In this document: positions 1-23,282 of the stretch, one piece after another
Position numbering within the stretch: the first letter of the stretch is position 1
How the letters are laid out: the number at the start of each line of letters is the position of its first letter
From: a virus
Lineage: Duplodnaviria; Heunggongvirae; Uroviricota; Caudoviricetes
Reading direction: 5' to 3' (one strand)
DNA length: 23,282 bases
IMG/VR virus record: IMGVR_UViG_2859799533_000007
Notes under the pieces: model-generated
What the model was told of the DNA's origin: nothing
The model's input: only the letters and a program-made list of their open reading frames with translations
Databases searched by the model: none
Made by a program: the position numbers and the translations under genes

Positions 1-336
1 GTGTTGCCCGAAAACTGGTGGCAACATCCAGCTGCATTAGGTGCAACTGACAGTGATATCGAAATCATCAAACGTCAGTGGGGTGCGTTTTACGGTACGG
101 ATCTGGAGTTGCAACTGCGCCGCCGAGGTATCGATACAATAGTGTTATGTGGGATCTCGACCAATATCGGTGTTGAATCCACCGCCCGCAATGCCTGGGA
201 ACTTGGCTTTAATCTGGTGATTGCCGAAGACGCCTGTAGTGCCGCCAGCGCCGAGCAACACAATAACAGCATTAATCATATCTACCCGCGCATCGCCCGT
301 GTGCGTAGCGTGGAAGAGATCCTTCACGCGTTATGA
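1..336 (+). CDS. yecD: Isochorismatase-family hydrolase, 3' portion (5' end lies outside the window)
   Basis: ORF runs from the window edge to a stop at 334-336. The translation (…[36 protein letters not shown]…) is typical of the cysteine-hydrolase/isochorismatase fold and matches my recollection of E. coli YecD. Symbol is from memory, not a search. Confidence 0.7.
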
Positions 337-440
337 TTTACATCGGTCTACCGCAATGGTCGCATCCTAAATGGGTGCGGTTGGGGGTGATGCTGCCAAC
401 TTACTGATTTAGTGTATGATGGTGTTTTTGAGGTGCTCCA

Positions 441-716
441 GTGGCTTCTGTTTCTATCAGCTGTCCCTCCTGTTCAGCTACTGACGGGGTGGTGCGTAAC
501 GGCAAAAGCACTGCCGGACATCAGCGCTATCTCTGCTCTCACTGCCGTAAAACATGGCAACTGCAGTTCACTTACACCGCTTCTCAACCCGGTACGCACC
601 AGAAAATTATTGATATGGCCATGAATGGCGTTGGATGCCGGGCAACTGCACGCATTATGGGCGTTAGCCTCAACACGATTTTACGTCACTTAAAAAACTC
701 AGGCCGCAGTCGGTAA
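441..716 (+). CDS. insA: IS1 InsA (transposition inhibitor / DNA-binding protein)
   Basis: 91-aa [46 protein letters not shown]…, the canonical IS1 InsA with its zinc-finger-like CxxC motifs. Confidence 0.93.
690..698 (+). promoter_or_regulatory. IS1 programmed -1 frameshift motif (TTAAAAAAC) for the InsAB' fusion
   Basis: A6C run located at the insA/insB overlap, as in IS1. Confidence 0.75.
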
Positions 717-760
717 CCTCGCGCATACAGCCGGGCAGTGACGTCATCGTCTGCGCGGAA

Positions 761-1138
761 ATGGACGAACAGTGGGGATACGTCGGGGCTAAATCGCGCC
801 AGCGCTGGCTGTTTTACGCGTATGACAGGCTCCGGAAGACGGTTGTTGCGCACGTATTCGGTGAACGCACTATGGCGACGCTGGGGCGTCTTATGAGCTT
901 GCTGTCACCCTTTGACGTGGTGATATGGATGACGGATGGCTGGCCACTGTATGAATCCCGCCTGAAGGGAAAGCTGCACGTAATCAGCAAGCGATATACG
1001 CAGCGAATTGAGCGGCATAACCTGAATCTGAGGCAGCACCTGGCACGGCTGGGACGGAAGTCGCTGTCGTTCTCAAAATCGGTGGAGCTGCATGACAAAG
1101 TCATCGGGCATTATCTGAACATAAAACACTATCAATAA
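761..1138 (+). CDS. insB: IS1 InsB (transposase catalytic part; made as InsAB' by frameshifting)
   Basis: ORF …[51 protein letters not shown]… The first in-frame Met is at 761, but the insB frame is open upstream to the A6C site. Confidence 0.9.
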
Positions 1139-1153
1139 GTTGGAGTCATTACC

Positions 1154-3000
1154 GCATAATTGCCAATCTCAACGTAAATATCATATGTATCGCCGGATGT
1201 GTTGATCCAGGCGAAATTCGTTAATCCGACGGCTGTACGCTTCCACAAAGCCCCGGTAATTCCTTTGGGGTTTCCATTGCCTGCTCGTAGAACCAGTTCT
1301 GAAATGCCTGCCTGATGTGGGGAACCGACGTTGTAACCAGCGCCACCAATCAATGCGATGTAAACGATGGAACTCGCTTGTGGCATGGTAACCGTAGCCA
1401 GTTTGAACCACCCAGCCCCGCCAGAGAAAGACATCGTTACTGAATTTAAAGTACCAATATCTTTCGGCGTTAATGTTATATCCGCAGTCAATGCTTTTCC
1501 GTTAACTTTTCGGTTAGATGGCACCCTGCTATTCGCATTGTCATTGGCTGCTTTAACTGCTTTTGGCGTTGCGGCCAGCGATTCACTGGTGCTATCAACA
1601 GCACTGCTAAGTTTCACAACACCTTTAGTTGTAAGGCTTGCGTCTTCCATCGCAACTGCACCGGCAATCTCTTCAGCACGATCAGCAGCAGCTTCCGCAC
1701 GGGTCGCAGCGGATTCAGCAGTAGTTTTGCTCTGAGATGCTGCCGTCGCACTGCCTGCCGCCTCTGTTGCCTTCGTGGATGCCGTCGTGGCGCTGCTCTT
1801 CGCTGCTGACGCTTGTCTGGTCGCCTCATCTTTTGAAGCAGACGCCGATGATGCCGATGACGCCGCCGAACTGGCGGACGATGCGGCAGCCGTTTTTGAG
1901 GATTCTGCGCTGGTTTCCGACGCTTTCGCGTTCGTTTCGGATGTCTTCGCTGCGGAAGCAGACCTCGCTGCTGCGCTGGCCTGTTCAGTGGCTTCGCCAG
2001 CCTTCGTTGTGGCTGTTGAAGCAGACGATGCGGAGCTTTCTGCCGATTTTCCGGCGGCGGTGGCACTGGCTGAGGCCTGCCCGGCACTTGTTGACGCTGC
2101 ACTGGCAGACGACGCAGCCGCTGTTTTTGAGCCTGCCGCAGCTGAGGCACTCTGTTCCGCTGCCGTTTCAGAAGACCTGGCGTTTGTCTCAGACGTTTTT
2201 GCCGCCTTCGCAGAATTTGCTGCCGCCGTTGCCGAGGAAGCTGCGCTGCTGGCGCTCGAGGCTGCGTTCGTTTCTGATGATTTTGCCGCCTCTTTTGAAG
2301 CCGACGCATCCCGTGCTGAAGTGGCTGCTTCTGACGCTTTCGTGGTCGCGGTGGATGCAGAAGTGGCTGCTGATTGTTGTGACGCTGCCGCATTCGTTTC
2401 TGACGTTTTCGCCGCACCGGCACTGGTAGCCGCCGCGCTTTTTGAGGACTCTGCAGCGGCAGCACTTTTTAATGCTTCAGTGGCCTTTGTTGATGCCGTT
2501 CCTGCGCTGGAAGACGCTGACTGAGCCGACGACGCGGCCTGTCCGGCTGACGTGCTGGCGGCACGTGCTGAGGCTGCAGCATCGGTTGCATGAGTTGCCG
2601 CCTCGCTGGCTGATTTTTTCGCGGCTGCCGTATTCTGTGCAACCGCGGAGGCGTTACGTGACACCTCTTCCACCATCTGCTCAAAGCGGCGCAGTGCCTC
2701 CGGTCGGACATCATCCTCCGTCATGGCACCGAGAAAATCATTCAGCGTACCTGGTCTGGAACCTTCATAGACGGTAATGGTCCCGGCATGTGAAGGCGGA
2801 AAACCTTCAACCAGCAGGGTGACGCTGTACTGACCATGCTCAACATCCATGCTGTAACGTCCGGCTTCATCCGGATTTTCAGAGGCCACCGTGTTCACCA
2901 CCACCGTGCTGCTGGTTCGTCTGGCCTTCAGCACAATGGTGCAGTTCTGTACTGGTTTTCCTGTGCCATCTTTAAGCACGCCAGAAATTTTTACTGTCAT
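1154..3000 (-). pseudogene. stf: Side tail fibre gene (lambda Stf-like), 3' end removed by IS1
   Basis: N-terminus MTVKISGVLKDGTGKPVQNCTIVLKARR… closely resembles lambda Stf. The ORF runs into IS1 at 1153 and its last ~6 codons and stop (1132-1134) are IS1 sequence. Confidence 0.85.
1668..2643 (-). repeat. Ala/Ser/Thr-rich low-complexity coding repeats inside stf
   Basis: Reiterated motifs such as AAKTSETNA… and SASSAS… in the translation; they create long spurious ORFs in other frames and on the opposite strand. Confidence 0.7.
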
Positions 3001-3010
3001 ACTTTTCCAC

Positions 3011-3046
3011 CAATAAAAAAAGCCCGCAGCAGTGACGCCACGGGCT
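3011..3046 (-). terminator. Candidate intrinsic terminator between lom and stf
   Basis: On the minus strand AGCCCG…CGGGCU stem (6 bp, 14-nt loop) followed by a U7 tract (plus-strand A-run 3015-3021). Confidence 0.45.
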
Positions 3047-3151
3047 TCAGGACAGTGTAACTTTACGTTTCCTCAAACGCAGTTCACCCCATAAAGTGGA
3101 TGAACCTGCGTATCATAACAATATTTACAGAAGATAAATCGGCGTCTGTTG

Positions 3152-3751
3152 TCAGAAACGGTATCCGATACCAACAATAAATGCATCCGTTCGCCAGTCG
3201 CCACTACCGGAACCTTCATAAGCAAGGTCAACGGCCACGGATTCGGTCGGGTTAAACTGCACGCCAGCCCCCCACGCCAGAGAGGTATTGCTGTGGCGAC
3301 CGTCATCACTTCCGGTCAGCACGTCGTGCGTTTTCCCCTTGTTGTCAGTTACGCGGAGATAATCCCCGGAGAAAGTCGACACACGGCTGTAAGCCACACC
3401 CGCCATCGCATACGCGCTGAACCATTCATTCACGCGTACAGACGGCCCCGCCATCACGCTGAACCAGCGGTTACGCACGGAATCTTCATGCCAGCGGGTA
3501 TCGCTGTAGCGCGTTTTTTGCTCATCCTCAGCATTGGCATAACTGAAGGACGTAATCAGCCCCAGCGCGTCCGTAAACTCATAACGGTATTTCACGTTAA
3601 TCCCGTTCAGATCATCACTACCGGGAACGTTCGTCGAGGCATGGAGATACCCCGCGCTCAGCGTGGACTGATGTTCTGCTGCACTCGCTGGCGTAGCAGC
3701 GGCGACCTGCCAGACTACTGCGGACAAAATAACAGCACATAATTTACGCAT
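3152..3751 (-). CDS. lom: Lom-like outer membrane beta-barrel protein (Ail/Lom/PagC family); a lambda moron
   Basis: 199-aa ORF with a signal peptide (MRKLCAVILSAVVWQVAAATPASA), alternating beta-strand pattern and C-terminal …IVGIGYRF; same position as lom in lambda, between J and stf. Confidence 0.88.
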   Translation of the reverse strand: MRKLCAVILSAVVWQVAAATPASAAEHQSTLSAGYLHASTNVPGSDDLNGINVKYRYEFTDALGLITSFSYANAEDEQKTRYSDTRWHEDSVRNRWFSVMAGPSVRVNEWFSAYAMAGVAYSRVSTFSGDYLRVTDNKGKTHDVLTGSDDGRHSNTSLAWGAGVQFNPTESVAVDLAYEGSGSGDWRTDAFIVGIGYRF

Positions 3752-3775
3752 AATTACCTCTCGCTTTTCTGCAAT

Positions 3776-3799
3776 AAAAAAGGCGCCATTTCTGGCGCC
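3776..3799 (-). terminator. Intrinsic terminator after J
   Basis: Minus strand GGCGCCA-GAAA-UGGCGCC (7-bp GC stem, 4-nt loop) followed by U6. Confidence 0.65.
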
Positions 3800-3818
3800 C
3801 GTATCTGGGTTATAAAAT

Positions 3819-6800
3819 TCAGCTAATCGTGATGCCTGCAGTGGCTTTCTTCATCACCACAACCAGCAAATCGCTGATACTTGCTGTGGGATACCAGTTA
3901 TTTACCAGCCATGCTGACACCGAAAACTCCAGTGTCATGTGACCGTGACCGGCAGGCATATCAATAACACCACTGTAAATCAGCGTATTATCCAGCGCGG
4001 TACGGTTATAAATTTCAGCACCGTTTTTCCGCACTATCAGACGGCATGAGGAGTAAATATCAGTATGCTCTTTCTCATGTTTAGCGCCGCTGAATGCCAC
4101 CGCCGGAATAACAATCTGCCGGTCAAACGGCTGATCGTCATAAACCCTGACGGTAATGGTTCCTGATGGCCACCGCTCTGGTGCACGGGAGTCCCGGGGG
4201 AAAGCTTTGCCCACTGTTTTAACGAGATCGCCTTCAATCTGGTTCGCGGACAATTTTCCCAGAACCCGACAGTTCTCGTTAATAGTGACGTTGTTGAGCG
4301 TCCCGGAGTTCGCATTCACGTTACCGCTGATATCGGCATTTTTCGCCGTCAGCCGCCCGTCCGGTGTCAGGGAAAATGCCGGAGGATTACCGCCGCTGGT
4401 AATGGTGGGAGCCGTCAGATATTTCAGGAACACTTCATTCATAAATATCTGATCGCCCTGACCAACAAACATCGGCTTTGTGTTGCCATTCGCAGGATTA
4501 ATCATCGCAATCCTGTCTGCCGCCAGCAGCACCTGACTCTGCATTCCTGCTGGCGTATTCTCAATACCGGCACCGATACCCGCAATATAAAGGCGTCCGT
4601 CCTGCATCTGCTGCAGTTTCACGGCCCACATGCTGTTCAGGTTATTATTTGTATCAACCTGAACTTTCTGTATCTGCTGGATTGCCGCACTCTGATTTTC
4701 CAGTTTTTTATTGACGGTCTGCGTGATTTCATTGCTGACATTCGTAATGGACGTCCTGATTTCAGCCAGGTCCGGCGCAAGCTGACCGTTATCAATCTGC
4801 GTCCACAGCTCCTGGGCCAGATGTGTTTTCCCGATTTCTCCTTTGAAAAAATCCAGGTAACCTTCCACATCATCGCTCGCCCGACCGACAGCCTCCACGA
4901 ATGCCGATTTGCCAACAGTATTCACACTGCGGATATAAAAATAATAATCATGGCCCGGTTTGATATTGATACTGGCAGCTATCCAGTACAGCGCCGAGCC
5001 AAGATAGCGGGCTGCGGTTTCAACCTGCCTGATATCCGCAATCCGCTTTTCCGAGAACCAGAACTCAAACTGTACCGTCGGGTCATAAACGGCAAGATGT
5101 GGCGTTGCGGTTATCTGAAAATAGCCCGGCGTCAGCTCAATCCGCGACGGTGCTGCCGGTGCGGCAATCCGGAAGGTGGTGGTGGCCGGTTCGCCCTGCT
5201 GGCCATAACTGTTAATTGCCCTGACTGTCAGGGTGTATTCCCCGAGCGGCAGACCACTGAAACGATGCTCTGTATCCGCAGTGATAGCGGTGGTCACCAG
5301 ACGGCTGTCTTCTCCGCTTCCGCTGGTCAGTCGCAGACTGAAGCGCACCCCCTTCACCACCCGCGGCGTGTCCCATTTCGCCTGTGCCAGATACTGGCCG
5401 TCAGCTGCGCTCACCTCCACCGTCAGGTGCTGCACTGCCGGTGGGATGACGCTGTTCAGGGAGCCTGACTGCGGCTCAAAGCGGGCACCGTTATCCACGA
5501 TGGCTTCTTTTTCCGGTACGTGCTGCACCGCCGTGATGGCAAAGGTGCCGTCCGTGTTTTCCCGGACGGAGACACAGCGGAACAGGCGACGGCGCAGTGA
5601 CGGCAGGGAGAGTCCCCACACCCCGTATGTCTCCACACCATCAGGCAGGGTACTGACCTGTATCCGGTCCGGCGCGGGGTGTGCGGTGATGTCCACACTC
5701 ACCGGCTTACCGCTGCCGTTAATCAGGTTCACCGCCGATGTACCTGTCTCCGGCAGGGTAACCTCACGGTCCAGCGTCAGGGTGCGGGTGGCAGCATCAA
5801 TGGACAGGACACGTCCGCCGGTCAGGGTCCCGGCATAGTCATTATCACAGATTTCAATAATGTCACCGGGTGTGTGCCGCAGCCCCTGAGACCCGAGCGT
5901 GAAGTCCACCGTCTGCGTTTCCAGCAGTTCGGTCTTTATCACCCACAGTCCGGCACGGTGGGCCTGACCGCGGCTGGTACAGCCGAACGCGTCCATCTTC
6001 AGCAGATTGCGCCCGTAGCGCAGTATGGCTTCCGGGTCTTCCACCAGTTCCGTGGAGGTCTGCCAGCCGTTCTGCGGGTCGGTGTAATTCACCTCCACCG
6101 CCGTGTGCCGGTCCTTCAGGGCACTGAAGCTGTAGCGGAACCCCACGCCGTTATCATCCACCACCACATCGCTGTTGGTGTACGGCCACACCACATCCGA
6201 CAGGCGGTCCTGAACAAACGTCAGCATCTGGCCGTTCCATACCGGCATACAGCGCATCGCCGAGCAGAAATCACTGAGAACATCCCACGCCTTACGCTGT
6301 TGTGCCAGGTACGCATTGAAGGTCATCCGCGGCTCGGTGCCCCCGAAGCCATCCGGCACCATCTGGTCGCAGTACTGCCCGATGGCATACAGCGCCCACT
6401 TGTCCACATCCGCCGCCCCCAGACGTTTTCCCATGCCGTAGCGCGGGTGAGTCAGCATGTCCCACAGACACCAGGCCGGATTGTTGCTGTATGCCGGTTT
6501 CAGACTGCCGTCCCAGATACCACTGTACGTGCGTTTTTCCGGGTCATAGTTTGACGGCACCTGGATGATGCGACCGCGGATATGGTAGTTCACCGTCATC
6601 TGCTGGCCGCCGAACTGCTCCGCATCCACCTGCAGCCCCACAATGGCCGTGTTCGGGTAGCACTGTTTCACATCGATGATTTCGGTGTATGACGACCACA
6701 GCGTCTTATTCTGCAGCTGGTCCGTGGTGCTGTCCGCCGTCTCCCTGACCATCCGGATGTTAAAGGGCCGGGGAGGCAGATTATCCAGAATCACCGAGGC

Positions 6801-7292
6801 CAGGAACTGTGAGGTGGTCTTGCCGTTAATGGTGACGTCCTTTTCCGTCACCCAGCGGCCATTACGCTGTAACTGAATCAGAATCCGGACAGAGGAAGGA
6901 TTACGGTCGCCCTTTGACGTGGTCTGCACCAGTGACTGCACCCCGAAGGTAACCCGCAGGCGGTCAATGTTCGCGGACGTAATGGTGCGCGTCACCGGTT
7001 TTGCCTTCGTCACTTCCACGCCCAGTCCGGTTTCAGCTCCGGAGGACTCAAAGCCTTCCGGTGGTGTCTGCTCCTGCTCCCCGGCGCGCCAGACCGCCGT
7101 CACACCGTGTATCACGGGATTGCCGTCCGTGTCCGTCAGTGGGGTTTTGTTCACCAGAATACTCTGCAGTCCCTTCACCGGACCTTCTATCGGTCCCTCA
7201 CCAATCGCATCAATCACACTCATCATCTGCGTGGATTTGAGATTATCCTTCGCCTCACGAGGCGTGTGTGCCTTACCGCCACCTTTTCCCAT
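3819..7292 (-). CDS. J: Tail tip / host specificity protein J (central tail fibre)
   Basis: Long similarity to lambda J from [22 protein letters not shown]… onward. Start placed at the ATG at 7292, preceded by GGGGAAGG; the ORF-track extension to 7505 is a non-coding upstream read-through. About 1157 aa. Confidence 0.9.
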
Positions 7293-7392
7293 ACAGCCTT
7301 CCCCTGAATAAATTAACCGCCACTTGCCATTCCGTACAGAAGTCGGATATCCTTCGCCTGAAAAGCATGAAACACATTTCTGCCATGCTAAA

Positions 7393-7428
7393 GAAAACCC
7401 CGGTATCAGCAGATACCGGGGTTTTCTT
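7393..7428. terminator. Perfect 14-bp-stem hairpin flanked by A- and T-runs (bidirectional terminator-like)
   Basis: AAAGAAAACCCCGGTATC-AGCA-GATACCGGGGTTTTCTTT, located in the enlarged I-J intergenic region. Confidence 0.7.
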
Positions 7429-7496
7429 TCATGCCCACCGATAATCCTGTTGGTTAAAACCGGTAATGGCATAAAAATTCTGAATATCTTCACATT

Positions 7497-7524
7497 TTCA
7501 CACACTGACTGTGGCGCTTATAAT
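7497..7524 (+). promoter_or_regulatory. Sigma70-like promoter (TTCACA, 16-bp spacer, TATAAT), antisense to the tail operon
   Basis: -35 at 7497-7502 (5/6 to TTGACA) and a perfect -10 at 7519-7524, in an AT-rich intergenic insert. Confidence 0.5.
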
Positions 7525-7530
7525 TTCGCT

Positions 7531-7628
7531 GCGTTAGTGTTTTTTTGCCCGAGTAACAAAAACAACTCCTTCACATTGATCTTCATTTGTCTGTCCCCGC
7601 AGCTCCGCGATCACTGCGGGATTTTTTT
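7531..7628 (+). ncRNA. Candidate ~100-nt small RNA (promoter to terminator, no convincing ORF)
   Basis: Bounded by the promoter at 7497-7524 and a plus-strand terminator (stem CCCGCAG/CTGCGGG at 7596-7620, then T7 at 7622-7628). No ATG-initiated ORF inside. Prediction only. Confidence 0.35.
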
Positions 7629-7633
7629 ATGTT

Positions 7634-8305
7634 TTATCCCTGTCGCCCGATAACCACGACCTTTCCGCCCCCGCCTTCATCACGGGTGCTGATGTCCTGG
7701 GATATACGGCGGGAGCCAACCAGCATTTCCCCGTAAGGCACCGGCATCGGGTTCCCCTGGGCAATCATGTTATCCAGCGAGGAAAAGTACGTGTTCTGTC
7801 TGCCGTTATCCGTTGCGCGGTAATCCGGTGTTTTTGCCTTCGGGGCCAGCATCTGGGCCACACCGCCCAGAATCATGCTGGCTCCAAGTGAAAACAGCAT
7901 CGTGGTGGCAGAAAAACCACCGGCTGCCAGGGCTGAACCCCATAACGCCATTGATGCCCCGGCAGTGAAGAAAGAGCCCACGATGGCTGCCGCCCCCAAC
8001 ACAATCTGCAGTCCACCCTTTCCGGCCCCGGCCAGTCGCGGCACAATGTGGATGACCGTTCCCTCACCCAGCTGTTCGTGAAGACGGGCATACACCGCCT
8101 CCGGTGCCGTGTCATCACCGGCAATACGTATCTGGTACCAGCCTTCGTTCATCTGACGGCGAAAGCCCGGCATCTGCATCGACAGGGCGCGAATGGCTTC
8201 CGCTGCCGTGTTCACATACAGGCTGAGGCGGCGGCCAAATCGTTGCAAATCCCCGTGAAGGCAGATGGTGAAGCAGCTCACCGTTGCCGCAGTAAATGGT
8301 GGCAT
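7634..8305 (-). CDS. I: Tail assembly protein I
   Basis: …CLHGDLQRFGRRLSLYVNTAAEAIRALSMQMPGF…IHIVPRLAGAGKGG… resembles lambda I. Start chosen at the Met at 8305 (223 aa, as in lambda); the longer track ORF is read-through of the K overlap. Confidence 0.85.
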   Translation of the reverse strand: MPPFTAATVSCFTICLHGDLQRFGRRLSLYVNTAAEAIRALSMQMPGFRRQMNEGWYQIRIAGDDTAPEAVYARLHEQLGEGTVIHIVPRLAGAGKGGLQIVLGAAAIVGSFFTAGASMALWGSALAAGGFSATTMLFSLGASMILGGVAQMLAPKAKTPDYRATDNGRQNTYFSSLDNMIAQGNPMPVPYGEMLVGSRRISQDISTRDEGGGGKVVVIGRQG

Positions 8306-8864
8306 GGTTCGGTACCGAAGCACCAAAGCAGCACAGCAGAATATCGCCCGGCTGTGCAGAGGACAGGGGCACCCGGTAAAAGCCGGTGACCGCCATATTG
8401 TCCAGGTACAGGTTCTGGCCGTTGCGCCACCAGTCATCCTCGCGATGAAAATCCGGCATATCAATTCCCGCCAGATGGTATGCATCCCGGAACAGCGTGT
8501 AACAGTCCGTCACCCCGTGCTCAAAGCGCCGTCCTGTCAGATGTGGCACACAGCGGAATTTATGAATTTCCCCCCGGCAGACCAGCCACCAGGGCAGTGC
8601 GCTTTTTATCTGCAGCCGCCGGTCAGCCTCGCTCAGCCAGGGCAGCTCACCGGGATGACTGTGGACCAGTGCCACAATCTCCCCCTGCATCTCTGCCCGC
8701 AGCCAGTCTTCCGGTGCGATACGAAAATACGCCTCCGGCTCTGCAGAAATATTCACACAAGGGATATACCGCTCCCCCTCCGGCGTGCTTATCACGAAGC
8801 CGCACGACTCCGCAGGCGCACACCGCCGGGCATGCGCCAGAATCGCTGATTCAGTCTGTGTCAT
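8115..8864 (-). CDS. K: Tail assembly protein K (MPN/JAB plus NlpC/P60 domains)
   Basis: MTQTESAILAHARRCAPAESCGFV…HSHPGELPWLSEADRR…GVTDCYTLFRDAYHLAGI… Start ATG at 8864. The C-terminal ~45 residues look non-native and overlap I by ~190 bp, so the 3' end is uncertain. Confidence 0.8.
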   Translation of the reverse strand: MTQTESAILAHARRCAPAESCGFVISTPEGERYIPCVNISAEPEAYFRIAPEDWLRAEMQGEIVALVHSHPGELPWLSEADRRLQIKSALPWWLVCRGEIHKFRCVPHLTGRRFEHGVTDCYTLFRDAYHLAGIDMPDFHREDDWWRNGQNLYLDNMAVTGFYRVPLSSAQPGDILLCCFGASVPNHATIYCGNGELLHHLPSRGFATIWPPPQPVCEHGSGSHSRPVDADAGLSPSDERRLVPDTYCR

Positions 8865-8874
8865 AAACCGGGAT

Positions 8875-9573
8875 TTACTGCGAAAGTTTATTAATGGAAA
8901 GGAAACCGCCAAAATTGCCGACATTCCTGCGCAGTTCACACCCGCGCATGCACTTGCTGCATCTGTCCTTACGGATATCCGTGGTGGGTTTATCGAACTC
9001 ATCCGCCACAGCCCCGCCCGTGTAACCACACTCATCAGAGCGGTAGGTCCACATACAGGTGTTCGCCAGCATGATACGACCGGGAAACAGCGCCCCGTCC
9101 GTCTCGGTCGGTGTAGCCAGCACAAACGAGGCCGTCATGGCTGTCAGCTGCGACATCTGCTCCACCACCCAGCGGTCACTCAGCTCCTGCTCCGGGTCCG
9201 CCTCCGGATTGCCCGCAACGAAATTCACCGCATCCAGAAAACGGGCATACACCCGGCGGCGGACCACCGTGGCCCCCACCAGACTCTGCAGGTCTTCCGC
9301 CATCCCGGTGACCAGACCGAACAGATTGGACACCGTCAGCGACGGTCTGGCACTGCTGCCCCGGCCGTTCATCTCAAAGCCGCTGCCGTCAATCGGGTAT
9401 GCCTCATACTTACGCCCCTGCCAGGTGACCGGCTCCCCTTTTTCATTCAGCTCATTACAGAAAAAATACCGCTCACCACCCTGCACCGTCAGGTCGATTT
9501 CCCAGAGTACCACCCGCGGTGACTGCTCTGACTTAACCGACTCGTTCAGCCTTTCTTCGCGAATATCCTGCAT
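8875..9573 (-). CDS. L: Minor tail protein L
   Basis: 232-aa ORF MQDIREERLNESVKSEQSPRVVLWEIDLT… with the C-terminal Cys cluster typical of lambda L; start overlaps the M stop (ATGA). Confidence 0.9.
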   Translation of the reverse strand: MQDIREERLNESVKSEQSPRVVLWEIDLTVQGGERYFFCNELNEKGEPVTWQGRKYEAYPIDGSGFEMNGRGSSARPSLTVSNLFGLVTGMAEDLQSLVGATVVRRRVYARFLDAVNFVAGNPEADPEQELSDRWVVEQMSQLTAMTASFVLATPTETDGALFPGRIMLANTCMWTYRSDECGYTGGAVADEFDKPTTDIRKDRCSKCMRGCELRRNVGNFGGFLSINKLSQ

Positions 9574-9902
9574 CAGTTCACCACCTGCTTAAACTCCGCG
9601 CTGAACTCAACGCGCAACATCCCGACCCGCGCAGACCACCCGGCACAGGTCACCTTTATCTGCCGGTATGCATAAGGCGGTGTCCACAGAAACGCCTTCC
9701 AGCCACCGTGCTCTGCCAGGAATTCCTCCAGATGCCGGGCTTCCTCCCGGGTCACGGAAAGCGTCACCCGGTATGTTTTCAGGTCAGCACTCAGCCCTGC
9801 CGCCATACGCTGCGAATAGCCGTCACCAAAACGCACTTCACGCACCGATGGCCGCGAGTTCACCTCCATATCCGGTTTCACTTTCCAGCGAAAGGTTTTC
9901 AT
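9573..9902 (-). CDS. M: Minor tail protein M
   Basis: 109-aa ORF MKTFRWKVKPDMEVNSRPSVREVRFGDGYSQR…, same length and position as lambda M. Confidence 0.9.
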   Translation of the reverse strand: MKTFRWKVKPDMEVNSRPSVREVRFGDGYSQRMAAGLSADLKTYRVTLSVTREEARHLEEFLAEHGGWKAFLWTPPYAYRQIKVTCAGWSARVGMLRVEFSAEFKQVVN

Positions 9903-12509
9903 CGCCCGCTCCCCGATAACAGACCGCCATCACGCAACTGCAGCCGGAGCTCATCCTGCGCACCTTTACGGGCCATCTCATACACCGCTTTCATCAGCTG
10001 CGGCCCTGCCTGCCCGTTGGGGCCGTCGTTCTGAATCACCACGTGATTGTTCTGATTAAAATTAATGCCTTCGGCCCGCCGCATCTGCGCCGGACTTCCG
10101 GCACCGCCGACATAACCACCTTCCGCATACCCGCGCATCAGACGATACAGGTTGCCGACACCAATCCGGCTGGTCGCCTCCTTCGTGAAGACAAACTCCC
10201 CGCGATGGACAATCCCCGCAGGCTCATATTTGCCGCCCGTCCCGTAAATCCTCCGGTCGCGAAATGGAAGTTCGCCGCCGCAGCCTGAATGGCCGTCCCC
10301 GTGGAAGCGGATGCGCCACCACCGAAAGCACCACCAATGGCGCTGCCGATACGCCCGACAATCCCCACCATCGCCTGCTTCAGAAAAATCTCTGTCAGCA
10401 TGGAGAGCACGGAACGGGTGAAACCACGCCAGTTCTGTTCGCTGCCGGTCAGCATCGCCGCCATATTCTGTGCAATACCGTCAAAGGTCTGCGTGGCCAC
10501 ACTTTTTACCTGCGAAAAACTGTCCGTCGCACTTTCCGCCCACTCGCCCCAGCCGGACTTCATCCCGGCCATCCAGCTTCCACGAAGCTGCTCCTCCGCA
10601 GACCAGGTGTTCTTCAGTGCAGATGTGGCCTTCGCCAGCGCAGCCGGATTATCACCGTACACCTCACGAAGGCGCTGCTCTTCCGACTCCCGCTGCGCCT
10701 GACGGTCGGTGAGTCCGCGGGCTTTTGCGCTGATTGCCGCCTGCTTCGCGCTCTGCTGCTGTTCAAACCGCGCCGCCTGCTGTGCCAGCTCATTCAGCCG
10801 CTTCTGGTGTTCAATCTTGTCTCCCAGCTCAGCCAGCTGGCGTTTGTACTCCAGCGTCTCTTTCTCATGAGCCAGCAGGGATTTTTCCTGCCAGGATAAC
10901 TGCCGTTTCGTGGCAGCCTCTTTCAGGACCGCATACTGACTTTCCGCCTTCCATAAATCACGGCGCTGCCGGCTGATTTTCTCATTCGCACCGCTGTGTT
11001 TTTCCAGCGTCCTGAGCTCAGCTTCAAGGGCAAGCAGAGCCTCTCTTGCCTGCTCCTCTTCCCTCTCCCCGGCAGAGCGCGTTTTCGGTGATGTATGCTT
11101 TTTACCTGTCAGCTCTTCAGCCAGACGGCTGACGGCTTCCTGCTGCCCAAGACCTTTGCTGACGCCTGTTGCACGCGAGCGGTTGATGTACCCCATTTCC
11201 CCCTGGCGTATACGCGCATCCCGTTCCGCAATGGATTTTCTCAGCGCCAGTTCATCGCGTTTTGTTTTCTCAATAAATACGCGGTTCTCTTCTGCCAGTT
11301 CACCAAACAACGCACCAACGCCGGGCACATTCTTTGTCGTTTCCCAGGCTGACTGAATAAATTCAGCCAGTGCCAGATCCCCTGCACAAGCAGCAGCTTC
11401 ACCTGTTCAACGGTTCCGGCCACCACGTCAGTGATCAGACTGAGTGCCCCCAGTGTATGATCACCTATCCATGCCCATGCGTCAGAAGTCCAGGTTTTAA
11501 CATCGTCCCAGATTTTTTCCACCGGCGTGGCCGCTTTATCAAGTTGCTCCAGACGTGCATTCATGACATCCGCAAACAGGGACATCGCCTCCGTCACCGC
11601 AGCCTGTTTACCTTTCGTGCGCTCAAGCTCATCAATATGGCGTAACTGGGAAACGCTCAGGAAGTTATACTGCTGATTCAGGGAGGCCAGCGCCTTCACC
11701 GGATCTGCTGCAATCCCTTCAAAGGCTTTTTCCACCTTCCCGGCATCGTCCCCCACCGTCTGCAGCCATCTCTGAGAGGTTTCCCCCATGATCCGTAGCT
11801 GCCCGGCGGTATATTTCCCGCTTTCTGCCAGACGGGCCAGATTTTCTGCCGCCTGTCTGATACCACCACCGGCTTCATCGCTGATCACCCCGGCCATTTT
11901 CCACAATTCTGCCGTTGTGGTGGCAGCCGCCCCTCCGGTCAGGATCAGTGAACGCAATAAGGCCCGGTCAGCCTGCTCTGCCTGCCAGGCGGCGGCAGCA
12001 AGCACGGCCAGTACGGCAACCCCGCCACCTGCCGCCACACGGACCACCGACATAAATCGTCCCAGCTCACCGGCATTCCGGGCATTTTCAGCCAGTGCAT
12101 TTGCCGTATCTGACAGCGACTCCTCTGATGATTCAGAGGCATCCCTGATCCCGAGAAGTTCCTCCTTCAGCAGGGTAAGCAGGCTGAGCGGTTCACCGAA
12201 TGAATCGCTGATCTGCCCCCCCTGCTGCAGCATGATAAGGAAGGGATTCTGACCACCGGCAAGCTGAGTGACAATATCCGTGAACTGTGCGGGCAGTGTG
12301 CGCATGGCAGCCTTATACTGTCCGACTCATATCCCGGCTTTTTGTGCAGCCAGCGCCTGTCGGCTCAGCCCCTGTTCAACAGTACTGGCGGTTTTTCTGG
12401 CATCCGCCTCCAGACTGGAAAAATGACGGCGTACCCGGGCCATCTGTTCATCAAACCGGGCCGCATCCAGACTCAAATCAATAACCAGATCACCCGCTGG
12501 CTGGGACAT
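9899..12509 (-). pseudogene. H: Tail tape measure protein H, disrupted by one in-frame stop and two frameshifts
   Basis: N-terminus MSQPAGDLVIDLSLDAARFDEQMARVRRHF… is H-like, then an in-frame TGA at 12327-12329. Reading continues in the same frame to ~11390, shifts frame near the C4 run 11389-11392, and shifts again at the C3 run 10241-10243 before the H-like C-terminus …QNNHVVIQNDGPNGQAGPQLMKAVYEMARKG…. Confidence 0.85.
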
Positions 12510-12903
12510 ATCTCACACCTCCGGAAATCCCCGCTGAAGCCATCATTAATGCAACATCATCCTCGCTGACATCCACCACATTCGCAGAAGGTGAAATATC
12601 GCGCCCTCCGTCCCCTCCGAACCGGACGCCTCCGGCAACTCCTGTCGCTTTCTGCATCAGCATTTCTTCCTCGTCCGGCATCTCCGTCTGCTCTTCCTCA
12701 CACGCTGGAGCAAGCAGACTGAAATCCGCCGGATGCATATCCGGATCGCCAAAAAACAGGCTGAGTACGGCGTACATCAGCCCGGAAAAATGAGCGTCCA
12801 GTTGGGTATCCTGAAAATAATGCGTGCAGTAAAAACGTCGCCAGTCGGCATATTCGGTGGATGTCATCCCGGCAAGCATGGCGCGCCAGTCGGGTCTCCC
12901 CAT
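12490..12903 (-). CDS. T: Tail assembly chaperone T domain (normally made only as the G-T frameshift fusion)
   Basis: …RPDWRAMLAGMTSTEYADWRRFY… followed by an acidic stretch and GGVRF/GGVRYV motifs; its stop lies 17 nt after the H start codon, a lambda-like overlap. The frame is open upstream to 12927. Confidence 0.75.
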   Translation of the reverse strand: MGRPDWRAMLAGMTSTEYADWRRFYCTHYFQDTQLDAHFSGLMYAVLSLFFGDPDMHPADFSLLAPACEEEQTEMPDEEEMLMQKATGVAGGVRFGGDGGRDISPSANVVDVSEDDVALMMASAGISGGVRYVPASG

Positions 12904-13321
12904 CTCTCGCGCCAGTTTCAGGACAAGTTACCGGCTCAGTCGCTTCTGCTTTCCCGGTTTGTTCAGGATCGGCATCGTGCCGGTTATCCAGCATACCTGA
13001 AAGATAAAGCACCCGGTTCGTTGCCTGATTCAGTGCATCAGCAGGCCATCCCAGCATCACTTCACGGCGGATCTGCTGCATCTCTGTCTCCGGAGAGGCC
13101 AGAGTGCCTTTGAGGGAATGGGTATGCCATAGCGACATCGCCACAAGCAGGGATGCCGTTTCCAGATATCGCTGGTTAATGTGCACGACATCATGCTTCG
13201 TTGTCTCCTGTTGTTCTGCGTCTGAAACAAACTTTATATAATCAAACCGCTGCAGCGCAGACAATTCGGAAAGCGTGACAGACACACCGTTATATTCAAA
13301 TTGTTCTGTTTTCAGAAACAT
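12698..13321 (-). CDS. G: Tail assembly chaperone G; N-terminal ~125 aa G-like, 3' extension probably spurious
   Basis: MFLKTEQFEYNGVSVTLSELSALQR… resembles lambda G. The ORF is 207 aa (lambda G is 140 aa); the part beyond the GGGAAAG heptamer is Arg/Cys-rich and looks like an out-of-frame reading of the T region. Confidence 0.6.
   Translation of the reverse strand: MFLKTEQFEYNGVSVTLSELSALQRFDYIKFVSDAEQQETTKHDVVHINQRYLETASLLVAMSLWHTHSLKGTLASPETEMQQIRREVMLGWPADALNQATNRVLYLSGMLDNRHDADPEQTGKAEATEPVTCPETGARDGETRLARHACRDDIHRICRLATFLLHALFSGYPTGRSFFRADVRRTQPVFWRSGYASGGFQSACSSV
12949..12955 (-). promoter_or_regulatory. GGGAAAG slippery heptamer (putative G-T -1 frameshift site)
   Basis: Plus-strand CTTTCCC at 12949-12955. 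In the frame that reads it as G GGA AAG a TAA follows 7 codons later (12928-12930), lambda-like, but that frame is neither the N-terminal G frame nor a -1 partner of the T frame. Confidence 0.5.
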
Positions 13322-13334
13322 GTATTACCTCCGT

Positions 13335-14087
13335 TTACCCTGCAGCGCCCGCTTCAGTAACGGTGACTTCAGCCACTGCGGCGAACTGACCATTTCCGCT
13401 CACCACAAGGATCTGCACCTTACCTGTCGCCACGCCGTTTACCGTAATTGTCATATCTTTCACACTAATGGTGGCTTTCGACGGATCGGCGGAAACCGCT
13501 CTGAACGTCTTGTCGGTTGCACTTTCCGGCTCAAAAGAAACCGTCAGGGTGGTTGTTTTCCCTTTTGCCACCGTACCGGATGTCGGCGTCACCTTAATCG
13601 CACTGACCGGCGTAATTTTGCTGCGTTCTTCCGCTACAGAAGGTTTACCCACGTTAGTGACTTTCACCGTGCGGGTGATCACTTCTTTCGCCGTCACGGC
13701 CTTACCGATACTGCTGACCCAGCCACGAAACACATCCACCGTGCCATTCGGAAAACGGATTTTATAGGCCCGGACATCGCCGCTTTCAAACCAGCCTATA
13801 AGCCCTTTCTGGCCTTCCTCTCCCGGTTTCCAGGCCAGCGTAAAACTGGTATCACCTGCAGATTTCTGCCCCTGCCCGGTCGCGTTCCAGTCCGCGTCTT
13901 CATCATCCAGGTAGTTATCATCGTAGGATTCTGCCGTCATCTCGCCCGGCGTCAGATCCTTCACCTTAGCCAGTCGCTGCCAGTCATCGTCTGACAACGG
14001 GTTTGCATAAGCATCACCCTTGCCGTTGTAAACCCACAGAGTGGTACCGGCACCTTTTACCGGCTCAAGGGGATTTGGTGTTGCCAT
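13335..14087 (-). CDS. V: Major tail protein V with C-terminal Ig-like domain
   Basis: 250-aa [67 protein letters not shown]…; Thr/Val-rich C-terminal beta domain. Confidence 0.9.
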
Positions 14088-14094
14088 ATCGTCC

Positions 14095-14490
14095 TCACAT
14101 CTCGTATGTAATGGAATAAGTCAGATCTGCAGAACTCCATAACGCCATATCGTCATCACGACGATACTCATAGCCCTGCGTAACCATCGTGGTAATCAGT
14201 CCTGCCAGTGCCGGGATCGCAGTCATCGCCGGGTAAATCCGGCTTTCCATCCACTGATCAAGCTCTGAATCCGGTACCTGTGCCGGTAAAAACACCTCAA
14301 TATGCAGCGTGGCCCGCCAGGTATCTGCATCCAGCTCTTCACCGGTATACTCTGCATCCGTCAGATAAACCGCGATCGCAGGAAAATCCTCTTCGTCAAA
14401 AACAACGGGGCGACCATCAAACAGCGTCGCCCCGTGTTCATGCTGCTCGAGTGCATCCAGCACTGCGGCACGAATGTCAGTGTGTTTCAT
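14095..14490 (-). CDS. U: Tail terminator protein U
   Basis: 131-aa ORF in the lambda U position and size. Confidence 0.85.
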
Positions 14491-15062
14491 CGTTTTATCG
14501 CAATCCTCAGTTGTTGTTTCAGCGCGTATGCCAGTTCTTTAGGCAGGCGTTCACGCCGGATACGGTCAACATTCTCATCAAATGCCTGTTTCAGTGGGGC
14601 CGCCATCGGGATTTTCACCACCTGAATGGGAAGGCGATTACGCTTTTTCCTTCCCTTGTCGTCATTGCCCTCCTCATATCTGGCCTGGGGAAGACGTTGC
14701 ATAACATGCCAGCGCCCATTATTTAATCGCTGGATAAATGCCCGCTGATAACGATGCTGACCGGCTTTGAGTATGCTGTTCGGACGACGTCCCAGCATTC
14801 TGATCCCCAACTTAATCACAGGGAGATCACCGCGGTTAACGATAATTCTGGCATTCGGATTTCTGACCGTCGCCCGTTTCAGTCTGGACCGTTCCTTTAC
14901 CAGTTTCCGTCTCACCCTGGTTTCCCGGGCAACCTGTGACGAAGACTGATTAATCGCCGTTGTGGCCACGCGGTTAATCGTCATTGCTGAAGCCGCCGGA
15001 ATGGCGTTTTTACGAACCCGGCTCAGATTATCAATCGCCTGATCAAGCCCTTTTATCGCCAT
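14487..15062 (-). CDS. Z: Tail completion protein Z
   Basis: 191-aa ORF in the lambda Z position and size; stop overlaps the U start. Confidence 0.85.
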   Translation of the reverse strand: MAIKGLDQAIDNLSRVRKNAIPAASAMTINRVATTAINQSSSQVARETRVRRKLVKERSRLKRATVRNPNARIIVNRGDLPVIKLGIRMLGRRPNSILKAGQHRYQRAFIQRLNNGRWHVMQRLPQARYEEGNDDKGRKKRNRLPIQVVKIPMAAPLKQAFDENVDRIRRERLPKELAYALKQQLRIAIKR

Positions 15063-15077
15063 AATTTCACCCTGCGT

Positions 15078-15431
15078 TTATCGTCGCCGGTTAACAGCGG
15101 GTGGTTGCCCACGGTTGAGCCAGAGATAACAGCTTCCCCCGTCATCCGGAGAAATACGATCCACCCAGAACATCTCGCCGTTAATGGTCAGCGTGTCACC
15201 ACGCCGCACGGCACGCACCGTATCCGTCCGCACAAATAATGACGGGCTGCTTCCTTCAATACGGACCCCGCCACCGGCAAAACCCAGCGACTCCGGATCG
15301 TCAAAAACCCCCTGAACTTCGCTTCCACGCTGTGCTCCCGAGGTGAACTGCGCACAGAGCCCCATCACTTCAACAATCGTGCTGTCCACCCCGGCAAGGG
15401 CAGCATCAAAGGCATTCTGAAAATCACGCAT
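15078..15431 (-). CDS. FII: Head-tail joining protein FII
   Basis: 117-aa ORF, same length and position as lambda FII. Confidence 0.85.
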   Translation of the reverse strand: MRDFQNAFDAALAGVDSTIVEVMGLCAQFTSGAQRGSEVQGVFDDPESLGFAGGGVRIEGSSPSLFVRTDTVRAVRRGDTLTINGEMFWVDRISPDDGGSCYLWLNRGQPPAVNRRR

Positions 15432-15807
15432 GCTCAGCCGTTCCGTGCTGTATCATGGCTGTCGCCAGTGGTGATGGCACCATAACACGCATGCCCCGGT
15501 ACGTCAGTTCAACGGGACGGCCTGTCTCCGGGCAATACCCCATCACATGCAGGCATTTCCGCACACGGACCGCTTTAACATCATCCGTAGCATCCGTGTT
15601 GTTCAACTGCTCACCATCGTCTGTGTGATTTTGATCAGCCCCGCTCTCATCAGAGTGCATAATGCCCTCCGGGGAAACAGCAAGCTCCTCTTCCCACTCA
15701 GACACACGTTGAGCAATATCCGCAGCACTCCCCGACATATCCGCCTCGCGCCCCAGCAGGCCAGCCAGTTGACGAAGACGATTCAGATTTTCTTCTTTTG
15801 TTGCCAT
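15424..15807 (-). CDS. FI: DNA packaging / head assembly protein FI
   Basis: Start placed at the ATG at 15807, preceded by AGGAGG (MATKEENLNRLRQLAGLL…); acidic central region; lambda FI position. Confidence 0.8.
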   Translation of the reverse strand: MATKEENLNRLRQLAGLLGREADMSGSAADIAQRVSEWEEELAVSPEGIMHSDESGADQNHTDDGEQLNNTDATDDVKAVRVRKCLHVMGYCPETGRPVELTYRGMRVMVPSPLATAMIQHGTAEHA

Positions 15808-15858
15808 CTCAGCCTCCTGTGAAAAAAGACACGGGGGCATTTCGCCCCCGCTCACGGA

Positions 15859-16887
15859 TTATTTCACCTGTACCACCACAAACTCATCCGGATCCGGCAG
15901 CACCATCAGCGGTGCGGACTGCGTCATGGTGAATTCACGGGCCGGATCGCCCACAGTCAGCCAGTGTTTCGGATAACGGGAAGAGGCCACCACACCTTCG
16001 GACAACGCCTGCGCATCCTGAATGGCACCATAGCAACGAATGCCCTCTGCTGCCGTATTCCCCAGGACCAGTGTGCCCTCCGGCAGATAACGTTTTTCGG
16101 TACCGTCCTCTGCCACATAAGACGTTTTCGCCACCACAATGGCCAGATCGCCGTAATACCCCTTGAAGGACACCACCGCCCCCAGGTCTTTCACTGCCGT
16201 TTCGAGTTGTGAATTTGAGCCGCGACGGGTATCCAGTTTTTCGCGGAACAGCTTAAAGCCATTCAGCAGACGCCAGACCGTACCGTCCATAATGGCGATA
16301 TTCACAAGGCCGCTGGCCTGATCGCAGTAGAGGTCAATATCATGCGTCGGATCAAACGTATCACGGTCCTGCTCAGACCATTTTTTACCGTCAGCCTGCT
16401 CAATGTTATTTCCTTCAGAGCGCCCGAAATCCACCTCGACAGTATCAAACTGATCCCCTTCCATGGTGTATTTGCCATACAGCACGGCATTCACCGCCTG
16501 CATTTCTTCCACCTGGACAATGGCGTGCTCTTCCTGTTTGAGGTTATCGGTAATGATACGCAGACGACGGTAGGCCGGGTCGTTCAGCTGAGCCGGATCT
16601 TCACCAGGAAGGCGCTCAACCGCCTGCTGGTAATTAAATTCGTGTTTGGGCTTGACGTAGCCCGGACGTAACACGCGGGTTTCACCACCGCGATGGCGAA
16701 GCACTTTTCCTTCAACGATCGGGGAGACATAGGCCGCCACCGGCGTTTTTCCGGTAATTTTGTCCAGCATCACCTCTTCGGTGTGGAAATTCACCGTACG
16801 GCGGAAAAACAGCTCCAGAAACAGCGCACGGAATTTCACTTTTTGTTCGGTATAACCGAGTAACTGGCGGGTCGTAAACAATCCCAT
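15859..16887 (-). CDS. E: Major capsid protein E
   Basis: 342-aa ORF with extensive similarity to lambda E (…YVSPIV.G.V.R.RGG…PGYVKPKHE…DTRRGSNS.LETAVKDLG…GDPAREFTM.QSAPLM…). Confidence 0.93.
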   Translation of the reverse strand: MGLFTTRQLLGYTEQKVKFRALFLELFFRRTVNFHTEEVMLDKITGKTPVAAYVSPIVEGKVLRHRGGETRVLRPGYVKPKHEFNYQQAVERLPGEDPAQLNDPAYRRLRIITDNLKQEEHAIVQVEEMQAVNAVLYGKYTMEGDQFDTVEVDFGRSEGNNIEQADGKKWSEQDRDTFDPTHDIDLYCDQASGLVNIAIMDGTVWRLLNGFKLFREKLDTRRGSNSQLETAVKDLGAVVSFKGYYGDLAIVVAKTSYVAEDGTEKRYLPEGTLVLGNTAAEGIRCYGAIQDAQALSEGVVASSRYPKHWLTVGDPAREFTMTQSAPLMVLPDPDEFVVVQVK

Positions 16888-16944
16888 AAATCAGTTCCTT
16901 TCATTAAGAAATCAGTCAGGCCAACGCGGTGGCCTGATAACGTG

Positions 16945-17292
16945 TTACGGCAGCGCCGCGTGACTCAGGGCTGTGCCGGCAAAGGCATTTGCCTTTTTGT
17001 GTTCATCCCCACTGTCAGGCCAGCGGATTGCCTCCGTCGCAAAGGTCCCCGACTTGTAATAGGTCAGCACCGTCTCTGTGCCTTCAAGCGGCAGTACCAG
17101 TATGCCAACCGCACTACCGGCTTTCTGTCCATCCCAGACCACCAGTTTCCCGGTGGCTTCATCCAGCATCAGGGGCGTCAGAGCCGGTGTTGCCGAGGAA
17201 ATCCCGCTGCTGCCTGTGGCGGTGTGAGCCGGATCATTACCGGCAAAAATACGTACTTCCGCACGCTGTTCAGTGATGGTTTTCGTCACCAT
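16945..17292 (-). CDS. D: Head decoration protein D
   Basis: 115-aa ORF …NDPAHTATGSSG…TPLMLDEATGKLVVWDG…AVGILV…TYYKSGTF… resembles lambda D. Confidence 0.9.
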   Translation of the reverse strand: MVTKTITEQRAEVRIFAGNDPAHTATGSSGISSATPALTPLMLDEATGKLVVWDGQKAGSAVGILVLPLEGTETVLTYYKSGTFATEAIRWPDSGDEHKKANAFAGTALSHAALP

Positions 17293-17328
17293 TTTGTTAA
17301 AACCTCATATTGATGGTCAGCACTGACT

Positions 17329-18833
17329 TCATGGCATGGCCATGAGCATTTTCACGTCCGCATCACCGTCTGCTGACGTCTGTGACACGCCACCCCGCAC
17401 CGCTGCCGGTGAATGATTCGCCATGAAATGTTCAAACAGGGCGGTTGTGGATGCAGAGACCGGTTCGGCCTTACCTGATCCCGCAGCCAGCACCGCCCGG
17501 GCGTTCTCCACGGTCATTCCCGGGCAGGCCGCCAGTTTTTCAGCCTGCGCTTCTGCCCCTTTTGCCTCATCCAGGGCCATGATCTGATCACGAAGTGAGG
17601 GCCCGGCATCCGCCAGTGGTGCAGCCGCCAGGATCGGGCGGGCTTTTTCCACCGTCATCTCCGGCATCGCCGCCAGCGTTGCCGCCAGTTGTTCACGACC
17701 GTTCGCTTCTTCACACGCCATAATGCGATCGGCTTCACTCTGCGCGGATGCCACCGGCTGCTGCGGTGCCGCCGCGGCCAGAATCGCCCGGGCCTGTTCA
17801 ACGCTCATGCCCTGTTGCCCTGCCAGCATCGTGGCAAGCTGTTCACGTCCTTTCGCTTCCTGGCATGTCAGGATCCCCATCACTCGCTGGTTCTCCTGCA
17901 CGGCGGCTTCCGTTGCAGTTAATTGCGGCATAGTGCCTCCTCTGACATTACTGTTCAGCGCCGTGGCCATCACACTGATGGCATCCGACGCATTGATTAA
18001 TTCATCCGCCAGCCCGGCCTCAATGCCGGACTGACCTTCAAAAACAGCGGCCTCTGTTCCCGTGACTGCATCAACAGACAGACCGGTAAACATCGCCACT
18101 TTTTCGGCAAACATCCGGCGCGCCGCATCAATCCGCTGCTGCATGTCCTGGCGAACCTCTGCCGGCAACGCTTCAAACTGATTGCCATCCACCTTGTGCG
18201 CCCCTGAGTAAATCAGCGTGATATCCACACCGGCCTGCGCCAGATGACCGGCATAGCTGACATGGCTCATCATCACGCCAATGGAACCGATACGGGATGT
18301 CTGGGTAACCAGCCGTCGGGAGCAGGCCGACGCCAGCAGCATGGCCGCAGAACAGGCCGTGTCATTACACAGTGCCCAGACCGGCTTCTGCTGCCGGAGG
18401 CGGTAAATCATGTCAGCGCAGTCAAACACGCCGGCGGCCTGCCCGCCCGGACTGTCAATGTCCAGCAGTATGCCCCGCACCTGGCTATCTGCCATTGCCT
18501 GCTGAAGACAGGTGACAATGCCGTCATAGCCAGTCATTCCGGAAAATGGCCGCATCCCCCCAGCCGGTGCACCAGCGTGCCGGTCACCGGCAGTACCGCA
18601 ATACCGTTCACCACCCGGTAAACACGGGCCGGTCGTTTACCTCCGGCCATGTACTCGTCCGTTTCAGCCAGCATCCCGGGAGCATCAAGCTGTACCTGCT
18701 GTTGCGGTACCGAAAGACTTGCTGCCCCCATCTCGCGCCCCAGCGCGCAAAAGAAAACCCGCGCATAGGCGGGCTCCAGAAGCAGCGGTTCATTGAATGC
18801 TGCTGCAATAATGTGTGAAAGATTACGTCTCAC
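17329..18833 (-). pseudogene. C: Head maturation protease C with nested scaffold Nu3 (S49/ClpP-like), frameshifted
   Basis: N-terminal segment (…AAFNEPLLLEPAYARVFFCAL…) is in a different frame from the rest (…SGMTGYDGIVTCLQQA…KPVWALCNDTACSAA…). The frames join at the C6 run at 18556-18561. Confidence 0.85.
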
Positions 18834-19595
18834 GTGGTGTTGTCTCCTCTTCCGGCCTGCGACTCTCCGCTATCTGCTGCTGATACGCCTGCGCTATCCA
18901 CACCGGACGTGAGAGTCCGGCTTTTTCCCGCTCTGCAGATTCCCTGACCTGCTGGCAGAAAATGTCCTGATAATCCTCGCCCATCAGCGCCAGCTCTTTC
19001 TCATACGTGCTCAGTCCGGCCTCAATGCGCATCACTGATTCCTGAACCTCCTTGAGCCCGTCAATGGCCATTCTTCCGGCTCCAATCCACTCAGCCCGTG
19101 ACCAGGCTGATCGCGCCTGATAAAAATCAAACCGTGCCCGTGGCGGACGAATAATCCCCGAAGAAGTGCCTCTTCCAGCCAGCAGGAAAACATCTGCGTG
19201 GCCAGCCGGGACGCAATAAATTTTCGCCGCCCCATAAAATAGCGCCACGACTCATTGGCGGATGCGCGGGCACTTGAGTAACTGACCTTCGAGTAATCAC
19301 GGGACAACTGTTCGTAGGAAACGCCAAGACCGGCGGCGATATACCGCAGCAGCGCCTGTTCAAGCGCCGAAAATCCATTGTCTGAATCCTGCGCGGTCTG
19401 AAGTTTCAGATCATCACCGGGGAAAAGGTGCGGAATTTTGACACCGCCCAGCATCACGCTATTCGTGTCATACCAGGTGGAGAACTTATCCAGAATATTA
19501 ATAAGCGGATTATCCTTCTGCCCCTGCGGCGCACCGGCGATATATTCAAAGGCCTTTTCGGTATCAAGGTCACTTTCAATCGTCGCTGCATACAT
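18823..19595 (-). pseudogene. B: Portal protein B, 3' half only, with an internal frameshift
   Basis: Two frames carry portal-like sequence and join at the C4 run 19156-19159. Only ~257 codons are present (lambda B is 533 aa); upstream of 19595 the frame reads AT-rich non-coding sequence. Confidence 0.75.
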
Positions 19596-19783
19596 CGCCT
19601 TTATGAAAAGACAGGAAAAAATAAAATTTAAAAACAGTACATTACGAATGCTCAGACCTATCGTTTAAAGGAGTCGCAATACACACTGCAATACACGATT
19701 ATTTATAAGATGAGCGGCATCCGTCATAAAGCTGGTGGATGCTTTTTCTATGCATATATGCACAGTTTTAGTGGGCGTTAATG

Positions 19784-19807
19784 TCGATATAGGGATCCCC
19801 ATATCGA
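19784..19807. repeat. 24-bp near-perfect palindrome TCGATATAGGGATCCCCATATCGA (operator-like)
   Basis: Differs from its reverse complement at one symmetric position pair only. Confidence 0.6.
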
Positions 19808-20025
19808 GATTGGATACCAGGCTTTTTTAATCAGGCTGGTGGGCTTTACCTGTTTTGTATGAGTGGTCATCATGACCATGTCATAACAAAAACCCCATAT
19901 TCGTGGTTTTTCTGTGTCGGGCTATTCTGTCGTTGCTGTGCTGATTTGGCTGGTGGGCTGAATCATCATTACGGCGATGCAGCTATGTAGACGTTCCGGC
20001 CTCCTCAAATTGAGGATTGTGGAAG

Positions 20026-20187
20026 AATCAATGGGTTAGTCTTACTTTCCCGACATCCCCCAATGGGGGGTTTCGAAACAATCAATAGCTTAGGCTTACT
20101 TCCCCGATTTCCTGCATTGCAGGTTTTCGAAATAATCAATGGGTTAGGCCATCGTGCAATTTTGCACTTTGCCAGCCAGCGCAATGT
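20026..20187. repeat. Tandem array of three 54-bp direct repeats, each with an internal GC-rich hairpin
   Basis: Units begin AATCAAT at 20026, 20080 and 20134. Units 1 and 2 share ~40 of 54 positions, with the hairpin arms changed in a compensatory way (CCCCC-AAT-GGGGG versus CCTGCA-T-TGCAGG); unit 3 diverges after position 15. Confidence 0.7.
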
Positions 20188-20397
20188 CGCGTTATCAGTC
20201 CTCAGATGTGAGGGATGTAGCCAGCTTTTCCCCCAGTGGGGGATATCCAGCACCGACGGCTTAACTGTGCGTGCCAGCACAAGGTAGCCTTGAACTACTT
20301 ACTGCATCCCATCTTACAGGCCGTGCCTTCCTGCTTAACTTTTTGCAATGCAACAAGTCAGCCAGCGCAATTTTGCGTTATCGGGAATATCAGCAAG

Positions 20398-20679
20398 TTA
20401 CCGCCGCAATCGTTCCGGCTTCTTCCACTGGTAAGTATTTTTCGCGCTCTCCCTCCGTTGTTGAGAACGGCGACGATATGCCAGCAACTCAAGGACTCTT
20501 GTTCGTATGTTGCGCATATCCACGCCGTTAAGCTCAATACCGTCACGGCGCATCACCTCAGCCACTACACGCACATAATTATCTGCGGTCACGCTGTCCG
20601 GCTGCGTGGCCTGTTCGTCATGCTGCTTGCTGATTCCACAAGCACGGCGGATTAATCGCAGTATTTCGGATTCAGTCAT
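20398..20679 (-). CDS. Hypothetical small basic protein (93 aa)
   Basis: ATG-initiated ORF with coherent charged composition (MTESEILRLIRRACGISKQHDEQ…); weak RBS; I do not recognise a homologue. Confidence 0.4.
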   Translation of the reverse strand: MTESEILRLIRRACGISKQHDEQATQPDSVTADNYVRVVAEVMRRDGIELNGVDMRNIRTRVLELLAYRRRSQQRRESAKNTYQWKKPERLRR

Positions 20680-20803
20680 AGCGTACTACGTTACTTATCT
20701 TTATTCGGCTGCAACTTATCCGGTACGTTTCCGGCAGTTTCCATCAGATAATCGGACAGCTGAGGTGTACTGGCAATAGCGGACACTACCATTTGTTCTT
20801 TTT

Positions 20804-21622
20804 TTAAGCAGCCATCTGATGATATTTTTCCCTGAAGGCTGCCGGGGAGATATTCCCCAGACGAGAGTGACGACGCTGACGATTGTAGAAAATCTCAATG
20901 TATTCCCGTATTACTGAGATGGCTTCATCCCGGTTATTAAAACGATAGTGGCTCAGGCTCTCATTTTTCAGCGTTCCCCAGAAGCTTTCCATCGGAGCGT
21001 TGTCGTAACACTGACCTTTACGCGACATTGATGTTTTCAGACCAGACTGCTCCTGTATGACCCGGTAATCGTATGCGCAGTACTGTGAACCTCGATCAGA
21101 GTGGTGGATTAGCCCGGCAGGTGGGCGCTGGCTCCTGAGCGCCATAAACAGGGCTTTACCTGTCAGCTCTTTTGTCATGCGCTCTCCCATGGCGTAGCCG
21201 ACAATTTCGCACGTATAAACATCTTTGATGCCAGCGAGGTACAACCATCCCTCCTGTGTGGCAACATACGTCAGGTACGCCACCCAGACCTGATTTGGTG
21301 CTGTAGGAGCGAACGTCTGGTTCAGCAGATTTGGCGCAACTGGCAGATTGTGGTTCGGGTTCGTAGTCGCTCTGAACTTGCGTTTCTGCTTACAGCGTAG
21401 CCTTAGCTCCTTACGAAGACGTGCCAGTCGGTCACGACCAACGATGATGCCATTCTCTGCCAGCTCCGTCTGGAGCCGCCGGGTTCCATATGTTTCGCGA
21501 GTGCGGATATGTGCCACCTTAATCTCCAGTTTTAGCCGCTCATCACTTTGTTTTCTGTCTGAGGGTTCATGCTGTACCCAGTTGTAATAACCGCTCCTGG
21601 ATACACCAAATACCTGACACAT
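20804..21622 (-). CDS. IS3-family transposase OrfB (DDE domain)
   Basis: 272-aa ORF …HHSDRGSQYCAYDYRVIQEQSGLKTSMSRKGQCYDNAPMESFWGTLKNE…; the frame is open upstream toward the frameshift window. Confidence 0.9.
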   Translation of the reverse strand: MCQVFGVSRSGYYNWVQHEPSDRKQSDERLKLEIKVAHIRTRETYGTRRLQTELAENGIIVGRDRLARLRKELRLRCKQKRKFRATTNPNHNLPVAPNLLNQTFAPTAPNQVWVAYLTYVATQEGWLYLAGIKDVYTCEIVGYAMGERMTKELTGKALFMALRSQRPPAGLIHHSDRGSQYCAYDYRVIQEQSGLKTSMSRKGQCYDNAPMESFWGTLKNESLSHYRFNNRDEAISVIREYIEIFYNRQRRHSRLGNISPAAFREKYHQMAA

Positions 21623-21657
21623 CGCTTCAATGGGAAATTGTTGTCGCCATTGTTCGA

Positions 21658-21960
21658 TTAACGCGTATTTTTCAGCGACTCCTGTGCAAAATACGCTGTT
21701 GCTTTTTTTAATATATCTCGCTCAAGGCGAGCTTCATTTAACGCCTTACGCAGTTGCAGAATTTCAGATTCCAGTTCAGCCACCGTGCGGGAACCAGGAG
21801 TACCGAGCCCTTTTCTGGCGGCGGTAACCCATTGTCCTAAAGTGCCTTCAGGAAGGGATAATCGGGAAGCGCCTTCACTGATCGAAAGTTGATTTTCAAG
21901 AACCGTTCTGACAGCTTCGGCTTTGAACTCTTTAGAGTAACGTTGGTTTTTTCTGCTCAT
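21658..21960 (-). CDS. IS3-family transposase OrfA (helix-turn-helix plus leucine zipper)
   Basis: 100-aa ORF MSRKNQRYSKEFKAEAVRTVLENQLSISEGASRLSLPEGTLGQWV…; an A7G slippery run (plus-strand T7 at 21703-21709) sits near its 3' end. Confidence 0.9.
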   Translation of the reverse strand: MSRKNQRYSKEFKAEAVRTVLENQLSISEGASRLSLPEGTLGQWVTAARKGLGTPGSRTVAELESEILQLRKALNEARLERDILKKATAYFAQESLKNTR

Positions 21961-22115
21961 TATTAGCTCCTTCTGATGCCATTCTATTTCAGGAAGGAGT
22001 GTCCGTTAAACTCAGGCTACCTCAATCAGCGCCAGTCAGTCAGCCGGAGCAAAAACAGAAGCCCCACTCATTCCGGAACAACCTTCTTAATAACCCATTT
22101 CAACGAGAAAATCCT

Positions 22116-22385
22116 ATGTCAGAAATAAAATCGCTGGTCACTGCTGAGGCAGTGAAGGAAGTCCTGCGCTCTGAAGAAGTCCGGAGCGCACTGAAACAGC
22201 AACTTCGGCAGAACCTTGAGGCGCGTCTTGATGCAGAAGTGGATTCAATTCTGGATGAACTGCTGGGCGCACCGACTGTTCCGGAGCCGGAAGGCATTGC
22301 GGATGACAGTGCTGTTTCAGATGGCGTCGGGTCTCAGCCTGACGGTAGTGAAGGGCCTCAGCCTGACGGCGAAATGATGATGTAA
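22116..22385 (+). CDS. Hypothetical acidic protein (89 aa) upstream of the holin
   Basis: ATG at 22116 within the longer track ORF; MSEIKSLVTAEAVKEVLRSEEVRSALKQQLRQNLEARLD… with an acidic C-terminus; weak RBS. Confidence 0.45.
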   Translation: MSEIKSLVTAEAVKEVLRSEEVRSALKQQLRQNLEARLDAEVDSILDELLGAPTVPEPEGIADDSAVSDGVGSQPDGSEGPQPDGEMMM

Positions 22386-22460
22386 CCATGCGCAGGGGGT
22401 GTCGGTGTGAGCTGATGCCCCACTTGTTGTTGTGAGCTTCCGGATTGCGGGAGACGGGGT

Positions 22461-22620
22461 ATGTACCAGATGGAAAAAATCACAACAGGTGTGTCATACA
22501 CCCGTCAGCGGTGGGAACGGGCTACTGGTTCCTGCAGTTGCTGGACAGGGTTTCCCCGTCTCAGTGGGCGGCAATAGGCGTACTGGGGAGTCTGCTGTTT
22601 GGGCTGCTGACATATCTGAC
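22461..22620 (+). pseudogene. Class II holin (phage 21 / Stx-phage S-type), frameshifted and cut by an IS element
   Basis: [14 protein letters not shown] in one frame continues as [39 protein letters not shown] in another; the shift is at the C3 run 22501-22503. The dual-start MYQM motif and transmembrane core are typical; the C-terminus is replaced by IS sequence from 22621. Confidence 0.75.

Positions 22621-23282
<662 letters not shown>

Follow-up and report, generated by a model that had tools for sequence, protein, structure and literature searches.

How did a complete IS1 element come to lie between the end of yecD and a truncated side tail fibre gene (stf) of a lambdoid prophage, with no target duplication at its ends? 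The arrangement is found near the start of the 23,282 nt stretch of DNA that was analysed here as a whole (the window). A first-pass annotation of this sequence had read it as an IS1-mediated adjacent deletion, which would have removed the distal tail fibre region, tfa and the prophage attachment junction. Our comparison with related genomes leads to a different answer. With an estimated probability of about 0.85, the window IS1 is a hybrid copy at the breakpoint of a chromosomal rearrangement, which arose by reciprocal exchange between two pre-existing IS1 copies. No DNA was lost at the window joint.

The window IS1 and its two flanks

The element (Table 1) has the length of about 768 bp and the imperfect terminal repeats of about 23 bp that characterise the IS1 family, and both the InsA and the IS1 DDE domains were detected in it by Pfam searches. 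IS1 generates target duplications of 9 bp, sometimes of 8 bp, and the examples in the present loci agree with this. The flanks of the window copy read ...GGGTGCGGTTGGG-IS1-GCATAATTGCCAATC..., with CGGTTGGG (designated x in the following) at the left end and GCATAATTG (designated y) at the right end; a direct repeat of 8-9 bp is absent from the two ends. This absence reflects the history of the window copy and not its membership of the IS1 family. The local description in the first-pass annotation was accurate on all these points, namely the exact position of the IS1 between the yecD flank and the cut stf, its distance of 49 bp from the yecD stop, the interruption of stf about 615 codons in and the lack of a repeat. 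Neither the yecD-IS1 nor the IS1-stf junction was present in any of 5,426 complete E. coli genomes, a result that directed attention to Shigella, and an exact protein look-up of the 622-aa chimeric Stf-IS1 open reading frame (ORF) gave no match.

Table 1. Positions of yecD/yecE, IS1 and prophage features in the window (nt).
Feature	Position	Strand	Remarks
yecD 3' fragment	1-336	+	111 codons, isochorismatase family; PF00857, E=2.4e-29; 96.6% identity to K-12 yecD-yecE
yecE nt 1-53	333-385	+	identical to K-12 yecE nt 1-53
CGGTTGGG (x)	378-385		yecE nt 46-53; left one of the two 8-bp repeats made by the ancestral IS1 insertion into yecE
IS1, complete	386-1153	+	768 bp; Pfam PF03811, PF12759, PF03400
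IRL of IS1	386-408		GGTGATGCTGCCAACTTACTGAT
insA of IS1	441-716	+	
insB' frame of IS1, open	668-1138		-1 frame relative to insA
A6C frameshift motif of IS1	692-698		AAAAAAC
IRR of IS1	1131-1153		GGTAATGACTCCAACTTATTGAT; imperfect, 18 of 23 positions match IRL
GCATAATTG (y)	1154-1162		one of the two 9-bp repeats made by the IS1 insertion into stf
stf 5' part	1154-3000	-	615 codons; PF08400, E=3.7e-70; prophage side tail fibre N-terminal domain
lom	3152-3751	-	Ail/Lom outer membrane protein; PF06316
J	3819-7292	-	tail tip, 1157 aa; same prophage as lom and the truncated stf

On the left side of the IS1, the yecD stop codon (334-336) overlaps the ATG of yecE (333-335), and the 49-bp gap (337-385) up to the element is yecE sequence. 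This agrees with the first-pass annotation, according to which yecE follows yecD directly in K-12. The window itself begins 16 bp into the yecD 3' fragment. An IS110-family element splits yecD just upstream of window position 1, so that the 5' part of the gene lies beyond the window; the corresponding transposase gene is found between the two yecD pieces in related loci (L006 13752-15431; L057 15293-16972). The same IS110 insertion is found in yecD of many genomes that bear the names S. flexneri, S. boydii and S. dysenteriae.

On the right side, the truncated stf is followed by lom and J, and beyond J the window continues with further genes of this lambdoid prophage, for its tail and head. The exact J protein of the window is on record only in two chromosomes, CP026866.1 and CP026867.1. 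The missing 3' part of stf is an ORF of 395 aa, in which collar, fibre-repeat and gp37_C domains were detected and which in relatives and at a second IS1 copy described below is followed by tfa. Removal of the IS1 and of one duplication copy from the stf of relatives restores an open frame of 1056 codons. Its PF08400 N-terminus, its placement after J and lom, and the 3' fibre part with the adjoining tfa (this 3' half lying outside the window) identify the gene as a lambda-type stf. In the protein collection, the 395-aa Stf 3' protein and a second one of 441 aa were filed in a 90% cluster with a terminase large subunit as representative; this co-clustering is apparently an artefact of the collection.

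IS1 insertions and resident prophages in related genomes

The same stf gene is interrupted by an IS1 in nine other assemblies, most of them named S. boydii (CP049281.1, CP026762.1 and seven more found via Tfa or BtsR). In these assemblies the IS1 does not differ from the window copy in its position in stf, to the nucleotide, or in its orientation, and it is flanked by a perfect 9-bp duplication, with GCATAATTG on both sides of the element (L005, L008, L025, L027, L028, L030, L032, L033, L036, L038). The prophage of CP049281.1 and CP026762.1 shows 99.5-99.6% identity to the window over 13.4 kb. In the relatives with this insertion the prophage is joined to K-12 sequence at nt 68 of mlrA (yehV), and the sequence runs on into yehU/btsS. 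Past the IS1 the order is stf 3' part, tfa, an acetyltransferase gene, dinI, another IS1 and mlrA nt 68; the dinI-adjacent IS1 carries a 9-bp duplication of its own, CCCTCCTGT. The window-type prophage therefore belongs in mlrA (yehV) rather than yecE, and a simple IS1 insertion interrupted its stf there. The first-pass annotation had assigned the truncated stf to a yecE prophage, and this part of its reading has to be given up.

A simple insertion was also found at the other side of the window joint. Contig L043 of assembly GCA_000815735.1, a draft in which the contig crosses repeats, has the order yecD, yecE 1-53, IS1, yecE 46-96 and prophage. This IS1 has CGGTTGGG on both sides, an 8-bp duplication that marks it as a simple insertion, and its sequence is identical to that of the window IS1. 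Another contig of the same assembly (L038) carries the interrupted stf with GCATAATTG on both sides of the IS1, adjoining mlrA'-yehU. Both parental insertions, x-IS1-x and y-IS1-y, are thus present together in one relative. GCA_000815735.1 also carries the clade-specific Stf allele of the yecE prophage, which was detected in 34 contigs in total.

The phage resident in yecE is a different one. Shigella genomes with the IS110-split yecD have a lambdoid prophage that is joined to the chromosome at yecE nt 96, and two of these genomes are 100% identical to window positions 1-386. In these yecE prophages dinI adjoins the junction; stf, lom and J are directed toward yecD. Compared with the window, their lom-J region has only 83-92% identity, and their stf shows no match to the window stf past the N-terminal domain. 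It follows from these two differences that the phage DNA in the window is not that of the yecE-resident phage. A phage junction at about nt 96 of yecE is likewise absent from the window, in which phage DNA is joined to yecE nt 53 through the IS1. Both yecE and yehV (mlrA) are documented integration sites of lambdoid/Stx phages (for yecE, see PMC8112680), and the first-pass annotation was correct in naming yecE as such a site. The relatives conform to this, with phage DNA joined at nt 96 of yecE and at nt 68 of mlrA and with dinI, tail fibre genes, lom and J toward the junction. Compared with the prophages that occupy these two sites, the window remnant is off its integration site and was moved beside yecD by the IS1 exchange.

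Between dinI and the tail fibre genes, the yecE prophages harbour genes for type III effectors as cargo. The effector gene is of the ipaH type with LRR/NEL domains in Shigella (L016, L018, L019, L021, L023), and nleC or nleG genes were found in yecE prophages of E. coli (L002, L014, EHEC).

The partner copy and the probable origin of the hybrid joints

A locus found via the exact Lom protein showed that window positions 1-13751 are 100% identical to CP026866.1, and a second one, found via J, extended this identity to positions 1-15292; the proteins of this chromosome and of its relatives bear Shigella boydii as source name. The window copy, here called IS1a, corresponds to CP026866.1 2024689-2025456. 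A second copy, IS1b, lies at 2089489-2090256, with 64,032 bp between the two, and they are in the same (direct) orientation and differ at no position. Read in the orientation of the element, the flanks of IS1b are ...CACTCGTCGCATAATTG-IS1-CGGTTGGGGATCACC..., so that the chromosome displays the pattern x-IS1a-y and y-IS1b-x. The right flank of IS1b begins with yecE nt 46 and runs to nt 96, where the phage junction follows; 320 of 321 nt at this yecE/prophage junction are identical to the unrearranged junction of a relative (L022). Upstream of IS1b lie the stf 3' part (the 395-aa ORF), tfa and dinI, and the exact Tfa of the mlrA-type prophage is encoded within CP026866.1 itself. The locus as a whole runs from the J-lom-stf-gp38-dinI end of the yecE prophage through the phage/yecE junction and yecE 96 to 46 into the IS1; the stf 3' part, tfa and dinI come next, and beyond another IS1 the sequence enters the start of yebB and then ruvA-ruvB. 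The analysis covered the surroundings of both copies apart from about 30 kb of the interval between them and the region left of ruvC.

The partner copy was recovered with CGGTTGGG as right flank and GCATAATTG as the other flank in three loci (L026, L041, L042). A second closed genome, CP026867.1, contains both hybrid joints as well, and the swapped half-duplications are found in both chromosomes. CP026866.1 and CP026867.1 differ in SNPs, indels and large-scale arrangement; in CP026867.1 the two IS1 copies are inverted and 52,753 bp apart, in contrast to the direct pair of CP026866.1. The matching duplication halves on the partner copy bear out the statement of the first-pass annotation that the window IS1 is not a simple insertion.

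These observations suggest the following history. In an ancestor of the S. boydii clade an IS1 would have inserted into yecE, 43 bp upstream of the point where the yecE prophage begins, and duplicated CGGTTGGG. A separate IS1 would have inserted at about codon 615 of stf in another lambdoid prophage, resident in mlrA (yehV), and duplicated GCATAATTG. The two identical copies would then have swapped their flanks, most likely by homologous recombination between inverted copies, resulting in an inversion. One product of this exchange would be the window joint, in which yecD and yecE 1-53 are connected through IS1 to stf 5', lom and J; the other would connect the stf 3' part, tfa and following sequence through IS1 to yecE 46-96 and then to the yecE-resident prophage. 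Later IS-mediated inversions would have altered the orientation and spacing of both joints. Since the original insertions had already interrupted the two genes, stf and yecE were inactivated earlier and not by the exchange.

The inverted pair of CP026867.1, 52,753 bp apart, is the expected product of a single inversion. The pair is direct in CP026866.1, so one inversion is not sufficient there and at least one further event is needed, which the proposed history predicts to be an inversion of the block carrying IS1a. A third IS1, the one next to dinI of the mlrA prophage, has exchanged its flanks too (L026 11705-12472; L035 7042-7809, CP026866.1; L037, CP026867.1). One half of its CCCTCCTGT duplication now abuts the yebB start/ruvA, and the other half has stayed with mlrA'-yehU, which an IS1 now connects with the cobU side, beside a truncated inverted IS1. 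A one-step cassette swap had also been considered. It predicted the joint yehU-mlrA'-IS1-yebB, which is absent, both closed genomes having yehU-mlrA' linked to the cobU side instead; with the failure of this prediction a multi-step history was accepted. We infer both the order and number of the inversions and the preference for RecA-type recombination over a transposase reaction. The identity of the IS1 copies makes the crossover point unmappable and leaves exchange by a recombinase and exchange by a transposase inseparable by sequence.

Among the other explanations, a transposase-driven exchange fares best, and even this we consider unlikely. A circle carrying the interrupted stf would have been fused into yecE by replicative transposition, yielding a cointegrate with a new 8-bp duplication, or a targeted reaction would have taken place between two IS1 copies. 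IS1 is able to form cointegrates and produces duplications of 8-9 bp, and the direct arrangement in CP026866.1, x-IS1-y and y-IS1-x separated by 64 kb, formally has the structure of a cointegrate. However, a clade relative has a simple IS1 at the same yecE target and in the same orientation while the rest of the region is unrearranged, which means that the target was occupied before the exchange. The inverted copies of CP026867.1 are also unlike the outcome of a cointegrate, and a non-replicating circle of 50-60 kb would have had to persist. The proposition that the exchange was due not to RecA but to an IS1 transposase reaction between the copies, or to fusion of an excised circle of about 50-60 kb with one IS1 in the manner of an IS26-like 'translocatable unit', appears slightly less likely again. 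If this proposition were true, IS1 would be an active driver of the translocation of large segments in Shigella boydii.

It is very improbable that the joints are an assembly artefact, in which the flanks of identical 768-bp IS1 copies were mis-joined and the true genome has two simple insertions. All IS1 copies concerned are indeed identical, a setting in which mis-joins arise, but both hybrid joints occur in two closed chromosomes that differ from each other (CP026866.1 and CP026867.1), and long reads, the usual basis of such closed genomes and assumed for these records, easily span 768 bp.

Least probable of all is the adjacent deletion, in which the IS1 in stf of a yecE prophage would have transposed intramolecularly into yecE and thereby eliminated the distal stf and tfa together with the att junction and that end of the prophage. 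In its favour, the window IS1 lacks a target duplication, yecE is a real prophage site at which the prophage of relatives has the same orientation, and the IRL end of the IS1 faces yecE as the model requires. Against it, the supposedly lost DNA is found in the same chromosome by a second IS1 with complementary half-duplications, the window prophage is of the mlrA type and not of the yecE type, and a simple yecE::IS1 at the same target already exists in a relative. In CP026866.1, the stf 3' end, tfa, yecE 46-96 with the att junction and the yecE prophage are all retained beside IS1b, 64 kb away from the window joint. An adjacent deletion by intramolecular replicative transposition also produces a single IS1 with a new flank and no target duplication, and this local likeness explains why a deletion had been proposed. 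It leaves no reciprocal product, however, whereas here both the reciprocal joint and the intervening DNA are kept. The first-pass annotation had named two findings that would speak against its reading, a target duplication at the window copy and a 49-bp segment that is not yecE; we looked at both, and the duplication is absent and the segment is yecE, but neither could have exposed the error about the deletion.

The reciprocal exchange between two IS1 copies places the window in a known class. Inversions in Shigella usually stem from recombination between IS copies. Inversions and translocations by IS1-IS1 recombination in Shigella likewise leave hybrid IS copies without their own duplication at the breakpoints, with the half-duplications on the partner copy. 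Shigella chromosomes contain 229-348 IS copies, of which IS1 is the most numerous (PMC7373316), and one study placed 103 of its 114 reconstructed inversions on Shigella branches (PMC8072062). The chromosome of the window is likewise rich in IS, with IS600 and an IS3-family element besides IS1 and the IS110-family element in yecD. We see no essential difference between these IS-mediated rearrangements and the present case, which joins yecE and mlrA/yehV, each the site of a prophage, and in which at least three IS1 copies near one another have exchanged flanks. The window joint is an ordinary member of this already known class, a routine rearrangement scar of Shigella, and the yecE-mlrA exchange leaves the general understanding unchanged. 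For S. boydii it provides a concrete case, resolved at the sequence level, of an exchange that links the prophage loci yecE and mlrA/yehV, in a group in which close closed genomes already differ by further inversions. Two cautions follow for the annotation of similar sequences. In IS-rich genomes, an IS without a target duplication marks a breakpoint of recombination more often than the scar of a deletion. The position of a prophage fragment beside a known attB, moreover, does not establish that the phage integrated at that site.

Prophage decay and other elements in the window

The prophage remnant in the window is heavily decayed, with an IS600, an IS3-family element, frameshifts and the IS1-cut stf. 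The tape measure gene (10138-12305) is split into two ORFs of 354 and 352 aa and is intact, with 870 aa, in CP026867.1; its split state is a further sign of this decay.

The portal gene is interrupted after position 19601, and the following 1.16 kb (19602-20760) is the right end of an element of about 11 kb. This element sits inside the lambdoid portal gene in several E. coli genomes and is cut by the IS600 in the window. It encodes an integrase, AlpA, a Bro-N protein, a D5-type primase, SSB, a capsid protein, a decoration protein, Nu1 and a 93-aa ORF, and by this gene content it looks like a phage satellite.

The IS600 is complete (20761-22024, 1264 bp) with an orfA of 100 aa and an orfB of 272 aa, and it interrupts the satellite-like remnant. 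Within the segment that follows (22025-23282) lies a phage lysis fragment of about 600 bp (DUF826, holin) in the orientation opposite to the late genes. The lysis fragment is bounded by the IS600 on one side and, on the other, by the IS3-family element (at 22.6 kb), which runs off the end of the window and is a candidate endpoint of the extra inversion that separates CP026866.1 from CP026867.1.

The satellite-like remnant also contains, at 20002-20147, three copies of a 38-nt direct repeat with an exact spacing of 54 bp. These repeats may form a protein-binding array near the end of the element.

Follow-up and report, generated by a model that had tools for sequence, protein, structure and literature searches.

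The expanded space between the tail genes I and J in the phage genome analyzed here raises the question of whether it holds a functional element and, if so, whether that element is an RNA, a small protein, or an inert remnant. In lambda, these two genes lie ~60 nt apart. In the stretch under study (23,282 nt of a tailed virus, referred to below as the window), the tail operon is encoded on the minus strand and the I–J gap comprises 340 nt (7294-7633), because the ATG of J occupies 7291-7293 and the stop codon of I occupies 7634-7636. An earlier reading, the first-pass annotation, had described an enlarged, AT-rich gap of 341 bp; the expansion and the AT richness are evident (~42% GC versus 56 to 63% in the flanks), and only the size needs correcting to 340 nt. 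It had further proposed an independently transcribed moron coding for a small RNA antisense to the tail operon, and this proposal matches the published small RNA PasB, whose sequence in E2348/69 is identical. The J protein of the window matches gpJ of 55989 and E2348/69, and the prophage as a whole is decayed and defective. The features of the region are collected in Table 1.

Table 1. Features of the I–J gap and its borders (window coordinates)
Feature	Position	Strand	Remarks
J, tail tip/host specificity gene	3819..7293	-	1157 codons + stop; left border of gap; from ORF list and translation
Shine-Dalgarno of J, GGGGAAGG	7298-7305	-	
Weak promoter-like site TTGCCA-18-TATCCT	7324..7353	+	scores 9/12
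Hairpin	7390..7429		core of a separate W-type module, 7294 to ~7467
Upstream promoter block AAAAATTCTGA-ATATCT-TCACATTT	7472..7497	+	conserved; AT-rich
-35-like hexamer TTCACA	7497..7502	+	16-bp spacer; present in the window allele
22-codon ORF	7518..7586	-	present in ORF list; not conserved
-10 hexamer TATAAT	7519..7524	+	TATAAT, TATCAT or AATAAT at the same register in all alleles
pasB gene	7531..7628	+	predicted 98-nt primary transcript; published coverage-based RNA 7546-7628 (83 nt)
C/U-rich single-stranded body of PasB	7565..7584	+	unpaired in MFE and consensus folds; likely seed
PasB terminator/Hfq-binding module	7596..7628	+	7-bp GC-rich stem 7596-7602/7614-7620, 11-nt loop, U7 at 7622-7628
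I, tail assembly gene	7634..8314	-	right border of gap; convergent with pasB; start from the length of E2348C_1436 (681 bp)

The promoter-plus-terminator unit between I and J encodes PasB (pathogenicity-associated sRNA B), a known sRNA of pathogenic E. coli described by Pearl Mizrahi et al. in 2021 (PMC8550237); the unit is real, the first reading of it was correct, and the feature is already known rather than new. Aligned with the validated pasB locus of E2348/69, the window shows 100% identity from ~7478 to 7660. The 83-nt RNA is matched at 83 of 83 positions (7546-7628), including the C at position 27 of the E2348/69 allele, and the complement of the northern probe, AGCTCCGCGATCACTGCGGGATT, is found exactly at 7601-7623. 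In EPEC E2348/69, PasB is encoded on the minus strand (NC_011601.1 1466343..1466261) between E2348C_1436 (I) and E2348C_1437 (J) (PMC8550237), and it has been detected by RNA-seq, RIL-seq, and northern blotting as a strongly Hfq-dependent RNA of 83 nt (PMC8550237 tables S2 and S6). The same study reports baseMean values of 482 and 1082 for pasB and of 3 to 15 for the flanking tail genes, log2 fold changes of -6.8 and -2.4 upon deletion of hfq, and 37 RIL-seq interactions/partners, in which PasB is nearly always the second RNA of the chimera (PMC8550237). It is more abundant in overnight static LB cultures than in DMEM (PMC8550237). This pattern is opposite to that of the CRP-repressed Spf, a comparison that at most hints at CRP-dependent expression of PasB and is confounded by growth phase and oxygen.

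The published work on PasB reports no target validated by mutation and no common target motif, and Pearl Mizrahi et al. list no EHEC homologue (PMC8550237). Its distribution has been surveyed by Zhu, Shabalina & Storz (2026; bioRxiv 10.64898/2026.05.13.724894), who place the seed immediately upstream of the terminator. PasB has neither an Rfam family nor an annotation in RefSeq. The covariance search against Rfam that had been suggested as a check recovered nothing specific: the Rfam 15 models gave no hit at the gathering threshold over the whole window (those for AgvB, AsxR, Esr41, STnc100, and IsrG included), and searches of the gap and of the hairpin at permissive E-values yielded only subthreshold, terminator-shaped chance matches. 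AgvB, AsxR, and Esr41 were rejected as identities for the unit, as they occupy a different site and give no model match.

Taken singly, the signals of such a unit differ in how far they exceed chance. Terminator-like sites alone in the 1.4-kb region do not (2 found versus 1.7 expected), promoter-like sites number 3 versus 0.7 expected from shuffles, the PasB fold is about as stable as its shuffles (z = -0.7), and a covariation test of the terminator is uninformative because the stem is invariant. The strongest evidence against a chance arrangement is conservation, namely the identity to the validated locus and the wide occurrence of the region among E. coli genomes. Further detail comes from a comparison set of ~70 distinct PasB-like loci. 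GCGUUA, a U run, CUCCUU, AUCUUC, and an unvarying terminator are common to 34 distinct RNA alleles, and it is the positions adjacent to these conserved functional motifs that vary. The plus-strand intrinsic terminator proposed at 7596-7628 was recovered complete with stem, loop, and U7, the stem being invariant in 23 of 23 alleles. The body carries two motifs, the anti-Shine-Dalgarno-like (A)CUCCUU at 7565-7571 and AUCUU(C) at 7579-7584, which is invariant in the alignment columns; this pattern suggests that 7565-7584 is likely to be the seed region.

The same comparison bears on the reading that the gap encodes a small protein, from the 22-aa minus-strand ORF or another short ORF, rather than an RNA. 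Short ORFs do exist in the gap, where we listed all of 20 aa or more, and "hypothetical proteins" are annotated there in some phage records. The 22-codon ORF named by the first-pass annotation as the sole coding alternative is indeed present, but its start codon changes from CAT to CGT in the B and D alleles, so that these related alleles lack the start yet retain the RNA motifs. As had been stated, no ATG occurs on the plus strand between 7531 and 7628, and the transcribed strand has no ORF between promoter and terminator. The annotated hypothetical proteins vary between records and are absent from RefSeq, which marks them as inconsistent gene calls, and the RNA binds Hfq and behaves as an sRNA in RIL-seq (PMC8550237). 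We therefore regard a small protein as scarcely credible. The unit might alternatively be an inert relic, i.e., promoter- and terminator-like sequence carried along by recombination and functionless in the strain of the window. The decay of the host prophage and the promoterless PasB-like remnants beside sodC in other prophages would fit such a history; against it stand the 100% identity, promoter included, to an expressed, Hfq-bound RNA and the wide occurrence of the element with its motifs conserved and neighboring positions variable, and we consider it very improbable.

The element is indeed widespread. A 431-bp query covering the gap and its flanks (window 7250-7680) is matched in 1672 of 5426 complete E. 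coli genomes (~31%), and an exact-pattern scan of genome contigs found matches only in E. albertii and in one contaminated contig, a result that tells little more than that the element is restricted to Escherichia.

The near-consensus plus-strand sigma-70 promoter of the first-pass annotation holds up as a match in the window allele (TTCACA-16-TATAAT, 7497-7524, scoring 11/12). Its -35 hexamer is not conserved, TTCACA being missing from the type C, type D, and Sakai alleles; what is conserved among related alleles is the block lying upstream, TCTGA-N6-TCACA. Its two half-sites, TCTGA (7479-7483) and TCACA (7490-7494), show no variation, but the central spacer positions do change among alleles and paralogues. 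The block is retained in 67 of 71 distinct loci, which were chosen solely on the 3' part of the RNA, and in tandem arrays it recurs in each unit. Its center (7486.5) lies 32.5 bp before the -10 and at about -44.5 from the predicted +1, G7531.

These properties make the block a candidate activator site, perhaps CRP-like, and/or an UP element. It matches the CRP core TGTGA-N6-TCACA at 9 of 10 positions and has AAA/TTT flanks, a degree of likeness expected ~0.9 times per 23 kb by chance. The C of TCTGA is invariant and never G in the alleles, at a position where CRP prefers G, and the location of the block at about -44.5 from the predicted +1 differs from the class II CRP position at about -41.5. 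LacI-family (Cra-like TGAA-N4-TTCA), LexA, FNR, and sigma-54 readings of the block, judged by eye, were set aside, since alleles differ at positions on which these readings depend.

A further conserved element, (G/A)CGTTA, lies 7 nt past the -10 and is retained even in divergent paralogues. The coincidence of GCGUUA with the promoter-predicted +1 (7531) suggests a primary transcript of 98 nt, whose start would precede the published 5' end (7546) by 15 nt. The ~100-nt transcript of the first-pass annotation thus exceeds the published RNA of 83 nt (7546-7628), but the promoter and the conserved GCGTTA favor a primary transcript of 98 nt from 7531.

We consider it highly probable that 7472-7628 on the plus strand is a self-contained pasB moron cassette, which is expressed in the lysogen, is bound by Hfq, and acts in trans through its C/U-rich middle. 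The cassette consists of an AT-rich block, a sigma-70 -10 (here with a -35), an RNA of ~83 to 98 nt lacking an ORF, and an intrinsic terminator. In the lysogen, pasB would be transcribed independently while the late operon is silent; Hfq would be bound through the terminator hairpin and U tail; and the unstructured CUCCUU/AUCUUC middle would pair in trans with purine-rich, ribosome-binding-site-like stretches of mRNAs, the partners being both chromosomal and accessory mRNAs. For the identical sequence in E2348/69, expression, the size of ~83 nt, and Hfq-dependent stability have already been demonstrated (PMC8550237). We infer the +1 at 7531, the identity of the seed, repression through occlusion of ribosome-binding sites, and control by a factor acting at TCTGA-N6-TCACA.

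PasB might also, or mainly, act in cis on the late mRNA, to whose I–J intercistronic segment it has perfect complementarity. Once the prophage is induced, or a phage sharing the spacer superinfects, a 98-bp duplex would form just past the I stop, which could trigger RNase III cleavage and alter the expression of J-lom-stf or the stability of the transcript. The geometry is favorable, the whole of PasB falling within the late transcription unit, on the other strand, with its 3' end only 5 nt from the I stop, and the orientation and position of the cassette are constant in 159 of 159 gaps examined; moreover, PasB is abundant in lysogens, in which the tail genes are silent. However, the complementary stretch contains neither a ribosome-binding site nor coding sequence, the many trans partners in RIL-seq are typical of a trans-acting sRNA, and PasB is intact in the defective prophage of the window, where a phage-directed role would be useless. 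We hence view such a cis role as unlikely and favor trans action by PasB.

The J-proximal half of the gap lies outside the PasB unit. The perfect bidirectional hairpin noted there by the first-pass annotation is real, with a stem longer than claimed: 18 bp (7390-7407/7412-7429) around a 4-nt loop, with a folding z-score of -7.9. It is terminator-like on both strands because it is flanked by an A run and a T run, and its probable role is that of an intrinsic terminator preceding J. During lytic growth, the hairpin would not stop Q-modified polymerase. Its effect in the lysogen would be to keep stray late-strand transcription from reaching J-lom-stf and, in the window allele, also to stop plus-strand read-in toward the pasB promoter. 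The W-type module of which it is the core replaces the shorter E-type leader of E2348/69 and occurs at ≥95% identity in 1446 of 5426 genomes. A distant BLAST search of E. coli genomes and phages for the origin of the module met it only in the I–J context, and the "second place" that this search gave per record is probably the palindrome matching itself. The hairpin is lost in one related locus and is therefore dispensable, at least for prophage maintenance.

This module (7294-7467) could itself encode a second small transcript, either a plus-strand RNA of ~75 nt running from the weak promoter-like site at 7324-7353 to the hairpin or a minus-strand RNA of ~90 nt running from the pasB upstream block to the hairpin. 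The full terminator shape of the hairpin on both strands and the 9/12 score of the promoter-like site are compatible with this proposal, as are the folding of minus-strand 7385-7500 into two hairpins plus a terminator (z = -7.1) and the presence in E-type relatives, too, of a terminator-like hairpin that is oriented with late transcription and lies right behind the pasB promoter. The z-scores, however, are driven by the terminator hairpin alone, the promoter scan detected no minus-strand promoter, and we found no comparative or expression support for the site at 7324-7353. Among the RIL-seq/RNA-seq entries listed for E2348/69, none falls in the J-proximal half of the gap, and Sakai Sp12 shows no Hfq peak between I and J. 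Conservation cannot separate these options because the module is nearly invariant. A second transcript seems to us quite unlikely, and a terminator in front of J is the reading that we prefer for the hairpin.

Comparison with relatives places PasB in a broader setting. The RNA lies between I and J, antisense to both, in phages as well as in E2348/69, 55989, and Sakai Sp12. Among relatives, this gap spans 233 to 925 nt and holds zero to four cassettes or sodC; it is a hotspot for one to four PasB-like cassettes or sodC. In some relatives, sodC lies beside a promoterless PasB-like 3' remnant and does not replace the RNA. The first-pass annotation had held that homologous I–J inserts coding for a conserved protein would speak against an RNA; sodC is such a protein in some relatives, but it stands beside the PasB-like remnant, and the window has no such ORF. 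Since sodC occupies the same gap, the gap is a general moron slot.

The EcOnc22-24 RNAs of O157 Sakai appear to be PasB-like RNAs as well, an equivalence that is ours rather than one stated in the papers. They are plus-strand RNAs of ~85 nt that are destabilized without Hfq (Tree et al. 2014, PMC4104026, Table S2), and their function is listed as unknown (PMC7873438). Genome versions differ in their coordinates, by about +128 to +146 as judged from AgvB; after this correction, EcOnc22 and EcOnc23 overlie PasB-like RNAs in the I–J gaps of Sp15 and Sp14, the two prophages that the comparison covered, EcOnc24 belonging to Sp11. EcOnc10 (Sp12) was rejected as a window-type PasB, since it is unrelated and maps close to the lysis genes; Sp12 has no EcOnc entry in its I–J gap.

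A tentative extension, which we hold to be possible though doubtful, is that PasB is one member of a larger, unrecognized family of I–J-gap sRNAs that are under one activator and might also act in cis. Such a family would take in EcOnc22-24 together with tandemly arrayed paralogues, two to four per array, whose bodies differ, and all its cassettes would share a TCTGA-N6-TCACA operator ~32 bp upstream of the -10, often without a -35. Lambdoid prophages would then supply a bank of coregulated sRNAs, with an activator that is CRP-like or phage encoded, and the antisense placement of the cassettes relative to the late mRNA could affect in cis the tail genes of induced or superinfecting relatives.

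The reading of raw sequence thus recovered a validated regulatory RNA that neither Rfam nor RefSeq marks. The biology of PasB is not new, having been described in 2021 and surveyed in 2026; the present analysis shows the sequence identity, anatomy, conservation pattern, and distribution of the element and the hotspot nature of the gap. Modest additions, offered as testable leads, are a likely earlier 5' end, an operator-like block common to PasB-like cassettes, the link to EcOnc22-24, the I–J gap as a slot for one to four sRNA cassettes or sodC, and a strong, previously uncharacterized, probable terminator module in front of J.

Among known systems, the closest is PasB of E2348/69 itself, which shares with the window the RNA and promoter sequence, the I–J location, the antisense orientation, the terminator, and the probe target. 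The two differ in that the host prophage is another one, that of the window being defective, and in the J-proximal half of the gap, which is a 195-bp W-type module with an 18-bp hairpin in the window and a 93-bp E-type leader with a different hairpin in E2348/69. EcOnc22-24 share the I–J gap, the antisense orientation to tail genes (as compared in Sp15 and Sp14), the length of ~85 nt, the promoter block, CUCC, AAUCUUC, and the CCCGCAG/CUGCGGG terminator; they are divergent alleles that differ in the 5' part and the loop and have no -35. AgvB and AsxR (RF02702 and RF02703) are likewise short, Hfq-binding RNAs encoded by prophage morons of pathogenic E. coli and form families whose members are conserved in the 3' part but variable in the 5' part. 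In contrast to PasB, they lie downstream of PR'/stx, measure 51 to 60 nt, show no sequence or covariance-model match, and act as sponges of core sRNAs, an action not known for PasB.

The prophage sodC-F1/F2 morons of O157:H7 (PMC2569942) are a further parallel: in related prophages, we find sodC in the I–J gap, likewise antisense and with a terminator of its own. They differ in being protein coding and in being accompanied by PasB-like sequence only as a promoterless 3' remnant; the window has no sodC. Finally, the moron was defined by Juhala et al. in 2000 (cited in PMC4104026) as extra DNA of deviating composition, lying between genes that adjoin each other in related phages, with its own promoter and factor-independent terminator and with transcription in the lysogen. 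In the window, we found 340 nt of such DNA (42% GC versus 56 to 63%) with both a promoter and a factor-independent terminator, and expression in the lysogen is taken from the published RNA-seq of the identical locus. Like the morons so defined, the cassette splits genes that are adjacent in lambda, carries its own promoter and terminator, has an odd base composition, and is expressed from the prophage; unlike them, it carries an RNA instead of a protein gene and lies antisense to the late operon.

The late operon of a lambda-like prophage, comprising tail and head genes, lies on the minus strand of the window, and the spacer between its genes I and J extends over 340 nt (7294-7633) with a GC content of about 42% versus 56 to 63% in the flanks. 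In lambda, the same spacer is about 60 nt long. The gap is therefore as enlarged and AT rich as the first-pass annotation had described it, and a consensus scan recovered the plus-strand sigma70 promoter and intrinsic terminator that it had placed there (3 promoter-like sites in the scanned region versus 0.7 expected). The plus strand has no ATG between these two elements, in keeping with the reported lack of an ATG-initiated ORF, and the 22-codon minus-strand ORF named as the sole coding alternative is present in the ORF listing. All of the elements described are thus present, with a small correction to the length of the bidirectional hairpin, whose perfect stem is 18 bp rather than 14 bp (fold z = -7.9 against shuffled sequence).

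Features of the I–J gap in the window
Feature	Position	Strand	Basis or remark
Gene J start	7293	-	left border of spacer
Perfect 18-bp hairpin stem	7390-7407/7412-7429	both	A-run and T-run at its flanks
Conserved block AAAA(A/T)T-TCTGA-N6-TCACA-TTT	7472-7497	+	allele comparison
pasB promoter TTCACA-16-TATAAT	7497-7524	+	consensus scan, 11/12
Intrinsic terminator	7596-7628	+	same consensus scan as promoter
Gene I stop	7634-7636	-	right border of spacer

The promoter-plus-terminator unit is a known small RNA (sRNA) gene, pasB, first described in enteropathogenic Escherichia coli E2348/69 (Pearl Mizrahi et al., 2021), and is not novel. The covariance search against Rfam proposed in the first-pass annotation did not lead to it: no family matched at gathering thresholds, and permissive thresholds returned chance matches of terminator shape only. 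A BLAST query of 431 bp covering the gap and its flanks (7250-7680) matched 1,672 of 5,426 complete E. coli genomes, with enteroaggregative strain 55989 as the best match, and the region is without annotation in every one of the matched genomes. Among phage records, Stx phages share the I-proximal half alone (7468-7680) at about 79% identity. PasB is an 83-nt RNA of prophage PP6, located on the minus strand of NC_011601.1 (1466343..1466261) between E2348C_1436 and E2348C_1437 and detected with the northern probe AATCCCGCAGTGATCGCGGAGCT (PMC8550237, Table S6). The complement of this probe lies at 7601-7623, and the E2348/69 locus and the window are 100% identical between about 7478 and 7660. 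PasB accordingly maps to 7546-7628 on the plus strand, in support of the prediction of a moron-encoded small RNA. At RNA position 27 (window 7572), both loci have C; an allele with A there is also common and is probably the PasB-2 of Zhu et al. (2026, bioRxiv 10.64898/2026.05.13.724894).

The properties published for PasB therefore belong to an RNA of identical sequence. RNA-seq and RIL-seq detected it, and northern blotting confirmed it; its baseMean values of 482 and 1,082, against 3 to 15 for the flanking tail genes, are about 30 to 300 times higher, and deletion of hfq changes its level by log2 values of -6.8 and -2.4, indicating strong Hfq dependence (PMC8550237). Its level is higher in overnight static LB than in DMEM. 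In chimeras, it nearly always occupies the second position, as is characteristic of an sRNA; RIL-seq, which identifies partners and not the regulatory outcome, yielded 37 of them (PMC8550237). Zhu, Shabalina and Storz (2026 preprint) place PasB in a phage structural operon, describe it as the least variable of the Pas sRNAs, note that enteroaggregative and "other" strains often have no Pas gene besides it, and assign its seed to the single-stranded stretch directly upstream of the terminator. Its promoter, neighboring hairpin, and distant relatives are discussed in neither paper (Pearl Mizrahi et al., 2021; Zhu et al., 2026).

To these we can add a comparison of about 180 loci, drawn from phage and genome records and from two IMG/VR pattern scans, one anchored on promoter plus terminator and the other on the 3' part of the RNA only. 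The set contains 34 distinct RNA alleles of at least four types. PasB-like alleles share GCGUUA 7 nt downstream of the -10 element, followed by a U-run, a variable segment, (A)CUCCUU, a variable pentamer, an invariant AUCUU(C), and a terminator with variable loop and U-tail. The terminator stem, CCCGCAG/CUGCGGG, never varies and hence cannot show covariation; in the consensus fold, the middle of the RNA is unpaired. Since the distance of (G/A)CGUUA from the -10 element is unchanged even in paralogues with wholly different bodies, we favor G7531 as the primary 5' end, which would give a 98-nt transcript; the published 83-nt form, whose 5' end comes from read coverage, would then be an approximate or processed species.

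The same comparison bears on the promoter. The -35 element of the first-pass annotation (7497-7502) is present in the window allele, but types C and D and the Sakai alleles, among them EcOnc22, which is known to be expressed, have unrelated sequence in its place. What is conserved instead is an upstream block with invariant half-sites and two variable central spacer positions, found in 67 of 71 distinct loci selected independently of it, the other four being promoterless remnants adjoining sodC. It could be an activator site, possibly for CRP. It matches 9 of 10 positions of the CRP core, and PasB levels are higher in glucose-free LB, inversely to Spf, which is consistent with CRP activation, although growth phase and oxygen are confounding factors. 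Against CRP stand the frequency of such core matches, expected by chance about once per 23 kb, the block center at about -44.5 rather than -41.5 and a C of TCTGA that is never G in the compared loci.

The J-proximal part of the gap occurs in two unrelated forms, freely combined with different PasB alleles. The W form, seen in the window, spans 195 bp with the 18-bp bidirectional hairpin; 56 loci have it, as do 1,446 genomes at an identity of at least 95%. In its commonest allele, an additional G (AAAGAGAAACCCC) creates a bulge in the A/U extension of the stem, which is perfect in the window allele, and in one IMG/VR locus the entire hairpin is deleted between short TTTCT repeats. In E2348/69 and most Stx phages, the gap has the E form (92 to 116 bp), in which a hairpin of 9 bp, ACAGGCACC/GGTGCCTGT, precedes UUGUUUUU when read in the direction of the late operon; one stem pair varies among C-G, T-A, T-G, and C-A. 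In the E-type J leader, near-identical loci differ by one to three extra copies of the 7-nt TCTGATG (e.g., L133, 1000-1020). In both forms, a terminator-shaped hairpin oriented like the late operon separates the pasB promoter from the J ribosome-binding site. Such a hairpin might end a second small RNA, which we consider improbable: the consensus scan found no promoter feeding it, and neither the E2348/69 table entries listed nor the Sakai Hfq data include a transcript from this piece. An intrinsic terminator is the best reading. Q-modified polymerase would ignore it during lytic growth, and in the lysogen it would shield J-lom-stf and, in the W form, also the pasB promoter from stray transcription.

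Across lambdoid prophages, the 159 gaps examined, a sample biased in that every locus was picked for PasB-like sequence, hold one to four cassettes or sodC. A single cassette is present in 139 (typically 233 to 342 nt), two in 4 (about 420 nt), three in 1 (711 nt), and four in tandem in 4 (about 910 nt). Each tandem cassette has its own TCTGA-N6-TCACA block, -10 element, (G/A)CGTTA start, differing RNA body, and terminator (e.g., L151, 300-1275, and L148, 4400-5110, both on the minus strand; also L140, L143, L154, L161, L173, L174, L179, and L180); the Pas sRNA papers do not mention such arrays (Pearl Mizrahi et al., 2021; Zhu et al., 2026). The remaining 11 gaps (about 850 nt) contain sodC, a gene for Cu/Zn superoxide dismutase (Pfam Sod_Cu, 3.9e-32) that is oriented antisense to the tail operon; behind it come a terminator of its own and a PasB-like 3' remnant that lacks a promoter (e.g., L139, gap 918-1773, sodC 1050-1577 on the plus strand; also L152, L153, L156-L158, L160, and L165). 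Prophage sodC-F genes of O157 are already known (PMC2569942). Inserts coding for a conserved protein, which the first-pass annotation had set against its RNA, thus have a partial counterpart in these related gaps, but the objection does not apply to the window. One PasB-like gene between I and J comes from a 3,408-bp record deposited as Streptomyces flavalbus (L012, NZ_JBHTEB010000006.1; GC 58.6%); its flanks are those of an E. coli-type prophage (amino acid identity 99% for I and 97% for J), and it is almost certainly contamination.

pasB and its promoter are intact despite the decay of the window prophage, which is defective (441-1138, 1132-3000, 9899-12520, 17329-18833, and 19032-23282). 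IS1 (DDE_Tnp_IS1, 761-1138) truncates the tail-fiber gene. The open frame of the tape-measure gene switches among three frames, which points to two frameshifts or more; the S49 head protease is split, and the portal gene is cut at about 19600, with IS3-family transposase genes beyond it (20804-21960 and 22629 onward). In the K/I region (8100-8900), the alignment to the 55989 prophage breaks at about 8259-8270, and about 90 bp are lacking. Tail gene K may also be damaged, as the ORF in the K frame does not stop at the expected position.

The cited data support independent transcription of the pasB cassette from the prophage and loading of PasB onto Hfq by its terminator hairpin and U-tail. Its C/U-rich, unstructured middle would base-pair with core- and accessory-genome mRNAs at purine-rich, Shine-Dalgarno-like regions. 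PasB may also act in cis after induction, given its full complementarity to the late mRNA in the I–J spacer. The promoter block, the tandem arrays, and the orphan terminator module are to be taken as leads rather than established findings, as is a link to three sRNAs of O157 Sakai.

These RNAs, EcOnc22, EcOnc23, and EcOnc24 (prophages Sp15, Sp14, and Sp11), are plus-strand species of about 85 nt that are destabilized without Hfq (Tree et al., 2014, PMC4104026) and whose function is listed as unknown (PMC7873438). The raw coordinates of EcOnc22 and EcOnc23, the two compared with NC_002695.2, lie 22 to 24 nt inside I–J gaps. At 1.94 Mb, the Sakai sRNA positions in Table S2 of Tree et al. (2014) differ from NC_002695.2 by about +137 to +146 nt, as gauged from AgvB, located with Rfam (L135, 621-682). 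Mapping the EcOnc RNAs onto this record therefore requires a correction. Because the older genome version is 128 bp shorter overall, the shift at 2.7 to 2.9 Mb is likely to be roughly +128 to +146. The Sakai prophage Sp12 has a window-type gap of 341 bp, for which the EcOnc data list no Hfq peak. With the shift applied, the Hfq peaks of EcOnc22 and EcOnc23 fall on PasB-like RNAs adjoining the I stop (L133, 1137-1227), which suggests that EcOnc22, EcOnc23, and EcOnc24 are PasB-like RNAs of O157 Sakai.

What the first reader, a model, noticed from the sequence alone, without database searches (positions are those of the whole stretch)
10241..22503. All five frameshifts in phage genes are single-base contractions of G/C homopolymers
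H (C4 at 11389-11392 and C3 at 10241-10243), C (C6 at 18556-18561), B (C4 at 19156-19159) and the holin (C3 at 22501-22503) each regain a continuous homologous reading if one G/C is added to the run. Five of five in the same direction and context is the signature of homopolymer under-calling in sequencing. It could instead be genuine slipped-strand decay of a cryptic prophage. The two explanations have opposite consequences for whether this module was recently functional.
Basis: seen in the sequence. Interest (0 to 1): 0.6.

Follow-up and report, generated by a model that had tools for sequence, protein, structure and literature searches.

The report
Homopolymer sequencing errors in dead prophage
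Four of the five "frameshifts" are almost certainly one-base sequencing errors from an unpolished long-read Shigella genome, lying inside a lambda-like prophage that was already dead from larger, real lesions, so the finding is ordinary.

Summary
The window is 100% identical to GenBank CP026866.1. That accession falls inside a block of unpolished PacBio Shigella genomes that a published study set aside because of "numerous indels in the homopolymers".

The same cryptic lambda-like prophage occurs in nine other assemblies. At 10241, 11379, 18556 and 19156 the window's C-run is one base shorter than in its closest relative, in the S. boydii CDC 3083-94 genome and in a draft assembly. Adding one C at each site restores H, C and the B remnant.

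A short-read-type contig is identical to the window over 1881 nt, including a private stop codon in H. Its only difference is C5 instead of C4 at 11379. The protein fragments created by the 10241, 11379 and 19156 shifts occur only in complete genomes of this accession block.

The fifth site, in the holin, is different. A lone A is missing, exactly at the edge of an IS66-family target duplication seen in sister strains. It is probably a real excision scar.

The prophage is dead in any case. Terminase and half the portal are gone, the portal being cut by a satellite remnant and IS600. A 31-nt deletion removes the G/T slip site, a 91-nt deletion frameshifts K, and H carries a real nonsense codon.

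The parts
9899..12509 (-). Tape-measure gene H, split in this record into 60 + 354 + 352 + 79 aa pieces
   Evidence: tblastn with the intact E. coli H gives three frames plus one in-frame stop. Sister assemblies aa.
10241..10243 (-). C3 run (G3 on the coding strand), one base shorter than C4 in all 9 sister assemblies. Judged a consensus under-call.
   Evidence: The resulting 79-aa and 352-aa fragments exist only in CP026866.1.
11379..11382 (-). C4 run, one base shorter than C5 in all 9 sisters and in an otherwise identical Logan contig. Judged an under-call.
12327..12329 (-). Real nonsense codon in H (TGA, where relatives have TCA Ser61), private to this strain's lineage
   Evidence: It is present in Logan contig ERR200282_622, a contig shared by 4 samples.
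12927..12928 (-). Junction of a real 31-nt deletion that removes the in-phase slip site A AAA AAG and the stop codon of G. G becomes 207 aa and T moves to the +1 frame.
   Evidence: The 207-aa product is on 109 contigs in 142 blocks, including S. boydii CDC 3083-94.
17329..18833 (-). Head protease/scaffold gene C, split into 99 + 402 aa
18556..18561 (-). C6 run. Six sisters have C7, one has C8, and two others from the same set also have C6. E. coli relatives read A+C6 or ACCGCCC. Probably an under-call, but a real C7/C6 polymorphism is not excluded.
18823..19601 (-). C-terminal remnant of portal gene B (residues about 270-530), split into 187 + 82 aa
19156..19159 (-). C4 run. Six sisters have C5, and three scattered assemblies of the same block share C4. 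Judged an under-call.
   Evidence: The 187-aa fragment is found on only 4 contigs, all complete genomes of the same accession block.
19602..20760 (-). Last 1159 nt of a helper-embedded PICI-type satellite integrated in the portal gene. It comprises a hairpin-rich non-coding stretch, a 93-aa ORF and the start of a small-terminase gene. The att core CATA(C/A)ATCGCCTT lies at the junction.
   Evidence: The class is described in PMC10111431.
20761..22024 (-). IS600 (1264 bp). It cuts off the satellite remnant and abuts an inverted lysis-gene fragment.
22461..22628 (+). Class II (S21-type) holin remnant, on the strand opposite to the head and tail genes, truncated by IS911
22495..22503 (+). CATACACC|C. 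A lone A is missing between 22502 and 22503. CATACACC is the 8-bp target duplication of a 4025-nt IS66-family composite present at this spot in sister strains.
22629..23282 (-). IS911 (partial, runs off the window)
8259..8267 (-). Retained copy of the AGGCAGATG repeat that marks a real 91-nt frameshifting deletion in tail gene K

Best explanation
The window is part of GenBank CP026866.1. This is a Shigella chromosome, probably S. boydii, from an accession block that holds long-read-only PacBio genomes never polished with short reads.

The four single-C deficits at 10241, 11379, 18556 and 19156 are consensus under-calls of G/C homopolymers. The true run lengths are most likely C4, C5, C7 and C5. 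With those lengths, H (apart from a real stop codon), C and the B remnant read through.

The fifth site, in the holin, is a different and probably real event. A lone A was lost exactly where an IS66-family composite element sits in the closest relatives, which fits a near-precise excision scar.

All five sites lie in a lambda-like prophage remnant that real lesions, fixed in this Shigella lineage, had already inactivated.

Shown: sequence identity to CP026866.1, the run-length comparison, the private or incoherent distribution of the contractions, and the independent contig at 11379. Inferred: that CP026866.1 belongs to the published PacBio set (from accession adjacency), and that the error arose at base-calling or consensus.
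For: 1. The window is 100% identical to CP026866.1 over 20,585 nt.
2. Nine other assemblies carry the same remnant, with the same 31-nt G/T deletion. In 13.8 kb, every indel difference is a length change in a homopolymer run, of one base in all but one case (L004 has two extra C at 18562). One compensated pair in L012 is excluded. Eighteen sites are G/C runs and one is a T run, although A/T runs of 4 or more (125) outnumber G/C runs of 4 or more (83).
3. There are 29 contraction calls, all in 6 of the 8 assemblies of this set (seven CP0267xx-CP0268xx records plus PTES01). CP001063.1 (S. boydii CDC 3083-94) and AMJS01 have none.
4. SNPs polarised with E. coli outgroups make L008 (CP026867.1) the window's sister. 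L008 has the longer run at all four sites. The window's terminal branch therefore carries 4 indels against 1 non-IS substitution.
5. The contractions at 18556 and 19156 recur in assemblies that are not each other's relatives. All four gamete combinations occur, so the pattern is phylogenetically incoherent.
6. Logan contig ERR200282_622 (1881 nt, 4 samples) equals the window, including the private TGA in H. It differs only by C5 at 11379.
7. The 352-aa and 79-aa H fragments occur only in CP026866.1. The 187-aa B fragment occurs only on 4 complete genomes of the block. The 207-aa marker of the same prophage is in 142 blocks.
8. CP026832 is cited as a PacBio genome of Kim et al. 2018, and CP026795 is S. 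boydii ATCC BAA-1247. Yassine et al. [quoted passage not shown] The rows read from their table show 29-288 cgMLST allele differences between PacBio and Illumina genomes of identical strains.
9. PacBio RS II assemblies carry systematic single-base G/C homopolymer deletions (ARAMIS, PMC8574707).
Against: - No reads were available, so the run lengths in this very strain were not observed directly.
- Membership of CP026866.1 in the Kim et al. set rests on accession adjacency. The paper itself is not held and no text lists this accession.
- The prophage is under no selection, so real frameshifts could accumulate, and G/C runs are natural slippage hot-spots.
- The C6 state at 18556 also appears in a Logan assembly of an unrelated run (ERR15561417) and in one 10-20 kb contig. 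That site may be genuinely polymorphic.
- The sequencing platforms of ERR200282, ERR15561417 and AMJS01 were not verified.
Confidence: 0.88

Rival explanations
1. All five are genuine slipped-strand or deletion mutations that accumulated in a cryptic prophage released from selection.
For: The prophage is demonstrably decaying. It has a real nonsense codon in H, 31-nt and 91-nt deletions, IS600 and IS911 insertions, and has lost the terminase genes. Homopolymers are natural slippage sites. The C6 allele of the C7 run recurs in a Logan assembly.
Against: The sister genome L008, the CDC 3083-94 genome and the draft AMJS01 all have the longer runs. The contig that shares the window's private nonsense codon has C5 at 11379. 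Four indels against one substitution on a terminal branch is implausible. The contractions affect only G/C runs, occur only in assemblies of one set, and contradict the SNP tree. The dataset is documented as riddled with homopolymer indels.
Confidence: 0.05
2. Mixed case. The short runs (10241, 11379, 19156) are artefacts, but the C7 run in gene C is a real, recurrently slipping polymorphism, and C6 is the true state in this strain.
For: C7 is long enough for appreciable slippage in vivo. C6, C7 and C8 are all seen among ten assemblies. C6 also occurs in Logan ERR15561417 on a different SNP background.
Against: The closest relative L008 has C7. The other long contigs that carry the 402-aa C fragment come from the same error-prone set, and the platform of ERR15561417 is unknown.
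Confidence: 0.15
3. The holin lesion is also a sequencing artefact, a dropped singleton A, and not a real mutation.
For: The record has a high indel error rate elsewhere. No other assembly with the CATACACC-CGTCAGC junction was found.
Against: Every other indel difference among the ten assemblies, bar one compensated pair in L012, lies in a homopolymer run, and this one does not. The missing A sits exactly at the 3' edge of the 8-bp target duplication of an IS66-family composite. That element is present in five sister loci (L004, L005, L006, L008, L009), including the closest relative, and absent here. Such a one-position coincidence is very unlikely for a random error.
Confidence: 0.3

Closest known systems
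Systematic single-base G/C homopolymer deletions in PacBio RS II consensus assemblies (ARAMIS study, PMC8574707; noted for the Kim et al. 2018 Shigella genomes by Yassine et al. 2022, PMC8795385)
   Same: One-base deletions confined to short G/C runs (3-7 nt). They recur at particular runs, fragment genes, appear only in long-read-only assemblies, and are absent from the CDC 3083-94 genome, the AMJS01 draft and a short-read-type contig of relatives.
   Different: Nothing of substance for four sites. The holin site does not fit, because it is a lone A and not a homopolymer.
Defective lambda-like prophage remnants of Shigella, degraded by IS elements
   Same: Lambda gene order J-I-K-L-M-H-T-G-V-U-Z-FII-FI-E-D-C-B, 97-98% identical to E. 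coli O104:H4 and O145 prophages. The remnant is interrupted by IS600, IS911 and IS1, and the terminase genes are lost.
   Different: The small frameshifts that make it look more decayed than its sisters are mostly not real.
Helper-embedded PICIs that integrate in prophage late genes, including B:Phage_portal_2 sites (Tommasini, Mageeney and Williams 2023, PMC10111431)
   Same: In E. coli CFSAN064035 a roughly 10.4-kb element splits a lambdoid portal gene at a repeated core. It carries int, a RepA helicase, capsid, decoration and small-terminase genes. The window carries the same junction.
   Different: Only the last 1159 nt survive here, because IS600 has removed the rest. Which of the published portal sites this is was not determined.

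Membership tests
Long-read homopolymer under-call artefact | The difference from the truth is a one-base deletion inside a homopolymer (G/C in mid- or high-GC genomes) | tested here: met
   Four sites: C3, C4, C6 and C4 against C4, C5, C7 and C5 in relatives. This is not met for the holin site, where a lone A is missing.
Long-read homopolymer under-call artefact | Absent from accurate-read assemblies of the same or the closest strains | tested here: met
   CP001063.1 and AMJS01 have no G/C contractions. Logan ERR200282_622 is identical to the window except for C5 at 11379. The same-strain test was possible only for 11379.
Long-read homopolymer under-call artefact | Errors are assembly-specific and contradict the phylogeny | tested here: met
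   Each assembly in the set has its own pattern of contractions (for example 12 in L009, 4 in the window, 0 in L008). The patterns at 18556 and 19156 are four-gamete incompatible.
Long-read homopolymer under-call artefact | The record was assembled from long reads without short-read polishing | tested here: inconclusive
   CP026832 and the 59-strain set are PacBio and 'not edited with short reads'. CP026866 lies in the same accession block, but no held text names it.
Long-read homopolymer under-call artefact | The read pile-up shows mixed run lengths at the site | not testable with these tools
   No reads are available.
Genuine pseudogenising frameshift (slipped-strand decay) | Inherited by descendants and close relatives, and coherent with the SNP tree | tested here: not met
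   The shifts at 10241 and 11379 are unique to this record. Those at 18556 and 19156 are scattered across unrelated assemblies.
Genuine pseudogenising frameshift (slipped-strand decay) | Confirmed by an independent, accurate sequencing method | tested here: not met
   Site 11379 is contradicted by the Logan contig. The other sites were not directly testable in the same strain.
Lambda-like prophage late operon | Collinear homologues of lambda J to B | tested here: met
   tblastn of 17 annotated E. coli prophage proteins gives 87-100% identity in lambda order.
Lambda-like prophage late operon | Complete and potentially functional: terminase, whole portal, G/GT slip site and intact K | tested here: not met
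   Nu1, A, W and B residues 1-269 are absent. A 31-nt deletion removes A AAA AAG, and K has a 91-nt deletion.

The most novel reading that the evidence does not exclude
The holin lesion is a genuine footprint of near-precise excision of a 4-kb IS66-family composite. One copy of the target duplication is kept and the adjacent base is lost. In addition, the C7 run in gene C is a truly slipping polymorphic site among Shigella strains. In that case, two of the five sites record real mutational processes in a decaying prophage.
Probability: 0.4. Interest if true: 0.2.

Novelty: not a real feature. Interest (0 to 1): 0.1.

Why it matters
The main value is as a caution. The apparent extra decay of this prophage comes from an unpolished long-read record. 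Pseudogene counts, or inferences about recent functionality, drawn from CP026866.1 and its sister records would be inflated. The window shows about one homopolymer error per 5 kb. That is in line with the 29-288 cgMLST allele discrepancies in the published comparison of PacBio and Illumina genomes of identical strains. The real biology here consists of known kinds of event: IS-driven erosion of a Shigella prophage, loss of the G/T slip site, and a remnant of a portal-embedded satellite.

Tried and rejected
- E. coli complete genomes hold no copy of the window. The best match is 97.9% identity over 71%, so the source had to be found through exact-protein look-up.
- I first took GGGAAAG (12949-12955) for the G/T slip site. 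It is out of phase, and the -1 frame hits a stop just after it. The real in-phase site, A AAA AAG, lies inside the deleted 31 nt.
- Microhomology-mediated excision does not reproduce the holin junction. Recombination between the duplicated CATACACC copies would restore the A. Joining on the flanking C/G bases would remove 2 nt, not 1. This comes from manual inspection of the sequences.
- The frameshifted 38-aa holin product is not on record. The 30-nt junction pattern is absent from GTDB representative genomes. The holin site therefore has no independent confirmation.
- Literature searches for CP026866 and its assembly number found nothing. The Kim et al. 2018 announcement is not held.
- Rfam found nothing in the window, including the hairpin-rich 19990-20280 stretch.
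- The three housekeeping genes just right of the window (zinT, msrQ, msrP) are intact in this record. The stretch is too short to test the error rate: about 0.65 errors would be expected.
Full report
**What the window is**

The minus strand carries a lambda-like late operon in lambda order: J, I, K, L, M, H, T, G, V, U, Z, FII, FI, E, D, C and the 3' part of B. It is 97-98% identical to prophages of E. coli O104:H4 and O145. No complete E. coli genome holds the window itself. The right end carries IS600 and IS911, and the left end carries IS1.

An exact look-up of the aberrant 207-aa G product (12698-13321) showed that the window is 100% identical over 20,585 nt to GenBank CP026866.1, assembly GCA_002949955.1. 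The same protein is named from Shigella boydii CDC 3083-94 and is found on 109 contigs in 142 blocks.

**Checking the observation**

The second H site is misplaced: 11389-11392 reads AGCA, and the C4 run is at 11379-11382. Adding one C at each of the four runs gives H of 870 aa, C of 501 aa and a continuous 257-aa B remnant. These differ from the S. boydii CDC 3083-94 proteins by 2, 2 and 0 residues. G/C runs of 3 or more hold 7.5% of the bases, so four of four random deletions landing there has P of about 3e-5.

The holin site is different. The gene is on the plus strand. All intact homologues read ACC-A-CG, so a lone A is missing and its loss creates the CCC.

- a TGA stop in H at 12327-12329, where relatives have TCA (Ser61);
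- a 31-nt deletion at 12927/12928;
- a 91-nt deletion in K between AGGCAGATG repeats, at about 8259.

**Artefact or real: comparison with the same prophage elsewhere**

Nine other assemblies (L004-L012) carry the same remnant. I compared them with the window over 8259-22024.

- *Type of difference.* Every indel difference is a length change in a homopolymer run, of one base in all but one case (L004 has two extra C at 18562). One compensated pair in L012 is excluded. Eighteen variable sites are G/C runs and one is a T run, although A/T runs of 4 or more (125) outnumber G/C runs of 4 or more (83).
- *State at the four sites.* The window is the short one at 10241 and 11379 against 9 of 9 sisters. 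At 18556 it has C6, against C7 in six sisters and C8 in one. At 19156 it has C4, against C5 in six.
- *Other assemblies of the set.* The other CP0267xx-CP0268xx and PTES01 assemblies carry their own contractions at other runs: 12 in L009, 6 in L010, 4 in L006, and none in L008.
- *Assemblies outside the set.* CP001063.1 (S. boydii CDC 3083-94) and the draft AMJS01 have no G/C contraction.
- *Closest relative.* SNPs polarised with the E. coli outgroups make L008 (CP026867.1) the window's sister, through derived states at 11371, 12004 and 17494. L008 has the longer run at all four sites. The window's terminal branch would therefore carry four indels against a single non-IS substitution.
- *Phylogenetic coherence.* The shared short states at 18556 (window, L009, L010) and 19156 (window, L006, L009, L011) show all four gamete combinations and contradict the SNP groupings.

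**Independent accurate data**

The single private substitution is the H nonsense codon, and it is real. Logan contig ERR200282_622 (1881 nt, found in 4 samples) is identical to window 10990-12869 including the TGA. Its only difference is C5 instead of C4 at 11379.

The 352-aa and 79-aa H fragments created by the two H frameshifts are on record only in CP026866.1. The 187-aa B fragment is on only four contigs, all complete genomes of the same accession block.

The 402-aa C fragment is on five contigs, including a Logan assembly of an unrelated run, ERR15561417, on a different SNP background. The C7 run may therefore be genuinely variable, and I hold that site less firmly than the others.

**Provenance**

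- CP026795 is S. boydii ATCC BAA-1247.
- CP026832 is cited as a PacBio genome from Kim et al. [quoted passage not shown]
- Neighbouring accessions are other Shigella strains, mostly with old strain designations or culture-collection numbers.
- Yassine et al. [quoted passage not shown] The rows read from their table show 29 to 288 cgMLST allele differences between PacBio and Illumina genomes of identical strains.
- The ARAMIS study documents systematic single-base G/C homopolymer deletions in PacBio RS II assemblies, even at high coverage.

That CP026866.1 belongs to this set is inferred from the accession block. The announcement itself is not held.

**The holin site**

In sister loci L004, L005, L006, L008 and L009, the holin sequence breaks off after CATACACC into an IS66-family end. 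L008 is the closest relative. In CP026797.1, where both junctions are visible, a 4025-nt IS66-family composite sits there with the 8-bp target duplication CATACACC. Its right junction reads CATACACC-ACGTCAGC, so the A is present.

The window lacks the element, keeps one CATACACC copy, and lacks exactly the next base. The window is nested among IS-bearing relatives, so its lineage most likely lost the element. The missing A is best read as a near-precise excision scar. No independent assembly with this junction was found, so this remains an inference.

The module is dead whichever way the five sites are read.

- *Portal and terminase.* B stops at 19601/19602, at the att junction of a helper-embedded PICI-type satellite. 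In E. coli CFSAN064035 the whole roughly 10.4-kb element splits a lambdoid portal gene, with the core CATA(C/A)ATCGCCTT at both ends. Such elements, including B:Phage_portal_2 sites, are published. Here IS600 has removed all but the satellite's last 1159 nt, together with the 5' half of B and the W, A and Nu1 genes.
- *Tail chaperones G and GT.* The 31-nt deletion removes the in-phase slip site A AAA AAG and the G stop codon, and leaves T in the +1 frame.
- *Tail gene K.* K is frameshifted by the 91-nt deletion.
- *Spread.* The sister assemblies examined share these lesions, including the CDC 3083-94 genome.

**Verdict**

Four of the five sites are assembly artefacts: about 0.9 confidence for 10241, 11379 and 19156, and about 0.8 for 18556. 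The fifth is a different, probably real lesion. None of them bears on whether the prophage was recently functional. This is a data-quality finding already implied by the literature, so it is of low interest.

Noticed in passing
window 19601-20760: The portal gene B is cut at an att junction (core CATA(C/A)ATCGCCTT) of a helper-embedded PICI-type satellite. The intact roughly 10.4-kb element splits a lambdoid portal gene in E. coli CFSAN064035 (L052). It carries int, HTH, Bro-N, Icd-like, RepA helicase, SSB, major capsid, decoration and small-terminase genes and a 93-aa ORF. Only the last 1159 nt remain here. The class is published (PMC10111431).
   Followed up: partly
window 12927-12928: A 31-nt deletion removes the in-phase -1 slip site A AAA AAG and the stop codon of tail chaperone gene G. 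G becomes a 207-aa aberrant protein and T falls into the +1 frame. The lesion is shared by all sister assemblies examined and is on 109 contigs in total. The nearby GGGAAAG (12949-12955) is out of phase and is not the slip site.
   Followed up: yes
window 12327-12329: A TGA nonsense codon in H (Ser61 in relatives) is private to this strain's lineage. It is confirmed in Logan contig ERR200282_622, so it is a real mutation.
   Followed up: yes
window 8259-8267: A 91-nt frameshifting deletion in tail gene K lies between two AGGCAGATG repeats. It replaces the last roughly 43 residues of K, and K now overlaps I by 100 nt.
   Followed up: yes
window 22495-22503; L048 4980-9021: The lone A missing from the holin lies exactly at the 3' edge of the 8-bp target duplication (CATACACC) of a 4025-nt IS66-family composite (IS66-type element plus an IS110-family transposase gene) that sits here in sister strains. 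It is a possible near-precise excision scar, and no microhomology explains the junction.
   Followed up: partly
window 21999-22628 versus 3819-19601: The DUF826 gene and the holin remnant lie on the plus strand, opposite to the head and tail genes, directly after IS600. In L007 and L010-L012 the same IS600 end abuts a TonB-dependent receptor gene instead. This points to IS600-mediated inversion or rearrangement.
   Followed up: partly
window 19990-20280: This non-coding stretch of the satellite remnant is rich in G/C-run hairpins (CCCCCAATGGGGGG, CCTGCATTGCAGG, CCCCCAGTGGGGG). Rfam gives no match. Several sister assemblies have their own homopolymer contractions here.
   Followed up: no
window 7389-7422 (I-J intergenic region): The closest relative L008 differs here by replacement of about 34 nt with about 10 nt. 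I did not examine it further.
   Followed up: no
window 20799-20805: The T7 run just after the IS600 orfB stop is T6 in CP001063.1 only. Two E. coli IS600 copies examined (L013, L014) also have T7. This is the single non-G/C indel difference found.
   Followed up: partly

What the first reader, a model, noticed from the sequence alone, without database searches (positions are those of the whole stretch)
12327..12329. In-frame TGA at codon 61 of the tape measure gene H
The H N-terminus reads …LAAQKAGI, then TGA, then continues in the same frame VGQYKAAMR… with clear H-like sequence on both sides. This is a substitution, not a homopolymer indel, so it is independent evidence that the tail module is genuinely inactivated, unless the codon is suppressed.
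Basis: seen in the sequence. Interest (0 to 1): 0.45.

Follow-up and report, generated by a model that had tools for sequence, protein, structure and literature searches.

The report
Nonsense mutation in dead prophage gene
A single real base change turns serine codon 61 of a lambda-type tail tape measure gene into a stop codon, but the gene sits in a Shigella prophage remnant that was already unable to make phage, so this is ordinary gene decay.

Summary
On the minus strand, window 12329..12327 is TGA, codon 61 of the gpH-like tape measure gene (ATG at 12509), with H sequence in frame on both sides. The ancestral codon is TCA (Ser). Eight orthologous copies of the same remnant in sister chromosomes and three E. 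coli/Stx-phage relatives have TCA, and lambda has TCC. The window is 100% identical to CP026866.1, and exact protein matches are named Shigella boydii. The TGA is not a base-call error: an independent Logan contig (ERR200282, seen in 4 samples) matches 1880 of 1881 bases and includes the TGA. That contig has G5 where the window has G4, so one of the two H frameshifts is not reproduced. All indels among the sister assemblies are single G/C losses in runs of four or more, a pattern typical of long-read miscalls. The TGA is therefore the best-supported lesion in H. No SECIS-like fold, tRNA or conservation of the stop supports recoding. The remnant was already dead: no terminase, a 5'-truncated portal gene, the G/T slippery site deleted (31 nt), a 91-nt deletion in K, and IS1 in the tail fibre gene. 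Verdict: real, recent, strain-specific and probably neutral. Low interest.

The parts
12327..12329 (-). Opal stop (TGA) replacing Ser61 (TCA) of the tape measure gene H. The changed base is window 12328.
   Evidence: Unique to CP026866.1 and Logan ERR200282 among the fetched loci.
9899..12509 (-). Lambda gpH-type tail tape measure gene. It is 870 codons long once the three lesions are reverted.
   Evidence: Pfam TMP_2 and Tape_meas_lam_C. The reverted sequence is 100% identical to the H protein of CP026867.1.
12327..12509 (-). The 60-aa N-terminal fragment, which is all that normal termination at the TGA would produce.
12303..12305 (-). First in-frame ATG after the stop (Met69), preceded by AAGG 5 nt upstream. 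A conceivable re-initiation site; this is inference only.
11380..11383 (-). G-run reading G4 where all relatives and the independent contig read G5. An apparent -1 frameshift in H, probably an assembly miscall.
10242..10244 (-). G-run reading G3 where all eight relatives read G4. A second apparent frameshift in H, seen only in this assembly.
12490..13321 (-). G and T chaperone genes with a 31-nt deletion (junction at 12927|12926). The deletion removes the G stop codon and the AAAAAAG slippery site. The G ORF is 207 aa and T is now in the +1 frame.
8115..8864 (-). Gene K with a 91-nt deletion between 9-nt direct repeats (junction 8259-8267). The last 43 residues are replaced by out-of-frame sequence.
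386..1153 (.). IS1 (768 bp) truncating the tail fibre gene (1132-3000) at about residue 632 of 1056.
18823..19607 (-). 3' remnant of the portal gene B. The first ~269 codons and the terminase genes are absent, and IS3-family elements follow from about 19,608.

Best explanation
This is a genuine, recent, lineage-specific nonsense mutation in the lambda-type tail tape measure gene H: Ser61 TCA to opal TGA, a C-to-G transversion on the coding strand. The gene lies in an IS-bracketed prophage remnant next to yecE/yecD in a Shigella boydii-type chromosome (CP026866.1). Translation of H ends after 60 residues, so no tape measure protein is made (inferred from the sequence). The remnant had already lost the ability to form virions or tails, so the mutation is expected to be selectively neutral, one step in the decay of a cryptic prophage (inferred). 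Shown here: the base change, its ancestral state, its reproduction in an independent assembly, its absence from sister strains, and the older shared lesions. Inferred: that it has no phenotype, and that the two neighbouring G-run frameshifts in H are assembly miscalls rather than mutations.
For: TGA at codon 61. TCA in E2863, EDL933 and an Stx1 phage, and in all eight sister copies of the same remnant. Ser61 is invariant, including in lambda gpH. The window equals CP026866.1 at 100% over 20,183 nt. Logan contig ERR200282_622, seen in 4 samples, matches 1880/1881 nt and carries the TGA. The exact TGA 34-mer is absent from the GTDB representatives and IMG/VR, and no complete E. coli genome matches the region perfectly. 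Against the nearest sister, CP026867.1, the TGA is the only substitution in the tail module, and reverting three events gives an identical 870-aa H. The remnant has no terminase, a truncated portal gene, and IS elements at both ends. It also has the G/T slippery-site deletion and the K deletion, both shared with the older S. boydii CDC 3083-94 genome.
Against: I could not establish the identity or sequencing platform of ERR200282 or CP026866.1. The four Logan samples could therefore be re-sequencings of one strain rather than separate isolates. Neutrality is inferred and was not measured. If the G-run frameshifts are artefacts, the rest of H is intact, so a low level of read-through or re-initiation product cannot be excluded from sequence alone.
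Confidence: 0.9

Rival explanations
1. The TGA is a base-call or consensus error in the assembly, and the real codon is TCA.
For: The same assembly shows four single-G losses in G-runs that look like miscalls, so its consensus is not perfect. The allele is rare.
Against: An independently assembled contig from another run (ERR200282, 4 samples) has the same G. The error pattern in these assemblies is homopolymer deletion, not substitution in non-repetitive sequence.
Confidence: 0.03
2. The UGA is decoded, either as selenocysteine, by a suppressor tRNA, or by programmed read-through, so full-length H is still made.
For: The reading frame continues with perfect H sequence after the stop. With the G-runs restored, the TGA is the only defect in H.
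Against: The 76 nt from the stop onward fold no better than shuffled sequence (z = 0.16). Rfam gives no SECIS or other relevant hit, and the window has no tRNA. Every relative has a serine codon here, so the stop is a new mutation rather than a conserved recoding site. G/GT and K are broken anyway.
Confidence: 0.02
3. Ribosomes terminate at the TGA and re-initiate at Met69 (ATG at 12305, AAGG 5 nt upstream), giving an N-terminally shortened tape measure protein of about 802 aa.
For: There is an in-frame ATG 8 codons after the stop with a weak Shine-Dalgarno-like AAGG. A gene caller placed a start there (L007 565-1881).
Against: There is no expression evidence. The missing 68 residues are highly conserved from lambda to this element, which suggests they are needed. 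The tail module lacks a working G/GT chaperone and an intact K, so a product would have no assembly pathway.
Confidence: 0.04

Closest known systems
Phage lambda gpH (tail length tape measure protein, NP_040595.1)
   Same: Same gene order, V-G-T-H-M-L-K-I-J-lom. Same Pfam domains, TMP_2 and Tape_meas_lam_C. 81% identity over the first 100 residues, with Ser61 conserved.
   Different: Interrupted by an opal stop at codon 61 and, in this assembly, by two G-run frameshifts. It lies in a remnant that cannot make phage.
Orthologous prophage remnant in Shigella boydii CDC 3083-94 (CP001063.1) and sister chromosomes (CP026867.1, CP026762.1, CP026814.1, CP026797.1, CP049281.1)
   Same: Same truncated portal gene, same 207-aa G ORF, same K deletion, about 99.6-99.9% nucleotide identity.
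   Different: H is an intact 870-aa ORF with TCA at codon 61 in all of them.
Pseudogenes of cryptic lambdoid prophages in E. coli/Shigella (for example, the frameshifted tape measure gene annotated in E. coli E2863)
   Same: Point lesions accumulate in structural genes of defective prophages. PGAP flags the E2863 copy as 'frameshifted'.
   Different: Here the lesion is a nonsense substitution confirmed in a second data set, rather than a frameshift.

Membership tests
Lambda gpH-type tape measure protein | Pfam TMP_2 (PF06791) N-terminal and Tape_meas_lam_C (PF09718) C-terminal domains | tested here: met
   TMP_2 E = 2.9e-42 on the 354-aa piece; Tape_meas_lam_C E = 6e-22 on the 396-aa piece.
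Lambda gpH-type tape measure protein | Position between the G/T chaperone genes and M-L-K-I-J | tested here: met
Lambda gpH-type tape measure protein | One uninterrupted ORF of about 850-870 codons (needed for a functional member) | tested here: not met
   stop at codon 61; a stop at 61 remains even with both G-runs restored.
Selenocysteine or programmed UGA recoding site | Stable stem-loop (bacterial SECIS) just downstream of the UGA | tested here: not met
   MFE -18.8 kcal/mol against a shuffle mean of -19.3, z = 0.16; no Rfam match.
Selenocysteine or programmed UGA recoding site | UGA (or Cys) conserved at the position in homologues | tested here: not met
   serine codons (TCA or TCC) in all 12 other loci and in lambda.
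Defective (cryptic) prophage remnant | Loss of genes essential for virion production | tested here: met
   no match to terminase (A, Nu1), W, or the first 269 residues of the portal protein. IS3-family transposases take their place.
Defective (cryptic) prophage remnant | Same lesions fixed in related strains, showing vertical inheritance of a dead element | tested here: met
   the truncated portal gene, 207-aa G and K deletion are shared with CP001063.1 and others.
Long-read homopolymer miscall (applies to the neighbouring frameshifts, not to the TGA) | Single-base loss inside a homopolymer run, private to one assembly | tested here: met
   every indel is one G/C lost from a run of four or more. 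Sites 11383 and 10244 occur only in this assembly.
Long-read homopolymer miscall (applies to the neighbouring frameshifts, not to the TGA) | Not reproduced in independent short-read data from the same lineage | tested here: inconclusive
   Site 11383 is G5 in L007. Site 10244 has only indirect evidence: the 79-aa ORF it creates is found in no other assembly. The B and C sites recur in other assemblies. The platforms of the runs could not be verified.

The most novel reading that the evidence does not exclude
If both G-run frameshifts are artefacts, H is intact apart from one opal codon. The remnant also keeps intact V, U, Z, FII, E, D, M, L, I and J ORFs across many Shigella strains. A low level of read-through or a restart at Met69 might then supply tape measure protein to a domesticated tail-like structure, or to a co-resident lambdoid phage.
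Probability: 0.02. Interest if true: 0.5.

Novelty: already known. Interest (0 to 1): 0.1.

Why it matters
Biologically it matters little. It is one more point lesion in a prophage remnant that had already lost its terminase, half its portal gene, the G/GT frameshift site, the end of K and the tail fibre gene. Its practical value is for annotation. In this window the nonsense substitution is the trustworthy lesion, while the homopolymer 'frameshifts' in H (and perhaps in B and C) should not be counted as independent pseudogenising events until checked against reads. The TGA could also serve as a marker SNP for the sublineage that includes CP026866.1 and the ERR200282 group.

Tried and rejected
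1. **Exact TGA-bearing 34-mer in public collections.** There was no match in the GTDB species representatives or IMG/VR. This shows only that the allele is rare.
2. **Look-up of the 60-aa product.** It returned 13 contigs, but seven of the nine places shown are E. coli draft contigs that simply end at nt 180/181 of H, with no stop codon. They end there because a mosaic boundary lies at about gene nt 128 and assemblers run a k-mer's length into the repeat. I rejected these as evidence for the TGA.
3. **Literature searches.** Searches for CP026866, ERR200282 and the sister accessions found nothing. Species assignment therefore rests on source names of exact protein matches and on my recollection that CP001063 is S. 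boydii CDC 3083-94.
4. **Testing the homopolymer-artefact idea on the head genes.** This was not clean. The C-gene fragment occurs in 183 index blocks of all contig sizes, and the B fragment in five long chromosomes plus one Logan contig. Those two sites may be real hot spots or recurrent miscalls, and I leave them open.
5. **Promoter/terminator scan around the site.** It gave nothing above shuffle expectation.
6. **First protein alignment.** It failed because of the stop codon and was repeated with X in place of the stop.

Full report
**Observation.** The genes of this window run on the minus strand. The + strand reads TCA at 12327-12329, which is TGA on the minus strand. The ORF starting with ATG at 12509 translates as MSQPAGDL...LAAQKAGI, then a stop, then VGQYKAAMRTLPAQF... 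in the same frame. The stop is codon 61 (12509 - 180 = 12329). The ATG is the same start that RefSeq uses for the intact EDL933 tape measure gene.

**What the gene is.** The pieces of this ORF hit Pfam TMP_2 and Tape_meas_lam_C. The gene lies between the G/T chaperone genes and M-L-K-I-J-lom, in the lambda order. Its first 100 residues are 81% identical to lambda gpH and 99% identical to the H proteins of EDL933 and the Shigella sister strains. It is a lambda gpH-type tape measure gene.

**Ancestral codon.** Nucleotide alignments with E. coli E2863, EDL933 and an Stx1-converting phage show TCA (Ser) where the window has TGA, so this is a single C-to-G change on the coding strand. Lambda has TCC (Ser) at this position. 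Ser61 is invariant in the five intact homologues aligned.

**Source and relatives.**
- The window is 100% identical over 20,183 nt to NCBI CP026866.1, a 4.68-Mb chromosome.
- Exact matches to its G, K and T proteins are named Shigella boydii, including ACD07415.1 of S. boydii CDC 3083-94.
- No complete E. coli RefSeq genome matches the H 5' region perfectly; the best is 99.5%.
- The same remnant, with the same truncated portal gene, occurs in at least eight other chromosomes: CP001063.1, CP026867.1, CP026762.1, CP026814.1, CP026797.1, CP049281.1, CP026872.1 and PTES01000001.1.
- In seven of those eight, H is called as one 870-aa gene.
- A position-by-position table shows that window 12328 differs from all eight relatives.
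- Pattern counts over all fetched loci give the TGA allele only in CP026866.1 and one other contig, against 12 loci with TCA.

**Is the base real?** The other contig is Logan ERR200282_622 (L007, 1,881 nt, the same contig in 4 samples). It matches the window at 1880 of 1881 positions and carries the TGA. I take this as independent confirmation of the base. I could not establish what strain or platform ERR200282 is.

**The neighbouring frameshifts.**
- The single difference between L007 and the window is a G-run. L007 has G5, as all relatives do, and the window has G4 at 11380-11383. That site is the first of two frameshifts that break H in the window. The second is G4 to G3 at 10242-10244.
- Across the sister assemblies, every indel in the 11.6 kb compared is the loss of one G/C from a run of four or more. 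Each CP026xxx-series genome has a private set (seven in CP026872.1), and the older CP001063.1 has none.
- The 79-aa ORF created by the second site exists in no other assembly in the 153-billion-gene index.
- This is the signature of residual homopolymer under-calling in long-read assemblies, a known cause of false pseudogenes (PMC12007338, abstract). That these are long-read assemblies is my inference from the pattern and from memory, and I did not verify it.
- For the B (19160) and C (18562) sites the evidence is mixed, because the same fragments recur in other assemblies.
- Reverting the TGA and the two G-runs yields an 870-aa protein 100% identical to H of CP026867.1. Reverting only the G-runs leaves the stop at codon 61 as the sole defect.
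- So the TGA is the best-supported lesion in H, and possibly the only real one.

**State of the element before the TGA arose.**
- The window runs from a yecE/yecD flank (1-385) into IS1 (386-1153). IS1 truncates the tail fibre gene at about residue 632 of 1056.
- At the other end, the portal gene lacks its first ~269 codons. W, the terminase genes and all early genes are absent and replaced by IS3-family elements.
- Within the tail module, 31 nt containing the G stop codon and the AAAAAAG slippery site are deleted. G has become a 207-aa ORF, and T lies in the +1 frame rather than the -1 frame.
- K has a 91-nt deletion between 9-nt direct repeats.
- Both deletions are shared with S. boydii CDC 3083-94 and the other sisters, so they predate the TGA.
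- From established knowledge of lambda tail assembly, gpG and the frameshift product gpGT are required chaperones for gpH, and gpH is required to initiate and measure the tail tube. This module could therefore not build tails even with an intact H.

**Mechanism.** Translation of H ends after residue 60, and no tape measure protein is made (inferred). The mutation arose after the split from the CP026867.1 lineage, where it is the only substitution in the tail module. It is most likely neutral, because the element was already non-functional (inferred).

**Alternatives considered.**
- A base-call error is contradicted by L007.
- Recoding is unsupported. The downstream RNA folds no better than shuffled sequence, Rfam finds nothing, the window has no tRNA, and the stop is not conserved.
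- Re-initiation at Met69 (AAGG 5 nt upstream) is conceivable, but there would be no working assembly pathway to serve.

**Comparison with what is known, and verdict.** This is a standard nonsense mutation in a structural gene of a cryptic lambdoid prophage in Shigella, a genus known for IS expansion and pseudogene accumulation (general knowledge). It is not novel. The useful outcome is a correction of emphasis. The substitution is real, whereas the homopolymer frameshifts around it should be treated as suspect. The firm evidence that the tail module is dead comes from the 31-nt G/T deletion, the 91-nt K deletion and the IS1 insertion. Interest is 0.1.

Noticed in passing
window 12926-12927 (minus-strand genes G 12698-13321, T 12490-12903): A 31-nt deletion relative to EDL933 removes the G stop codon and the AAAAAAG slippery site used for the G/GT -1 frameshift. 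G becomes a 207-aa ORF and T ends up in the +1 frame. The deletion is shared with S. boydii CDC 3083-94 (ACD07415.1).
   Followed up: yes
window 8259-8267 (gene K, 8115-8864, minus strand): A 91-nt deletion between 9-nt direct repeats (CATCTGCCT) replaces the last 43 residues of K with out-of-frame sequence overlapping gene I. It is shared by the close sister chromosomes.
   Followed up: yes
window 19160, 18562, 11383, 10244, plus private sites in L019, L022, L023: Every indel among nine copies of this remnant is the loss of one G/C from a run of four or more. Each CP026xxx-series assembly has its own set, and CP001063.1 has none. This looks like systematic homopolymer under-calling, which would inflate pseudogene counts in these genomes.
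   Followed up: partly
window 16906-17009 (D/E junction region): Five of the seven substitutions separating the window from its nearest sister, CP026867.1, cluster within about 100 nt. This may be a small recombination patch.
   Followed up: no
L006, L008-L013 (E. coli draft contigs): Many draft-assembly contigs end at nt 180 or 181 of H, one or two bases before the mutated position, producing spurious 60-aa 'partial' proteins identical to the truncated product. This is explained by a mosaic boundary at about nt 128 plus k-mer overlap, not by a stop codon.
   Followed up: yes
window 386-1153 and 19608-23282: IS1 (768 bp) truncates the tail fibre gene. IS3-family elements (matches to IS600 and IS911) replace the head-proximal end of the prophage. 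In CP026866.1 and CP026867.1 the IS1 is followed by isochorismatase/IS110 genes, whereas other sisters have tail fibre (Collar/Phage_fiber) genes there. This suggests an IS1-mediated rearrangement.
   Followed up: partly
L022 (CP026872.1) 7394-7735: The S. dysenteriae-labelled copy keeps Ser61, but its H is cut to 113 aa by a G7-to-G6 change at the site equivalent to window 12222. This is another private G-run event in the same gene.
   Followed up: partly

What the first reader, a model, noticed from the sequence alone, without database searches (positions are those of the whole stretch)
12698..13321. G-T chaperone region: slippery heptamer present, but the reading frames do not fit a simple -1 frameshift
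The N-terminal G frame reads the heptamer as GGG AAA G, not the required G GGA AAG. The frame that does read G GGA AAG stops 7 codons later, as in lambda, but is the same frame as the T domain, separated from it by that TAA. T is therefore +1, not -1, relative to the G N-terminus, and G as written runs on for 207 codons. Restoring the lambda arrangement needs at least two frame-changing edits around the site. Either the chaperone pair is inactivated, the sequence has errors, or this phage uses a non-canonical recoding event.
Basis: partly seen in the sequence, partly recalled or inferred. Interest (0 to 1): 0.55.

Follow-up and report, generated by a model that had tools for sequence, protein, structure and literature searches.

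The report
Deleted frameshift site in dead prophage
The odd reading frames in this phage tail-chaperone gene pair come from one 31-base deletion that removed the real frameshift site in a decaying prophage remnant of Shigella boydii, so this is an ordinary pseudogene and not a new kind of recoding.

Summary
G (13321..12698, minus strand) reads GGGAAAG as GGG AAA G and runs 207 codons, and the T domain lies +1 to it. The interpretation rests on a wrong premise, because GGGAAAG is not this family's slip site. In intact relatives (99.5% identical E. coli prophages, Stx1 phages, VT1-Sakai) G is 140 codons. Its only in-phase X XXY YYZ heptamer is A AAA AAG at nt 399, the position of lambda's G GGA AAG, and T follows in the -1 frame. 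GGGAAAG at nt 367 is out of phase in those relatives too, is absent from VT1-Sakai, and occurs in the window at chance frequency. The window lacks exactly 31 nt (ATCAAAAAAGCATTCGAAGGCGAGCTGAACT; junction 12927|12926) holding that slip site and G's stop codon. It is not a sequencing error: the junction is identical in all ten fetched assemblies, including S. boydii CDC 3083-94. It is absent from 5,426 complete E. coli genomes and 50,697 phage records. The prophage is a remnant with no terminase genes, half a portal gene and adjacent IS elements. No +1 recoding signal was seen. Verdict: inactivated G/GT pair, ordinary.

The parts
12698..13321 (-). G-derived fusion ORF of 207 codons. Native G residues 1-132 are followed by 75 codons read from the third frame of the T region, which is neither G's original frame nor T's frame.
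   Evidence: Pfam PF06894 Phage_TAC_2 on the identical protein in L003. tblastn with lambda G residues 1-133 matches 13321..12923.
12949..12955 (-). GGGAAAG heptamer: a bystander. It is out of phase (GGG AAA G) in the G frame here and in intact relatives.
   Evidence: phase 0 at nt 367 in E2865 and 1720a-02; GGGAAAA in VT1-Sakai. (chance frequency). In the intact relative E2865 the -1 frame has a TGA five codons after it.
12926..12927 (-). Junction of the 31-nt gap. Relatives carry ATCAAAAAAGCATTCGAAGGCGAGCTGAACT between these two bases. That stretch holds the A AAA AAG slip site (G nt 399-405) and G's TGA stop.
   Evidence: Alignment A1. Unique placement with no flanking microhomology. Identical junction in L003-L012.
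12928..12930 (-). TAA in the +1 frame, just upstream of the junction. It closes the frame that reads G GGA AAG and separates it from the T domain.
12490..12927 (-). T-domain coding sequence, intact but stranded in the +1 frame relative to G. ORF lists and gene callers show it as a 137-aa ORF from the internal ATG at 12903.
   Evidence: PF06223 Phage_tail_T on the same ORF in sister strains. tblastn with lambda T residues 8-143 matches 12927..12508.
13335..14087 (-). Major tail protein V homologue, directly upstream of G.
   Evidence: 78% identity to lambda V.
9899..12509 (-). Tape measure gene H, directly downstream of T. In this strain it is broken by TCA>TGA at 12328 and by 1-nt deletions in G runs at 11383 and 10244. 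It is an intact 870 codons in sister strains.
18862..19628 (-). Portal gene fragment covering only lambda B residues 266-522. Nothing in the window matches nu1, A or W.
   Evidence: tblastn with all lambda morphogenesis proteins. (gene calls).
20804..21960 (-). IS3-family element (best matches annotated IS600/IS911 family), about 1.2 kb beyond the portal fragment, at the truncated head end of the prophage.

Best explanation
This is the G/T tail-assembly-chaperone cassette of a lambdoid prophage remnant in the Shigella boydii chromosome, and a 31-nt gap has inactivated it. In the functional ancestor, as in today's intact relatives, G was 140 codons long. Ribosomes slipped -1 at A AAA AAG (G nt 399-405, seven codons before G's stop), producing a G-T fusion alongside G alone. 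The gap removed that heptamer, the last eight G codons and G's stop codon. Because 31 = 3x10+1, the T domain moved from -1 to +1 relative to G, and G now reads 75 further codons of meaningless third-frame sequence. The GGGAAAG 32 nt upstream is a chance heptamer that was never in phase. No authentic G or GT can be made, which is of no consequence because the element cannot form phage. Shown here: the gap, the frames, the position of the slip site in relatives, the spread of the junction among assemblies, and the truncation of the prophage. Inferred: that A AAA AAG is the working slip site in the relatives (from position, phase and lambda homology, not from an experiment), and that it was one event rather than two.
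For: (1) Alignment with E. coli E2865 (99.5% identical) and VT1-Sakai shows a single 31-nt gap and three substitutions over 861 nt. (2) In all six intact relatives examined, G holds exactly one in-phase X XXY YYZ heptamer, seven codons before its stop. It is A AAA AAG at nt 399 in E2865, VT1-Sakai and 1720a-02, G GGA AAG at nt 399 in lambda, and G GGA AAG at nt 408 in PhiR12_2_star and Stx2a_PV06-98. Each is followed by a -1 ORF of 117-152 codons beginning (A/V)F(E/D)GEL(N/S)F(V/A)L(K/R)LAREMGR. (3) The window's G frame has no in-phase heptamer at all. (4) GGGAAAG at nt 367 is phase 0 in E2865 and 1720a-02, reads GGGAAAA in VT1-Sakai, and is followed by a -1-frame TGA. Its count in the window is at chance level. 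(5) The 31 nt have one possible placement, and re-inserting them recreates the relatives' sequence. (6) The junction is identical in ten assemblies (L003-L012), and nine of them are identical across the whole G/T region. They include S. boydii CDC 3083-94 (ACD07415.1), and the exact 207-aa protein is indexed in 142 blocks. (7) No junction-spanning single-piece match exists in 5,426 complete E. coli genomes or 50,697 phage records. (8) The prophage lacks nu1, A and W, its portal gene starts at residue 266, and IS elements lie beside it.
Against: Frameshifting at A AAA AAG in this G family was not shown experimentally in anything I read; it rests on phase, position and homology to lambda. All carriers of the gap are near-identical, so there is no sequence divergence with which to test for relaxed selection on the stranded T domain. 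The T domain and many tail genes (V, M, L, J, and H in sister strains) are still open, so decay is incomplete. A 30-nt deletion plus a separate 1-nt loss in the TTT run would give the same sequence as one 31-nt event.
Confidence: 0.93

Rival explanations
1. Sequencing or assembly error: the true genome has the canonical G/-1 T arrangement and the 31 nt were lost in the assembly.
For: This assembly does carry private 1-nt deletions in G homopolymer runs (19160, 18562, 11383, 10244) that are absent from four sister strains. That is the typical signature of long-read errors.
Against: The gap is 31 nt of complex sequence, not a homopolymer slip. The identical junction is present in all ten fetched assemblies and in one IMG/VR prophage call, and the exact fusion protein is indexed in 142 blocks of the collection, with sources that include NCBI genomes and Logan assemblies of sequencing runs.
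Confidence: 0.01
2. Non-canonical recoding: a programmed +1 (or -2) frameshift just after the junction joins G to T and keeps the chaperone pair working.
For: The T domain is intact and lies +1 to G. Its frame opens immediately after the TAA at 12930..12928, so a +1 shift within the next few codons would give a G-T fusion lacking about ten linker residues.
Against: Reading the G-frame codons after the junction (GTA ACT TGT CCT GAA ACT GGC GCG AGA), I see no known +1 signal: no stop or CCC/CUU-type P-site codon that re-pairs in +1, and no upstream Shine-Dalgarno-like stimulator (own knowledge of prfB-type sites). G itself would still lack its native C-terminus and stop codon. The arrangement is a recent derivative of a canonical -1 cassette, confined to one bacterial lineage, in an element without terminase genes or a complete portal gene, so nothing selects for tail assembly.
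Confidence: 0.02
3. The two parts are expressed separately: the 207-aa G fusion, and a free 137-aa T protein from the internal ATG at 12903. Together or apart they retain or have gained a function for the host.
For: Both ORFs are open and identical in nine of ten assemblies. Annotation pipelines call the 137-aa T ORF in intact relatives too.
Against: The separate T call is an annotation convention for a product that in lambda is described as the frameshift-derived GT fusion (PMC5009743). The 75-codon tail of the fusion comes from a frame that carries stop codons in lambda and VT1-Sakai, so it is not a conserved coding frame. Identity among carriers reflects recent common ancestry, not constraint.
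Confidence: 0.04

Closest known systems
Bacteriophage lambda gpG / gpGT tail assembly chaperones, made by programmed -1 ribosomal frameshifting at G GGA AAG (Levin, Hendrix & Casjens 1993; Xu, Hendrix & Duda 2004, 2013, 2014, as reviewed in PMC5009743)
   Same: Same gene order V-G-T-H. G is homologous to lambda G (45% identity over residues 1-133) and T to lambda T (69% over residues 8-143). The intact relatives of the window have a 140-codon G with the slip heptamer at exactly the same nucleotide (399) as lambda.
   Different: The window has no in-phase slip heptamer, no G stop codon at the usual place, and T in +1 instead of -1. Its family used A AAA AAG rather than G GGA AAG.
G/T cassette of Stx1-converting phages and VT1-Sakai, and the equivalent prophages of non-O157 STEC E. 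coli (e.g. strain E2865, WP_000479045.1 / WP_000533440.1)
   Same: 99.3-99.5% nucleotide identity to the Stx1a phages and E2865 (94% to VT1-Sakai). Identical G residues 1-132 apart from one substitution. The out-of-phase GGGAAAG at nt 367 is shared with E2865 and 1720a-02 but not with VT1-Sakai.
   Different: Those copies keep the 31 nt with A AAA AAG and G's TGA; the window does not.
Cryptic, IS-ridden prophage remnants of Shigella genomes
   Same: Truncated head module, IS3-family elements beside the portal fragment, and several frame-disrupting lesions.
   Different: Nothing notable. This is a typical example.

Membership tests
Lambda-type G/GT tail assembly chaperone pair with programmed -1 frameshift | G-domain homologue (Pfam PF06894 Phage_TAC_2) | tested here: met
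   PF06894 on the identical 207-aa product. tblastn with lambda G, E=2e-31.
Lambda-type G/GT tail assembly chaperone pair with programmed -1 frameshift | T-domain homologue (Pfam PF06223 Phage_tail_T) immediately downstream | tested here: met
   PF06223 on the 137-aa ORF in sister strains with identical sequence. tblastn with lambda T, E=2e-52.
Lambda-type G/GT tail assembly chaperone pair with programmed -1 frameshift | Location between the major tail protein gene and the tape measure gene | tested here: met
   V at 14087..13335 and the H start at 12509.
Lambda-type G/GT tail assembly chaperone pair with programmed -1 frameshift | In-phase X XXY YYZ slippery heptamer near the 3' end of G | tested here: not met
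   A scan of every codon of the G frame found none in the window, and exactly one in each of six intact relatives.
Lambda-type G/GT tail assembly chaperone pair with programmed -1 frameshift | T domain in the -1 frame, open across the slip site | tested here: not met
   T is in +1. The -1 frame is closed by several stops.
Lambda-type G/GT tail assembly chaperone pair with programmed -1 frameshift | G terminates a few codons after the slip site, so that G is the major product | tested here: not met
   G's TGA lay in the missing 31 nt. The ORF runs to 207 codons.
Lambda-type G/GT tail assembly chaperone pair with programmed -1 frameshift | Production of both G and a G-T fusion protein | not testable with these tools
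   Needs protein analysis or a frameshift reporter.
Programmed +1 frameshift sites (prfB type) | A shift-prone P-site codon followed by a slow or stop codon, with an upstream stimulator | tested here: not met
   Read by eye from codons 12932..12900. No formal scan tool was available.

The most novel reading that the evidence does not exclude
The stranded T domain is still joined to G at a low level by an unprogrammed or unrecognised +1/-2 shift just after the junction, or the 207-aa fusion has been co-opted by the host. In that case a Shigella lineage would be keeping a rewired chaperone cassette in use.
Probability: 0.02. Interest if true: 0.5.

Novelty: already known. Interest (0 to 1): 0.07.

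Why it matters
It matters mainly as a caution for annotation. In this widespread Stx-phage-like G family the slip site is A AAA AAG, and the nearby GGGAAAG is a decoy. A scan keyed to lambda's heptamer will misplace the site in intact phages, and in decayed ones it will suggest exotic recoding. For the biology it adds one more dated lesion, shared by the assemblies examined, to the record of prophage decay in Shigella boydii. It opens no new question about frameshifting.

Tried and rejected
1. I looked for the exact 34-nt junction in the species-representative genome collection and in metagenome contigs and found 0 hits in each. It was found only through the exact-protein index and one IMG/VR prophage call, which proved to be the same remnant at 99.86% identity.

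2. I looked for E. coli or phage records carrying the gap, using an 80-nt junction query. All top matches were two pieces spanning 111 nt, which means undeleted.

3. I tested whether short direct repeats explain the deletion. AAC...AAC flank 30 of the 31 nt, but the 31-nt gap has a single possible placement and therefore no microhomology. I could not tell one event from a 30+1 pair of events.

4. I searched the papers for the assembly accession CP026866 and found nothing.

5. I considered a conserved overlapping gene in the third frame of T, because that frame is open in E2865 as well. I rejected it because lambda and VT1-Sakai have stops there.

6. I did not fold the RNA or predict a protein structure. 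Neither bears on a lesion that the alignment explains.

Full report
**What is in the sequence.** The genes of this region lie on the minus strand. An ORF starts at ATG 13321 and runs 207 codons to 12698. Its first 132 residues are a homologue of lambda tail assembly chaperone G (tblastn E=2e-31; Pfam PF06894 on the identical protein).

- GGGAAAG lies at 12955..12949, at nt 367 of the ORF, and is read GGG AAA G in the G frame.
- The +1 frame reads it G GGA AAG and stops at TAA 12930..12928.
- The homologue of the lambda T domain (LVLKLAREMGRPDWRAMLAGM..., 69% identical to lambda T, PF06223) follows in that same +1 frame from 12927 to 12490.

The heptamer itself is not remarkable. There are four copies in the window on both strands against 3.6 expected, and half of the shuffles reach that number.

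**What the relatives show.** The 861-nt stretch matches prophages in more than 500 complete E. coli genomes and ten Stx1a-converting phages at 99.3-99.5% identity. It always does so in two pieces that span 892 nt of the record. Alignment with E. coli E2865 and with phage VT1-Sakai shows one gap. After ...GAGCCGGTAAC the relatives carry ATCAAAAAAGCATTCGAAGGCGAGCTGAACT (31 nt), which the window lacks. The junction lies between window positions 12927 and 12926. The gap has a single possible placement and no flanking microhomology.

**Where the real slip site is.** I scanned every codon of the G frame for in-phase X XXY YYZ heptamers in six intact relatives. Each has exactly one, seven codons before G's stop.

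| Relative | Heptamer | Position in G |
|---|---|---|
| E2865, VT1-Sakai, 1720a-02 | A AAA AAG | nt 399 (codon 133) |
| Lambda | G GGA AAG | nt 399 (codon 133) |
| PhiR12_2_star, Stx2a_PV06-98 | G GGA AAG | nt 408 |

In each case the -1 frame then runs 117-152 codons, beginning (A/V)F(E/D)GEL(N/S)F(V/A)L(K/R)LAREMGR, which is the start of lambda's T domain. G is 140 codons in lambda and in the window's own family.

GGGAAAG at nt 367 is also out of phase in E2865 and 1720a-02. It reads GGGAAAA in VT1-Sakai. In the intact relative E2865 it is followed five codons later by a TGA in the -1 frame. It cannot be a productive site in any of them.

The slip site of this G family is therefore A AAA AAG, and it lay inside the missing 31 nt together with G's last eight codons and its TGA. 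That this heptamer is where ribosomes actually slip is inferred from phase, position and homology. The lambda mechanism itself, and the need for the correct ratio of G to GT, are established knowledge (reviewed in PMC5009743).

**How the gap produces the observation.** Removing 31 nt (3x10+1) moves everything downstream by one frame.

- T, formerly -1, becomes +1 relative to G.
- G, having lost its stop, reads on through 75 codons of the third frame of the T region.
- That third frame happens to be open in E2865 too, but it has stops in lambda and VT1-Sakai, so it is not a conserved coding frame.
- The frame that reads G GGA AAG and then stops is simply the relatives' +1 frame, which ends at the TAA in CCGGTAAC.

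Restoring the 31 nt restores the canonical cassette. No second edit is needed.

**Real lesion or error.** The window is 100% identical to CP026866.1 (L003). The exact 207-aa protein is ACD07415.1 of Shigella boydii CDC 3083-94. It is indexed in 142 blocks of the assembly collection, with sources that include NCBI genomes and Logan assemblies of sequencing runs. All ten fetched assemblies have the identical junction at the same position, and nine are identical over the whole G/T region. They differ elsewhere, for example at about 92% identity in the J region of L009 and L011, so they are independent genomes. One IMG/VR prophage call carries the junction and is the same remnant.

No complete E. 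coli genome (5,426) and no phage record (50,697) has a junction-spanning match. The lesion is real, and it appears confined to one Shigella lineage.

**Context.** tblastn with all lambda morphogenesis proteins finds nothing for nu1, A or W, and the portal match begins at residue 266 of 533. IS3-family elements, with best matches annotated IS600/IS911, lie next to the portal fragment. In CDC 3083-94 a chromosomal TonB-dependent receptor gene follows. The element cannot package DNA, so nothing selects for tail assembly.

This particular assembly has additional private lesions relative to four sister strains:

- 1-nt deletions in G runs at 19160 (portal), 18562 (C), 11383 and 10244 (H);
- a TCA>TGA change at 12328 in H.

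The homopolymer pattern could reflect long-read errors or real slippage, and I cannot tell which.

**Rivals.**
- **Sequencing error.** This is excluded for the 31-nt gap by the evidence above.
- **Programmed +1 shift.** Such a shift would have to occur in the few codons after the TAA (GTA ACT TGT CCT GAA ACT GGC GCG AGA). I see no known +1 signal there. G would still lack its native end. The arrangement is a recent derivative of a canonical -1 cassette in a dead element. I give this 2%.
- **Separate expression.** Expression of the fusion and of a free T from the internal ATG at 12903 cannot be excluded, but nothing supports it (4%).

**Verdict.** This is an inactivated lambda-type G/GT cassette in a cryptic Shigella boydii prophage. 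One 31-nt gap removed the true A AAA AAG slip site, and the GGGAAAG that drew attention is a decoy. The finding is ordinary. Its only wider use is as a warning not to key frameshift-site annotation in this G family to lambda's heptamer.

Noticed in passing
window 20804-21960 (-), heptamer 21709-21703: An IS3-family element (orfA 21960..21658, 100 aa; orfB 21622..20804, 272 aa) carries an in-phase A AAA AAA heptamer near the end of orfA, with the -1 frame open into orfB. The window therefore holds an apparently intact site of the IS3 OrfAB frameshift type, just not in G/T.
   Followed up: partly
window 19160, 18562, 11383, 10244 and 12328: Compared with four sister strains, this assembly alone has 1-nt deletions in G homopolymer runs that break the portal fragment, the C protease gene and H (twice). 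It also has a TCA>TGA nonsense change in H. The homopolymer pattern could be long-read sequencing error or real slippage.
   Followed up: partly
window 18862-19628 and beyond to 20800: The head module is truncated. No nu1, A or W homologue is present anywhere in the window, and the portal match begins at lambda B residue 266, about 1.2 kb from the IS element.
   Followed up: yes
window 12698-12926 (-); L001 3430-3660: The third reading frame across the T region is open for about 75 codons in the window and also in the intact E2865 copy, but it has stops in lambda and VT1-Sakai. This is probably chance and not an overlapping gene.
   Followed up: partly
window 3192-8270 versus L009 and L011: The I-J-lom region is only about 92-93% identical between this strain and two sister strains, while the rest is above 99.5%. 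This points to recombinational replacement of the tail-tip module within the remnant.
   Followed up: no
L001 3863-6474 (E. coli E2865): In the otherwise intact closest E. coli relative, RefSeq flags the tape measure gene as a frameshifted pseudogene, so that prophage may be defective as well.
   Followed up: no
L017 (Escherichia phage 204576, CP025907.1) from position 320: The G ORF of this record stops after 76 codons, although the downstream sequence still holds the G GGA AAG region. This suggests a frameshift or a sequence error in that record.
   Followed up: no
window 22116-22385 (+) and 22629-23282 (-): A DUF826 ORF and a second transposase fragment (rve domain) lie beyond the IS element at the window's right end. 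I did not examine them.
   Followed up: no

Follow-up and report, generated by a model that had tools for sequence, protein, structure and literature searches.

The break in the lambda-type portal gene B of this prophage is not a lesion made by an IS element but the attR junction left by the site-specific integration of a helper-embedded PICI satellite (HE-PICI). The satellite, identified from its right end only, is assigned on its attachment sequences to the site group B:Phage_portal_2:241, and the locus very probably descends from a lambda-type prophage with an HE-PICI in its portal gene that was later rearranged by IS600, IS911 and IS1 in the Shigella lineage, a history whose order of events and single inversion we infer. 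The 23,282-nucleotide stretch analysed here (the window) comes from the Shigella-lineage chromosome CP026866.1, which it matches at 100% identity across 14,251 bp; among the sister genomes, CP026795 belongs to S. boydii ATCC BAA-1247. The Shigella-like context proposed by the original prediction is thereby borne out, and all the features that it named are present where it placed them or a few bases away.

The portal remnant (18534..19601, (-) strand) retains the gene from about profile position 238 onward and consists of three ORFs split by frameshifts (19032-19595, 18823-19248, and 18534-18833); the Phage_portal_2 (Pfam) match of ORF 19032-19595(-) covers profile positions 238-354 of 354 only. 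The remnant aligns colinearly with intact portal genes as far as 19601, and portal-gene homology ends at this very base in every colinear E. coli prophage match, which sharpens the earlier placement of the end near 19600. The window lacks the portal 5' half, W, A, and Nu1, again as first reported, and none of them occurs in the next 6.3 kb of CP026866.1 on the right. It could be supposed that an IS-mediated deletion truncated the portal gene and removed W, A, and Nu1, the adjoining 1.1 kb being unrelated filler, given that three IS elements lie inside 4 kb of an IS-rich genome. We consider this extremely improbable: position 19601 is without any IS end; the break falls on a 13-bp direct repeat, which in E. 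coli EC28 flanks a full 10.9-kb integrase-bearing element occupying the same site, and there the portal 5' half and intact W and terL follow beyond the element; and the junction sequence and arm motif match those published for HE-PICIs. Moreover, E. coli genomes without IS600 at this place show the same junction, and where E. coli genomes hold the complete satellite followed by the portal 5' half, W, and terL, the junction has no IS in its vicinity. The portal break is not IS-driven. The DNA next to the break was thus sized correctly at about 1.1 kb (1159 bp, and not lambda head DNA), but it is not unrelated: it is the 3' end of the satellite.

The attR core, CATACATCGCCTT (19589..19601, unstranded), was aligned with the attR and attL of the EC28 element and with the intact portal gene of 55989. 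The identity block of site group B_Phage_portal_2_241, published as 'aaggcgat' (PMC10111431 SuppFile1), equals the reverse complement of 19594-19601, AAGGCGAT, and the ORF beginning in the att core aligns from profile position 238, against a group site near 241. The 52-bp attR arm is identical at 52/52 positions to the published B_241 attR arms (PMC10111431 SuppFile4 entries). The HE-PICI-specific doubled attP arm motif, TGTATTGCAGTGTGTATTGC (19676..19695, (-) strand), lies 81 bp from the core centre at 19595 and has one exact match in the window, where shuffles expect 0. In HE-PICIs the doubled motif tgTGTATTGCantgTGTATTGCa occurs on both sides of the attP centre, at 81 +/- 2 bp on the upstream side and at 132 +/- 2 bp on the downstream side (PMC10111431); the downstream copy falls here in the lost integrase-side arm, and in the EC28 relative it is found 132 bp from the attL core centre. 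Satellite and portal gene are also co-oriented, the 93-aa gene and terS stub described below being encoded, like the portal gene, on the (-) strand.

What is left of the satellite is its right (3') end (19602..20760, (-) strand), comprising the attR arm, a non-coding tail, the gene for a 93-aa protein, and the end of terS, colinear with the EC28 element and 97.9% identical to it over window positions 19000-20760, a span that includes about 600 bp of portal. The 93-aa protein (20398..20679, (-) strand; phrog_1561, E 1e-55) is conserved and is encoded by the last PICI late-zone gene; Pfam, NCBIfam, and PDB sequence searches with it returned no match. Relatives of the tail/93-aa region were detected in 1501 of 5426 E. 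coli genomes, most of them matching the 93-aa gene only. The satellite small-terminase gene terS (20691..20760, (-) strand) is reduced by IS600 to its last 22 codons and stop, and the translation of this stub, LSDYLMETAGNVPDKLQPNKDK, is identical to the C-terminus of the EC28 satellite TerS. No integrase, AlpA, primase, or attL of the satellite was found in the window, and the four-zone layout (Integration, Bro, Replication, Late) with integrase and AlpA is absent from it and present in the full-length EC28 relative. As only the Late-zone end remains, the window holds the remnant of an HE-PICI member and not a functional one. A lambda-type cos was sought in the satellite tail by short-word BLAST against two helper-prophage cos regions and the lambda cos, and by a cosN pattern search, which gave only chance 8-15-mers; an Rfam scan of 19400-22700 at E<=1 gave no family, C4/isrK included.

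Published examples of group B:Phage_portal_2:241 are Eco14781.11, Eco10269.11, and Sbo61.12, the last in CP026875.1 (Tommasini, Mageeney & Williams 2023, PMC10111431). The satellite described here resembles them in the 8-bp identity block, the 52-bp attR arm, the doubled motif at 81 bp, the lambda-family portal target, and co-orientation, and, like the full-length E. coli relatives, it ends with terS and the 93-aa ORF. It differs in that the last 1.16 kb only survives, cut by IS600, with the integrase, AlpA, Bro, replication, and capsid genes and attL lost, and it differs from Sbo61.12 in its helper prophage, as judged from the portal flank. The HE-PICI survey was seeded with integrase sequences (PMC10111431), and a stub without integrase, such as the one found here, was therefore out of its reach. 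Gram-negative PICIs of the EcCICFT073 / Nissle type, which are chromosomal, share the late zone of this satellite (SSB, capsid, decoration, terS, the 93-aa gene, and the non-coding tail), the module being situated beside narP in Nissle and beside clpS in 11A20CPO008. Unlike this satellite, however, they use chromosomal sites and split no helper gene, and they are without the doubled attP motif (PMC10111431). A parallel to the decay seen here is found in E. coli VL7S7 (NZ_CM177009), where the same satellite at the same portal site is likewise IS-truncated and joined to a prophage Q-gene fragment; there, however, the IS is IS911 and not IS600, and the cut falls after the satellite HTH-regulator gene and not in terS; the event is an independent one.

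The non-coding tail contains three tandem 54-bp units (20002..20147, (+) strand), each with a 13-bp palindrome whose inner changes are compensatory and with a conserved TTTCGAAAnAATCAATGGGTTAGG. Each unit resembles about 50 bp inside lambdoid roi/antirepressor genes, the matches inside roi genes being 96% and 88.7%. Diverged satellites have tails with arrays of 1-3 such units, and among the tail boxes of the satellite family there are three palindrome types, with fully compensated inner bases and shuffled order. The counterpart of the box in helper phages is located about 130 nt inside the roi/antirepressor (Rha-ANT) genes, on the strand antisense to satellite transcription, and in the integrated state the array lies immediately upstream of the 3' half of the helper's portal gene and of its head genes. 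Roi binding was reportedly described by Clerget and Boccard in 1996. The array could conceivably be a modular device that senses or interferes with different helper phages, by offering putative decoy or operator sites to Roi-type DNA-binding proteins or by giving rise to an RNA antisense to roi, although we hold this to be doubtful. RNA folding of the array was not distinctive on either strand (z = -1.4 and -1.8), and no co-occurrence with a matching roi in the resident helper was seen, the EC28 helper being a Rac-type prophage at ttcA without roi. A coding role for the (+) open frame through the boxes was dropped, there being no Pfam domain at E<=1. These roi-like palindromic box arrays in the satellite tail may merit follow-up.

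Beyond the terS stub the sequence is shaped by IS elements. The IS600-like element of the original prediction is a complete IS600 of 1264 bp with both terminal repeats (20761..22024, (-) strand; Pfam HTH_Tnp_1 and rve; IS600 by RefSeq annotation), with orfA at 21658-21960 and orfB at 20804-21622, both on the (-) strand. Its flanks, AGC and ATC, show no 3-bp target duplication, as would suit a copy formed by recombination better than one that simply inserted. Both IS600 junctions are common to four Shigella-lineage genomes, the sisters of CP026866.1 being CP026797, CP026872, and CP026795, and were found in none of the 5426 E. coli genomes. On the far side lies a 596-bp DUF1378'-DUF826-holin' fragment, on the strand opposite to the head genes. 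It is made up of the 3' end of a DUF1378 gene, 22 codons cut by IS600 (22025..22090, (+) strand; the match to the cM8a prophage starts inside the annotated DUF1378 at 8873-9067); an intact 89-aa DUF826 gene (22116..22385, (+) strand; Pfam DUF826, E 3e-36; 99.7% DNA identity to the cM8a prophage); and a P21-type class II holin gene of which the first 53 of 71 codons are left (22461..22620, (+) strand; Pfam Phage_holin_2_1). The holin had been described as of phage-21 type, on the opposite strand, cut by an IS911-like element and preceded by IS600 at about 440 bp, and each of these points holds: it starts at 22461(+), stops at 22620 against IS911, and its start is 437 bp from IS600. A 1-bp deletion at about codon 15 (A missing after 22502) interrupts the frame, the reference holin having 71 aa; the family domain is recognised and the full 71-aa frame is not present, so the holin gene is a pseudogene fragment.

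The IS911 fragment (22621..23282, (-) strand) belongs to the orfB side, retains the right terminal repeat, has the end TGAAGTGGTCAAC..., and is 99.7% identical to RefSeq-annotated IS911 over 955 bp. In CP026866.1 it is 955 bp long and stops at about 23574, truncated by a complete IS1, after which zinT comes next; a full IS911 is expected to measure about 1250 bp. Comparison with the colinear O104:H4 prophage, in which both modules are present, shows that head genes and holin fragment have the opposite relative orientation here. All three IS junctions (both sides of IS600, and IS911) connect unrelated DNA, with no target duplications. Together with the inverted lysis fragment, this makes IS-driven inversion and truncation the best reading for 20760-22621; that part of the earlier proposal of an IS-driven inversion and deletion of the late region stands, and the portal break, being the satellite attR, is taken out of it.

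In its late-region fragments bounded by IS600, IS911, and IS1, with lysis and packaging lost, the locus resembles other IS-eroded defective lambdoid prophages of Shigella, of which the IS600-flanked stx locus of S. dysenteriae 1 is an example. Unlike that locus, it has no toxin genes, and the nearest relatives of its lysis fragment are stx-less. A descent of the fragment from a Shiga-toxin-converting phage, with the Q-stx region lost through IS600, is in our estimate very unlikely. The DUF1378-DUF826-S21-type holin arrangement is indeed that of Stx phages, and most of the matching isolated-phage records are Stx-converting; the prophage also adjoins yecD, whose neighbour yecE is a known Stx-phage attachment site. 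Against this, the prophages nearest to the fragment (99.7% and 99.0%) have no stx and carry Q, three tRNAs, a SASA esterase, DUF1378, DUF826, and the holin, and identity to Stx phages is no higher than 85% across the fragment and 92.6% across its holin part. The DUF826-holin fragment is best matched by stx-less lambdoid prophages of the same gene content, an outcome that the original prediction had itself set against its Stx hypothesis. In the window and the flanks examined we found no stxAB between Q/tRNA genes and an esterase-DUF1378-DUF826-S block, and closest identity is not to Stx phages. The window has no toxin-like ORF, as first noted. Remnants of Q, stx, R, and Rz and a second IS600, suggested as things to look for beyond the window edges, did not appear: none of the four genes left remnants in the window or the flanks examined, and the adjoining 6.3 kb on the right and 6.8 kb on the left hold no second IS600. 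With this an unsupported Stx inference is removed.

The first step in the history of the locus is shown by its sequence: the satellite's tyrosine integrase inserted it at the 8-bp core AAGGCGAT in portal gene B, co-oriented with the late genes, and this split the portal gene at 19601. The following course of later events would account for the rest. One IS600 copy may have entered terS of the satellite and another the DUF1378 gene of the prophage, which directly precedes DUF826 and the holin gene S, and homologous recombination between these inverted copies would have flipped the intervening DNA, leaving DUF1378'-DUF826-S inverted and abutting the terS stub. IS911 would next have entered the holin at codon 53, and IS1 would have truncated IS911, joining it to the zinT region. 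It is possible, if rather unlikely, that the DUF1378'-DUF826-holin' fragment came instead from a different lambdoid prophage of the same genome by IS600 recombination between distant loci, with no local inversion; neither the reciprocal IS600 joint nor the lost portions of prophage and satellite were found, which leaves room for such an origin. The zinT and yecD flanks stand inverted when compared with K-12, so that after a local inversion the reciprocal joint would most likely lie about 100 kb away, beside yodB/serU. Shigella-lineage genomes have many IS600 copies and several lambdoid prophages, and in CP026795 IS600 recombination has since put 5.2 kb, with unrelated TonB-receptor DNA, between two direct copies at the same joint. 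Identity to the O104:H4 prophage is 99.0% for the lysis fragment versus 95.9% for the head genes, a mosaicism that does not allow the two to be assigned to one ancestor. Yet a single inversion between the terS and DUF1378 copies reproduces the order and orientation exactly, and the fragment sits at its expected place in the late region, between the head genes and the chromosomal flank; we therefore prefer the local inversion.

Whatever its path, the prophage is now a dead remnant, with tail and head genes left and the packaging, lysis, and regulatory modules gone, and the satellite stub is without integrase, replication, or packaging genes. Point decay continues, with frameshifts in the portal remnant and the holin and, in this strain only, a D->Y change of the first DDE residue of the IS600 OrfB transposase (WVAYLTY versus WVADLTY in the sister genomes). 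The biology is ordinary, that of IS elements decaying a prophage and its satellite, and the kind of satellite is already known. The locus nevertheless preserves a dated series of decay steps common to four genomes and is a useful lineage marker. The clean end of a phage late gene beside seemingly 'unrelated' DNA may be the att site of an embedded satellite and not a deletion endpoint, and since surveys seeded with integrases do not see stubs that lack one, IS-rich genomes such as those of Shigella probably hold more helper-embedded satellites than have been counted.

Compared by megablast with 5426 complete E. coli genomes, the colinear lambda-type tail and head modules of the window all end their match at 19601, and the portal remnant ORF (19032-19595, minus strand) covers positions 238-354 only of the 354 in the Pfam Phage_portal_2 profile. 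Window 19000-20760 is colinear with E. coli EC28 at 97.9%, and in EC28 the portal gene is interrupted by a 10.9-kb same-strand element encoding a tyrosine integrase, an AlpA-like HTH protein, a BRO-N protein, an Icd-like protein, a primase, and an SSB, along with a major capsid protein, a head decoration protein, an HTH regulator, a small terminase, and a 93-aa ORF; past the integrase lie the intact portal 5' half, W, and terL. An alignment of the window junction, both EC28 junctions, and the uninterrupted portal of strain 55989 places the direct repeat CATA[C/A]ATCGCCTT (window 19589-19601) at both ends of the element. Helper-embedded PICIs (HE-PICIs) are satellites with integrases that target the late genes of prophages (Tommasini, Mageeney & Williams 2023, PMC10111431). 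Reverse-complemented, window 19594-19601 reads 'aaggcgat', the identity block of their site group B:Phage_portal_2:241 (PMC10111431), and the window's reverse complement equals the published attR arms (agcattcgtaatgtactgtttttaaattttattttttcctgtcttttcataAAGGCGATgtatgc) over 52 of 52 satellite-side bases. The HE-PICI-specific doubled motif tgTGTATTGCantgTGTATTGCa occurs a single time in the window, as an exact match (19676-19695, minus strand; 0 expected by chance). Between its near edge and the core centre are 81 bp, and in EC28 the partner motif lies at a distance of 132 bp from the centre of the attL core; the published distances are 81 +/- 2 bp and, for the partner, 132 +/- 2 bp (PMC10111431). 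Judged from these sequence features (identity block, 52-base arm, and the motifs at 81 bp and, in EC28, 132 bp), the portal break is a site-specific attR of group B:Phage_portal_2:241. An IS deletion endpoint at this position is ruled out, since att block, arm, and motif fit a site-specific attR. The original prediction of an IS-driven rearrangement of the late region is supported for the IS600 joints and the inversion (see below), but not for the portal break; the portal truncation, the IS600, the opposite-strand DUF826-holin fragment, and the IS911 end on which it was built are all present (Pfam, megablast, and reading of the ends).

The 1.1 kb beyond the break, earlier taken for unrelated DNA, is what is left of the HE-PICI: its last 1159 bp, colinear with the EC28 element and comprising a non-coding tail, the 93-aa gene (20398-20679; phrog_1561), and the end of terS, whose last 22 codons are identical to those of EC28. 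E. coli VL7S7 (L002 8607-12245) carries an independent IS truncation of the same portal-embedded satellite, by IS911; there the cut falls after the satellite HTH-regulator gene and joins a partial Q gene.

The non-coding tail contains three tandem 54-bp units (20002-20147; also at locus L001 13018-13155), each with a 13-bp palindrome whose inner bases are fully compensated (CCTCAAATTGAGG, CCCCCAATGGGGG, CCTGCATTGCAGG) and after it a conserved TTTCGAAAnAATCAATGGGTTAGG. A stretch of roughly 50 bp, some 130 nt into the roi/antirepressor (Rha-ANT) genes of lambdoid phages, is matched by unit 1 at 96% and by unit 2 at 88.7%; the matching strand is the one antisense to the satellite genes. A pattern scan of IMG/VR (loci L024-L046) found these boxes only in satellite tails adjoining homologues of the 93-aa gene, and diverged satellites hold one to three of them, the three types occurring in differing combinations. 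The array has no match in Rfam, does not fold distinctively, and makes no sense as coding sequence, and a search of the EC28 helper for a roi gene found none; an operator/decoy or antisense role for the boxes is speculative. Other repeats of the tail (window 19821-19959 and 20173-20382) are 25-mers containing GGCTGGTGGGCT, 114 bp apart, and palindrome-bearing 24-mers CAGCCAGCGCAAT(G/T)T(C/T)GCGTTATC, 186 bp apart; the latter, with the palindrome GTGCAA(A/T)TTTGCAC, are kept in diverged satellites.

A complete IS600 (20761-22024; 1264 bp) retains orfA, orfB, and the terminal repeats at its two ends. On its left is the satellite terS and on its right the 3' end of a DUF1378 gene of prophage origin; the flanking triplets, AGC and ATC respectively, show no target duplication. 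None of the 5426 E. coli genomes contains either junction. The frameshifted portal ORF, looked up as an exact protein, identified four Shigella-lineage chromosomes, among them the source chromosome CP026866.1 (100% identity across 14,251 bp of the window) and CP026795 (S. boydii ATCC BAA-1247); the IS600 joint is common to three of these. In CP026795 (L009 1122-8835), 5.2 kb bracketed by two direct IS600 copies separate the satellite stub from the DUF826-holin fragment, which marks IS600 as a live recombination substrate. That insert contains a further IS3-family element and a TonB-dependent receptor gene that is split. The window's OrfB (20804-21622) reads WVAYLTY against WVADLTY in CP026797, CP026872, and CP026795, with the first DDE aspartate changed from D to Y, and from its sequence this transposase is probably inactive.

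Beyond IS600 the plus strand carries an 89-aa DUF826 ORF (22116-22385) and a P21-type holin that starts at 22461, 437 bp from IS600, and stops at 22620 at the IS911 end. The O104:H4 prophage (L005) matches this lysis fragment at 99.0% and the head genes at 95.9% with the two in the opposite relative orientation to those of the window, thus confirming the proposed inversion. If IS600 copies in the satellite terS and in DUF1378, inverted with respect to each other, had recombined once, exactly the observed order and orientation would result. Besides its IS911 truncation, the holin remnant is frameshifted by a 1-bp deletion at 22502/22503 (about codon 15). Sister genomes (L007, L008) have an additional IS66-family insertion in it, duplicating the sequence equal to window 22495-22510, and CP026797 also has an IS110-family element.

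The suggested Stx-phage origin of the fragment found no support in the search proposed for it, whose result is the one named beforehand as refuting it: the best matches of 22025-22620 are prophages of strain cM8a (99.7%) and of O104:H4 strains (99.0%), which carry Q, three tRNAs, a SASA-family esterase, DUF1378, DUF826, holin, and lysozyme without stx. Most matching records among isolated phages are Stx-converting; their identity is no higher than 85% across the fragment and 92.6% across its holin portion.

Decay extends to the head genes (window 17329-19595): the portal remnant lies in three ORFs, and the S49 prohead protease keeps its full 501 aa in CP026797 and CP026795 but is broken by a frameshift (99 + 402 aa) in the window strain and CP026872. 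Beyond the right edge of the window, IS911 proves to be no more than a 955-bp fragment cut by a complete IS1, followed by zinT-msrQ-msrP-hiuH-hprRS (L006 1-6313); the left flank (L016 13752-20600) holds IS1, a yecD gene interrupted by an IS110-family element, and aspS-nudB-yebC-ruvC. Over 6.3 kb of right flank and 6.8 kb of left flank there is no further IS600 copy and no remnant of Q, stx, R, or Rz. On the K-12 map about 100 kb separate these two flanks, and measured against that map one is inverted with respect to the other, which implies a large IS-mediated inversion that had one of its ends in the prophage; the parts missing from prophage and satellite may therefore have been relocated by it rather than deleted. 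What remains at this locus is the IS-truncated stub of a satellite of known kind, a degenerate member of that kind, within an IS-eroded prophage.

What the first reader, a model, noticed from the sequence alone, without database searches (positions are those of the whole stretch)
19784..19960. Operator-like palindromes and a 12-bp direct repeat in the non-phage junction DNA
A 24-bp near-perfect palindrome (19784-19807), a 7-1-7 palindrome TGGTCAT-C-ATGACCA (19864-19878) and two copies of GGCTGGTGGGCT about 125 bp apart lie in an AT-rich segment with no convincing ORF. The density of symmetric sites suggests a regulatory region or recombination site belonging to whatever element supplied this DNA.
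Basis: seen in the sequence. Interest (0 to 1): 0.4.

Follow-up and report, generated by a model that had tools for sequence, protein, structure and literature searches.

The report
Chi-site cluster in phage-satellite tail
This stretch is the non-coding tail of a known kind of phage parasite (a helper-embedded PICI satellite) left inside a prophage portal gene; its "direct repeat" is a cluster of Chi recombination hotspots, which these satellites carry in large excess, and its palindromes are real and conserved but have no assigned function.

Summary
The 24-bp palindrome, the 7-1-7 palindrome and two GGCTGGTGGGCT copies lie at the stated coordinates, in AT-rich DNA with no supported ORF.

The DNA is not anonymous junction DNA. 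It is the integrase-distal tail of a helper-embedded PICI satellite of the published group B:Phage_portal_2:241. The satellite sits in the portal gene of a Rac/phage-21-like prophage and is cut off at 20760 by IS600.

The 12-mer contains Chi (GCTGGTGG). A third Chi lies at 19731, and these three co-oriented sites are the only Chi in the 23-kb window. In the intact 10.9-kb relative, Chi is the commonest octamer: 10 copies, against none in 38 kb of flanks. In 19 dereplicated relatives the density is 1.02 per kb, and Chi ranks first in 16.

The likeliest role is Chi-dependent taming of RecBCD by a satellite that has no Gam or recombinase. This is known for some lambdoid phages, and I found no report of it for satellites.

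The palindromes belong to a palindrome-dense tail. Their partners are unknown. They are not cos, not an Rfam RNA, and not canonical terminators.

Next door, three 54-bp units copy the roi gene and each pairs a palindrome with an IHF site.

The parts
19032..19601 (-). C-terminal fragment of a phage-21-like portal gene, where the prophage DNA ends
   Evidence: Phage records match only up to window 19601, with annotation 'portal protein B'. RefSeq calls it 'phage portal protein, missing N-terminus' in 98%-identical loci.
19594..19601 (.). att identity block ATCGCCTT (crossover core) of the satellite
   Evidence: The same 8-mer lies at both junctions of the intact satellite in E. coli EC28. The published identity block 'aaggcgat' for HE-PICI group B_Phage_portal_2_241 is its reverse complement.
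19676..19696 (-). Doubled arm-type motif GCAATACACACTGCAATACAC, the reverse complement of TGTATTGC x2
   Evidence: It matches the HE-PICI-specific doubled motif tgTGTATTGCantgTGTATTGCa, reported 81 +/- 2 bp from the attP centre. Here its near edge is about 79 bp from the core centre. A second copy lies near int in EC28.
19716..19748 (+). 11-pair hairpin followed by TTTTC, with Chi-1 (19731-19738) inside it; terminator-like on the + strand
   Evidence: Terminator scan, RNA fold and Chi search.
19751..19762 (.). Perfect 12-bp palindrome TGCATATATGCA
   Evidence: (I11).
19784..19807 (.). 24-bp palindrome TCGATATAGGGATCCCCATATCGA, centred on GATC
   Evidence: It is a perfect 24-mer in relative L024. 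The inner ATGGGGATCCCCAT is conserved in portal-type, tqsA-type and other PICIs, while the outer arms vary or are deleted.
19834..19845 (+). Chi-2 (GCTGGTGG at 19835-19842) in the conserved block ...TTAATCAGGCTGGTGGGYTTTAC
   Evidence: The window carries a 13-bp deletion (CCGGTTAACCTTT) just upstream, relative to EC28.
19864..19878 (.). 7-1-7 palindrome TGGTCATCATGACCA
   Evidence: GTGGTCATNATGACCAT recurs in relatives in at least 4 different flanking contexts.
19888..19911 (.). A5-CCCC-ATATTC-GTGG-T5 hairpin with a weak stem, resembling a bidirectional terminator
   Evidence: fold it on both strands. Relative L034 has AAAAACAAC-ATATTC-GTTGTTTTT, which is one double compensatory change.
19948..19959 (+). 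Chi-3 (GCTGGTGG at 19949-19956)
   Evidence: D3.
19996..20157 (+). Three tandem 54-bp units, each a 13-bp palindrome with different arms plus a perfect IHF consensus; homologous to a segment of lambdoid roi genes
   Evidence: (D1). This lies outside the finding but belongs to the same tail.
20398..20679 (-). Last satellite gene: 93-aa protein of unknown function (phrog_1561)
   Evidence: No Pfam, NCBIfam or PDB match.
20680..20760 (-). 3' remnant of the satellite terS; satellite homology ends at 20760, where IS600 begins
   Evidence: The BLAST match to the EC28 locus ends at 20760. IS600 annotation.

Best explanation
SHOWN. Window 19602-20760 is what remains of a helper-embedded PICI satellite of group B:Phage_portal_2:241. 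It integrated into the portal gene of a Rac/phage-21-like prophage and lost everything upstream of its last gene to IS600. The finding lies in the satellite's 0.8-kb non-coding tail, between that last gene and the attachment site. The '12-bp direct repeat' is Chi, 5'-GCTGGTGG-3'. Three co-oriented copies lie within 226 bp. Chi is the most over-represented octamer of this satellite family, at about 1 per kb. That is 4-5 times the E. coli average taken from general knowledge, and the surrounding prophage has none.

INFERRED. These satellites have no annotated Gam-type RecBCD inhibitor and no recombinase. They would therefore rely on Chi to switch RecBCD from degradation to RecA loading whenever their DNA is linear, that is, after cos cutting, after injection, or as rolling-circle tails. 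In the intact element the three tail sites face RecBCD arriving from the terS-proximal cos end, 1.4-1.65 kb away. Chi in a conserved linker block should also favour the module swapping seen between satellites.

The two palindromes are conserved dyad elements of a palindrome-dense tail. My best guess is binding sites for dimeric DNA-binding proteins, as seems likely for the neighbouring palindrome-plus-IHF-site units. This is not shown. In this window the whole tail is a relic without int, cos or replication genes.
For: Identity of the DNA. The window is 98% identical to E. coli loci in which a 10.9-kb element splits a portal gene; the element runs int-alpA-Bro-icd-primase-SSB-capsid-decoration-alpA-terS-93aa. 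The att core ATCGCCTT lies at both junctions and equals the published identity block. The doubled TGTATTGC motif is present. IS600 truncates the element.

Chi. These are the only 3 Chi in the window. The intact satellite has 10, against 0 in 38 kb of flanks. Chi is the rank-1 octamer, where same-composition permutations average 0.43 copies. The flanks of the 10 copies are unrelated and 5 lie in non-coding DNA. Nineteen dereplicated relatives hold 187 Chi in 184 kb, and Chi ranks first in 16 of the 19. Density is about 1 per kb inside satellites and about 0.05 per kb outside. Using an anchor chosen without reference to Chi, 36 of 37 distinct tails carry at least 1 Chi. No rec or gam gene is annotated in the satellite, whereas the helper carries recE and recT. 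This matches the rule reported for lambdoid phages (PMC3784561; PMC12315714).

Orientation. The orientation rule is taken from PMC12315714. The satellite cosN lies upstream of terS.

Palindromes. They are enriched and conserved.
Against: Chi activity was not measured. In the lambda packaging model the terS-proximal end is covered by terminase, so these three sites are in the 'inactive' orientation for that route.

Orientation across the family is balanced (87 against 100). Fourteen of the 37 related tails lack this block, and many of those carry an opposite-strand Chi instead. The end-protection geometry is therefore not general.

Conservation of Chi-2 cannot be separated from conservation of the whole block around it.

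For the palindromes, no partner protein, second copy or convincing promoter was found. The outer arms of the 24-mer are dispensable in many relatives.
Confidence: 0.7

Rival explanations
1. Operator or attP-accessory region. The palindromes would be binding sites for satellite or host proteins (an AlpA-type excisionase or activator, IHF, Fis) that assemble the attP complex or control a promoter reading across attP towards int. The 12-mers would be iterons.
For: The region adjoins the att core and the arm-type sites. There is dyad symmetry centred on GATC. One relative shows a symmetric T-A to C-G change in the outer arms. A weak promoter-like site on the minus strand at 19727-19698 points at attP. 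The satellite encodes two AlpA-family proteins. By analogy with lambda, excisionase sites lie in the int-distal arm (general knowledge).
Against: The 24-mer lies about 185 bp from the core, beyond the arm motif. Its spacing from the arm motif differs between att types (88 bp against 106 bp). It is shared by satellites with different arm motifs and integration sites. There is no second copy in the satellite. The 12-mers share only the Chi octamer with 8 other copies.
Confidence: 0.25
2. RNA or single-strand structure. The palindromes would be hairpins in the 3' untranslated tail of the satellite late operon, acting as stabilisers or terminators, or as insulators against antisense read-through from flanking DNA.
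For: Both strands fold better than shuffles (z = -3.6 and -2.6). The single mismatch of the 24-mer becomes a G-U pair on the minus, sense strand. The hairpin at 19888-19911 shows one compensatory double change. There is a terminator-like hairpin on the + strand at 19716-19748.
Against: Neither palindrome has a U-tract next to it. The consensus block does not fold better than shuffles (z = -0.3 to -1.6). There is no Rfam match. Covariation rests on one or two variants. Loops would be only 1-4 nt.
Confidence: 0.2
3. A packaging (cos) site, or decayed coding DNA, or chance.
For: A tail position next to terS is where cos sites were reported in some PICIs (PMC10111431 discussion). A 99-codon open frame exists further right, at 19991-20287.
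Against: There is no match to cosN GGGCGGCGACCT with up to 3 mismatches in 19600-20400. The satellite's cosN is upstream of terS in the intact relative. There are no Pfam hits and no phage-database hit for 19610-19995. The chance expectations are low, and the sequence is conserved in hundreds of genomes.
Confidence: 0.03

Closest known systems
Helper-embedded PICIs (HE-PICI), site group B:Phage_portal_2:241 (Tommasini, Mageeney and Williams 2023, PMC10111431)
   Same: Integration inside a lambdoid late gene and co-oriented with it. The identity block is aaggcgat. The doubled TGTATTGC motif lies about 80 bp from the core. Close relatives have the four-zone gene order and a size of about 11 kb.
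   Different: Here only the last 1.16 kb survives, because IS600 removed the rest. The paper does not describe the tail's Chi cluster, the palindromes or the roi-like units. A search of its text for 'palindrom' gave 0 hits, and the single 'chi' word-start hit was in the sequencing methods.
Chi-rich lambdoid phages without a recombination module (phage LLS class, PMC12315714; Bobay et al. 2013, PMC3784561)
   Same: The element lacks Gam and recombinase. Chi is the top-ranked octamer. Chi sites cluster near a genome end. A neighbouring element that has its own recombinase (here the helper, with recET) has no Chi.
   Different: Here it is a satellite of about 11 kb, not a phage. Density is higher, about 1 per kb against about 0.5 per kb in LLS (23 Chi, with the 42.7-kb length inferred from primer positions). 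The two orientations are balanced (87 against 100), where LLS has 20 against 3. The tail cluster faces the terS-proximal end, not the right end.
Lambda attP arm organisation (arm-type Int sites, Xis, IHF and Fis sites); from general knowledge
   Same: AT-rich non-coding DNA beside the core, with repeated arm-type motifs and nearby dyad or bend elements.
   Different: The palindromes lie beyond the arm motifs, at variable distance. They are shared by satellites with different integrase specificities.
Roi binding site with adjacent IHF site inside the HK022 roi gene (Clerget and Boccard 1996, recalled from memory; the paper was not readable here)
   Same: The neighbouring 54-bp units (19996-20157) are 88-96% identical to the corresponding roi segment. 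Each pairs a palindrome with a perfect IHF consensus.
   Different: The two palindromes of the finding lack that flanking consensus. In the satellite the units are non-coding, tandem, and of different 'alleles'.

Membership tests
HE-PICI (helper-embedded PICI) | Inserted within a prophage late gene, co-oriented with it | tested here: met
   The portal gene ends at 19601. In 98%-identical E. coli loci the N-terminal portal part lies beyond the satellite's int, and all genes are on the same strand.
HE-PICI (helper-embedded PICI) | att identity block of the site group (aaggcgat for B_Phage_portal_2_241) | tested here: met
   ATCGCCTT lies at 19594-19601 and at both junctions in EC28.
HE-PICI (helper-embedded PICI) | Doubled TGTATTGC motif about 81 bp from the attP centre | tested here: met
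   The motif lies at 19676-19696, with its near edge about 79 bp from the core centre.
HE-PICI (helper-embedded PICI) | Integrase of the HE-PICI clade, plus AlpA and primase | not testable with these tools
   These genes were deleted from the window by IS600. They are present in the EC28 relative, but no integrase phylogeny was made.
Chi recombination hotspot | Exact octamer 5'-GCTGGTGG-3' in an enteric host | tested here: met
   Three copies at 19731, 19835 and 19949, all on the + strand. The window is 98% identical to E. coli.
Chi recombination hotspot | Over-representation beyond what composition predicts | tested here: met
   Rank-1 octamer, 10 copies against a mean of 0.43 for permutations. 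Density is 1.02 per kb in 19 dereplicated relatives.
Chi recombination hotspot | RecBCD-dependent activity (attenuated degradation, RecA loading) | not testable with these tools
   This needs genetics or biochemistry.
LLS-type Chi-rich, Rec-less lambdoid elements | No Gam or recombination module | tested here: met
   None is annotated or found by Pfam in the EC28 satellite. This is limited by several small ORFs of unknown function.
LLS-type Chi-rich, Rec-less lambdoid elements | Strong bias to the packaging-active orientation and clustering at the right end | tested here: not met
   5 against 5 in EC28 and 87 against 100 in relatives. The tail cluster faces the terS-proximal end.
Lambda-type cos site | cosN GGGCGGCGACCT, or a near match | tested here: not met
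   No match with up to 3 mismatches in 19600-20400. The satellite cosN is upstream of terS.
Intrinsic terminator | GC-rich hairpin immediately followed by a U-tract | tested here: not met
   Not met for the 24-mer or the 7-1-7 palindrome. Met only by the hairpin at 19716-19748 on the + strand.
Palindrome-plus-IHF module (roi-like unit) | 13-15-bp palindrome followed after 10-11 nt by WATCARNNNNTTR | tested here: not met
   The three neighbouring units meet it. The two palindromes of the finding do not. Chi-2 overlaps only a near-consensus sequence, TAATCAGGCTGGTG.
Known RNA families (Rfam 15) | Covariance-model match | tested here: not met
   No match at E up to 5 in 19400-20800, or at E up to 1 in the whole intact satellite.

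The most novel reading that the evidence does not exclude
The non-coding tail of these enterobacterial PICIs would be a protein-capture platform. It would hold an array of operator-plus-IHF-site modules copied from different alleles of the helper-phage regulator gene roi (Rha/KilAC family), together with further dyad sites such as the two palindromes of the finding. The platform would sense or titrate helper DNA-binding regulators of several specificities. The satellite as a whole would depend on host RecBCD-Chi, not on any phage recombination system.
Probability: 0.15. Interest if true: 0.7.

Novelty: new member of a known kind. Interest (0 to 1): 0.4.

Why it matters
It turns an anonymous "junction" into a mapped relic of a helper-embedded satellite.

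It also extends to phage satellites a rule so far described only for lambdoid phages: elements without their own RecBCD inhibitor or recombinase load themselves with Chi. If Chi is functional here, PICI replication, stability and transfer should depend on RecBCD and RecA. That would be a new host dependency and a possible weak point for these carriers of virulence and defence genes. Chi octamer rank could then also help to delimit satellites inside Chi-free prophages.

The palindrome and IHF architecture of the tail gives concrete sites to test for helper-satellite cross-talk.

Tried and rejected
1. cos site. cosN was not found in the region. It lies upstream of terS in the intact relative.

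2. Known RNA. Rfam gave nothing for the region or for the whole satellite.

3. Coding DNA. The small ORFs have no Pfam hit. There is no phage-database match for 19610-19995. Plasmid hits are only short shared pieces.

4. Protein-anchored search of species genomes with the 93-aa protein returned nothing. The palindrome pattern in the same collection gave one Shigella PICI plus chance hits.

5. Function of the adjacent 93-aa protein. It belongs to phrog_1561 only and has no Pfam, NCBIfam or PDB match. The AlphaFold model was poor (pLDDT 66, pTM 0.45), so no fold search was run.

6. AlpA as the shared binder of the conserved block. The AlpA proteins of two att types are 57% identical, which does not decide the question.

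7. Extra copies of the 24-mer half-site in the satellite: none beyond chance.

8. A cognate roi gene in the helper. The EC28 helper is Rac-like and has no annotated roi.

9. A fixed palindrome-to-arm distance as a sign of attP function: 88 bp against 106 bp, so not fixed.

10. Clerget and Boccard 1996 could not be read. What is said about the Roi site rests on memory.

Full report
OBSERVATION.
- A 24-bp palindrome, TCGATATAGGGATCCCCATATCGA, lies at 19784-19807, with 11 of 12 arm pairs complementary.
- TGGTCAT-C-ATGACCA lies at 19864-19878.
- GGCTGGTGGGCT lies at 19834-19845 and 19948-19959. The spacing is 114 bp start to start.

GC falls to 0.434 in 19501-20000. The only ORFs in the finding are 45 aa and 43 aa, without Pfam hits.

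A 12-0-12 palindrome with at most 1 mismatch is expected 0.045 times per window. A 7-1-7 palindrome is expected 1.4 times, so it is ordinary on its own. However, 3 of the 5 in the window lie within 380 bp here.

WHERE THE DNA COMES FROM. Phage records match the window only up to 19601, where a phage-21-type portal gene stops. Forty-nine E. coli genomes carry the whole of 19550-20450 at about 98% identity.

In strain EC28 the same sequence is the end of a 10.9-kb element. Its genes are: integrase, AlpA-like protein, Bro-N protein, Icd-like protein, DUF4222, primase, SSB, an E-like capsid protein, a D-like decoration protein, a second AlpA-family protein, terS, and a 93-aa protein. This element splits a portal gene into N- and C-terminal parts, inside a Rac-type prophage that carries recE and recT.

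Both junctions carry ATCGCCTT. GCAATACAC repeats lie near both ends.

This is a helper-embedded PICI (HE-PICI), as described by Tommasini, Mageeney and Williams 2023 (PMC10111431). The doubled motif tgTGTATTGCantgTGTATTGCa, reported about 81 bp from the attP centre, is the reverse complement of window 19676-19696. The paper's supplementary table lists the group B_Phage_portal_2_241 with identity block 'aaggcgat', the reverse complement of ATCGCCTT.

In the window, homology to the satellite stops at 20760, where IS600 begins. Only the tail, the 93-aa gene and about 80 nt of terS survive.

The finding therefore lies in the int-distal, non-coding 0.8 kb between the last gene and the attachment site of a satellite relic.

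THE DIRECT REPEAT IS CHI. GGCTGGTGGGCT contains 5'-GCTGGTGG-3'. A third copy lies at 19731. These three + strand sites are the only Chi in 23.3 kb.

In the intact EC28 satellite:
- There are 10 Chi, 5 on each strand, against none in the 38 kb of flanking prophage and chromosome.
- Chi is the most frequent octamer of the element. The 168 permutations of the same composition average 0.43 copies.
- The ten copies share nothing but the octamer, and five lie in non-coding DNA.

Among relatives fetched from IMG/VR by sequence motifs:
- Density is about 1 per kb inside satellites and about 0.05 per kb outside.
- After dereplication to 19 elements sharing less than 60% of their 12-mers, there are 187 Chi in 184 kb (1.02 per kb), and Chi ranks first in 16 of the 19.
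- With an anchor that does not contain Chi, 36 of 37 distinct tails have at least one Chi within 1 kb.

No recombinase or Gam is annotated in the satellite.

This is the pattern already reported for lambdoid phages. Those without a recombination module are rich in Chi, and those with one avoid it (PMC3784561; PMC12315714). Three full-text searches found no report of it for satellites.

ORIENTATION. RecBCD recognises Chi when it approaches from the 3' side of GCTGGTGG (PMC12315714). For the window's + strand, that means from higher coordinates.

In intact relatives the nearest natural end on that side is the satellite's own cosN. It lies upstream of terS, 1.4-1.65 kb from the three sites. The cluster would therefore meet RecBCD entering at the terS-proximal end.

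This inference is weak for three reasons:
- In the lambda packaging model, terminase covers that end.
- The two orientations are balanced in the family (87 against 100).
- Related tails without this block often carry a Chi on the other strand.

The well-supported point is Chi saturation, not a particular geometry.

THE PALINDROMES. The tail is unusually rich in dyad symmetry. The 815-bp tail of EC28 has 10 perfect palindromes with arms of at least 6, against 0.96 in shuffles. Only 13 more are found in the other 10 kb.

The 24-mer:
- It is conserved in HE-PICIs, and also in capsid-forming PICIs inserted in tqsA of O157:H7 and other strains. Those elements have different arm motifs and integration sites.
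- It is a perfect 24-mer in one relative.
- One variant changes an outer T-A pair to C-G.
- Many relatives keep only the inner ATGGGGATCCCCAT, and some lack it altogether.
- It is followed by a block conserved in most of the relatives examined, CCGGAT(7-8)CCGGTTAACnnTTAATCAGGCTGGTGGGyTTTAC, which holds Chi-2. Fourteen of the 37 tails lack that block. The window has lost 13 bp of it.

The 7-1-7 palindrome recurs as GTGGTCATNATGACCAT in at least four different contexts in relatives. It behaves as a small movable module.

Neither palindrome has an adjacent U-tract. The consensus block does not fold better than shuffles. There is no Rfam hit, no second copy of the 24-mer half-site, and only a weak promoter-like site nearby.

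Two small points favour an RNA hairpin on the sense strand. The mismatch of the 24-mer becomes a G-U pair there, and the hairpin at 19888-19911 shows one compensatory change. This rests on very few variants.

I therefore treat the palindromes as real, conserved elements of unknown partner. Protein binding seems slightly more likely than RNA structure.

THE NEIGHBOURING REPEATS. Just right of the finding, three tandem 54-bp units (19996-20157) are 88-96% identical to one segment of lambdoid roi genes, in codons about 41-57 of the Phage_pRha domain. Different units match different roi alleles.

Each unit holds a 13-bp palindrome with different arms: CCTCAAATTGAGG, CCCCCAATGGGGG and CCTGCATTGCAGG. 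After about 11 nt comes a perfect IHF consensus. The three IHF sites are exactly 54 bp apart and make up 3 of the 4 in the window, against 0.57 expected.

Relatives carry 1-5 such modules, with at least 7 palindrome types in the same frame of conserved flanks.

From memory, HK022 Roi binds a site inside its own gene next to an IHF site (Clerget and Boccard 1996). I could not read that paper.

This suggests that the tail collects operator-like sites taken from helper regulators. It is the basis of the 'novel case' and is not shown.

VERDICT. It is wrong about the repeat, which is Chi.

The element is a known kind, an HE-PICI. Chi saturation of such satellites seems to be undescribed, but it is an extension of a known principle. 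The palindromes remain unassigned.

Interest is moderate for the finding itself. It would be higher if the tail proves to be a platform for helper regulators.

Noticed in passing
window 19996-20157: Three in-frame tandem 54-bp units are homologous (88-96%) to a segment of lambdoid roi (Rha/KilAC) genes of different alleles. Each has a 13-bp palindrome with different arms plus a perfect IHF consensus. The IHF sites lie exactly 54 bp apart at 20026, 20080 and 20134. Relatives carry 1-5 such modules with at least 7 palindrome types.
   Followed up: partly
window 20173-20196 and 20359-20382: A 24-nt direct repeat, CAGCCAGCGCAAT(G/T)T(C/T)GCGTTATC. The second copy is part of a palindrome-plus-IHF-like module that overlaps the stop codon of the 93-aa gene, and it is present in nearly all relatives.
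   Followed up: partly
window 20761-22020 and 22629-23282: An IS600 copy cuts the satellite off inside terS. A second IS3-family transposase fragment runs off the right end of the window. The IS load suggests a Shigella-like or IS-rich E. coli genome.
   Followed up: partly
window 17329-19595: The portal remnant and the S49 prohead protease are each split over two overlapping reading frames (ORFs 19032-19595 and 18823-19248; 18534-18833 and 17329-18555). In E. coli EC28 each is one continuous gene. These look like frameshifts, so the prophage head genes are probably decaying.
   Followed up: no
window 7293-8258, with hairpins at 7398-7421 and about 7596-7630: A stretch between the J-like tail gene and the upstream tail genes has no BLAST match to the EC28 prophage. 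It holds two strong terminator-like hairpins. One is AAAACCCCGGTATC-AGCA-GATACCGGGGTTTT, which is the only other 12-0-12 palindrome in the window.
   Followed up: no
L003 31352-31406 (E. coli EC28 relative): The satellite has its own lambda-type cosN, GGGCGGCGACCT, upstream of its terS. It is identical to the helper's cosN at L003 44139-44150, but the downstream cosB region differs. A Chi lies 43 bp from the satellite cosN on the sense strand.
   Followed up: partly
window 1-19601; L003 outside 29612-40512: There is no Chi at all in 19.6 kb of prophage DNA in the window, or in 38 kb flanking the satellite in EC28, whose helper carries recE and recT. Chi density marks the satellite boundary sharply.
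   Followed up: yes
L019 (IMG/VR relative), about -200 to +100 around the 24-mer: A mosaic joint. The portal-type att arm, Chi-1 and the left half of the palindrome are fused, inside the palindrome, to the tqsA-type right-hand sequence. This suggests that the conserved block serves as a recombination linker between modules.
   Followed up: no

What the first reader, a model, noticed from the sequence alone, without database searches (positions are those of the whole stretch)
20026..20390. Tandem 54-bp repeats with covarying hairpins, plus a family of GCAA/TTGC palindromes, in the DNA replacing the phage head-gene 5' region
Three head-to-tail 54-bp units (20026, 20080, 20134) keep about 30 bp of flank conserved while the internal hairpin changes sequence but keeps its pairing (CCCCC/GGGGG versus CCTGCA/TGCAGG). 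Downstream are related short palindromes (GTGCAATTTTGCAC, CCCCCAGTGGGGG) and a ~27-bp motif CAGCCAGCGCAAT.T.GCGTTATC present twice (20172-20198, 20358-20385). Compensatory change across repeat copies is what a structured RNA or an array of protein-binding sites (iterons or operators) would show. It is not lambda-like and matches no repeat class I can name.
Basis: seen in the sequence. Interest (0 to 1): 0.7.

Follow-up and report, generated by a model that had tools for sequence, protein, structure and literature searches.

The report
Phage Roi/IHF binding-site array on satellite
The 54-bp repeats are three copies of a short stretch normally found inside a lambdoid-phage regulator gene (roi), each from a different gene variant and each pairing a protein-binding palindrome with an IHF site; they sit as non-coding DNA at the end of a phage satellite, probably to bind or soak up the helper phage's Roi protein.

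Summary
There are three in-register 54-bp units (19996, 20050, 20104), each with a different perfect 13-bp palindrome, plus further palindromes.

The surrounding DNA is not a replaced head gene. It is the last ~1.2 kb of a helper-embedded PICI satellite inserted in the lambda-like portal gene. In this window IS600 has truncated the satellite.

Each unit matches nt ~123-176 of lambdoid roi genes (HK022 Roi, Rha family). That segment holds a class-specific palindrome and, 17 bp on, the gene's only IHF consensus. The three units match three roi allele classes one-to-one. Across 53 distinct Roi segments the palindrome tracks two recognition-helix residues, as an operator would. The GCGCAATTTTGCG motif is the matching segment of canonical rha genes.

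PICIs carry only this segment. It is reiterated, shuffled and out of frame, always at the end distal to int, in either orientation, in several PICI lineages. I found no paper describing it.

Best reading: a multi-specificity docking or decoy array for helper Roi/Rha proteins plus host IHF. Binding and physiological role are inferred, not shown. It is not cos, ori, attP or a structured RNA.

The parts
18823..19602 (-). C-terminal fragment of the lambda-like portal gene (helper prophage), cut by the satellite insertion; probably frameshifted in this window
   Evidence: Annotation of the near-identical EC93 locus; tblastn Portal_C hits next to arrays in many loci; overlapping ORFs 18823-19248 and 19032-19595
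19590..19602 (.). att core CATACATCGCCTT, the junction between portal gene and satellite
   Evidence: The same 13-mer (12/13) occurs at the other satellite end in EC93, L001 ~22577-22589; sequence read
19676..19696 (+). two arm-type direct repeats GCAATACAC (19676-19684, 19688-19696), probably attP arm sites
   Evidence: The repeat also lies near the int-proximal end of the EC93 satellite, L001 22400; sequence
19731..19956 (+). three co-oriented Chi sites (19731-19738, 19835-19842, 19949-19956), each in a hairpin or repeat module
   Evidence: These are the only Chi octamers on either strand of the 23-kb window; repeat families D5 and D6
19780..19811 (.). 32-bp imperfect palindrome of unknown role
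   Evidence: I2; it recurs up to three times in L006-type arrays
19996..20049 (+). Unit 1: Roi operator of the 'VKRT' class, CCTCAAATTGAGG (20003-20015), plus IHF consensus AATCAATGGGTTA (20026-20038)
   Evidence: 94-96% identical over 50 nt to roi of phages phi330, Lahn2 and JLK-2012; 17-bp spacing from palindrome centre to IHF site
20050..20103 (+). Unit 2: Roi operator of the 'VKQS' class, CCCCCAATGGGGG (20057-20069), plus IHF consensus AATCAATAGCTTA (20080-20092)
   Evidence: 88.7% identical over 53 nt to roi of VT2-Sakai, HK629 and Stx1a phages; 17-bp spacing
20104..20157 (+). Unit 3: Roi operator of the 'VK(V/I)S' class, CCTGCATTGCAGG (20111-20123), plus IHF consensus AATCAATGGGTTA (20134-20146)
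   Evidence: Same palindrome, spacer type and IHF site as roi of L059-L061 and the palindrome core of HK022 roi; 17-bp spacing
20154..20167 (.). 14-bp palindrome GTGCAATTTTGCAC, a symmetric variant of the Rha-type palindrome, with no IHF consensus after it
   Evidence: conserved as GTGCAA(A/T)TTTGCAC at the same array position in other PICIs
20173..20196 (+). degenerate partial copy of the Rha-type unit (CAGCCAGCGCAATGTCGCGTTATC), left border of a 186-bp duplication or insertion
   Evidence: D4; arrays in L115 and L119 lack the 186-bp segment
20230..20242 (.). fourth Roi-type operator (VKQS class, centre G), CCCCCAGTGGGGG, without a canonical IHF site
   Evidence: D3, 62, 81
20359..20400 (+). 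Rha-type unit: palindrome GCGCAATTTTGCGT (20365-20378) plus IHF-like TATCAGCAAGTTA (20388-20400, one mismatch), abutting the stop codon of the 93-aa gene
   Evidence: The same composite (GCGCAATTTTGCG, 8-11 nt, WATCANNNNNTTA) lies inside canonical rha genes, where it encodes (E/Q)RNFA..IN(E/D)L; in other PICIs the IHF site is perfect, TATCAACCAGTTA
20398..20679 (-). last satellite gene, a 93-aa protein of unknown function (phrog_1561); usual neighbour of the array
20691..20760 (-). 3' remnant of the satellite's Nu1-like small-terminase gene, truncated by IS600
   Evidence: Offset to the EC93 annotation; Pfam Phage_Nu1 on the EC93 protein; IS600 match begins at 20761
20761..22024 (.). IS600 that removed the rest of the satellite from this window, including its cos, capsid genes, primase and integrase
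   Evidence: 99% matches annotated as IS600

Best explanation
The array is a set of cis-acting DNA cassettes at the distal end of a phage-inducible chromosomal island (PICI). Each cassette copies the autoregulatory site found inside the roi or rha gene of lambdoid helper phages. That site is a dyad-symmetric operator for the winged-helix Roi/Rha protein, followed exactly 17 bp later by a binding site for the host bending protein IHF. The three 54-bp units in this window carry operators for three Roi specificity classes. A fourth Roi-type operator and one or two Rha-type cassettes follow.

Proposed mechanism: when a lambdoid helper is induced or infects, its delayed-early Roi/Rha dimers, together with IHF, bind their cognate cassette on the satellite. 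The phage has a single such site, while the satellite has several and replicates to high copy. The array would therefore compete for Roi/Rha, so it could act as a decoy that perturbs Roi autoregulation, or as a sensor of helper activity. Several specificities on one array let a satellite engage many helpers.

Shown here: the homology, the class-by-class correspondence, the helix-operator covariation, the fixed spacing, the non-coding state, and the distribution. Inferred: that Roi/Rha and IHF actually bind the satellite copies, and what that binding does.
For: 1. Context. The EC93 locus, 99.8% identical over window 19900-20420, shows an ~11-kb element with int, AlpA, Bro-N, primase, lambda E- and D-type capsid genes, Nu1-like TerS and a 93-aa gene splitting the portal gene; the array lies in the last ~800 bp.
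2. Homology to roi. Units are 89-96% identical over ~50 nt to an internal piece of roi genes. Unit 1 matches the phi330/JLK-2012 class, unit 2 the VT2-Sakai/HK629 class and unit 3 the HK022/L059 class.
3. Uniqueness of the site in phage genes. In four roi classes the only IHF consensus in the gene is at nt 153-165, with the class-specific palindrome at nt 130-142. In the whole 40.7-kb HK022 genome the operator CTGCATTGCAG occurs once, inside roi, next to the only + strand IHF consensus.
4. Covariation. In 53 distinct Roi segments the two variable recognition-helix residues predict the residues encoded by the palindrome. RT gives PQIE in 18/19, QS gives PP(M/L)(G/V) in 8/9, RS gives P(M/L)A in 5/8, and VS/IS gives A(L/M)Q in 12/14. 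This holds across up to 12 different linkers and 8 different downstream blocks per class. DNA checks: VKRS alleles carry CGCCAATGGCG and a VKQS allele carries CCCCAATGGGG. The AF2 model places these residues on helix 25-37 of a winged HTH, with pLDDT ~90.
5. Prediction met. Array unit types first seen only in PICIs, CCGCCAATGGCTG and TTCGCCGCTGGCGAA, have cognate roi alleles (L272, L271).
6. Conserved architecture. In 20 distinct PICI arrays the palindrome is perfect and its centre lies 17 bp before the IHF core. The 10-bp spacer varies among at least 7 sequences and mixes between classes.
7. Not a decayed gene. PICI loci contain no other part of Roi. Unit number varies from 1 to 5, order is shuffled, and the reading frame is broken in L002 and L003.
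8. Orientation-independent and lineage-independent. The array is always distal to int, in PICIs at portal, capsid-E, clpS-side, dinD-side and proA-yagU sites, and is inverted relative to PICI genes in the PerC type.
9. Rha-type unit. GCGCAATTTTGCG plus an IHF site is the homologous segment of canonical rha genes.
10. Literature. Roi is a DNA-binding protein that blocks lytic growth in IHF mutants (PMC4587872). IHF regulates rha (PMC4936722). From my memory of the abstract of Clerget & Boccard 1996, which I could not retrieve: Roi binds a site within its own gene closely linked to an IHF site, and IHF stabilises that binding.
Against: There is no binding or expression data for the satellite copies. 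The Roi footprint on HK022 DNA could not be read (the paper is not held), so equating the palindrome with the Roi site rests on covariation, on uniqueness in the phage genome, and on a remembered abstract.

Helix and palindrome lie only ~15 codons apart, so part of their association could reflect linkage within one mosaic block. The many different linkers and downstream blocks argue against that, but do not exclude it.

The resident helper in EC93 has no intact roi. No operator lies near alpA or any satellite promoter, and no promoter-like site flanks the array, so a direct transcriptional 'sensor' role has no obvious target. Some units have degenerate IHF cores or palindromes. The PDB fold search gave only weak wHTH hits (E>0.08).
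Confidence: 0.6

Rival explanations
1. Neutral recombination scars. The units are leftover fragments of helper roi genes picked up during satellite-helper recombination, later duplicated by slippage, and have no function.
For: High identity to roi segments. Some arrays keep extra roi-coding flank, GGTGTTATCCGGCTT (L135 and L136). PICIs are known to capture helper genes (PMC10111431). In the window the roi frame stays open across all three units (ORF 20063-20287).
Against: Only the 54-bp site-bearing segment is ever present, and from several different alleles placed head-to-tail in register. Palindrome, 17-bp spacing and IHF core are kept while the spacer varies. The array holds the same terminal position in unrelated PICI lineages. 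It was found in 654 of 5426 complete E. coli genomes, though some of those hits are roi genes rather than arrays. Frames are broken elsewhere.
Confidence: 0.13
2. IHF-only architectural element. The conserved feature is the phased array of IHF sites (54 bp, about 5 helical turns), which bends or compacts the satellite end, for example as an insulator or to help recombination or packaging. On this view the palindromes are incidental.
For: Three perfect IHF consensus sites at exact 54-bp phasing. IHF is the only factor common to all hosts and helpers.
Against: The palindromes are perfect, class-specific and kept at fixed distance, which an IHF-only role does not need. Units with degenerate IHF cores still keep their palindromes. 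Spacing between units is not always 54 bp (43-187 bp in other arrays).
Confidence: 0.1
3. Homology pads. Short stretches identical to several roi alleles let phage Red or host RecA recombine the satellite with the helper genome (cointegrates, gene capture).
For: ~50-nt identities of 89-96% with roi. Three Chi sites lie within 270 bp. Evidence of mosaic exchange between units and roi alleles.
Against: Mismatches every ~10 nt are poor substrates. The fixed palindrome and IHF architecture with a variable spacer is the opposite of what homology selection predicts. The Chi sites are oriented so that recombination would be stimulated to their left, away from the array (established Chi polarity; inference).
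Confidence: 0.07
4. Structured RNA or a terminator array. The hairpins act in a transcript, either as an sRNA, as tandem terminators, or as antisense to helper roi mRNA.
For: Hairpins are followed by T-runs on the + strand. Fold z-scores are about -2.6 to -2.8. In window-type PICIs satellite transcription would run antisense to roi.
Against: No Rfam hit at E<=1. Both strands fold equally. Stems are only 5-6 bp with 1-3 nt loops. The scan calls no terminator on any of the operator palindromes, only one weak minus-strand hit (20154-20137) spanning the third IHF site and the edge of GTGCAATTTTGCAC. The array is inverted relative to PICI genes in EcCIMP1-type islands, so no consistent strand is transcribed. 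The changes are symmetric within DNA palindromes that track a protein's recognition helix.
Confidence: 0.05
5. Replication origin (iterons), cos/pac packaging site, or extended attP.
For: Tandem repeats with IHF sites occur in origins, in cosB and in attP. The TerS gene is ~300 bp away and att ~400 bp away.
Against: The satellite's own lambda-type cosQ-cosN lies elsewhere, between the AlpA-like gene and TerS (L001 13446-13511, 62/66 identical to the helper cos), matching published PICI cos layout (PMC9026076). Gram-negative PICI origins lie directly 3' of pri-rep (PMC6092414), and the array is ~4 kb from the primase gene. Arm-type repeats lie within ~200 bp of the att core. The same array occurs with different integrases, primases and helper packaging types.
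Confidence: 0.05

Closest known systems
Intragenic Roi-binding site plus IHF site in the roi gene of phage HK022 (Clerget & Boccard 1996), and the IHF-regulated rha genes of phi80 and P22
   Same: Same sequence module: the class-specific palindrome, a 10-bp spacer and WATCAANNNNTTR, with 17 bp from palindrome centre to IHF core. The Rha-type unit matches canonical rha genes.
   Different: In phages there is one copy per genome, inside the coding sequence of the protein that binds it. Here there are 3-5 copies of different specificities, in tandem and non-coding, on a satellite that encodes no Roi/Rha protein.
Helper-embedded PICIs (HE-PICI) in lambda-like late genes (Tommasini, Mageeney & Williams 2023, PMC10111431) and EcCIMP1-type PICIs (PMC11773190)
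   Same: The carrier element. It has int, AlpA, a Bro zone, a primase and a late zone with captured capsid and terminase genes, and it is inserted in the portal gene co-oriented with helper late genes. The same array lies after perC in an EcCIMP1-like island.
   Different: Term searches of these papers found no mention of the array: Roi, Rha and repeats in PMC10111431, and IHF and 'intergenic' in PMC11773190. In this window only the last ~1.2 kb of the PICI survives.
Helper sensing and interference by satellites through helper proteins (SaPI Stl-dUTPase, P4 activation by P2 Cox, PICI Rpp-TerS)
   Same: A satellite feature matched to a specific, diversifying helper component. Multiple specificities suggest an arms race. 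The activator of Gram-negative PICIs is still unidentified (PMC6092414).
   Different: Those systems use satellite proteins that bind helper proteins. Here the satellite would present DNA sites that mimic the helper's own operator.
RIP/RIB elements (BIME-1: an IHF site between two REP palindromes) of E. coli
   Same: Alternation of palindromes and IHF consensus sites in non-coding DNA.
   Different: REPs are ~35-bp GC-rich imperfect palindromes scattered in about a hundred extragenic places per genome (own knowledge). These palindromes are 13 bp, match roi genes, and occur at a median of one place per genome, at PICI ends.
Centromere-like or operator arrays such as F sopC (12 x 43 bp, each with an inverted repeat)
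   Same: Tandem units, each holding one dyad-symmetric protein site.
   Different: In sopC every unit has the same site for one protein. Here the sites differ between units while the flank (the IHF site) is constant.

Membership tests
Roi/Rha intragenic operator + IHF composite site | Dyad-symmetric sequence identical to the class-specific palindrome of a roi/rha allele | tested here: met
   CCTCAAATTGAGG, CCCCCAATGG(G/T)GG and CCTGCATTGCAGG occur in roi classes B, A and C'. CGCAATTTTGCG occurs in rha genes.
Roi/Rha intragenic operator + IHF composite site | IHF consensus WATCAANNNNTTR at fixed distance downstream | tested here: met
   17 bp from palindrome centre in phage genes and in all three window units.
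Roi/Rha intragenic operator + IHF composite site | Lies inside the coding sequence of the Roi/Rha protein it serves | tested here: not met
   No HTH or KilAC part of Roi is present in PICI loci. The frame is broken in L002 and L003. PGAP annotates no gene over the array.
Roi/Rha intragenic operator + IHF composite site | Bound by Roi, with binding stabilised by IHF | not testable with these tools
   Needs EMSA or footprinting. The only support is helix-operator covariation and a remembered abstract.
Helper-embedded PICI (carrier element) | Integrase, AlpA, primase and late zone bounded by att repeats inside a helper late gene | tested here: met
   Met in the EC93 ortholog. In the window only attL, the array, the 93-aa gene and 70 nt of TerS remain before IS600.
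PICI or lambda cos site | cosN cohesive-end sequence GGGCGGCGACCT with its flanks | tested here: not met
   There is no match with <=2 mismatches in 19590-20420. The PICI cosN lies at L001 13468, outside the region and missing from the window.
Gram-negative PICI replication origin | Two iteron sets flanking an AT-rich stretch immediately 3' of pri-rep | tested here: not met
   The array is ~4 kb from the primase gene, beyond the capsid and terminase genes. Definition taken from PMC6092414.
attP arm region | Integrase arm-type repeats within ~200 bp of the core, specific to the integrase | tested here: not met
   The arm repeats GCAATACAC lie 75-100 bp from the core. The array is 400-560 bp away and is shared by PICIs with different integrases and att sites.
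Structured non-coding RNA | Match to a curated family, or strand-specific structure with covariation | tested here: not met
   No Rfam match at gathering score or at E<=1. z-scores are equal on both strands. Orientation relative to transcription varies.
RIP/RIB BIME repeats | REP palindromes (~35 bp) flanking an IHF site, dispersed in many extragenic sites per genome | tested here: not met
   The palindromes are 13-14 bp. Median of one place per genome.

The most novel reading that the evidence does not exclude
E. coli PICIs carry a library of DNA mimics of their helpers' Roi/Rha autoregulatory operators, each with its IHF site. The satellite uses this cis-acting decoy or sensor to read or rewire the helper's early lytic programme. 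Phage diversification of Roi specificity and satellite accumulation of matching cassettes would then be an arms race fought with binding sites. This could bear on the still-unidentified helper signal for Gram-negative PICIs.
Probability: 0.3. Interest if true: 0.85.

Novelty: new variant of a known kind. Interest (0 to 1): 0.72.

Why it matters
Known satellite-helper interactions work through satellite proteins that bind helper proteins. An array of operator mimics on the satellite would be a DNA-level way of engaging a helper regulator, with built-in multi-helper range.

The analysis also makes several things directly testable:
- It gives a simple recognition code for Roi: two recognition-helix residues against two operator positions.
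- It places the Roi and Rha intragenic sites at the same position of one protein domain, which links the two old, unexplained 'lethal without IHF' phage genes.
- It offers a sequence marker for the distal end of many E. coli PICIs. The array-only query hit 654 of 5426 complete genomes, some of which are roi genes.

If the binding does not occur, the result is still a clear account of an odd repeat, and it corrects the local annotation.

Tried and rejected
1. cos site. I looked for lambda cosN in the region and found none. The PICI's real cos lies upstream of TerS in EC93.
2. Replication origin and attP. Rejected on position and on sharing between PICIs with different primases and integrases.
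3. Rfam, at gathering score and at E<=1: nothing.
4. RNA folding of both strands: symmetric, so uninformative.
5. Promoter and terminator scan: no promoter next to the array and no terminator on any operator palindrome.
7. Exact-palindrome scans of IMG/VR: mostly chance hits, but after filtering they yielded more PICI arrays and the rha-gene link.
8. Primary papers on Roi (PMC178163) and Rha (PMC177009) are not held.
9. The resident helper in EC93 was checked for roi and has no intact copy, so no within-genome match of array class to helper class could be shown.
10. PDB sequence search and fold search for the Roi N-domain gave no significant relative.
11. The 74-aa ORF across the units (20063-20287) has no Pfam family, and its frame is not kept in other arrays.
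Full report
**1. The observation**

Tandem Repeats Finder reports a 54-bp period, 2.3 copies, at 20026-20149. With the register shifted 30 bp to the left, the repeat finder shows three complete copies at 19996, 20050 and 20104. Each copy has a different perfect 13-bp palindrome at the same position:
- CCTCAAATTGAGG at 20003
- CCCCCAATGGGGG at 20057
- CCTGCATTGCAGG at 20111

Perfect palindromes with 6-bp arms are about twelve-fold enriched in 19590-20420: 10 against 0.8 expected. The rest of the window is at expectation. The conserved part of the unit, AATCAATGGGTTA or AATCAATAGCTTA, is a perfect match to the IHF consensus WATCAANNNNTTR. It accounts for three of the four matches in the window, where 0.57 are expected.

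**2. The context**

Window 19900-20420 is 99.8% identical to loci in many complete E. coli genomes. In strain EC93 the annotation shows a lambda-like prophage whose portal gene is split by an ~11-kb element. That element carries an integrase, AlpA, a Bro-N protein, an Icd-like protein, DUF4222, a D5-type primase-helicase, SSB, a lambda-E-type capsid protein, a lambda-D-type decoration protein, a second AlpA-like HTH, a small terminase and a 93-aa protein. Pfam supports these domain assignments; the terminase matches only the C-terminal part of Nu1.

The two junctions share a 13-bp core, CATA(C/A)ATCGCCTT, and arm-type repeats GCAATACAC lie close to it. This is a helper-embedded PICI of the kind described by Tommasini et al. 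2023 (PMC10111431). The finding lies in the ~800-bp non-coding end of that satellite, distal to int.

In the window itself the satellite is truncated. IS600 starts at 20761, followed by a piece of a phage lysis region and another IS3-family element. Only attL, the non-coding end, the 93-aa gene (20398-20679) and 70 nt of the terminase gene survive.

**3. What the array is not**

- **Not cos.** The satellite has its own lambda-type cosQ-cosN, 62/66 identical to the helper's and including an exact GGGCGGCGACCT. It lies between the AlpA-like gene and the terminase gene in EC93 (L001 13446-13511; helper cos read). That is the published PICI layout (PMC9026076). The finding region has no cosN-like sequence.
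- **Not the origin.** Origins of Gram-negative PICIs lie immediately 3' of pri-rep (PMC6092414). The array is ~4 kb from the primase gene.
- **Not attP.** The attP arm repeats lie within ~100 bp of the core, and the array is 400-560 bp away.
- **Not a known or strand-specific RNA.** Rfam gives nothing at gathering score or at E<=1. The two strands fold equally well.

**4. The key lead: roi**

A sensitive BLAST search showed that single units also occur inside annotated phage antirepressor genes. In the phage collection the gene is named roi. Roi of phage HK022 has a Rha-like N-terminal domain and a KilAC C-terminal domain. It is known as a DNA-binding protein that blocks lytic growth in IHF-deficient hosts (PMC4587872; PMC3430580).

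From my memory of the abstract of Clerget & Boccard (1996): Roi binds a site within its own gene that is closely linked to an IHF site, and IHF stabilises that binding. I could not retrieve the paper.

The units correspond to nt ~123-176 of roi. In four allele classes the only IHF consensus in the gene is at nt 153-165, and a class-specific palindrome sits at nt 130-142. In the complete HK022 genome the 11-mer CTGCATTGCAG occurs once, inside roi, 17 bp (palindrome centre to IHF core) before the only + strand IHF consensus.

**5. One unit per allele class**

| Window unit | Matching roi class | Peptide encoded in the phage gene |
|---|---|---|
| Unit 1 | phi330 / Lahn2 / JLK-2012 | ..HPQIEDCGRINGLG.. 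|
| Unit 2 | VT2-Sakai / HK629 / Stx1a phages | ..NPPMVVFEKINNLG.. |
| Unit 3 | HK022 (palindrome core); a class found in IMG/VR, L059-L061, more closely | ..LPALQVFEKINNLG.. |

Unit 1 is 94-96% identical to its class over 50 nt, and unit 2 is 88.7% identical over 53 nt.

**6. The palindrome behaves as the Roi operator**

I surveyed 83 roi genes and 120 representative proteins, which gave 53 distinct HTH-to-YVFEG segments. The two variable residues of the helix ..V-K-x-x-I.. predict the residues encoded by the palindrome:

| Helix residues | Palindrome-encoded peptide | Operator DNA | Fit |
|---|---|---|---|
| RT | PQIE | CTCAAATTGAG | 18/19 |
| QS | PP(M/L)(G/V) | CCCCAATGGGG | 8/9 |
| RS | P(M/L)A | CGCCAATGGCG | 5/8 |
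| VS / IS | A(L/M)Q | CTGCATTGCAG | 12/14 |

The association holds although the intervening linker and the downstream block are shuffled. The RT class alone has 12 different linkers and 8 different downstream blocks.

DNA fetched for four further alleles confirmed the predicted palindromes. This included cognates for array unit types I had first seen only in satellites: CCGCCAATGGCTG, and the CGCC..GGCG arms of TTCGCCGCTGGCGAA.

An AlphaFold model of the N-domain has pLDDT ~90 over residues 11-90. It is a winged helix-turn-helix, with the covarying residues 30-31 on the second helix, 25-37. PDB fold matches were only weak wHTH hits.

**7. The satellite copies are non-coding and selected as sites**

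PICI loci contain no other part of Roi; tblastn finds only residues ~37-67, which are the units themselves. They encode no Rha-domain protein. The operators occur nowhere else in the satellites.

I compared 21 distinct versions of the array region, and more were found later. Across them:
- Unit number ranges from 1 to 5.
- Unit order is shuffled.
- Palindromes and spacers recombine, for example a class-A palindrome with a class-B spacer.
- The roi reading frame is broken in L002 (in-frame stop) and in L003, where the two units are 43 bp apart, not a multiple of 3.

Among units with a perfect palindrome, the palindrome centre always lies 17 bp before the IHF core, while the 10-bp spacer takes at least seven forms. 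Other units are degenerate. Satellites usually have the perfect CCCCCAATGGGGG where the common phage allele has CCCCCAATGGTGG.

**8. Distribution**

The array is always the last feature before the att site distal to int. It follows the 93-aa gene (phrog_1561) in most PICIs, a capsid gene in the clpS-side type, and perC in EcCIMP1-like islands. Host PICIs sit in the portal gene, the capsid-E gene, next to clpS, next to dinD, and between proA and yagU. In the PerC type the array is inverted relative to the satellite's genes. This argues for a DNA-level, orientation-independent role. A query of the array alone hits 654 of 5426 complete E. coli genomes, 196 of them over at least 80% of its length; some hits are roi genes.

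**9. The GCAA/TTGC palindromes**

The motif GCGCAATTTTGCG(C/T), followed after 8-11 nt by WATCA(A/G)NNNNTTA, lies inside many canonical rha genes. There it encodes (E/Q)RNFA....IN(E/D)L directly after the HTH ..H.DV(L/M)(K/R)AI... This is the position homologous to the Roi site.

Window 20359-20400 is therefore a Rha-type cassette. Its palindrome centre lies 16.5 bp before TATCAGCAAGTTA, which has one mismatch to the IHF consensus and is a perfect site in other PICIs. Window 20173-20196 is a degenerate copy at the edge of a 186-bp duplication. GTGCAATTTTGCAC differs from the Rha-type palindrome by one symmetric change; I found no cognate for it. rha genes are known to be harmful to lytic growth without IHF and to be regulated by IHF (PMC4936722 citing Henthorn & Friedman).

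**10. Mechanism**

Shown here: homology, class correspondence, covariation, fixed architecture, non-coding state and distribution.

Inferred: helper Roi/Rha dimers and IHF bind the satellite cassettes. The helper has one such site, whereas the satellite has several and amplifies after induction. The array should therefore compete for Roi/Rha. I think the most likely role is a multi-specificity decoy or docking site that perturbs or reads the helper's Roi/Rha circuit.

There is no operator near alpA and no promoter beside the array, so a simple 'operator controls a satellite promoter' model has no support. The helper signal that activates Gram-negative PICIs is still unknown (PMC6092414), which makes the question worth testing. 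Rival readings (neutral scars, an IHF-only architectural element, homology pads, RNA, ori/cos/attP) are weighed in their own sections.

**11. Novelty**

The carrier (HE-PICI) and the phage-side site (Roi/IHF in roi) are known. Their combination is new as far as I could find: tandem, multi-class, non-coding operator-plus-IHF cassettes at PICI ends. The nine literature searches I ran, and term searches of the HE-PICI, EcCIMP1 and Gram-negative PICI papers, found no description of such an array. I rate it a new variant of a known kind, with moderate-to-high interest that depends on binding experiments.

Noticed in passing
window 19731-19738, 19835-19842, 19949-19956 (+ strand): Three co-oriented Chi sites lie within 226 bp and are the only Chi octamers on either strand of the 23-kb window. 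Each is embedded in a hairpin or repeat module. They are oriented to be met by RecBCD entering from the satellite's cos/TerS end, ~1.5 kb to the right in the intact element. The same Chi modules flank arrays in other PICIs (L006, L121, L133).
   Followed up: partly
L001 13446-13511 (EC93 ortholog; absent from the window): The satellite carries its own lambda-type cosQ-cosN, 62/66 identical to the helper cos with an exact 12-nt cohesive end. About 130 bp further on is a small terminase that matches Nu1 only in its C-terminal (TerL-binding) part, so it probably redirects the helper's large terminase to a different cosB.
   Followed up: partly
window 19780-19811: A 32-bp imperfect palindrome, AATGTCGATATAGGGA/TCCCCATATCGAGATT. 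It recurs up to three times in clpS-side PICIs, each time followed by a Chi-containing module. Its role is unknown.
   Followed up: no
window 19865-19877 and 19888-19911: A perfect 13-bp palindrome, GGTCATCATGACC, followed by a bidirectional terminator-like hairpin, AAAAACCCCATATTCGTGGTTTTT. This stretch alone is shared at ~92% with other strains such as ATCC 25922.
   Followed up: no
window 20761-23282: IS600 (20761-22024), then ~600 bp of a phage lysis region (DUF826, holin, DUF1378; 85% identity), then an IS3-family element (ISEc52/IS911-like) running to the window end. The satellite body has been deleted or rearranged by insertion sequences.
   Followed up: partly
window 18823-19602 (- strand): The portal C-terminal fragment appears frameshifted in this window (overlapping ORFs 18823-19248 and 19032-19595), whereas it is continuous in EC93. 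The prophage here looks decayed.
   Followed up: no
window 20398-20679 (- strand): A 93-aa basic protein (phrog_1561, no Pfam family) is the usual neighbour of the array across PICI lineages. Its stop codon overlaps the last IHF-like site. A functional link to the array is possible but was not examined.
   Followed up: no
L271 and L274 (Logan and NCBI contigs): Short Roi-like Rha proteins (148-170 aa, without KilAC) sit directly after a YdaS/Cro-like gene in the immunity region of some prophages. They have the same intragenic palindrome plus IHF site, so the module is not confined to nin-region roi genes.
   Followed up: partly
L003 ~9290-9310 and L005 ~7930-7955: The motif CCTCAGATGTGAGGGATGTAGCCA (window 20200-20223) recurs at different positions around arrays in other PICIs. 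It may be another mobile cassette.
   Followed up: no

What the first reader, a model, noticed from the sequence alone, without database searches (positions are those of the whole stretch)
20398..20679. Orphan 93-aa basic protein gene between IS600 and the hairpin array
It is the only plausible coding sequence in the 1.1-kb junction segment and I cannot place it in any family from sequence alone. Its position directly upstream of the repeat and palindrome array makes it a candidate DNA-binding or regulatory protein for that array.
Basis: inference. Interest (0 to 1): 0.35.

Follow-up and report, generated by a model that had tools for sequence, protein, structure and literature searches.

The report
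Conserved end gene of a phage satellite
The 93-codon ORF is a real, widely conserved gene of unknown function that marks the right end of PICI-type phage satellites (it is the counterpart of gene c1505 of the model island EcCICFT073); here it survives in a satellite remnant stuck inside a decayed lambda-like prophage and cut off by IS600.

Summary
The ORF at 20398-20679 (-) exists as described: 93 aa, pI 10.6. It is not an orphan. More than 1,000 homologues exist. It matches phrog_1561 end to end, occurs in 1,575 of 5,426 complete E. coli genomes, and is under purifying selection (dN/dS about 0.25).

The 1.1-kb "junction segment" is the right end of a helper-embedded PICI (HE-PICI) inserted in the lambda-type portal gene. 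The portal remnant starts at Pfam position 238, and the published HE-PICI doubled att motif lies about 81 bp from the junction. IS600 removed the rest of the satellite.

Primer mapping shows the orthologue in EcCICFT073 is c1505, next to rppA. Published work indicates that overexpressed c1505 does not block lambda. An island lacking c1504-07 (gene plus array) still transfers at 10^6-10^7 per ml.

No known fold or family matches. In 10 of 12 loci the stop codon lies inside an IHF-consensus box, followed by a hairpin whose structure, not sequence, is conserved.

Best guess (about 0.35): a small bipartite nucleic-acid-binding accessory protein acting on that adjacent module. Interest is modest.

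The parts
20398..20679 (-). 93-aa gene. It belongs to the uncharacterised family phrog_1561 = EcCICFT073 c1505 = RefSeq WP_000140265.1. The first 57 residues are acidic and helical. The last 36 form a basic helix plus the near-invariant tail Y-x-W-K-K-P-E-R-L-R-R.
   Evidence: ORF. Family. Selection (dN/dS about 0.25). Model (pLDDT 74, all helical). Orthology to c1505 by primer mapping.
20691..20760 (-). 3' remnant (last 22 codons plus stop) of the satellite's lambda Nu1-like small-terminase gene, cut by IS600. In intact relatives it ends 11 nt before the 93-aa gene with no Shine-Dalgarno sequence.
   Evidence: Translation ...LSDYLMETAGNVPDKLQPNKDK* equals the C-terminus of L001 terS. Pfam Phage_Nu1 match. 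Homology to L001 stops at 20760.
20761..22031 (-). IS600 (orfA 21658-21960, orfB 20804-21622). It replaced the rest of the satellite (cos, capsid, primase, integrase).
   Evidence: 99.8% identity to annotated IS3-like IS600 elements. Pfam HTH_Tnp_1 and rve. No satellite homology beyond it.
20353..20400 (-). First IHF-box/hairpin unit. TAACTTGCTGATA is one mismatch from the IHF consensus and begins with the gene's stop codon. The hairpin CGCA-AAAT-TGCG lies 23 nt further on.
   Evidence: The same arrangement is seen in 10 of 12 loci. Repeat D3.
19996..20157 (-). Three tandem 54-nt units. Each holds a perfect IHF consensus (WATCAANNNNTTR at 20026, 20080 and 20134 on the + strand) and a palindrome whose stem sequence differs from unit to unit.
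   Evidence: The units are 88-96% identical over about 50 nt to a segment inside lambdoid roi genes.
20158..20352 (.). Spacer with further palindromes and degenerate unit fragments (e.g. GCAATTTTGC, CCCCCAGTGGGGG, CAGCCAGCGCAATGTCGCGTTATC).
   Evidence: D2, D3, D5, D8, I1. Sequence.
19780..19811 (.). Near-perfect palindrome TCGATATAGGGATCCCCATATCGA. It occurs once per element in most related PICIs. Its binder is unknown.
   Evidence: (I3).
19676..19695 (-). HE-PICI-specific doubled att-arm motif, TGTATTGC-N4-TGTATTGC.
   Evidence: Exact single match in the window, none expected by chance. Motif and its spacing of 81 +/- 2 bp from the attP centre are from PMC10111431.
19596..19612 (.). Approximate attR crossover: the junction between the satellite and the interrupted portal gene.
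   Evidence: The portal reading frame resumes at ...KAMYAATIESD. It lies about 81 bp from the doubled motif. The portal remnant starts at Pfam Phage_portal_2 position 238.
19032..19595 (-). 3' part of the lambda-type portal gene B of the helper prophage. It lacks its N-terminal part, and the ORF pattern suggests it is also frameshifted here.
   Evidence: Pfam Phage_portal_2, positions 238-354 of 354, E=2e-30. RefSeq calls the counterpart 'phage portal protein, missing N-terminus'. Split ORFs.

Best explanation
Identity (confidence about 0.95). The ORF is the terminal gene of the late zone of a Gram-negative phage-inducible chromosomal island (PICI). Here the PICI is a helper-embedded PICI (HE-PICI) integrated in, and co-oriented with, the portal gene of a lambdoid prophage, at the site B:Phage_portal_2:~240. 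IS600 has deleted everything upstream of the last 22 codons of the satellite's Nu1-like terS. Only terS', the 93-aa gene, the IHF-box/hairpin array and attR remain. The gene is the orthologue of c1505 of the model island EcCICFT073, where it lies next to rppA.

Mechanism (inferred; about 0.35). The protein has two parts: an acidic helical N-terminal domain and an arginine-rich C-terminal helix with an invariant aromatic-basic tail. It is made as the last cistron of the satellite's late/packaging transcription unit. I propose that it binds nucleic acid at the module that starts at its own stop codon, namely an IHF site followed by a structure-conserved hairpin. The target could be the IHF-bent DNA or the hairpin at the 3' end of its own transcript. 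Binding would tune what happens at the satellite's right end, for example 3'-end formation of the late transcript, or read-through across attP into int in the excised or concatemeric form. This would be a modulating function. It is not essential for excision, packaging, transfer or integration.

Shown: gene reality, family, context, orthology to c1505, coupling to the IHF box and hairpin, and dispensability (from the literature). Inferred: nucleic-acid binding, the target, and the effect.
For: Context:
- Identical gene order in 48 complete E. coli genomes.
- HE-PICI doubled motif at 19676-19695 (PMC10111431).
- The portal remnant starts at profile position 238.
- IS600 identity and the end of satellite homology.

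Orthology:
- CFT073 L006 3374-3655 lies just after RppA (2660-3094), which matches RppC 6HLK at 5e-31.
- The insert of pJP2220 ('pBAD18 c1505') maps to 3317-3690.

Coding and selection:
- dN/dS is 0.09-0.49.
- The C-terminal motif is conserved through synonymous changes.
- Shine-Dalgarno sequences are present in most loci.

Link to the module:
- The stop codon lies inside an IHF box, followed by a hairpin, in 10 of 12 loci. These cover five integration sites, several upstream gene types (Nu1-like terS, rppA, inverted terS, protease-capsid fusion) and helpers of different kinds. This points to a function tied to the satellite end and host IHF, not to one helper.
- 16 of 22 distinct units keep a perfect stem of 5 bp or more, against 0.65 expected, with at least 5 unrelated stem sequences.

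Protein features:
- C-terminal 36 residues have pI 11.8, with R69-R71, Y83, W85 and K86-R92 invariant or nearly so.
- Near-absent from isolated phage genomes: one weak hit among 50,697 records. It is mainly a satellite gene.
Against: - No recognisable DNA- or RNA-binding fold was found. The AF2 model has only moderate confidence (pLDDT 74) and has no Foldseek match in PDB or BFVD.
- EcCICFT073 c1504-07::cat removes the gene and the whole array, yet the island is used as the standard marked island and transfers at about 10^6-10^7 TFU/ml. Any role is therefore dispensable with lambda and phi80 in the laboratory.
- The first unit after the stop codon is identical in loci whose proteins differ in the basic segment (SQQRRESAKNTYQ versus VELYREKEKITYH). 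There is therefore no protein-site co-variation.
- Adjacency may reflect only common inheritance of an 'end module'.
- The same unit occurs in roi genes of phages that lack this protein.
Confidence: 0.35

Rival explanations
1. The protein is an accessory protein-protein effector aimed at a host or helper component, for example a regulator, IHF itself, or a helper type that has not been tested. Its basic tail would be a docking peptide. On this view the neighbouring array is unrelated and is bound by IHF and other factors.
For: - It is found in satellites and almost never in isolated phage genomes.
- The invariant C-terminal peptide is conserved at the protein level, as a short linear motif would be.
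- No nucleic-acid-binding fold was found.
- PICIs carry other small host-directed regulators, such as PerC, ProQ and Icd-like proteins, in the same elements.
- It is dispensable for transfer.
Against: - Overexpressed c1505 did not reduce lambda plaques. According to the paper's text, only c1503 did.
- The fixed position at the very end, and the stop codon embedded in the IHF box across divergent elements, are not explained.
- No partner is identified.
Confidence: 0.3
2. The protein is a packaging accessory factor. It would be a partner of the satellite's Nu1-like TerS or Rpp, or a modulator of the second, inverted cos site.
For: - It lies directly after terS (11-nt gap, no Shine-Dalgarno sequence, which suggests translational coupling) in the L001-type element that matches the window.
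- It lies directly after rppA and cos2 in EcCICFT073.
- It belongs to the late zone.
Against: - It is also found after an inverted terS, after a protease-capsid fusion with no terS, and in Citrobacter and Salmonella PICIs that lack a lambda-type cosN.
- The c1504-07 deletion leaves packaging and transfer efficient.
- The window has no cosN.
Confidence: 0.1
3. The protein is a recombination accessory factor. It would act like a directionality or architectural factor, working with IHF on the attR arm during excision or integration.
For: - It is the last gene before attR.
- IHF boxes and other palindromes lie between it and the crossover.
- The HE-PICI paper leaves open an 'unknown DNA binding protein' for the att motif.
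Against: - The array lies 300-800 bp from the crossover, which is far for an intasome.
- AlpA at the other end is the assumed excisionase.
- The island lacking the gene and the array still excises, transfers and integrates.
- The distance to att varies widely between loci.
Confidence: 0.1
4. The ORF is not a functional gene. It would be a chance reading frame, or a relic conserved only because the DNA is a cis-acting site.
For: - In this window the gene has lost its operon, so it may be silent.
- No function has been shown for any family member.
Against: - dN/dS is about 0.25, with dS up to 1.9.
- Length and frame are kept in more than 1,000 sequences.
- The C-terminal motif is kept through synonymous changes.
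- Shine-Dalgarno sequences are present.
Confidence: 0.02

Closest known systems
c1505 of EcCICFT073, the model Gram-negative cos-type PICI of E. coli CFT073 (RefSeq WP_000133413.1); PHROG family phrog_1561
   Same: - Same length, 93 aa, with about 80% nucleotide identity.
- Same C-terminal motif.
- Same position as the last gene before the IHF-box/hairpin units and the att end.
- Full-length HMM match to phrog_1561.
   Different: - In EcCICFT073 the gene follows rppA and an inverted cos2, and the island sits between roxA and phoQ.
- Here it follows a Nu1-like terS, and the satellite sits inside a prophage portal gene and is truncated by IS600.
- The function is unknown in both.
Helper-embedded PICIs (HE-PICIs) at site B:Phage_portal_2:~241 (Tommasini, Mageeney and Williams 2023, PMC10111431)
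   Same: - Integration within, and co-oriented with, the lambda-type portal gene at profile position about 238-243.
- The doubled TGTATTGC motif lies about 81 bp from the crossover.
- The late zone holds capsid, decoration and terS genes in the intact E. coli counterparts.
   Different: - In the window only the last 1.2 kb of the satellite is left. The integrase, AlpA, Bro and replication zones are gone.
- The paper does not single out this gene or the IHF/hairpin units.
Rpp (RppA/B/C), the PICI protein that redirects helper TerS to the PICI cos site (PMC6739421; PDB 6HLK)
   Same: It is a small PICI late-zone protein encoded next to cos, and it is the immediate neighbour of this family in EcCICFT073.
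   Different: - It is a different protein. RppA is L006 2660-3094, 144 aa, with a winged helix-turn-helix.
- The 93-aa protein has no sequence or fold match to 6HLK.
- It does not block lambda when overexpressed.
Lambda N arginine-rich motif and boxB hairpin (nut site)
   Same: - Both are small basic proteins with RRR...RR...QWK-like strings.
- Both have a neighbouring 'conserved box plus short hairpin' unit.
   Different: - hhalign probability is 0.3%.
- The motif is at the C-terminus here, not the N-terminus.
- The loops are 3-4 nt and A/T-rich, not GNRA-like pentaloops.
- The conserved box is an IHF consensus, not boxA.
- This is a resemblance only. Knowledge of N and boxB is from memory of the literature.
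IHF site inside the roi gene of HK022-type lambdoid phages; RIP/BIME-1 elements (an IHF site flanked by palindromic units)
   Same: - The array units are 88-96% identical over about 50 nt to roi codons 41-59, including the IHF consensus and the adjacent imperfect palindrome.
- The design 'IHF site plus palindrome', placed at the end of a transcription unit, recalls RIP elements (from memory).
   Different: - In roi the unit is single, lies inside a coding sequence, and is on the opposite strand relative to transcription.
- The palindromes are not REP sequences.
- The original Roi paper (Clerget and Boccard 1996) could not be read here.

Membership tests
phrog_1561 / EcCICFT073 c1505 family (uncharacterised) | Full-length sequence similarity to the family profile | tested here: met
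   phrog_1561 E=1.2e-55, residues 1-93 on profile positions 1-93 of 93. 977-1088 homologues.
phrog_1561 / EcCICFT073 c1505 family (uncharacterised) | Orthologous position: last late-zone gene of a PICI, followed by IHF-box/hairpin units and the att end | tested here: met
   Window. Relatives. c1505 identified by primer mapping.
phrog_1561 / EcCICFT073 c1505 family (uncharacterised) | Conserved as protein-coding | tested here: met
   Pairwise dN/dS 0.09-0.49.
[quoted passage not shown] | Satellite end abuts an interrupted lambdoid late gene in the same orientation, at the defined profile position | tested here: met
   The portal remnant 19032-19595 (-) covers Phage_portal_2 positions 238-354. 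The 93-aa gene and the terS remnant are also on the minus strand.
[quoted passage not shown] | Doubled motif tgTGTATTGCantgTGTATTGCa 81 +/- 2 bp upstream of the attP centre | tested here: met
   Exact match at 19676-19695 (-), about 81 bp from the junction at about 19596-19612 (motif). The second copy, 132 bp beyond the centre on the int side, is absent because that end is missing.
[quoted passage not shown] | Integrase of the HE-PICI clade, AlpA and primase (integration, Bro and replication zones) | tested here: not met
   These are absent from the window. Homology to the intact E. coli element stops at 20760, where IS600 begins. The part of the E. coli counterparts that was fetched (L001, L002) holds BRO-N, Icd-like and primase genes, but the integrase end was not fetched. 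The window therefore holds a remnant, not a functional HE-PICI.
Rpp (redirecting phage packaging) proteins | Sequence or structure similarity to RppA/RppC (N-terminal winged helix-turn-helix, 144-153 aa) | tested here: not met
   No hit to 6HLK by sequence, profile or fold. The neighbouring CFT073 gene does hit 6HLK at 5e-31.
Rpp (redirecting phage packaging) proteins | Blocks lambda reproduction when expressed alone | not testable with these tools
   The literature states that only c1503 did so among the cloned post-ori genes, which included pBAD18-c1505.
Lambda N-type antiterminators (arginine-rich motif binding a boxB hairpin) | Homology to N, or an N-terminal arginine-rich motif with a cognate GNRA-like pentaloop hairpin preceded by boxA | tested here: not met
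   hhalign probability 0.3%, E=0.21. The loops are 3-4 nt and A/T-rich, and the box is an IHF consensus.
Known DNA-binding or defence families (Pfam, NCBIfam, PADLOC) | Significant profile match | tested here: not met
   Nothing reaches a curated cut-off. Best hits: Arabinose_bd E=0.03-0.1, and BrxA E=0.0034 in 5 of 32 members.

The most novel reading that the evidence does not exclude
The c1505-family protein and the unit that starts at its stop codon (an IHF site plus a structure-conserved hairpin) would form a previously undescribed cis/trans end module of enterobacterial PICIs. An arginine-rich, N-like protein would recognise hairpin structure beside an IHF-bent site. This would control transcription or processing across the att junction, for example coupling or insulating late transcription and int in the excised form. 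The tandem arrays could also act as IHF or Roi-type protein sinks that affect the helper.
Probability: 0.12. Interest if true: 0.6.

Novelty: new member of a known kind. Interest (0 to 1): 0.3.

Why it matters
The family occurs in about 29% of complete E. coli genomes. It sits in the best-studied Gram-negative satellite, EcCICFT073, yet it has never been assigned a role and is routinely deleted to insert markers.

Recognising it as the conserved right-end landmark of PICIs and HE-PICIs has three uses:
- It helps to delimit satellites and their remnants in genomes, as in this window.
- It points to a simple set of experiments on an unexplained module that is shared across satellites with different integration sites and helpers.
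- It flags that engineered 'c1504-07::cat' islands lack a conserved gene and the IHF/hairpin array.

For this window itself, the practical result is an annotation: a satellite remnant in a decayed prophage, not a new system.

Tried and rejected
- **Family searches.** Pfam, NCBIfam and PADLOC scans of the protein and of 32 family members found nothing above the cut-offs.
- **Solved structures.** PDB searches by sequence and by profile found nothing.
- **Structure prediction.** The AF2 model (pLDDT 74) searched with Foldseek against PDB and BFVD gave no match with E<=0.001.
- **Exhaustive homology search.** phmmer over 1.84 billion representatives found only 39 clusters, nearly all fragments or variants of the same narrow family; three weak partial matches fall in long, apparently unrelated proteins. 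A profile search added no annotated relatives.
- **The noncoding segment as a cos site.** Rejected. There is no lambda-type cosN in the window. In intact relatives cosN lies upstream of terS or rppA, with an inverted second copy just upstream of the 93-aa gene in the roxA/phoQ-site islands (L004-L006; also seen in L012).
- **The ORF as Rpp.** Rejected. RppA is the neighbouring gene.
- **The upstream 'terminase small subunit' as Rpp.** Rejected. It is a full-length Nu1 homologue.
- **Homology to lambda N.** Rejected at 0.3% probability.
- **Rfam.** No family matched at gathering score in the window.
- **Promoter and terminator scan.** Counts were not above chance. A 9/12 match straddles the IS600 end (20776-20748) and is only a weak lead for a hybrid promoter.
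- **GTDB genome scan.** It returned a single locus.
- **Klebsiella phage P12620-1.** The hit lies in an unannotated stretch of a poorly annotated record and was uninformative.
- **The palindrome ATGGGGATCCCCAT as the protein's operator.** It occurs once per element and is absent from several loci that carry the gene.
- **The Roi paper.** Clerget and Boccard 1996 was not available.

Full report
**Observation**

The minus strand of the window carries an ATG-to-TAA ORF of 93 codons at 20398-20679. The product has pI 10.55. Residues 1-57 are acidic (pI 5.2), and residues 58-93 hold 13 Lys/Arg (pI 11.8).

On one side lies IS600, at 20761-22031, 99.8% identical to annotated IS600 (Pfam HTH_Tnp_1 and rve). 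On the other side lies a repeat- and palindrome-rich stretch.

Two points in the finding need correction. First, the ORF is not an orphan. Second, between the ORF and IS600 lie the last 22 codons and stop of another gene (20691-20760).

**The gene is real and conserved**

- A word-indexed search found 977 homologues, and a profile search found 1,088. All are named 'hypothetical' or 'prophage protein', and none has a Pfam domain.
- The protein matches PHROG family phrog_1561 (unknown function) over its whole length, E=1.2e-55.
- The DNA is found in 1,575 of 5,426 complete E. coli genomes. Two of the listed hits are 100% identical (58 records are at least 99% identical).
- An exhaustive phmmer search of 1.84 billion cluster representatives found only 39 clusters. 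The family is therefore abundant but phylogenetically narrow: Escherichia/Shigella, Salmonella and Citrobacter.
- Codon alignments of ten loci give pairwise dN/dS of 0.09-0.49, with dS up to 1.9.
- The near-invariant C-terminal peptide Y-x-W-K-K-P-E-R-L-R-R is kept through synonymous changes. For example, CCGGAACGATTGCGGCGG in the window corresponds to CCAGACAGGCTGCGGCAG in Citrobacter. Selection therefore acts on the protein, not on an overlapping DNA site.
- Most loci have a Shine-Dalgarno sequence. In the element type that matches the window, the gene starts 11 nt after the stop of the upstream gene with no Shine-Dalgarno sequence, which suggests translational coupling.

**What the surrounding segment is**

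In 48 complete E. coli genomes the same 1.2 kb is the right end of a satellite-like element. The gene order in the stretch fetched (from the BRO-N gene rightward) is:
- BRO-N protein, Icd-like protein, DUF4222, primase, SSB;
- major capsid, head decoration, AlpA-like HTH;
- 'terminase small subunit', then the 93-aa gene;
- about 800 bp without genes;
- a lambda-type portal gene 'missing N-terminus', followed by the rest of a lambdoid head and tail operon on the same strand.

This is the configuration that Tommasini, Mageeney and Williams described as a helper-embedded PICI (HE-PICI). Two of their diagnostic features are met in the window:
- The portal remnant (19032-19595) begins at position 238 of Pfam Phage_portal_2. 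Their site class is B:Phage_portal_2:240-243.
- Their HE-PICI-specific doubled motif, TGTATTGC-N4-TGTATTGC, occurs exactly once, at 19676-19695. That is about 81 bp from the junction, as they report.

Homology to the intact E. coli element stops at 20760, where IS600 begins. Nothing beyond IS600 is satellite DNA. The window therefore holds a remnant made of terS', the 93-aa gene, the noncoding array and attR. It sits in a prophage that, judging by the ORF pattern, appears to be frameshifted in both the portal remnant and the protease gene.

**Relation to the model PICI**

The family is also the last gene of chromosomal PICIs between roxA and phoQ in E. coli Nissle 1917, O157:H7 and CFT073.

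In CFT073 this island is EcCICFT073. The gene upstream of the 93-aa orthologue (L006 2660-3094, 144 aa) matches RppC (PDB 6HLK) at 5e-31, so it is RppA, also known as c1503.

I mapped the primers in Table S5 of Fillol-Salom et al. 2019 onto the CFT073 sequence:
- The insert of pJP2220 ('pBAD18 c1505') spans L006 3317-3690. It contains the whole orthologue (3374-3655).
- The allele 'c1504-07::cat' deletes 3106-4001. This removes the inverted cos2, the 93-aa gene and the complete IHF/hairpin array.

The paper states that only c1503, among the cloned post-ori genes, reduced lambda plaque formation. The c1504-07::cat island is their standard marked island. It transfers at about 10^6-10^7 TFU/ml with lambda or phi80 cosN mutants as helpers. 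The gene and the array are therefore dispensable for induction, packaging, transfer and integration under those conditions. The protein is not a lambda interference factor on its own.

**Packaging signals**

The lambda cosN sequence GGGCGGCGACCT lies upstream of rppA, or upstream of the Nu1-like terS, in the intact relatives. A second, inverted copy lies immediately upstream of the 93-aa gene in the roxA/phoQ-site islands examined (L004-L006). It is absent from L001/L002, the element type that matches the window.

The window itself has no cosN. The noncoding array is therefore not cos.

The upstream 'terminase small subunit' is a full-length homologue of lambda Nu1, including the C-terminal part that in lambda contacts gpA (lambda knowledge from memory).

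**Diversity of contexts**

The gene keeps its place near the right end while its upstream neighbour changes:
- Nu1-like terS in the same orientation (L001, L004, L005);
- rppA (L006);
- an inverted terS (L012, L014);
- a ClpP-like protease/capsid fusion, in an HE-PICI inserted in a terminase gpA gene (L011);
- an AlpA-like regulator, followed by about 540 bp with no annotated gene (L013);
- proteins of unknown family in Citrobacter and Salmonella PICIs that lack a lambda-type cosN (L008-L010).

The integration sites include the portal gene, gpA, roxA/phoQ, tRNA-Ile near mug, and clpS. This independence from helper type and packaging gene argues against a dedicated terminase partner. It argues for a role tied to the satellite's own end or to the host.

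**The adjacent array**

Window 19996-20157 consists of three tandem 54-nt units. Each holds a perfect IHF consensus, WATCAANNNNTTR. These are 3 of only 4 matches in the 23-kb window, where 0.57 are expected. Each unit also has a palindrome whose stem differs from unit to unit: CCTCA.., CCCCC.., CCTGC...

Degenerate units continue up to the gene. In 10 of 12 loci the stop codon TAA is the first three bases of the box, and a hairpin starts 19-23 nt further on. Of 22 distinct units, 16 keep a perfect stem of 5 bp or more with a 3-4-nt loop at that offset. Shuffles give 0.65 on average and at most 5. There are at least five unrelated stem sequences. Pairing potential is therefore conserved, not sequence. 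G-T and A-C mismatches occur on both strands, so the strand cannot be inferred.

Unexpectedly, the units are 88-96% identical over about 50 nt to a segment inside the roi (antirepressor-type) gene of HK629, VT2-Sakai and other lambdoid phages. The segment covers codons 41-59, on the strand opposite to the 93-aa gene. From memory, an IHF site in HK022 roi was described by Clerget and Boccard in 1996. That paper was not available here.

**Function**

Nothing known matches the protein:
- Pfam, NCBIfam and PADLOC gave no significant hit.
- PDB searches by sequence and by profile gave none.
- The AlphaFold model (pLDDT 74, pTM 0.49) has helices at 3-13, 18-21, 28-45 and 52-81. It has no Foldseek match in PDB or BFVD.
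- The C-terminal string RRR..RR..YQWKK recalls the arginine-rich motif of lambda N, and hhalign aligns exactly those segments, but with probability 0.3%. I treat this as a compositional resemblance only.

Weighing the evidence, my best guess is a small nucleic-acid-binding accessory protein acting on the adjacent IHF-box/hairpin module, with a modulating role at the satellite's right end (about 0.35). The evidence considered was:
- restriction almost entirely to satellites rather than isolated phage genomes;
- independence from helper type;
- the stop codon embedded in an IHF box;
- the basic tail;
- dispensability;
- no lambda interference.

The main rival is a protein-protein effector unrelated to the array (about 0.3). 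A packaging partner and a recombination accessory are less likely (about 0.1 each). A non-gene is practically excluded.

**Verdict**

The 'junction segment' is the attR end of a known kind of element.

It has no direct evidence, and it is tempered by published deletion data and by IHF being the obvious binder of the array.

Novelty: a new member of a known kind. Interest: modest (0.3). The IHF-box/hairpin module and its link to roi are the most curious by-products.

Noticed in passing
window 19996-20157 (and degenerate copies up to 20400): There are three tandem 54-nt units. Each has a perfect IHF consensus site and a palindrome whose stem sequence differs between units but whose pairing is kept. 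Equivalent units occur in PICIs at other integration sites (16 of 22 units have stems of 5 bp or more, against 0.65 expected).
   Followed up: partly
window 19995-20102 versus L007 (phage HK629 roi, locus 901-953) and about 60 other lambdoid phage records: The array units are 88-96% identical over about 50 nt to a stretch inside the coding sequence of the roi/antirepressor gene (codons 41-59, IRNPPMVVFEKINNLGLLRG). In roi the stretch lies on the strand opposite to the 93-aa gene. A satellite noncoding repeat is thus shared with a helper-type phage gene.
   Followed up: partly
L006 3298-3309 (CFT073), L004 11924-11935, L005 11925-11936; L012 3249-3949: The second, inverted cos site (cos2) of EcCICFT073-type islands lies just upstream of the 93-aa gene. 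Strain 2013C-4282 has an intact inverted Nu1-like terS beside it. This suggests that cos2 is the relic of an inverted cos-terS module.
   Followed up: partly
window 19780-19811: The near-perfect 24-bp palindrome TCGATATAGGGATCCCCATATCGA occurs once per element downstream of the gene in most related PICIs, including a Citrobacter one. It is absent from some. It looks like an operator for an unknown dimeric protein.
   Followed up: partly
window 17329-19595: The ORF pattern suggests that the helper prophage's portal remnant and its S49 protease gene (lambda C) are each split into overlapping reading frames. The E. coli counterparts are intact. Together with IS600 and IS911, this suggests a decaying prophage in a Shigella-like genome.
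   Followed up: no
window 20748-20776 (-): A sigma-70-like match (TTGCCA-17-GATTAT, 9/12) straddles the IS600 end and the terS remnant. It could be a hybrid promoter reading into the 93-aa gene. The count of such matches in the region is not above chance.
   Followed up: no
window 22116-22385 (+) and 22629-23282 (-): Beyond IS600 lies a DUF826-family gene (Pfam E=9e-37), followed by a truncated IS3-family transposase annotated as IS911 in Shigella plasmids. Neither belongs to the satellite.
   Followed up: partly
L001 9949-10332; L013 3051-3434: The HE-PICI late zone carries a second AlpA-like HTH gene (it matches PDB 8C3T and Pfam Phage_AlpA) just upstream of cos and terS. In EcCICFT073-type islands a 137-aa protein of unknown family occupies that position.
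   Followed up: no
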